Source: a virus (taxonomy: Duplodnaviria; Heunggongvirae; Uroviricota; Caudoviricetes). Taken from it: DNA of 13,372 nt. This document shows, piece by piece, positions 1 to 13,372 of the stretch. The DNA is taken from the IMG/VR virus record IMGVR_UViG_3300038451_000684. One strand, given 5' to 3'. Both the position numbers and the translations under genes were made by a program. Below the pieces are notes generated by a model that saw only the letters and a list, made by a program, of their open reading frames with translations, searched no databases and was not told where the DNA came from. How positions within the stretch are numbered: position 1 is the first letter of the stretch; each line of letters begins with the position of its first letter.

Positions 1-28
1 GGACGTTCCCGCCCGCGCGCGGTGCTGG

Positions 29-295
29 TTAATGACCAATTTGCGCAGCATTGTAGACGTTCGACGGTGACGCCGTCGTCACCGTGTAATTGCAGCTGCC
101 CGGCATCTCCGCGTTGTCCTGAACCGGTGTATAAGTCCAAGCAGCAATTTGCGGTTCCGGCCGAAAAGGTTCTTGAAGACCTCTAGTCAGTCGCGAGATT
201 GCATCCCTTTCTACTCCGGCTTCGCGCTTGAGGGTTTCAGCGGCGGACGCGAAGCAAGATACCCCAGCGAAAGGTTTTTGCCGCTGGGGTGTCAG
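29..295 (-). CDS. Putative -1 frameshift extension (88 codons) of the 292..513 gene, giving a 161-aa fusion
   Basis: The -1 frame is open from 376 to TAA at 31-29, with no ATG/GTG/TTG until about 25 codons before its end. Translation: LTPQRQKPFAGVSCFASAAETLKREAGVERDAISRLTRGLQEPFRPEPQIAAWTYTPVQDNAEMPGSCNYTVTTASPSNVYNAAQIGH. It is entered from the slippery site at 301-295. Confidence 0.5.
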   Translation of the reverse strand: MTPQRQKPFAGVSCFASAAETLKREAGVERDAISRLTRGLQEPFRPEPQIAAWTYTPVQDNAEMPGSCNYTVTTASPSNVYNAAQIGH

Positions 296-320
296 AAAGG
301 GCGGACGACAATATCCACCT
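261..320 (-). promoter_or_regulatory. Candidate -1 programmed ribosomal frameshift signal
   Basis: SD-like AGGTG (320-316), X XXY YYZ heptamer C CCT TTC (301-295), TGA (294-292), then a perfect 9-bp stem ACCCCAGCG (290-282) / CGCTGGGGT (269-261). Confidence 0.6.
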
Positions 321-513
321 GCGGCAGCTTGTCCAGGTACTCTTCGGGGATGCTGCGCGAAGCCAGAATCGATACCTCATCCGGGCCCGCCGCCAGCACC
401 CTTGTTACGTCGGTCAGGATCACCGACTTGGTTGTTTCTTCGTTGCCCGCCAAGTCTTTCTTTGCCTTGGGGTGGTATAGAACTGCATATTCAAACAAAC
501 TGCTTTTCGCCAT
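292..513 (-). CDS. Small phage hypothetical protein ending in VRPF (73 aa)
   Basis: Strong RBS AAAGGAG before ATG 513; globular alpha/beta-like composition; the 5' end overlaps the upstream gene by 23 nt. Confidence 0.85.
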   Translation of the reverse strand: MAKSSLFEYAVLYHPKAKKDLAGNEETTKSVILTDVTRVLAAGPDEVSILASRSIPEEYLDKLPQVDIVVRPF

Positions 514-751
514 TGTTTTCTCCTTTGGTACTTGTTGTGCTTGTTTCCACCAGGAATCTGTCCAGCAATTTGTGTGCGCATACCTGTCCGCAAAGATGAA
601 TGGCGTTCATGCTGTCAAGGTCGTTTTCGATCTCCGCCGCGTCCCACGCTTCAATGGAAAAGCAGACTGCGTCCTTGGTTGCCACAAACCAATGGTTGGC
701 TTCCTTGCGCTCGACTCCACAGATATCGCAGTTGTAGCTGGTTCGCTTCAT
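491..751 (-). CDS. Small Zn-finger-like protein (CxxC...NHWF...HLCGxxC), 86 aa
   Basis: The ORF track starts at 829, but ATG 751 has AAAGGA 8 nt upstream, directly after the stop of the upstream gene. The CDICG...NHWFVA...HLCGQVCAHKL pattern resembles a family I recall from Acidobacteriota (unverified). Confidence 0.8.
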   Translation of the reverse strand: MKRTSYNCDICGVERKEANHWFVATKDAVCFSIEAWDAAEIENDLDSMNAIHLCGQVCAHKLLDRFLVETSTTSTKGENNGEKQFV

Positions 752-765
752 CGCGCCATTCCTTT

Positions 766-1125
766 TCAGGCATCGTAAAAATGCGTGTAGTCGATTCTTT
801 TCGAACCCTTCTCCCGATTGCATTGCCAATGCGCCACACCGTTGTAAGGCTTCATCACGCCCGTTTTCTTGTCGAGTTTTTCAATGCTGTCGTCCCGATG
901 GCCACCGTTCATGCCGCGACCGTCCTGATGTTCAAAGGTGGCCTCGGCAATCTTCAGAGAGCCGGGGCAACCGGCAATATACCCTTCCAGGCAACAGCGC
1001 TTCTTTTGCCGCAGTTGCATCACTCGCAGCCGCCGCGCATATTCATCCCGTCCGGCCTTGGTCAGCAGGTTGCAGATTTCGCGGCCATCCGCCAGCTTCA
1101 CGCCCCACGGCGTTTTGATCCTCAC
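766..1125 (-). CDS. HNH (His-Me finger) endonuclease-like protein
   Basis: Motifs RCC...TFEH...YNGVAHWQCNREKGS match the H-N-H/N pattern. The GTG start is uncertain. Confidence 0.7.
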   Translation of the reverse strand: MRIKTPWGVKLADGREICNLLTKAGRDEYARRLRVMQLRQKKRCCLEGYIAGCPGSLKIAEATFEHQDGRGMNGGHRDDSIEKLDKKTGVMKPYNGVAHWQCNREKGSKRIDYTHFYDA

Positions 1126-1152
1126 AATCCCACATCGCTCTCTCCCCCGAAT

Positions 1153-1227
1153 TGCTAGTGGACAGCTAACAGTGGGCAGTAAACAGTTTTTTGCTGTTCA
1201 CTATTCACTGGCCGCTGTCTGCCGTCT
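1153..1227. repeat. Inverted array of degenerate heptamers (5 units, A5 loop, 5 units)
   Basis: Minus strand: AGACGGC AGACAGC GGCCAGT GAATAGT GAACAGC AAAAA ACTGTTT ACTGCCC ACTGTTA GCTGTCC ACTAGCA. Confidence 0.8.
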
Positions 1228-1588
1228 CCAGTTTTTTCAGCGCGTCGGTTTCTTCTTGCGCCAGCTTCCGGCCAACCTGAATGCCCCAGTACAAAAACTC
1301 CATTGGTACTTTGAACGCTTCAAAGTTGGCCAGAATTGCCTTTCCCACGTAGTCATCTTCGTTTTGCCCTGCAGCGTTTGCTTGCATCCAAGTGCCAAGC
1401 TTTGGGGCCCCCAGCGCCGCTACGAGTGTGTTCACCGCCAACGTTGCGGCAATTTTTCTGCTTTGCAGCGCTTCTTCCACTATCTCGCGGAAATCATCGC
1501 CCACCGACAAGCCAAAATTGCGATTGCTGAACTCGTCGCTGACCTTCATTTCCGCTTCCAGCATCGACTTAATCTGCGTTCCAATCAT
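1205..1588 (-). CDS. Hypothetical protein (127 aa)
   Basis: RBS AGGAGG 5 nt before ATG; helical composition; no recognisable motif. Confidence 0.8.
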   Translation of the reverse strand: MIGTQIKSMLEAEMKVSDEFSNRNFGLSVGDDFREIVEEALQSRKIAATLAVNTLVAALGAPKLGTWMQANAAGQNEDDYVGKAILANFEAFKVPMEFLYWGIQVGRKLAQEETDALKKLETADSGQ

Positions 1589-1599
1589 CTCTTCCTCCT

Positions 1600-1637
1600 C
1601 TGTTTTTCACTGTTCTCTGTTCGCTGTTCACTGTTTT
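1600..1637 (-). repeat. Tandem NGAACAG heptamer array
   Basis: AAAACAG TGAACAG CGAACAG AGAACAG TGAAAAACAG. It contains the upstream gene's TGA stop and abuts the AGGAGG RBS of the next gene. Confidence 0.85.
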
Positions 1638-1837
1638 CGAAACTTTTTGGCCATCGGGCAAGTTGCCCAGTGCGCAATGGCCGGAGAATCCGGCTTTGCC
1701 ATCGGCTCCATGGGAATCTGATGGCCTTTTGGCGTGCGCCACCACTCAATGATTTGCAGGCAACCATCGCACACCCCATGATCCAGAAACGTATAGCCCT
1801 GTTCGTGCATCTGCTGCGCGTTTTCAGGAAACGACAT
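1628..1837 (-). CDS. Small phage Zn-binding protein (CxxC...HWATC)
   Basis: CDGC-x-IIEWWRTPKGHQIPM...HWATCP pattern typical of small phage proteins; RBS AAGGGGGAG. Confidence 0.8.
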   Translation of the reverse strand: MSFPENAQQMHEQGYTFLDHGVCDGCLQIIEWWRTPKGHQIPMEPMAKPDSPAIAHWATCPMAKKFRKQ

Positions 1838-1850
1838 GATCTCCCCCTTC

Positions 1851-2693
1851 TCATGCTCTTAATCGGTCCTGCCGCTCCCTGACCTTGCCAATAATCCAAT
1901 TGCGGCCTCTAGGCGTTACCAACGTCTGCGCCACCATCACCATTGAGCCGTTGTTGGGCACCTGGGTGTATCGGATTTTGAAATACCCTTCGTCGATATA
2001 GCGTTGGTAGGGCGTGTTGTGAATCAGCTTGTCTTTCGGGTTACGCTGCAAGATTTTTTCTTGCCGCAGGATTTCAAACAACCGGTTTTGACCAATGATG
2101 AGCAAGTCCAGCGGTTTGGCAACCTCATTCATCGTCAGCAAACCATCCGTGTTGGCGATCATGTCTGCCACAAATGCTTTGGGCTTGAGGATTGCATTTT
2201 GCTGCGTAAGCGCTGCGCTCTCCTGAGCGAGCCGTTGCGCCCGTTCGTACGCGTCAGCCCAAGCGCGGGCGGCAATCGCTGGCTTAGTAAAATCTGGAAT
2301 CTTTGGTTCCGCCAGTTTTGCCTCCAGCTCCTGCCAGCGATCGATAATCCGCGCGCGCAAATCCACCCGATAGCCGGAGATCAGAACCAGCGTTTCTCTC
2401 TTCGGCAACAGGATTTCCGCAATGGAACCGAGGTTATCCCGGCGGATTGTAATTCCTTTGTTTGCAATAGTCGGGAAATCGACTGTTGATTCAAAAGTAG
2501 TTATCCGGACCTTTTGTTCGTAGGGAATCACGGCCAGATCGACGTTTGGACGCGGATAAAGGTCGCAAAGCATCACGCGAATATCAACTAGGACGTGATT
2601 GTGCTCTTTTCTGGTCAGCTCCGCGATTTCGCGACTGCTCATCGTGACTGGCACATTTGTTTCCTCGCCAAATGGGAGCAATGCAGTGCCCAT
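1851..2693 (-). CDS. rha: Rha-family N-terminus fused to a phage antirepressor ANT/KilAC C-terminal domain
   Basis: MSSREIAELTRKEHNHVLVDIR and LISGYRVDLRARIIDRWQELE (Rha); KPKA...IGQNRLFEILR...TPYQRYIDEGYF...TLVTPRG (ANT). RBS AAGGAGGT supports ATG 2693. Confidence 0.9.
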   Translation of the reverse strand: MGTALLPFGEETNVPVTMSSREIAELTRKEHNHVLVDIRVMLCDLYPRPNVDLAVIPYEQKVRITTFESTVDFPTIANKGITIRRDNLGSIAEILLPKRETLVLISGYRVDLRARIIDRWQELEAKLAEPKIPDFTKPAIAARAWADAYERAQRLAQESAALTQQNAILKPKAFVADMIANTDGLLTMNEVAKPLDLLIIGQNRLFEILRQEKILQRNPKDKLIHNTPYQRYIDEGYFKIRYTQVPNNGSMVMVAQTLVTPRGRNWIIGKVRERQDRLRA

Positions 2694-2708
2694 TGTCCGC
2701 ACCTCCTT

Positions 2709-3527
2709 TTACGCTGCTTCCTCGTCGTCTCCGCCTGCGCCGCAGCACATCTTCAGAACCTCGGCCATCTCCTGAAGGTGAGCCGCAAACAGCTTGCGCA
2801 GTTCTTCCAGATCCTCCACACTGTGCGCTTCCGTCACCGCGCGCGTAAGCCGGGGAATCGCTTCGGTCATGAAGCCCACCAGCGTCGGCCGGTCGTGGTA
2901 TTCCGCAATCATCAGTTCCAGCGCATAGCCCGGGTCGTCAATGCCGTGCTCCTGCTGCCAGTCTTCCAGGCCGCGTTCGATTACTTCGCGTTGCGCCTGC
3001 TTGATGCGCCACTTGATCGTGACGTAGACCTCGGCCACCGGCTTGCCTTGGGTGATTGCCGCCACCCGCACCAGTTCGCCTTCGAATTCCTTGGCTGTCA
3101 GTGTGGCCGCCGACTGCAACAGCGCCGCGTCTCCCCGTGTTGAAAGCGGAGCTGCCGCCAGTTGCTCGGCGTTCTCGATGGTCATGGCCAGGAATTGCTC
3201 TTTGCTCAGCATCGGGAACTTCTCCGCCAAGCCCACCATCTTGTACCAGGTCGAACGGCCAATGCCCAAGCGTTTGGGACCACACGTTGCCCGGTAGTGC
3301 TTTTCGTCGACGTAGCCCAGCCTCTGCCATCCGTCGTGGCGTTTGATGAAGTAGCCATCCCAGCCGATCACCATGGAGCGCTTCACCAGCCCGACCCATG
3401 CCTCACAGATGTTCCGGTCGCTTTCTCTCAGTTGTTCGTCCAGACTCGTGCGGGGCATGACTTCACCCTGCATCACCATCCCCGGCACCAAGACTGGCCC
3501 GGCGGAGCAAAGCATCATAGTCGCCAT
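2709..3527 (-). CDS. Hypothetical protein, possible HTH DNA-binding segment
   Basis: RBS GAGGAGG; LGIGRSTWYKMVGLA resembles an HTH recognition helix; ends EEAA. Confidence 0.75.
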   Translation of the reverse strand: MATMMLCSAGPVLVPGMVMQGEVMPRTSLDEQLRESDRNICEAWVGLVKRSMVIGWDGYFIKRHDGWQRLGYVDEKHYRATCGPKRLGIGRSTWYKMVGLAEKFPMLSKEQFLAMTIENAEQLAAAPLSTRGDAALLQSAATLTAKEFEGELVRVAAITQGKPVAEVYVTIKWRIKQAQREVIERGLEDWQQEHGIDDPGYALELMIAEYHDRPTLVGFMTEAIPRLTRAVTEAHSVEDLEELRKLFAAHLQEMAEVLKMCCGAGGDDEEAA

Positions 3528-3562
3528 TTCATTTCCTCCTCAGTAACAGCCAATCCAATCGC

Positions 3563-3979
3563 TCATAAATCTTGATGAAGCACCCATTTTGGGGCCATGC
3601 GCATCCGCGCTCTCATTACCAATGGTTTTAGTTTTTCGACCGTTTCCTCCAGCCTCCGGCAAAAGGCGCTCAACTCTCGTCCGCTCATCCATTGAAAATT
3701 GCGGCATCCCCCCGAGCCGTCTGGGGAATAACCCGCTTCTTGCAAGCAGCCGCAGTATTGCTCCACCGCTTGCGCCAATTCCGCATTTTGAATTTCCCCA
3801 GCGAGCATCCGCAGTTTCGGCATTGTCGAAATATGGAACCGGCGCACGCATTGCCGCGCTTCGCCAGCGCTTAACTCCGTCTGGCTAAAACACCGTTGCA
3901 GAAACAACGCCAAGAAGAGCGGATATCCGTCATCCGCTCTTTCATTGACGTTTGCCTCAAAGCACTCAACCGTTGTCAT
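3563..3979 (-). CDS. Hypothetical protein (about 138 aa)
   Basis: ATG 3979 (or GTG 3982) has AAGGA 7 nt upstream and overlaps the end of the upstream gene; it fills the gap in the operon. Confidence 0.7.
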   Translation of the reverse strand: MTTVECFEANVNERADDGYPLFLALFLQRCFSQTELSAGEARQCVRRFHISTMPKLRMLAGEIQNAELAQAVEQYCGCLQEAGYSPDGSGGCRNFQWMSGRELSAFCRRLEETVEKLKPLVMRARMRMAPKWVLHQDL

Positions 3980-4382
3980 CACCTTTTCCTTCGAGATTCA
4001 GCTTTTTGAGCTTGTCAAAATTGGCTTTCTGAAAAACGTCGGTCAGCGCCGCTTCCACACGCTCGATCTTCTCTGTAACTTTCTTGCGATCTTCGAGCTT
4101 GGCTTTGCTGTAATACGCCACCGCCAGCTTTCCCGCTTCATCGTATTGTTCCTGGTCCGGGCGCAGCTTCCGCAGTTGCCCTTCCAAAGCCTTTAACTCA
4201 TTGACAGCTTTGATCGTCTTGTCCACCCGCCCGCTAATCTCCTCGTGGACAAAATGATTCACAACCTGGCCGGAAACCTCTCCGGTGGTCTCCTCTACTT
4301 GAGCACGCACCTTGACCCAAAACTCAGCTGATGCTTTCAGCTCTTCCCGTCCGTCCGTTGCTTCCACTTTGACTTCCCCCAT
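3966..4382 (-). CDS. Coiled-coil phage hypothetical protein
   Basis: RBS AAAGGA 6 nt before ATG 4382; E/K-rich heptads (LKALEGQLRKLRPD...YSKAKLEDRKKVTEKIERVEAAL). Confidence 0.85.
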   Translation of the reverse strand: MGEVKVEATDGREELKASAEFWVKVRAQVEETTGEVSGQVVNHFVHEEISGRVDKTIKAVNELKALEGQLRKLRPDQEQYDEAGKLAVAYYSKAKLEDRKKVTEKIERVEAALTDVFQKANFDKLKKLNLEGKGDDNG

Positions 4383-4416
4383 CACAGATCCTTTCTGAGT
4401 TGTTGAAAAATGTTTG

Positions 4417-4641
4417 CTACTCCTGTTCGCGCCCGAGACACTGGTCGAGCCAGGAGTGGAAGTGAATGGTCAACGTCTTGGCCTCGTCGGCCGTCAGTCC
4501 GTTGTCCAAAGAAAAGCTTGATCCGTCCTTGCGCACTCCCAGCACCAGCAGCTTGGCAATCTGCGCATCCTCTTCCACGATGCGCGCCGCAATGGTCCGC
4601 ACTCCGTTTTTCTGTTCTCCATTTTCTGTTTCTTCAGGCAT
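4417..4641 (-). CDS. Hypothetical protein (74 aa)
   Basis: RBS GAAAGG/GGCGGA; the N-terminus is encoded by degenerate heptamers GAAACAG AAAATGG AGAACAG. Confidence 0.75.
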   Translation of the reverse strand: MPEETENGEQKNGVRTIAARIVEEDAQIAKLLVLGVRKDGSSFSLDNGLTADEAKTLTIHFHSWLDQCLGREQE

Positions 4642-4654
4642 AAGCAGTTCCGCC

Positions 4655-4689
4655 TTTCCCTAACCCCTACCCCCTACTCCCCAACCCCT
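4655..4689 (-). repeat. G-rich heptamer array, potential G-quadruplex
   Basis: AGGGGTT GGGGAGT AGGGGGT AGGGGTT AGGGAAA: five G-runs of 3 or more G with 2-4 nt loops, in exact 7-nt register. Confidence 0.85.
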
Positions 4690-4708
4690 GCGAACGCTTT
4701 GCGTTCGC
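4690..4708. other. Perfect 8-bp hairpin immediately after a stop codon, no U-tract
   Basis: GCGAACGC-AAA-GCGTTCGC on the minus strand, between TGA 4711-4709 and the G-rich array. Confidence 0.7.
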
Positions 4709-4945
4709 TCACTCCACTCTCCACACCCGCATTCCCTCGTCGTCGTACTTGCAATAGAAATGCTTCTCTCTTTGCAATCCATAAAGACCAACATCGATAC
4801 TCGATATGGGCGGAAAAATGCTGTTCGGTGCGTTGGGAATGTAAATGCTATCCAGTATCTCCATCTGCATTAGCTCCGGCACGACCTTCTCCGCCCGAGG
4901 TTTGACATCCGGTAGCGGCACATTCTTTTCGATTGCAATCGTCAC
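4709..4945 (-). CDS. Small phage protein, putative DNA-binding (IEKNVPLP...DS...RVWR family)
   Basis: GTG 4945 overlaps the upstream TGA (GTGA) and has GAGG upstream; the motif pattern is typical of small phage proteins. Confidence 0.75.
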   Translation of the reverse strand: MTIAIEKNVPLPDVKPRAEKVVPELMQMEILDSIYIPNAPNSIFPPISSIDVGLYGLQREKHFYCKYDDEGMRVWRVE

Positions 4946-5172
4946 TGTGCTTCCTCGCATTCATCTGGATATAAATCAATTTCGTGATCATTTTCAGCGC
5001 GACCGCAATAAAGAAAACCTGCTGGCAGCTTGTGGTCCATTCGAACCATCGCGCCTCCCTGTCTGCTTCTTTCCAGAGGGCGCACGACAACGCCATATTG
5101 CTCGTCCAGTTTTCCGCCAAAAACCCCGGTTCCACGAACAACGATTCGTTGTCCAACACGCAGTTCTTTCAT
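4942..5172 (-). CDS. Hypothetical protein, SH3-like beta barrel
   Basis: ATGA overlap with the methyltransferase stop; LRVGQRIVVRG...GVVV pattern. Confidence 0.75.
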   Translation of the reverse strand: MKELRVGQRIVVRGTGVFGGKLDEQYGVVVRPLERSRQGGAMVRMDHKLPAGFLYCGRAENDHEIDLYPDECEEAQ

Positions 5173-6749
5173 CTCGCCTCCGCTTGATTGAACAGCGGCG
5201 CATCCGCCTCAATCCGCCGCCGCGCAATCTCCACATACTCCGGGTTCACTTCAATGCCGATGAAATTGAAGCCTTCTTGCAGCGCCGCAATGCCCGTCGA
5301 TCCCGAGCCCATAAAGCAGTCCAGCACCGTGCCTCCCGGCGGCGTCATCAGCCGGCACAGATAGCGCATTAACGCAATGGGCTTCACGGTCGGATGATTG
5401 TTGCCGCGCATTTTGACGGTGTTCATTCCGCTGTCGCCTTTGTGGTCCAGGTTGCCGCGCTTTACCTCCGCTTGCGCCTGATTGCCATAAGCCAAGGGCT
5501 GTGCAGCAAGGCCAGCGCAGCCGATCTCGCGTTCTTCTTTGCTGGCCTTGGCGCAATAAAAGAACCGCGCTGCGGAACCTGCATCCAAGCGGCGGGCGCC
5601 CGGCAGCGCGGCAAAGTTAGTTGCCCCTTCTGTCGCGTAACGGCGGTTGGCGCTTGGCTCCCCATCGCGCGGGGTTGAGGTTGCGCGCGTTTTGAATTTC
5701 CCGTAGATGCCTTGCGTACTAAAACTTGGTTCCTCGCCGGTTACCACACCCACCGCACCCGGCGCGTCAGGAAACGCCGCCAGCACTTCTTCGCTGCCGT
5801 CATGGATTACGTTGGCCGGCCACCGGCCCATTTGATTTGGAATGACAACGCGGCGGTTTTCCTCGTGCGCGATAATGTTTCCGCCATTGCCGCCGTTGAT
5901 GTGCGTCCGCAACTGTGGATTCAAAGCAAGATTGCCCTCATCCACCGTCACGTACTCCACGCGGCACGCATCGATGTTCAGCGCTCCGGTTCCGTATTGC
6001 AGAACATTGGCCGCCACGGTTCCGGCCAGCGGCTTACGCGCAACAACTATTGGTTCGTGCGCCGGTTTCAGCGCCGTGCCCCAGCCTGCCCATTGCATGG
6101 CGGCATCTGTAGCCGGTGCAGTAATTGGTTGTGCCGGATAGTCATAACTGACTTTGCGCGTGTCGCTGTATTGCTGCTGAGCTTTGCCGCGGTGATAAGG
6201 TGGCGGTCCAATGACCTTCCGTTCGGCTCCCGCCATCTTGTCAATCGCCTTGCTCACGTCCAGCGATTTTGGGAAGCCGCTGCCATAAATCCACATAATC
6301 TGATCGCGAATCTCGAAGCCCGCGTCCTCGACGGCGCAAGCCAGCCGATGGTAAGTGCGGCTGCCGCCAAAGGCCAGCAGATACCCGCCCGGCTTCAACA
6401 CGCGCAGCGCTTCTTGCGCCCAGCGCTCATGCCACTCTTGCAGCGCTTGCATCACATGCTCGTCGGCGCCGTAGCTCGCGCCGTTGCCGTTGCGCACCTT
6501 GCTGCGGCCATACGGGCTGTCCGGCGTCTGCATCGTACCGTCGAATCCTTGACGGTGATCGGTCTTTTTCGTTTTTGGGCTAACCCCTAACCCCTGATTC
6601 CTAACCCCTGCTTTCCATGGCGCATCCCAGTCTTTGCCCATGAACTCCAGCCCATACGGAGGGTCGGTCACGATGGCGTCCACCGACTCATCCGCCAGCG
6701 TCTTCAGTTGCTCCATCACGTCGCCCTCCAGAATTCGATACACGCTCAC
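5169..6749 (-). CDS. Beta-class N6-adenine/N4-cytosine DNA methyltransferase (N6_N4_Mtase family)
   Basis: N-terminal catalytic DPPY, HPTVKP, C-terminal SAM-binding FMGSGSTG, separated by a long variable region. Start is GTG 6749 or 6743, downstream of the stop at 6758. No cognate restriction enzyme is seen. Confidence 0.95.
   Translation of the reverse strand: MSVYRILEGDVMEQLKTLADESVDAIVTDPPYGLEFMGKDWDAPWKAGVRNQGLGVSPKTKKTDHRQGFDGTMQTPDSPYGRSKVRNGNGASYGADEHVMQALQEWHERWAQEALRVLKPGGYLLAFGGSRTYHRLACAVEDAGFEIRDQIMWIYGSGFPKSLDVSKAIDKMAGAERKVIGPPPYHRGKAQQQYSDTRKVSYDYPAQPITAPATDAAMQWAGWGTALKPAHEPIVVARKPLAGTVAANVLQYGTGALNIDACRVEYVTVDEGNLALNPQLRTHINGGNGGNIIAHEENRRVVIPNQMGRWPANVIHDGSEEVLAAFPDAPGAVGVVTGEEPSFSTQGIYGKFKTRATSTPRDGEPSANRRYATEGATNFAALPGARRLDAGSAARFFYCAKASKEEREIGCAGLAAQPLAYGNQAQAEVKRGNLDHKGDSGMNTVKMRGNNHPTVKPIALMRYLCRLMTPPGGTVLDCFMGSGSTGIAALQEGFNFIGIEVNPEYVEIARRRIEADAPLFNQAEAR
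6580..6609 (-). repeat. AGGGGTT heptamer array in-frame inside the methyltransferase gene
   Basis: AGGGGTT AGGAATC AGGGGTT AGGGGTT AG, encoding AGVRNQGLGVS. Confidence 0.85.
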
Positions 6750-6757
6750 TCCCGCAG

Positions 6758-6952
6758 TTACTTCTTGTCGTTTGCGCTTACAACCACTTGAAGCACAGAC
6801 AGCATTAGCCTTACCGGCACATAAATCCAAAACAAAAACCAGATCAAGCGATCAGGATGGATTGCGCTCAGTATCGTGTACACCAGGAAGTACCAGATTG
6901 GCGCCGTCACGCAAACAGCAAGCAATCCCGTGAAAATTTTTAAACCCTTCAT
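6758..6952 (-). CDS. Small two-TM membrane protein (64 aa)
   Basis: Two hydrophobic stretches (IFTGLLAVCVTAPIWYFLVYTIL; LIWFLFWIYVPVRLMLSVLQVVV); RBS GAAAGG/GGAGAG. Confidence 0.8.
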   Translation of the reverse strand: MKGLKIFTGLLAVCVTAPIWYFLVYTILSAIHPDRLIWFLFWIYVPVRLMLSVLQVVVSANDKK

Positions 6953-6964
6953 CGTCTCTCCGCC

Positions 6965-6985
6965 TTTCCCTAACCCCTAACCCCT
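6965..6985 (-). repeat. AGGGGTT heptamer array, intergenic
   Basis: AGGGGTT AGGGGTT AGGGAAA between the primase stop (6991) and the next RBS. Confidence 0.85.
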
Positions 6986-6990
6986 GCTTC

Positions 6991-8676
6991 TCAGCTCTCC
7001 CCCGTAGCCCGCTGCCGCCCGTCATAATTCACGATCTCCCGCACCTTGCCGCGCCGTCTGCCCGTAGCTTCTTCCGGCGCATCGGTCAGCTCAATGCGCA
7101 GTGCTTCGTCATCGCCCACAATCATGAAATGCACCGGGTCGGCCGGGCAGGCGTATTTCAGTTCGAACTCCACCTTGCGCACCCACTGCTTGCGCGCCAC
7201 CGTCTCGTCGACCACCGTGAGGCCCACGCCCCATTCCGTCCAGCCGTGAATCGCTCCCGCGCCGCGCGCATCGCGAAAGACGTTGCTTGATTGCGCCTTC
7301 GACAAGTGATGCAGAAGCAGCACGCCGCAATGCGCTTCTTCTTGAATGCGCGTCAGCGCTTCCAGCGCGCCGGTCATCACCGTGTTGTCGTTTTCGTCGC
7401 CAGAGTGCAAGGCGCTGAAGACATCGAAGATGGCCAGATCGAACTGCTCCATTTGCAGCTCCTTGATTAACGCGTCGACCTGTTCGATGTTGTCCACATG
7501 CAGCATCGGAGATTGATCCATGGTGTTCAGCCAAATCTGTCCCCAGTTGTATTCGCCGCGCGCCGCCGTCCCCTTGGAGAAAAGCTGTAACCGGCGAGCG
7601 GTTTCCGCCGGCGAATCTTCCCGGCTAATCACCGCCACGCGGCGGCGGCGCGGCACCACATGCCCCAGCCAGCTCGAACCCGATGCCAGCGCCAATGCCA
7701 GGTCCAATGCCAGCGGCGACTTGCCCACCTTCGGATCGGCAACCATGAGGCCGCGCGTTCTTACCGGAATCAGATCATCCACCAGCCAATCGATCTCCGC
7801 CGGAGCCCGGTCCAGAAAGTCCCGCATCTCTTCCAGCAGCACATGCTCTGAAGCGACCGGCGCCCACAAGGCAGAGGCTTTCACCAGCGCTAGCAGCTCT
7901 TTGACCGTGTGCCCCGCCGCCAGCCAATCGCTCACATCGCCTTTTTCCGGCAACCCTTCCAGCTCGGTCGCCTTTACCTTGGCGGCATACGGTTTCACGC
8001 TGGCGCAGATCGTCTGCTGGTGCGCTTTGCCCACGGCATCGTTGTCCGCCAGCACCACCACCAGTCGGCCAGTGAAGTAGGGCGCGTACTCCGGCTTCCA
8101 TTTCCCGGCGCCGTCAAAGGTCGTCGTTACCGCCGTATTCTTCAGCCCCGCCGCCGTGAACGCATCGATAAGGTTGTCGGCATCCTTTTCGCCTTCAACC
8201 ACAAAAACCATCTTGGCGCTGATCACTTCGGGCAGATGGTAAAGAACCTTCTTGACGCCGTTCAGGTTGTAGAACCAGCCATCCTTGCCGTCCGGCTGCC
8301 GCTGGCTGAACTGCTTCGGCTCGTAGCGCAATTTCTGATAGAGCAGCTTGCCGGCCACGTCCGTGTATTCGTAGACCTTCACCAGCTTGCGATCATGCTT
8401 CGGCGGTTCCATGCCGATGATGCGATAGATTTCGCTCCAAGCCGTCTCCGTGTCGGTGGCCATCATGGCGCGTTCAAAGTCGAGAATTCCGCCGCTCCGG
8501 CCGCAACTGTGGCAATTCCAAACGGCCTTCGCCAAGTTCAAGCTCATCGACGGATTCTTGTCCTCATGGAAAGGGCAGCGCACATTCAGCGCATCCCGCT
8601 TCGTCAGCCGCTCCGTCGGTAGCCGGTAGGCGAAGTAGGCATAGGTCTGATCGAATGTGGGCTGGAATTCATTCAT
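6991..8676 (-). CDS. Primase-helicase fusion (CHC2 Zn finger, TOPRIM, RecA-like AAA_25-type helicase), 561 aa
   Basis: CPFHED...WNCHSC; VVEGEKDAD...LADND; Walker A ADPKVGKS, Walker B AIFD, LLLHH...ARGAGAI. ATG 8676 overlaps the upstream TGA and has GGAG upstream, so the 8829 start is unlikely. Confidence 0.92.
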   Translation of the reverse strand: MNEFQPTFDQTYAYFAYRLPTERLTKRDALNVRCPFHEDKNPSMSLNLAKAVWNCHSCGRSGGILDFERAMMATDTETAWSEIYRIIGMEPPKHDRKLVKVYEYTDVAGKLLYQKLRYEPKQFSQRQPDGKDGWFYNLNGVKKVLYHLPEVISAKMVFVVEGEKDADNLIDAFTAAGLKNTAVTTTFDGAGKWKPEYAPYFTGRLVVVLADNDAVGKAHQQTICASVKPYAAKVKATELEGLPEKGDVSDWLAAGHTVKELLALVKASALWAPVASEHVLLEEMRDFLDRAPAEIDWLVDDLIPVRTRGLMVADPKVGKSPLALDLALALASGSSWLGHVVPRRRRVAVISREDSPAETARRLQLFSKGTAARGEYNWGQIWLNTMDQSPMLHVDNIEQVDALIKELQMEQFDLAIFDVFSALHSGDENDNTVMTGALEALTRIQEEAHCGVLLLHHLSKAQSSNVFRDARGAGAIHGWTEWGVGLTVVDETVARKQWVRKVEFELKYACPADPVHFMIVGDDEALRIELTDAPEEATGRRRGKVREIVNYDGRQRATGES

Positions 8677-9242
8677 GCTGTTTCTCCATCGCCGAAAATC
8701 GTTTTGCCGTTCCAGGTGTGATGCGGCACATCGGTCCGGTGCAATGCCCGCAACTCCTCCGCACTCAAGTCGTAAATTTGCTGATACTCGGAAAGCAAAC
8801 TTAATAATCTCGTTGCGTTTGATTGCCAAGAGCCATGCAAAGCGTAGACATTGCCATCTTGATATGCCTGACTATGCGCAATGCAAGCCGCTTCAAACCC
8901 CAGCCCATTTGCTAAAGCCTTGTCATAGGCATCGTTACAAGCCTGCCATTTTTCTTCGTATTTCATTTGCGCAATGCGCGTTGGTTCAAAAGCCTTCATA
9001 CACTTGTCACATACCTCGACTAGGGCCTTCGGCAACGGTGACAGAACTGGCCGCATATTGTTCAGCCGGCAAACCATTTCTTTGCTGGCTTTATGGCACA
9101 GGATGTAGTCGATGCGTTCGCTGATCGGTTTCATCAACGGCTCGGCTTCCTCGCCATGATGCACGCACCATCCCCACGTCGCCTCCGGGTGCGCCGCCCA
9201 TGCCGCCCGGCAATCTGCCAACGCTTTCTGAACATCATCCAT
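8673..9242 (-). CDS. Phage hypothetical protein with WCVHH N-terminal and WNGKTIF C-terminal motifs around a helical, low-GC core
   Basis: Overlaps both neighbours; a single AGGGGTT unit (9254-9248) acts as its SD-like sequence. Confidence 0.8.
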   Translation of the reverse strand: MDDVQKALADCRAAWAAHPEATWGWCVHHGEEAEPLMKPISERIDYILCHKASKEMVCRLNNMRPVLSPLPKALVEVCDKCMKAFEPTRIAQMKYEEKWQACNDAYDKALANGLGFEAACIAHSQAYQDGNVYALHGSWQSNATRLLSLLSEYQQIYDLSAEELRALHRTDVPHHTWNGKTIFGDGETA

Positions 9243-9531
9243 GAATCAACCCCTTGAGCCACCGCATGAACAGGCTGTCGGGCTTCGGCGTTCCTGGTTC
9301 CGGGTAGCGCCACAACCCCAGCATTTTCATGTCTTCCTCGGTCAGCTTCTGCATGGCCACCAGTCGCCGCTCAAAATGTTCCTTGGCATTGCCGCGGCAG
9401 CCCGGCGTCGGGCAGGACCAAATGCCAGTTAGCTCTCCCGGCGCATTGTTTTCGTCAATCCACGTTTCCACGCTGACGACCTCCATCGGCGCGCCGCAGA
9501 AGCAGGTCCATGCCTCGTCGTCAAAGCTCAT
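9235..9531 (-). CDS. Zn-ribbon-like hypothetical protein
   Basis: CFCG...CPTPGC; RBS AGGAGGG. Confidence 0.75.
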   Translation of the reverse strand: MSFDDEAWTCFCGAPMEVVSVETWIDENNAPGELTGIWSCPTPGCRGNAKEHFERRLVAMQKLTEEDMKMLGLWRYPEPGTPKPDSLFMRWLKGLIHG

Positions 9532-9736
9532 GCCGCCCTCCTGCTTCCCCTAACCCCTGTTTCCTAACCCCTGTTTTTCTGGACACGCCCAGCAACAATC
9601 TCCGCGCAGACTCATCCGCGCAGGCATCCAGCTGGTTTAGCAGCATCGCGCCATACGCCAGCTTTCCTGCTACTCGCCTGTTCAACTTGTAGCGTTCGGC
9701 ATAGAGTTTCGTGCGCGGGTCCTTGAGCCACGTCAT
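9521..9736 (-). CDS. Small phage hypothetical protein (71 aa)
   Basis: ATG 9736 overlaps TGA of the upstream gene (ATGA), with GGAG upstream; contains QLDACADESARRLLLGVS. Confidence 0.75.
   Translation of the reverse strand: MTWLKDPRTKLYAERYKLNRRVAGKLAYGAMLLNQLDACADESARRLLLGVSRKTGVRKQGLGEAGGRHEL
9545..9572 (-). repeat. AGGGGTT heptamer array in the 3' end of the 9521..9736 gene
   Basis: AGGGGTT AGGAAAC AGGGGTT AGGGGAA, directly upstream of the next RBS. Confidence 0.85.
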
Positions 9737-9948
9737 GCCGCTCTCCGCATCCGGCTGGCGCGCTGGACTGGCTGGACTGGTTTGACGGCTTGCTCCTCGG
9801 CTTCCCAGCGCAACACATCCAGCGCGCAAATCCGGTTCAAGGCGTAAGTCCGATCGAGCACTCCTTCGTCGGCGGCCTTGGCCAGCGCCCGCCGGAAGAG
9901 CTTCAGCTCCAGCGGATTCATCGCGACAGTCACAAAAACTTCTGGCAT
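9733..9948 (-). CDS. Hypothetical protein (71 aa)
   Basis: RBS AAGGA before ATG 9948; ends RRAA. Confidence 0.75.
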   Translation of the reverse strand: MPEVFVTVAMNPLELKLFRRALAKAADEGVLDRTYALNRICALDVLRWEAEEQAVKPVQPVQRASRMRRAA

Positions 9949-9972
9949 AAAATCTTCCTTTCTTGAAGTCGT

Positions 9973-9995
9973 CTAACCCCTGGCCCCTAACCCCT
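9973..9995 (-). repeat. AGGGGTT heptamer array forming the last codons and stop of the replication gene
   Basis: AGGGGTT AGGGGCC AGGGGTT AG; the TAG stop (9975-9973) falls on a unit junction. Confidence 0.85.
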
Positions 9996-10905
9996 GTTTT
10001 CTACTGACTTCCTGCGTTTTTTGTAGCCACTTTTCAAACTGCTCGGTGGAGCGGAAGAGATGGTCTTCCCATTCGCAATAGGTTCTGCCTTCGGTCTTCG
10101 GATCGCGTCCCATGTGCCAGTCCGACAAGGCCACTTCGTCGACCACGGCCTTCATCAGCACGATGGCATCTTCCAGGTTGCCGTGCGCAATGCGCAATGC
10201 TTCTTCCAAGCGCGCCATGCCTTTTCTCCTGCGTAGCTGGCTGAAGGTGTAGGTTTTCGGATTGCGGCTCATGGTGGTCAGGTAGTAGGCGAAAACCTCG
10301 CGCAGCGCCTTGGCCATCTGCGGCTTCTCCCCGGTGGTTACTGCCGGTTCTCCAAAGAGCCCGACAGGCGTTTCGGGAGTCTCGCCGTCTTGTTCCGCAA
10401 CTTCGGAATCCGTGCCGCAGTCGTCTGGCGATGGTTCGCCGGACGAGGAAGGAACGTTTTTTGTTCCTTCCGGCAATTCCATTCCTTTCCCTGTTCCCTG
10501 TTCCTTTCCTTTCCCTTCCCACCCGGAATCTTCCGTGAATCCTCCGTGAGCCTTCCGTGAGCCTTCCCATATAACGTCTAAGTCCTTTATTTTGCTTGGA
10601 GTTGGATGATTCACTCGCTGGTGGATCAAGAATTTCACCACGTGACCCCAGTGTTTTCCGTCGCTCGTTTTGCCGAGCTGGATATAGCCGATTTTTTCGA
10701 GTTGCTGGAGCATGTCGGGAACACTCACTGAGGATTCACGGAGGGGAAATATCGCTGCTTTGACCAGTCCCGGATTGGCATTGAAGTAGCCGGCGTCGTC
10801 GGAATAGCAAAGCAACCCAGCGGCGAAAAGATGTGTTTCTGCCGGGAGTGCCGACAGCTCTTCGTCTGTCGTGAACTCCGGTTTAATCGTGCGTATGCGG
10901 CCCAT
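9973..10905 (-). CDS. Phage replication initiator / replisome organiser (lambda O-like architecture)
   Basis: N-terminal MGRIRTIKPEF...LLCYSDDAGYF winged-helix-type family, an iteron-encoded linker, and a C-terminal helical domain (WHMGRDP...HLFRSTEQFEKW). Confidence 0.85.
   Translation of the reverse strand: MGRIRTIKPEFTTDEELSALPAETHLFAAGLLCYSDDAGYFNANPGLVKAAIFPLRESSVSVPDMLQQLEKIGYIQLGKTSDGKHWGHVVKFLIHQRVNHPTPSKIKDLDVIWEGSRKAHGGFTEDSGWEGKGKEQGTGKGMELPEGTKNVPSSSGEPSPDDCGTDSEVAEQDGETPETPVGLFGEPAVTTGEKPQMAKALREVFAYYLTTMSRNPKTYTFSQLRRRKGMARLEEALRIAHGNLEDAIVLMKAVVDEVALSDWHMGRDPKTEGRTYCEWEDHLFRSTEQFEKWLQKTQEVSRKQGLGARG
10481..10567. promoter_or_regulatory. Putative replication origin: 11-bp iterons plus a purine-biased tract
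   Basis: TTCCGTGAATC / CTCCGTGAGCC / TTCCGTGAGCC (10531-10563), an inverted copy GGATTCACGGA at 10732-10742, and an adjacent GGAA/GGAACAG tract at 10481-10520. Confidence 0.7.
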
Positions 10906-10925
10906 TTCATGCCCTGCTCGTTTCC

Positions 10926-11141
10926 TTACTTACTGAAAAGCGTTGTGGCGGAAAAATCCTCTGTCTTTCGTCTTGCCGCCTCAACCATGTAGCAAACCTT
11001 GCATCGTGTGCATTGAAACCACCACTCGAAGTAATACGTACTTGTTGGGCTAGGACACCATTCCGGCTGATGTGTCCGCCGCGCAACCGGTGCCCCGCAC
11101 TTTCTACAGCTCTGATCTTCGGAAAGAATTTTGATCTTCAT
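10926..11141 (-). CDS. Zn-ribbon hypothetical protein
   Basis: CRKC...CTRC; the ATG overlaps TGA 11140-11138. Confidence 0.75.
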   Translation of the reverse strand: MKIKILSEDQSCRKCGAPVARRTHQPEWCPSPTSTYYFEWWFQCTRCKVCYMVEAARRKTEDFSATTLFSK

Positions 11142-11637
11142 GTCTGTTGTTCTTCACTTTTCCGTTTCGAGGTAGCTTTCAATGAACGCTTGCGCTGCCG
11201 GGACACAGATGGCATCGCCCGCGAGGCGTAAGAGACCCACGCGACCGGAATACCCTGAAGCCAAAGGGAATGTTCCGGGTTCAACTGGCCGGAACTTGCC
11301 ATCCCTGCACCCGATCCAGTCAGCACCTGCCCAGTAGCCGTTAAGCGGACCGGGCCTGCCGGGCACTCGGGAATCGTGCGCGCCATTTGGTCCAATCCCA
11401 TCTCGTTGATCCGGTCCAGACGGCGCGGTCGTCTGGCCATCCTGCTTGCCTGAGCGCAAGGCTCCAGAATCCTCCACCTGCGAAGAAGTGGCATTGGGCA
11501 TATCCCACAAGGTCGGCTGGTTCGACATCGGCAATGCTCCGCTCATCCACATCTCCCGGCGCGATGGCGCCATCCAGAATTGCCTGTCGGATAATCTCCG
11601 CTTTGAGAGGATCTATCTCGTTGTAATAAGCCGACAC
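11138..11637 (-). pseudogene. C5-cytosine DNA methyltransferase remnant with an internal deletion and frameshift
   Basis: The N-terminus SAYYNEIDP...HFFAGGG...VWTGS breaks at about 11410, where the catalytic (S)CPCQ should follow. The C-terminus GPLNGYW...DWIGCRDGKFRPVEPGTFPL...AGDAICVP is in another frame. A motif IX-like LNPEHSLWLQGIP is in the third frame. Confidence 0.85.
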
Positions 11638-11667
11638 ATCCGCTCCGTTCACAGGGGCAGAGATTTG

Positions 11668-11683
11668 CTAACCCCTAACCCCT
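11668..11683 (-). repeat. AGGGGTT heptamer pair, intergenic
   Basis: AGGGGTT AGGGGTT AG, 4 nt after the alpA stop. Confidence 0.8.
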
Positions 11684-11687
11684 GCTT

Positions 11688-11912
11688 TTACGCCGCTCTC
11701 TCTGCGATCTTGGCGGCCAGCCAGCCTTCAATATCGCTGGTCAGCCAACCGATGGCGCGTTGGCTCAGATTCAGCGGTTGGGGAAACTCACCGGACTTTT
11801 GCAGTGCGTAGATGGTGCTGGCGCTCAGCCCGACCATGGCCAGCACCTGTTTTTTGCGGAGGATAAGGGGAAGCCTTTCGGACACAACTGTCTTCTTGGT
11901 TTTGTTCGCCAC
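11688..11912 (-). CDS. alpA: AlpA-family transcriptional regulator / excisionase
   Basis: ILRKKQVLAMVGLSASTIYALQKSGEFPQPLNLSQRAIGWLTSDIEGWL is a canonical AlpA HTH pattern; GTG start. Confidence 0.93.
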   Translation of the reverse strand: MANKTKKTVVSERLPLILRKKQVLAMVGLSASTIYALQKSGEFPQPLNLSQRAIGWLTSDIEGWLAAKIAERAA

Positions 11913-11964
11913 GCTGCACCTGCTTGATGCATTTCGATAGTGCTTGCAGAAATGCGATGGAACG

Positions 11965-11992
11965 ATTATCCATGCTTTTCAAGGGGTATCAA
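11965..11992 (-). promoter_or_regulatory. Candidate sigma70-type promoter for the alpA-replication operon
   Basis: TTGATA (11992-11987), 16-nt spacer, GATAAT (11970-11965), in an AT-rich gap downstream of the integrase terminator. Confidence 0.5.
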
Positions 11993-12056
11993 GCCTCTAA
12001 ATAAGACTCGTCTAATTAGGTCGAGCTAAGTCTGAAATGAATTGATAAGTAGACAC

Positions 12057-12097
12057 AAAAAAGCCGGCACGCAAGGGATTTTTTCTCGCGCCCGGCT
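12057..12097 (-). terminator. Rho-independent terminator after the integrase, possibly bidirectional
   Basis: AGCCGG-GCGCGAG / CTTGCGT-G-CCGGCT stem followed by T6 on the minus strand; T-rich runs also follow on the plus strand. Confidence 0.8.
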
Positions 12098-12124
12098 CTG
12101 TTTTTTCTGTTTTTGCTGTTTGCT
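12098..12124 (-). repeat. Three A-rich units ending in AAACAG (9-nt period)
   Basis: AGCAAACAG CAAAAACAG AAAAAACAG, between the integrase stop and the terminator stem. Confidence 0.65.
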
Positions 12125-13372
12125 CTACGCTGCGCGTTGCTTGTTGGTGTAACTCTCGCGCATCTTGTCCAGCGCATCGGCCCAGGCTTGCATCATGTCG
12201 CAGCGTTGGTCTAGCCATTCTGCTTCGTTGTAAACGCCGGCTACGCCAGCTTCCCTATGAGACAACTGCGCCTCGACCCAGTATTTGTCGTACCCCTGAC
12301 CGCGCAAATAGGTGCTGGCAATGTGTCTCCAACCATGGCCGGTCATACGATCGTGGTACCCCATGCGATAAAGACCCAGGAGGACAGTGTTGTAACTCAT
12401 CGTGCCCTTACCACCGTTGACATCTGGAAACAGTCTTCCCGAGTCTCCGCTGATCCAGTGGAGCCGTTGCAGCAGTTCAATCGATTGGTAGGAAAGAGGC
12501 ACGATCTGCGGACGATTCATTTTCATGTGTTCTTTGGGCACATTCCAGCGGTGGTTTTCAAAGTCGATCTCCTTCCACTCCGCCTTGATCATTTCTGCGG
12601 TGCGCACAAAGGTCAAGGCGAGCAGTTCCATGGCGATCCGCGTTAGCACATTGCCGCTGTAATTTTTCATCTTGTAGAGCAGTTCGGGAACTTCTTCGAT
12701 ATCCAAATGGGCAAACTTCTGCGGAACAGTTTTCGACAGAATCATTTTGGGGTCGATGTCGGCAGCCGGGTTGATCACATTCGGGGCCAAGACGTTGAAT
12801 GTTTTTCCCCACTTGTACATTTGGCGAATGAACTGCAGATTCCGGTTGGCGATGTCGCGGGCTCCGCGGCTATCGGTGGTTTTGGTCAGATCCACCAAGT
12901 CAGCGGGGGTGATCTCATCTGGCTTTCTTTTGCCGATGCGAGCGATCACATCGTGTTCGATCCGGGATTCGACGTTGGCGGCATATTTGTCGTTTTTGCC
13001 TTTCTTCCACCAAGCGAACCATTGCCGGGCCAAGTCCTCAAAGGTAATGGTGCCAGCTTCCACCTTTTCTTTCTCGGCCAGTTCCGCCAGTTTTTCTTCT
13101 TTGGCTTCTTTGCGTTGGGCCATGGGGTCAACGCCCGAGGCCAGCGTAGCCCTTGCTGCGGCGTGCAGCACCCGTGCCTTGGCCAGAGACACGTCAGGAT
13201 ACTTGCCATATGCCATTGTTTTTTGCTTACCCTCGAAGTGGTAATTCCACCGCCAAAGTTTTCCGCGTGACGGCATCACCAGCAGATTCAGGCCGCCACT
13301 ATCAGTAAGGCGGTAGGGTTTTGGCCTTGGAACGGCTTTTTCGCACTGCATATTGGAAAGTTCGCCTGATGT
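12125..13372 (-). CDS. int: P4-like tyrosine integrase (arm-binding N-domain plus catalytic domain), 5'-partial
   Basis: KPYRLTDSGGLNLLV...WRWNY...GKYPDVSLAKAR; catalytic R (VRTAE), K (KEHMK), HxxR (HGWR), H (LSH), Y (VYN) all intact. The frame stays open to the window edge (TSGELSN before M13351), so the true start is probably outside the window. Confidence 0.97.
   Translation of the reverse strand, partial: TSGELSNMQCEKAVPRPKPYRLTDSGGLNLLVMPSRGKLWRWNYHFEGKQKTMAYGKYPDVSLAKARVLHAAARATLASGVDPMAQRKEAKEEKLAELAEKEKVEAGTITFEDLARQWFAWWKKGKNDKYAANVESRIEHDVIARIGKRKPDEITPADLVDLTKTTDSRGARDIANRNLQFIRQMYKWGKTFNVLAPNVINPAADIDPKMILSKTVPQKFAHLDIEEVPELLYKMKNYSGNVLTRIAMELLALTFVRTAEMIKAEWKEIDFENHRWNVPKEHMKMNRPQIVPLSYQSIELLQRLHWISGDSGRLFPDVNGGKGTMSYNTVLLGLYRMGYHDRMTGHGWRHIASTYLRGQGYDKYWVEAQLSHREAGVAGVYNEAEWLDQRCDMMQAWADALDKMRESYTNKQRAA

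Follow-up and report, generated by a model that had tools for sequence, protein, structure and literature searches.

The closest described counterparts of the gene analysed here are genes with a −1 ribosomal frameshift. In gene 10 of phage T7 (10A/10B; heptamer G_GUU_UUC) bacterial ribosomes shift by −1 with tRNA-Phe moving from UUC to UUU, which makes it a precedent for U_UUC slippage in bacteria (PMC5009743). In T7 gene 10, T3 gene 10 and the major head protein gene of Lactobacillus phage A2, slippage takes place at the very end of the short ORF, and a short and a C-terminally extended form are produced. In phage lambda (gpG/gpGT) the −1 slip occurs just before the stop codon of a small ORF, the two products have the N-terminal part in common, even very divergent phages conserve the signal, and a fixed ratio of the two forms is the presumed purpose; conservation of the tail-assembly-chaperone frameshift in long-tailed phages was reported by Xu, Hendrix and Duda (2004), as related in PMC5009743 and PMC10885494. 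The Escherichia coli dnaX gene (tau/gamma), again in a bacterial system, has an X_XXY_YYZ heptamer that is followed, after a spacer of 4–6 nt, by a hairpin. Outside bacteria, C_CCU_UUU is a proven slippery site of the flavivirus West Nile virus, where it serves NS1′ (PMC11507841). On the proposed reading, the gene family described below resembles each of these systems in the features just named, including the heptamer C_CCU_UUU, and in some relatives a pseudoknot follows the site, as in West Nile virus.

We analysed a stretch of 13,372 nt of phage DNA (in the following, the window) in which a −1 frameshift had been predicted, from the letters alone, at the end of a 73-aa gene. Comparison with relatives strongly supports this reading through codon choice, the open −1 frame, the 3′ structure and in-frame fusions. 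We put the probability that the last two sense codons of the gene constitute a programmed −1 frameshift site at about 0.88, and the family very probably makes a short protein as well as a longer, tailed one. The features of the locus, all on the minus strand, are as follows.

520–526, minus strand: ribosome-binding site AAAGGAG, read from the sequence, 6 nt 5′ of the ATG at 513–511.
292–513, minus strand: zero-frame ORF of the short form, 73 aa, with ATG at 513–511 and TGA at 294–292.
315–320, minus strand: SD-like AGGTGG, 14 nt 5′ of the CCT codon; present in the window, not conserved.
295–301, minus strand: slippery heptamer C_CCT_TTC (X_XXY_YYZ, in phase), at the last two sense codons of the 73-aa gene.
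292–294, minus strand: zero-frame stop codon TGA, followed by C and directly abutting the heptamer.
261–290, minus strand: 3′ hairpin of nine Watson–Crick base pairs (290–282 with 269–261) plus G281–U270, with a 10-nt loop, 4 nt past the heptamer.
32–295, minus strand: −1 frame extension of 88 codons (stop codon TAA at 29–31), giving 161 aa when joined to the short form.
38–91, minus strand: C-terminal motif N-Y-T-V-T-T-A-S-P-S-N-V-Y-N-A-A-Q-I (alignments A4 and A6).

The gene ends with CGC (303–301), CCT (300–298), TTC (297–295) and TGA (294–292), so that the heptamer claimed by the original prediction is exact and in zero-frame phase (301–295). The claim that CCT occurs only once among the Pro codons was likewise correct, the remaining four being CCC, CCG, CCC and CCG, as was everything else that the prediction read from the sequence itself. 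According to the proposed mechanism, most ribosomes would translate CGC CCU UUC and terminate at UGA, which yields the 73-aa short form. Some would pause over C_CCU_UUC, held by the hairpin 4 nt downstream, and slip back by one base, so that tRNA-Pro would pair with CCC instead of CCU and tRNA-Phe with UUU instead of UUC. The next codon of the slipped ribosomes would be CUG (Leu), and translation of 88 more codons would produce the 161-aa long form with the junction ...V-R-P-F|L-T-P-Q-R... Both forms would share the folded N-terminal alpha/beta domain, and the long form would add a mostly disordered tail ending in a conserved motif of ~18 residues (NYTV...YNAAQI). That ribosomes do shift at this site, and at what rate, is inferred.

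Since one window alone cannot separate signal from chance, DNA of relatives was collected from 44 contigs of viruses and 80 of metagenomes, supplemented by a few individual look-ups. Removal of duplicates left 102 non-identical loci with a GC content of 0.28–0.69, and the relatives included complete genomes of 119–134 kb with terminal repeats. Protein identity among many of the loci was only 33–60%, with a minimum of 33%. The combination of heptamer, stop codon and open −1 frame recurred in about 100 non-identical loci.

Codon choice at the end of the gene was highly uniform. The codon preceding the final TTY ended in T in all 102 loci and was CCT in 95 of them; the exact C_CCT_TTY, which the original prediction expected to find just before the stop codon of homologs, was present in 87 loci, and NNT_TTY in 102 of 102. 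A stop codon directly followed the heptamer in 96 loci (TAG in 72, TAA in 13, TGA in 11), often with C as the next base. When the first 39 loci were compared with the rest of the same genes, the terminal Pro codon was CCT in 38 of 38 cases versus 23 of 142 (16%) at other Pro positions. The preceding Arg codon was CGC in 30 of 36 cases versus 14 of 69 elsewhere, and CGC was kept even at about 30% GC. The product of the local CCT codon frequencies over the 38 loci amounts to 10^-24.8, calculated from loci that are not phylogenetically independent. Variants that had lost Pro retained the T (AGT TTT, ACT TTC, TCT TTT and TTT TTC) and had −1 ORFs of 91–100 codons. The T permits re-pairing of tRNA-Phe on UUU and the C re-pairing of tRNA-Pro on CCC, which would account for the conservation of both; at these synonymous positions protein function demands neither of them, whereas a slip site demands both. 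None of the compared loci showed an outcome that would speak against a frameshift, namely non-slippery codons for R-P-F or, in close homologs, a −1 frame interrupted by stop codons.

The region directly past the heptamer is also the most structured part of most of these loci. The predicted perfect 9-bp stem 4 nt downstream is present in the window, where folding gave −33.3 kcal/mol in a 91-nt context (z −2.3), and the 70 nt past TTC gave z −2.6. In the family as a whole, the 45 nt directly past the heptamer had a mean folding energy of −15.6 kcal/mol compared with about −9 elsewhere in the same loci; this region was more stable than elsewhere in 82 of 90 loci (p 4e-15), and the minimum of the folding energy was located exactly there. 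Close relatives have hairpins of 8–11 bp with CCCC.../...GGGG arms, differing inner sequences and spacers of 5–6 nt. Stem sequences vary among relatives at the same place while pairing is retained, which is the compensatory pattern anticipated for homologs. In a second group of relatives, the G of UAG opens a short stem whose loop pairs with a downstream stretch on the far side of an A-rich linker, which is the pattern of an H-type pseudoknot. Stem 1 of this subgroup was paired to 90% with three compensatory pairs, compared with 23–47% in slid-partner controls, and the H-type pattern was found in 15 of 100 loci versus 2–5 of about 100 at control offsets. Folding of the AT-rich distant members revealed no obvious 3′ structure. 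Structures begin only 2–3 nt past the heptamer in many relatives, and spacers range from 2 to 6 nt over the family; the usual spacer is 5–9 nt, and shorter cases of 2–3 nt are on record (PMC5009743). A GAAAGGG sequence 80 nt downstream that could pair with the heptamer was considered as a further element and rejected, as it is confined to close relatives (10 of 98 loci).

The original prediction compared the site with the dnaX/IS911 type of architecture. Heptamer and 3′ structure of this architecture were found in the family, but the third element, an upstream SD, was not a family feature. The SD-like AGGUG claimed for the window does exist there (AGGTGG at 320–315). A comparable motif was present in about 16 of 39 loci, and codon choice in this region was the same as in the rest of the gene; such motifs occur because Val-Glu/Asp codons yield them. 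In the wider class of −1 frameshift sites an upstream SD stimulator is optional.

The frame that slipped ribosomes would enter is consistently open. The −1 frame had at least 44 open codons in 89 of 89 loci (median 71), compared with 9 of 89 for the zero frame and 16 of 89 for the +1 frame. The tails encoded there differ greatly in length and sequence, yet they share a terminal motif of roughly N-Y-T-V-S-x-A-x-P-S-x-x-Y-N-A-A-Q-I, in whose alignments T71 and A83 never vary and Y81 hardly does. Of 95 extensions, 56 contained the core [ST]-Y-x-[ASTV]-[ASGN] within their final 22 residues, versus 1.8 in shuffled ones. In close relatives, the tail evolved more rapidly than the upstream ORF: substitutions at codon positions 1, 2 and 3 numbered 13, 12 and 17 in the tail, compared with 4, 1 and 11 in the upstream ORF. 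Because a third-position bias is almost absent, purifying selection on most of the tail is weak. Of the expectation that the −1 frame is conserved with dN/dS below 1, the openness of the frame was therefore borne out, whereas low dN/dS along the whole tail was not clearly seen. Selection thus appears to target the openness of the frame together with the terminal motif rather than most of the linker.

AlphaFold2 (AF2) modelled the tail as mostly disordered, with one helix at residues 28–40, pLDDT 62 and pTM 0.15; a stable fold was absent. The helical tail that had been proposed is hence reduced to this single helix, and a folded helical domain found no support. The terminal motif is probably a short docking peptide. 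Complex prediction for the N-terminal domain with the last 40 residues of the tail scored 0.09 and gave no verdict. The idea that the tail motif is a repeat of an N-terminal domain helix, suggested by a MAFFT placement (alignment A5), was discarded at an hhalign probability of 5.6%. When the extensions were scanned for Pfam Ig-type domains, no match was obtained. A different kind of extension was found in the 735-kb uncultured phage LR756501, in which the gene ends with CGC CCT TTT TAA and the −1 frame of 188 codons holds a Pfam Collagen domain (triple-helix repeat; E 8e-9, above the curated cut-off).

Two relatives encode the long form in frame. In L054 (protein P0081) one extra C follows CCT TTC, and L038 reads CCT TTC TTG; both give R-P-F-L..., that is the predicted junction, plus a tail carrying the motif. 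L106 and L108 are near-identical to P0081, yet they require the shift. Either of the two in-frame fusions could be an assembly error.

How the ribosome slips allows for a variant that is compatible with the main reading. If termination is slow while UUC occupies the P site and the A site, at the stop codon, is still empty, tRNA-Phe alone could slip from UUC to U_UU, and no re-pairing of tRNA-Pro would be needed. This variant accounts for NNT_TTY being the only invariant bases, for the adjacent, mostly TAG stop codon with C often next to it, and for the structures starting 2–3 nt past the heptamer, which suit a ribosome positioned one codon further on. It also fits 15 loci that are barred from tandem re-pairing and retain long −1 ORFs, seven of them with AGT, ACT, TCT or TTT before TTY and the rest with A, G or T before CCT. 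However, the variant has no need of the C before CCT that is present in 87 of 102 loci, nor of CGC being kept at about 30% GC where it is expected to be rare. Moreover, three loci retain the −1 ORF although the heptamer is followed there by a sense codon (GCG), and the spacer of 4–5 nt in the window is canonical for tandem slippage. As the main route in the window, slippage of tRNA-Phe alone is rather improbable; because the C before CCT is so well kept, we favour tandem slippage about two to one over this single-tRNA route.

Explanations that dispense with a ribosomal frameshift fared worse. The downstream ORF could be a separate gene, translated from an internal start or by termination–reinitiation, with the hairpin being unrelated; indeed, in some relatives gene prediction reports the downstream frame as a small ORF of its own (e.g. 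77 aa from GTG in L004), and GTG or TTG occurs within the first few codons in some loci. In the window, however, the first ATG, GTG or TTG of the −1 frame is codon 63, which agrees with the claim that this frame of 88 codons lacks a usable start over most of its length. Six relatives have their first start at codons 33–38 and two have none at all, the positions being scattered. Furthermore, a separate gene should lie in a random frame, but in each of the 89 loci it was the −1 frame that held the ORF downstream of the stop codon; it would also leave the selection on slippery codons at synonymous sites and the existence of in-frame fusions (L054, L038) without a reason. We therefore see only a very slim chance for two separate genes. 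A change of frame at the level of nucleic acid, by RNA polymerase slippage on the C3T3 run or by mixed DNA length variants, could draw on the five-T run in relatives with CCT TTT T and on the one extra C that L054 carries at the site. The window has a run of only three T and three C, and runs known to cause transcriptional slippage are far longer than that (review PMC5009743). Contigs of four metagenome runs were without indels across positions 1–700, a comparison in which contigs hide rare variants, and the conserved 3′ structure together with X_XXY_YYZ phasing corresponds to what ribosomal frameshifting requires; this leaves a slim chance for such a frame change. Finally, a moderately U-rich stretch follows the stem and long spurious ORFs are numerous in GC-rich DNA, so that the hairpin might be an intrinsic terminator and the 88 codons a chance opening. 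The hairpin was not called by a terminator scan, though, stems of relatives are not followed by a U tract, and about 100 loci that range from 28 to 69% GC and are not near-clonal (protein identity down to 33%) retain the open −1 frame, the motif and the codon choice. Coincidence has next to no probability on these grounds, and programmed −1 frameshifting remains the preferred reading.

The short protein itself belongs to a large family. A word-indexed database contained 86 homologs of 66–118 aa, nearly all of 73–74 aa and ending in R-P-F, and this word-index search returned no homologs of greater length. A profile search of 1.84 billion representatives found 749 clusters at 50% identity for the short-form family (E up to 1e-3). 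The domain extended to the C-terminus in nearly all of 150 representatives, with the RPF ending in 101 of 149. GenBank phages contributed two records to the family search, both of one 735-kb genome (LR756501), and one peptide pattern run over 185,579 species genomes gave zero relatives. AF2 modelled the N-terminal domain as a small alpha/beta domain (strand-strand-helix-helix-strand) with pLDDT 93. Fold searches with this domain against the PDB, AFDB clusters, BFVD, a VIA-wide set and the Atlas yielded no convincing known fold. PurS, PaaB and eL20 were dismissed as common alpha/beta look-alikes (Z at most 6), other matches being the family itself, and in the protein Atlas the matches were viral clusters without names. 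Neither Pfam nor PHROG had a significant match to the short form, its tail or the flanking frames, and at E up to 1 there was none at all.

In the window, genes for an integrase, a replication initiator, a primase-helicase, a DNA methyltransferase and an antirepressor lie upstream of the slip gene on the same strand, and the slip gene follows the antirepressor and small ORFs. Neighbours in relatives include AAA ATPases, a DUF932 protein and an Xre/RES toxin–antitoxin pair, with fibre-like proteins further off; neighbour genes are not conserved from locus to locus. Pfam capsid and terminase families had no matches in the complete relatives G003–G005. With low confidence, we suggest that the protein could be a non-enzymatic adaptor kept at a fixed short:long ratio and, at the same low confidence, that the flexible tail and terminal peptide of the long form could tether assemblies of the N-terminal domain to a partner. 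The collagen-like stalk and most phage precedents point to a virion- or assembly-associated, fibre-like role, to which we give somewhat less than an even chance; an early, host- or DNA-directed role, suggested by the gene context, has perhaps one chance in three. Since the slip site abuts the stop codon (mostly UAG, with C often next), the short:long ratio might respond to termination efficiency.

These considerations can be combined into a joint reading, doubtful as a whole. With about 750 clusters at 50% identity, and with carriers from 30-kb contigs to the 735-kb phage, the family might be among the largest conserved recoding families outside tail chaperones. Its product would be an adaptor of the early or accessory region and not a virion building block, to which the frameshift adds a disordered tether with a docking peptide, or a collagen-like stalk in the huge phage. 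The ratio of short to long form might then track termination efficiency, i.e. the translational state of the host.

Searches of full-text literature and annotations, which were not exhaustive, found no description of the family, in agreement with the earlier remark that no description is known. The mechanism is classical, and this gene family had not been known for it; the result accordingly refines existing knowledge and does not overturn it. In all records examined, the long form is absent or its tail is called an orphan small ORF, and the LR756501 record is unannotated. Recognising the shift would correct the annotation of a widespread phage gene family. In addition, the loci offer about 100 natural variants of one site, with hairpins or pseudoknots, spacers of 2–6 nt and variants restricted to tRNA-Phe; such a series is well suited for testing the rules of bacterial −1 frameshifting beside a stop codon. 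For phage biology, the data point to a conserved two-isoform protein with a putative docking peptide.

Compared with the known systems, the family shares parts of each and coincides with none. The products of T7 gene 10, T3 gene 10 and the A2 head gene are major capsid proteins, extended in T3 and A2 by an Ig-like domain. Here, in contrast, a 73-aa domain without a known fold match carries a disordered tail, and its gene lies among early or accessory genes. More generally, relative to the class of capsid and tail proteins with Ig-like extensions, the fold searches showed none of the listed capsid or tail folds for the N-terminal part, and one distant member has a collagen repeat. The signal also differs from that of T7, which uses a distant 3′ element, whereas here C_CCU_UUY abuts the stop codon and a hairpin or pseudoknot is adjacent. 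Whereas gpG/gpGT lies between major tail and tape-measure genes, the present gene occupies another place both in the window and in the loci examined, and its position is not that of a tail chaperone. gpG is about twice as large as the short form, and instead of a T-like domain the extension provides a disordered tail that closes with the terminal motif. Similarity to chaperone families was not seen in Pfam or PHROG at E up to 1, a result to be read in view of how divergent such chaperones are. In dnaX, the −1 frame stops almost at once and the shifted product is the shorter one; there, moreover, the upstream SD stimulator is essential, which in the present family is not conserved. NS1′, finally, is made from the same heptamer by eukaryotic ribosomes in an RNA virus and without an adjacent stop codon, and the signal that the phage family shares with it is convergent, not homologous.

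Further features were located around the putative -1 slip site and its slippery heptamer C_CCT_TTC:

Window 205-211, minus strand: exact complement to the heptamer (GAAAGGG), 80 nt beyond it in the downstream direction.
Window 308-335, minus strand: sigma-70-like match (TGGACA, 16 nt, TATTGT), immediately preceding the slip site.
Near window 400-445, minus strand: second dip in local folding energy, roughly 105 nt 5' of the heptamer, seen at the equivalent place in relatives too.

Judged from base complementarity, the heptamer could pair with the GAAAGGG element. This complement was found in 10 of 98 loci, exclusively those of close relatives, and is therefore not a feature of the family. The second dip, which is the weaker one, lies within the 73-aa ORF and reached a mean of -12.8 kcal/mol, compared with about -9 in other windows of the loci. 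The sigma-70-like match probably occurs by chance, since one such match was found where 0.5 were expected.

When the stop codons of the family were analyzed across the 102 loci, TAG was strongly favoured (72 of 96) and was often followed by C. In many loci the pairing of the downstream stem starts at the G of the stop codon. Slow termination possibly contributes at these stop codons.

Window 1-700 or close variants of it were present in public sequencing runs from peat, pond and wetland metagenomes, and likewise in four runs carrying the label viral metagenome, which belong to a single study. Among the differences listed, to which a further 26 unlisted ones add, there were no insertions or deletions within window 1-700 and no base changes in window 241-384, which covers the slip site and the hairpin.

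The surroundings of the gene were also compared in relatives. Locus L004 is among the closest of these, and in it a 336-aa protein is followed by the gene pair:

L004 4547-5526, roughly 1.3 kb further downstream than the gene: antitoxin of Xre-like type (PF09722, PF20432) and RES-domain toxin (PF08808).

This pair looks like a toxin-antitoxin module situated in the same accessory region as the gene. The large relatives G003, G004 and G005 are phage genomes of 119-134 kb, rated 99-100% complete, and gave no matches to the Pfam families Phage_capsid, Terminase_6N, Terminase_6C and TerL_ATPase; the structural genes of these phages must be highly divergent.

The record of a 735-kb uncultured phage, LR756501.1, comes without annotation and contains a further homolog:

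L058 (LR756501.1, 259365-262565), -1 frame 1701-2264: -1 extension of this homolog, 188 codons.

This extension carries 21 unbroken G-X-Y triplets, matched by Pfam Collagen at E 8e-9, and its end is rich in Ser/Thr.

What the first reader, a model, noticed from the sequence alone, without database searches (positions are those of the whole stretch)
1153..12124. Element-wide, strand-polarised family of 7-nt-period N4-YAG repeats at gene junctions
Seen in sequence: at least 14 exact AGGGGTT copies on the coding strand (4668, 4689, 6588, 6595, 6609, 6978, 6985, 9254, 9558, 9572, 9981, 9995, 11676, 11683), and none found by eye on the other strand; about 1 is expected by chance at uniform base composition. 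A second type (NGAACAG) occurs at 1153-1227, 1600-1637, 4604-4632 and 10484-10504, with a 9-nt variant at 12098-12124. Re-phased, both types are one pattern ending in YAG (GGGTTAG, GAATCAG, GAAACAG, GGGCCAG, TGAACAG, TGAATAG), and both are interleaved in the same arrays. The period and the AG are kept while other positions drift. Established: heptameric STRRs are known from filamentous cyanobacteria, TTAGGG-like repeats from telomeres, and TRAP reads (G/U)AG triplets at fixed spacing. Inference: these are either binding sites for a protein reading periodic YAG on the early transcript or DNA, or footprints of a repeat-adding or slippage mechanism acting at gene boundaries.
Basis: partly seen in the sequence, partly recalled or inferred. 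Interest (0 to 1): 0.8.

Follow-up and report, generated by a model that had tools for sequence, protein, structure and literature searches.

The report
Heptamer repeats between phage genes
The 7-letter repeats after the stop codons of this peat-soil phage's early genes are real and lie on one strand, but they are the fast-slipping "heptamer repeats" that also fill gaps between genes in some soil bacteria, not a phage-specific protein-binding code; their function is still unknown.

Summary
All 14 AGGGGTT copies lie on the coding strand (1.2 expected). The general pattern (YAG-N4)x3 occurs 18 times (0.28 expected).

The arrays are heptameric simple-sequence repeats of the STRR / Xanthomonas-Nostoc kind. 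This scan already reported them in the adjacent window of the same phage.

- **They are not phage-specific.** The same unit occurs in unrelated viral contigs and in genomes of many phyla. One Acidobacteriota genome has about one period-7 array per 4.6 kb, and facing AGGGGTT arrays there enclose a small four-helix-bundle gene (PF05635).
- **They change by slippage.** Near-identical phages from other peat metagenomes differ in length only inside tandem repeats, by 14-nt steps in the heptamer arrays.
- **They can be copied to new sites.** One array with its flanks is a 48-nt in-frame insertion in the methylase gene.
- **They are dispensable.** Related phages carry other units at the same junction, or none.
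- **Polarity follows the DNA strand.** In a complete 132.7-kb relative, single arrays stay on the G-rich strand even where genes are on the other strand.

So slippage and copying are supported, and a transcript-reading YAG protein is not. No HutP gene was found. The invariant YAG core remains unexplained.

The parts
11668..11687 (-). Array A1. AlpA stop TAA, then AAGC, then AGGGGTT x2, then AG. It pairs with a short C-rich stretch downstream (CTCTGCCCCTG).
   Evidence: RNA hairpin -23 kcal/mol, z -3.7.
9973..10003 (-). Array A2: AAAACAG, AGGGGTT, AGGGGCC, AGGGGTT, AG. The last TAG is the stop codon of ORF 9973-10905, and the array encodes that ORF's last 8 residues.
9549..9578 (-). Array A3: AAC, AGGGGTT, AGGAAAC, AGGGGTT, AGGGG, followed by the SD sequence AGGAGG and ATG 9531. 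The small gene starting at ATG 9736 reads through it. It is 14 nt shorter in the sister strain, which changes that protein's tail (72 versus 65 aa).
9248..9254 (-). Single AGGGGTT copy 6 nt upstream of ATG 9242. It is probably just a Shine-Dalgarno-like AAGGGG, not an array.
6968..6990 (-). Array A4. Primase-helicase stop TGA, then GAAGC, then AGGGGTT x2, then AGGGAAAGGCGGAG (RBS). Three alleles exist in peat populations: 2 units, and two 4-unit forms.
6567..6614 (-). 48-nt in-frame insertion in the N6/N4 DNA methylase gene: AAAGC, four heptamers (array A5, 6580-6609), AGC, CCAAAAACGAAA. It encodes KAGVRNQGLGVSPKTK and is absent from the orthologues in L061 and L063.
4658..4708 (-). Stop TGA, then the hairpin GCGAACGC-AAA-GCGTTCGC, then array A6 (AGGGGTT GGGGAGT AGGGGGT AGGGGTT AGGG), then the RBS. 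Similarity to the sister strain ends 2 nt after the array.
1606..1640 (-). Array A8: AGTGAAC, AGCGAAC, AGAGAAC, AGTGAAA. It contains the stop TGA of gene 1628-1837 and runs into the SD sequence GAGGAGG. It is predicted to be unstructured.
1156..1217 (-). The only facing pair in the window. The CAG arm (1217-1194) holds the stop TGA of gene 1205-1588. It is followed by a 7-nt loop and then the CTG arm (1186-1156). The next RBS and start lie 19 nt further on.
   Evidence: Hairpin -40.6 kcal/mol, z -4.0.
12050..12124 (-). Integrase stop TAG, then the A-rich tract AGCAAAC AGCAAAAAC AGAAAAAAC AG, then a GC hairpin and a T run (terminator-like). It resembles the AAGAGC tract plus T run of the cassettes in relative G012.
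10487..10506 (-). AAGGAAC AGGGAAC AGGGAA inside ORF 9973-10905, just before the part of that ORF that relatives conserve (from about residue 145).

Best explanation
The arrays are heptameric simple-sequence repeats of the kind that litters intergenic DNA of certain bacteria (cyanobacterial STRR, Xanthomonas GGGAATC). Here they are carried by a temperate peat-soil phage.

I read them as gene-less 'solo arms' and short hairpins of heptamer-armed intergenic elements, in a unit 'dialect' (AGGGGTT, NNNNCAG) that also exists in Acidobacteriota chromosomes.

- **Shown:** they grow and shrink by replication slippage in two-unit (14-nt) steps that can take the flank with them.
- **Shown for one case, otherwise inferred:** they are occasionally copied with their flanks to new places.
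- **Shown:** they are tolerated only where they do no harm. That means from the stop codon to just before the next ribosome-binding site, across the last codons of a gene, or in frame in a loop of the methylase.
- **Inferred:** their one-strandedness reflects the DNA strand (a strand-retentive copying process plus the strong G-over-C asymmetry of these genomes) and not the direction of transcription.
- **Inferred:** they are not needed for expression of the module, and any effect on mRNA or recombination is secondary. Examples would be an unstructured purine-rich spacer before the RBS, hairpins where two arms face each other, or homology for module exchange.
For: **Not element-specific**
- AGGGGTTAGGGGTTAGGG occurs in 56 viral stretches unrelated to the window.
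- AGGGGTTAGGGGTTAG occurs in more than 120 genome stretches from many phyla.
- Two Acidobacteriota genomes have 96 and 50 hits of AGGGGTTAGGGG, against 0-2 for the control pattern.
- In 400 kb of G009, TRF finds 87 period-7 arrays, more than for any other period. Units include GGGGTTA and CAGGGAT, the arrays abut gene ends, and both orientations occur.

**Slippage**
- Over the 6.5-kb colinear block with L057 (98% identity), the only indels are 14 nt at 9576, 14 nt at 6981 and 9 nt in another tandem repeat.
- Four other peat assemblies show the same three sites and nothing else. The X5 allele at 6975 is an exact duplication of AAGCAGGGGTTAGG.

**Copying**
- A 48-nt insertion with the prefix AAAGC and suffix AGC, both shared with the AlpA-junction array, lies in the methylase. 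The orthologues read TGG AAG ACC without it.

**Dispensable and lineage-specific**
- At the primase stop, WIN has AGGGGTT x2, L057 has 4 mixed units, L059 has AGAGAGC x2.5, L062 has CAGGGAT/CAGGGGT x3, L064 has CAGTTGT x4, and L061, L063 and L065 have none.
- Three 68-79-kb relatives have no (YAG-N4)x4 at all.

**Polarity follows DNA, not transcription**
- In G012 (132.7 kb, 99% complete) there are 68 period-7 arrays.
- All 20 composite cassettes and nearly all single arrays have CAG on the + strand. This includes 5 single arrays and 3 cassettes in blocks of minus-strand genes.
- The + strand has GC skew +0.10 to +0.18 there too.

**Position**
- The position rule, 0-50 bp after the stop on the coding strand and including overlaps with the stop, is the one published for Xanthomonas and Nostoc heptamers (PMC4692102).
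Against: - **The invariant core.** The A and G of YAG are almost invariant while the other four positions drift: 1 of 59 variant letters across 16 arrays of three phages, against 17 expected. G012 has 198 hits of TCAG-N3 x3 with many different N3. Pure neutral slippage does not predict this. Arrays of G009 also have invariant cores, but different ones.
- **Density.** The phages hold about 1 array per 1.7-2 kb, which is 2-3 times the density of the richest bacterial sample.
- **Polarity is not uniform.** It is mixed in relative G013, so a single rule tying arrays to the GC-skew strand does not hold everywhere.
- **The host is unknown.** 'Host dialect' is therefore inferred from the phylum, not shown.
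- **No RNA or protein data exist,** so a function cannot be excluded.
Confidence: 0.6

Rival explanations
1. The arrays are recognition sites (RNA or single- or double-stranded DNA) for a trans-acting host protein, most plausibly a four-helix-bundle protein of the 23S-rRNA-IVS-protein / Avd-like family (PF05635). Each paralogue's own gene is enclosed by facing arrays of one heptamer dialect. The phage carries gene-less arms in its host's dialect, and the protein makes, maintains or uses them.
For: - In G009 the PF05635 gene at C2:298629-298946 lies between a TAGGGGT array and a CCCTAAC array, which is the window's unit.
- Three further PF05635 genes in G009 and one in G010 have heptamer arrays on one or both sides, and at least four distinct units occur among them (GGGATTC, GGGATTT, GGGAATC).
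- All 7 Acidobacteriota genomes with at least 3 hits of AGGGGTTAGGGGTT have PF05635 genes, against 223 of 401 overall.
- An invariant core with drifting positions is what a binding site would show.
- G012 carries 20 gene-less cassettes with heptamer arms and a conserved core.
Against: - PF05635 is so common in the phylum (56% of genomes) that co-occurrence is weak evidence.
- Two array-rich MAGs (G006, G011) and all the phage records have no PF05635 or TIGR02436 match. The G006 hits turned out to be a different, REP-like element.
- No binding has been tested.
- Most arrays in the window are single arms.
- Relatives do without arrays.
Confidence: 0.2
2. The arrays act on the polycistronic early mRNA as intercistronic elements. 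They would be unstructured purine-rich or SD-like spacers (or RNA G-quadruplexes) that tune re-initiation at the next cistron. Where two arms face each other, they would form hairpins that stabilise, terminate or are cut (RNase III) between cistrons.
For: - They sit between a stop codon and the next SD sequence in one operon, downstream of a promoter-like site at 11992-11965.
- Single arrays are predicted to be no more structured, or less structured, than shuffles (z 0 to +1.8). The facing pair and A1 form strong hairpins.
- AGGGG can pair with the anti-SD sequence (inference).
- Array 4658-4689 has five G tracts.
- Published work shows G4 formation for related heptamers and proposes translational roles for TAACTGA repeats (PMC4692102, PMC4679880).
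Against: - In G012, arrays in minus-strand gene blocks present the C-rich strand to the mRNA.
- The GAACAGN and CAGTTGT units are neither SD-like nor G4-forming.
- The number of G tracts per array ranges from 2 to 5, with no preference for four.
- A 14-nt change in spacing is tolerated between sister strains.
- Orthologous junctions in relatives lack arrays.
Confidence: 0.12
3. The arrays are polar DNA signals tied to replication or DNA handling of the phage. Examples would be clustered priming sites for the CHC2-type primase-helicase encoded next to them, or Chi-like protective sites. That would explain their single orientation across the genome.
For: - In G012 the orientation is uniform with respect to the DNA strand, irrespective of gene direction, and it coincides with a uniform GC skew.
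- The spacing of about 2 kb is of the order of Okazaki fragments (inference).
- The complement of YAG is CTR, the trinucleotide class used by DnaG-type primases (from memory, not tested).
Against: - Relatives with 67-81% identical primase-helicases have other units or none.
- Polarity is mixed in G013.
- By the usual skew rule the G-rich strand is the lagging-strand template. That puts CTR on the wrong strand (inference).
- Bacterial genomes carry the same arrays in both orientations, with no replichore pattern in 400 kb of G009.
Confidence: 0.05

Closest known systems
G-rich heptameric repeats GGGAATC (Xanthomonas) and GGGGA(C/T)T (Nostoc PCC 7120; the complement of STRR1 CCCCAGT), Rehm et al. 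2015, PMC4692102
   Same: - 7-nt units with a G tract, in arrays of 2 to a few units.
- Strongly non-coding and preferentially between co-oriented ORFs.
- The G-rich strand lies within 0-50 bp of, or overlapping, the stop codon.
- Extensive length and sequence variation between close relatives.
- Inverted pairs can form stem-loops.
- Function unknown.
   Different: - Here the arrays are on a phage, at 2-3 times higher density.
- The unit is AGGGGTT, mixed with A-rich units (AGNGAAC).
- There is no preference for four units.
- In the phage group the invariant part is YAG rather than the G tract.
- One DNA strand is strongly preferred in two of the three array-bearing lineages.
Cyanobacterial STRR heptamers (STRR1 CCCCAGT, STRR2 TTGGTCA, STRR3 CAACAGT); unit sequences quoted from my own knowledge
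   Same: - Tandem intergenic heptamers in several unit families per genome.
- STRR1 and STRR3 contain CAGT, as do the window's ACAGTGA units and the CAGT-N3 units of relative G013.
   Different: A different phylum and a phage carrier. No sequence descent is shown.
Intergenic TAACTGA direct repeats of Beggiatoaceae, Cyanobacteria and Bacteroidetes (MacGregor 2015, PMC4679880)
   Same: - Heptamer direct repeats, 2-6 copies.
- Patchy distribution across phyla.
- They lie next to start codons, and a post-transcriptional role has been proposed.
   Different: - The unit is unrelated.
- Those repeats sit a few nucleotides upstream of starts, whereas these abut stops.
- No strand or GC-skew relation was reported there.
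ORF-bearing intervening sequences of 23S rRNA, and intergenic cassettes carrying a PF05635 four-helix-bundle gene in a long hairpin
   Same: In Acidobacteriota genome G009 a PF05635 gene is enclosed by facing AGGGGTT arrays, the window's unit.
   Different: The window and its phage relatives hold no such gene. Most arrays here are single arms.
HutP (UAG-N4 x3, twice) and TRAP ((G/U)AG x11) RNA-binding antiterminator and attenuator proteins; site rules quoted from my own knowledge
   Same: NAG triplets at fixed spacing on one strand. HutP's spacing is also 7.
   Different: - No HutP gene is present.
- The copy number is variable (2-5).
- The arrays are not in a terminator/antiterminator leader.
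- Orientation does not follow transcription in G012.
REP/BIME elements and their RAYT (Y1) transposases
   Same: Short intergenic repeats after stop codons that form hairpins and occur in many copies.
   Different: These are tandem heptamers, not a single imperfect palindrome. Y1 transposase is absent from G012, G006 and G011.

Membership tests
Intergenic heptameric simple-sequence repeats (STRR / LSSR; Rehm 2015 type) | Tandem arrays with a 7-nt unit, far above chance | tested here: met
   - 14 AGGGGTT against 1.19 expected.
- (YAG-N4)x3 occurs 18 times against 0.28 expected.
- 8 of 16 TRF rows have period 7.
Intergenic heptameric simple-sequence repeats (STRR / LSSR; Rehm 2015 type) | Non-coding bias, between co-oriented ORFs, G-rich strand within 50 bp of or overlapping the stop codon | tested here: met
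   Eight arrays start 0-19 nt after a stop or contain one. The exceptions are the in-frame methylase insertion and 10487-10506.
Intergenic heptameric simple-sequence repeats (STRR / LSSR; Rehm 2015 type) | Length and sequence variation between close relatives at the same locus | tested here: met
   14-nt indels at two arrays, and three alleles at 6975. Relatives carry different units at the primase junction.
Intergenic heptameric simple-sequence repeats (STRR / LSSR; Rehm 2015 type) | Genome-wide occurrence in the organism that carries them | tested here: inconclusive
   Only 13.4 kb of this phage is readable here. The sister contig G001 and the complete relative G012 have arrays throughout. 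The host is unknown. Some Acidobacteriota genomes are rich in them, but only 17 of 401 hold this unit.
Intergenic heptameric simple-sequence repeats (STRR / LSSR; Rehm 2015 type) | Preference for four units / G-quadruplex capacity | tested here: not met
   Arrays have 2-5 G tracts. The AGNGAAC units have none. This is a property reported for Xanthomonas, not a requirement of the class.
HutP-type (NAG-N4)3 RNA-binding sites | A HutP-family protein encoded by the phage or the host | tested here: not met
   PF09021 was not found in G001, G006, G009, G010 or G011. The control search detects it in Bacillus subtilis.
HutP-type (NAG-N4)3 RNA-binding sites | Sites on the transcript, within a terminator/antiterminator leader, with a fixed number of sites | tested here: not met
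   Copy number is variable. Arrays in minus-strand gene blocks of G012 are antisense to the mRNA.
Heptamer-armed cassettes with a PF05635 (23S rRNA IVS protein / Avd-like) gene | Facing arrays of one heptamer unit enclosing the gene | tested here: not met
   No PF05635 or TIGR02436 gene was found in G001, G012 or G013. The arrangement does exist with the same unit in bacterial genome G009. The window could hold at most gene-less arms.
Heptamer-armed cassettes with a PF05635 (23S rRNA IVS protein / Avd-like) gene | Arrays occur only in genomes that carry such a gene | tested here: inconclusive
   7 of 7 Acidobacteriota genomes with at least 3 hits have the gene, against a base rate of 56%. G006 and G011 have many hits and no such gene, though G006 holds a different element.
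REP/BIME with RAYT | A Y1 (RAYT) transposase in the genome | tested here: not met
   PF01797 is absent from G012, G006 and G011, and present in G009 and G010.
Telomere repeats | Long arrays at the ends of a linear replicon | tested here: not met
   The arrays are 2-4 units long and internal, at gene junctions.

The most novel reading that the evidence does not exclude
The arrays are gene-less arms of a widespread, so far undescribed class of intergenic elements. Autonomous copies carry a four-helix-bundle (23S-rRNA-IVS-protein / Avd-like) gene between facing heptamer arrays, and each paralogue has its own 7-letter dialect. On this reading a phage acquires arms in the dialect of its host because that host protein recognises or generates them. 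The invariant YAG would be the protein's contact. Phage arrays would then report host range and give an experimental handle on the 35-year-old question of what bacterial heptamer repeats are for.
Probability: 0.25. Interest if true: 0.75.

Novelty: new member of a known kind. Interest (0 to 1): 0.42.

Why it matters
Heptameric intergenic repeats have been known since the cyanobacterial STRRs, and no function or origin has been accepted for them. This phage family offers a compact natural system of 68 arrays in 132.7 kb.

- The repeats can be seen changing in 14-nt steps between wild populations.
- They can be seen invading a coding sequence.
- They swap unit 'dialects' between related phages.
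- They keep one DNA strend regardless of transcription, which points away from RNA-level models.
- In bacteria of the likely host phylum, the same unit flanks a small four-helix-bundle gene. That gives a concrete protein to test.

For annotation, the arrays also explain variable C-terminal tails and spurious read-through ORFs at gene ends.

Tried and rejected
- **Whole genome of the window.** It is not held, so element-wide and host-wide counts were made on stand-ins.
- **HutP-like reader.** No PF09021 was found.
- **RAYT / Y1-transposase mobilisation.** PF01797 is absent from three of five array-rich records.
- **Rfam.** No family matched in the window or in 20 kb of G012.
- **The G012 cassette core** (GCTCAGGATGACAG) is not present in the window.
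- **Consensus promoter/terminator scan.** The arrays are not picked up. Only the AlpA promoter-like site is notable.
- **Host identification through a prophage copy of the primase-helicase.** Only 30-46% identical homologues turned up, in 16 of 401 Acidobacteriota genomes. That tally includes unpublished genome G168, and nothing in this report rests on it.
- **Replichore polarity in bacteria.** None is visible in 400 kb of G009.
- **Crude flank test on 176 unrelated loci.** Arrays are about 90% intergenic and their orientation relative to genes is mixed. The gene calls there are rough.
- **Arrays as mosaic breakpoints.** All four rearrangements between the window and L057 have an array within 30 nt of at least one breakpoint. 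Because 8-9 of 23 junctions carry arrays, this is not significant (about p = 0.16 by my estimate).
- **RNA evidence.** No RNA holder is listed among public runs. The first call of that tool failed.
- **Telomere-like reading.** Rejected, because the arrays are short and internal.
- **AGGGGTTAGGGG hits in G006.** They proved to be a different element: a hairpin CCCCTTCCC-N4-GGGAAGGGG followed by two heptamers.

Full report
**Setting.** The window is the integrase end of an uncultivated peat-soil phage (earlier notes of this scan). All its genes lie on the - strand:
- a tyrosine integrase (12125-13351);
- an AlpA-type regulator (11688-11912) behind a promoter-like site (11992-11965);
- a CHC2-zinc-finger/AAA_25 primase-helicase (6991-8676);
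- an N6/N4 DNA methylase (5169-6830);
- a Rha/KilAC antirepressor (1851-2702);
- many small ORFs.

No whole genome is held for the window. I therefore used stand-ins:
- a 98%-identical sister contig (L057, G001);
- more distant relatives found through the primase-helicase (L059-L065);
- a 99%-complete 132.7-kb relative (G012);
- bacterial genomes.

**Observation.** About 1.2 are expected.
YAG-N4-YAG-N4-YAG occurs 18 times against 0.28 expected, 15 of them on the coding strand.
- The three matches on the other strand (1156-1186) are the facing arm of a 30-bp hairpin with 1194-1217.
- The two unit types are one family. In the phase AG-N5 the units are AGGGGTT, AGGGGCC, AGGAATC, AGGAAAC, AGGGAAC, AGTGAAC, AGCGAAC and AGAGAAC, and they interleave within arrays.
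- Most arrays start 0-19 nt after a stop codon or contain it, and they end about 20 nt before the next start.
- Three sites are not junctions: the array inside the methylase ORF, the one inside ORF 9973-10905, and the weak 4604-4632 stretch.
- The 14 copies are only 7 loci, and the coding strand is G-rich (skew about +0.14). The window alone therefore shows polarity less strongly than 14:0 suggests.

**They are not specific to this element.**
- The 18-mer AGGGGTTAGGGGTTAGGG is found in 56 viral stretches that share nothing else with the window.
- The 16-mer is found in more than 120 genome stretches of Cyanobacteria, Planctomycetota, Chloroflexota, Myxococcota, Acidobacteriota and others.
- Some genomes are full of the unit. 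Two Acidobacteriota MAGs hold 96 and 50 hits of AGGGGTTAGGGG, and two 'delta-proteobacterial' MAGs hold 189 and 93, on both strands. The reversed control gives 0-2.
- In 400 kb of Acidobacteriota genome G009, period 7 is by far the commonest tandem period (87 TRF rows). Several unit families occur (GGGATTT, TTGCATT, GGGGTTA, GGGATCC, CAGGGAT and more). The arrays abut gene ends and often form facing pairs.
- Within the phylum the AGGGGTT unit is patchy: 17 of 401 genomes hold it, and only three hold many copies.
- Position and behaviour match what Rehm et al. described for Xanthomonas and Nostoc heptamers: between aligned ORFs, within 50 bp of or overlapping the stop on the coding strand, and variable between close relatives (PMC4692102).
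- This scan had already filed the neighbouring window's TTAGGGG islands as host-type heptamer repeats.

**How they change.**
- Over the 6.5-kb block where the window and L057 are 98% identical, the only indels are 14 nt in array 9549-9576, 14 nt in array 6968-6985, and one 9-nt unit of another tandem repeat.
- Contigs from four other peat metagenomes confirm this. Two carry the window's arrays letter for letter. Two carry the sister alleles. At 6975 there are two different 14-nt insertions, and one of them is a perfect duplication of AAGCAGGGGTTAGG.
- Slippage that takes the flank along explains the 'second type' units (AGGAAGC, AGGAAAC) interleaved with AGGGGTT.
- The 14-nt change at 9549 shifts the frame of the last codons of a small gene (ATG 9736), giving 72- and 65-residue products. 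Arrays therefore encroach on gene ends.
- The methylase array is a 48-nt in-frame insertion: AAAGC, four units, AGC and 12 more nt. It lies between TGG and AAG ACC, which are contiguous in the orthologues. Its prefix and suffix recur at the AlpA junction. It therefore looks copied from another array rather than grown from a local seed.

**Relatives.**
- At the orthologous junction after the primase-helicase, four lineages carry four different units and three carry none.
- Three 68-79-kb relatives have no (YAG-N4)x4 at all. The module works without arrays.
- Across 16 arrays of the window, L062 and L064, only 1 of 59 non-consensus letters falls on the A or G of YAG, against 17 expected.
- G012 has 198 hits of TCAG-N3-TCAG-N3-TCAG with many different N3, against 0 for the control.
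- Arrays of bacterial genome G009 also have invariant cores, but different ones, and there the A before GGG is a variable position.

**Polarity.**
- G012 has 68 period-7 arrays.
- Twenty are pairs that form one conserved composite cassette: stop, 2-18 nt, CAG arm, TTAGAAGC, an AAGAGC hexamer tract, a conserved core of about 60 nt, a T run, CTG arm, 6-23 nt, start.
- The cassette folds into a giant hairpin (-116 kcal/mol, z -7).
- All 20 cassettes have the same DNA orientation. Nearly all single arrays have CAG on the + strand. This includes five single arrays and three cassettes inside blocks of minus-strand genes at 52-62 kb and 113-121 kb.
- The + strand has GC skew +0.10 to +0.18 throughout, and +0.34 at third codon positions of minus-strand genes.
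- Orientation therefore follows the DNA strand, not transcription. That argues against a reader of the early transcript.
- The rule is not universal. In G013 many single arrays are CTG-type and lie 15-24 nt before starts. In G009 single arrays are mixed and show no replichore pattern.

**A lead from earlier notes, tested here.** Several earlier reports of this scan link heptamer-armed hairpins to a small four-helix-bundle gene (PF05635, 23S rRNA IVS protein / Avd-like).
- I found that gene in G009 exactly between a TAGGGGT array and a CCCTAAC array, which is the window's unit.
- Three more copies in G009 and one in G010 have arrays of other units on one or both sides.
- All seven Acidobacteriota genomes with at least 3 hits of the AGGGGTT 14-mer have the gene. 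But so do 223 of 401 genomes overall. These tallies include three unpublished genomes, and no claim here rests on them.
- The phages have no such gene.
- Two array-rich MAGs lack it too. One of them, G006, holds a different REP-like element around a DUF559 gene.
- The link is real in two genomes, but it does not yet explain the phage arrays.

**Verdict.**
- The finding is a true, well-described instance of a known but unexplained kind of repeat, carried here by a phage.
- Slippage and copying are shown.
- A transcript-reading YAG protein is not supported.
- The invariant YAG, the high density and the DNA-strand polarity remain unexplained.
- The best lead for future work is a trans-acting host protein.

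Noticed in passing
window 10526-10567 (- strand): An 11-nt direct repeat x3.5 (GGAAGGCTCAC-like on the coding strand) lies just upstream of the heptamers at 10487-10506, inside ORF 9973-10905. Relatives conserve only the C-terminal half of that ORF (from about residue 145). The repeat looks like iterons at a gene or domain boundary, possibly an origin.
   Followed up: partly
window 9762-9780: A 9-nt tandem repeat (CCAGTCCAG on the coding strand) is present twice here and once in the sister strain and in two other peat assemblies. It is the only other indel in 6.5 kb.
   Followed up: partly
window 9521-9736 (- strand): The small gene starting at ATG 9736 overlaps the preceding stop (ATGA). Its C-terminal tail is encoded by the heptamer array and differs between strains (72 versus 65 aa).
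   Followed up: yes
G012 = L206-L212, e.g. L208:10195-10440: Twenty copies of a 200-300-nt composite intergenic cassette: heptamer arms, an AAGAGC hexamer tract, a conserved core with 1-3 copies of GCTCAGGATGACAG, and a T run. All are in one DNA orientation, and there is no Rfam match. It may relate to the 'two-state leader RNA' reported earlier for this phage group.
   Followed up: partly
G012 whole record (L206-L212): A strong, uniform G-over-C skew of one DNA strand (+0.10 to +0.18) persists through blocks of genes on the other strand. This suggests unidirectional replication or another genome-wide strand asymmetry.
   Followed up: partly
L236 (G006:C3:393800-395700): A REP-like element occurs at four places in this 1.9-kb stretch. 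It is a hairpin CCCCTTCCC-N4-GGGAAGGGG followed by TTAGGGGTTAGG. Two facing copies enclose a DUF559 (Vsr-like endonuclease fold) gene. This genome has 189 hits of AGGGGTTAGGGG.
   Followed up: partly
401 Acidobacteriota genomes: PF05635 four-helix-bundle genes are found in 223 of 401 genomes. Many genomes reach 11 matches, which looks like the tool's scoring cap, so true copy numbers may be higher.
   Followed up: no
window 11965-11992 and 12050-12092 (- strand): A promoter-like TTGATA-16-GATAAT site lies upstream of alpA. A GC hairpin plus T run follows the integrase gene. Together they probably mark the start of the early operon.
   Followed up: no
window versus L057: 4656/3544, 2707/1837, 1651/1154, 11639/11219: Four gene-cassette replacements or deletions separate the two 98%-identical strains. 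Each has a heptamer array within 30 nt of at least one breakpoint. This is suggestive of recombination at arrays, but it is not significant given how many junctions carry arrays.
   Followed up: partly
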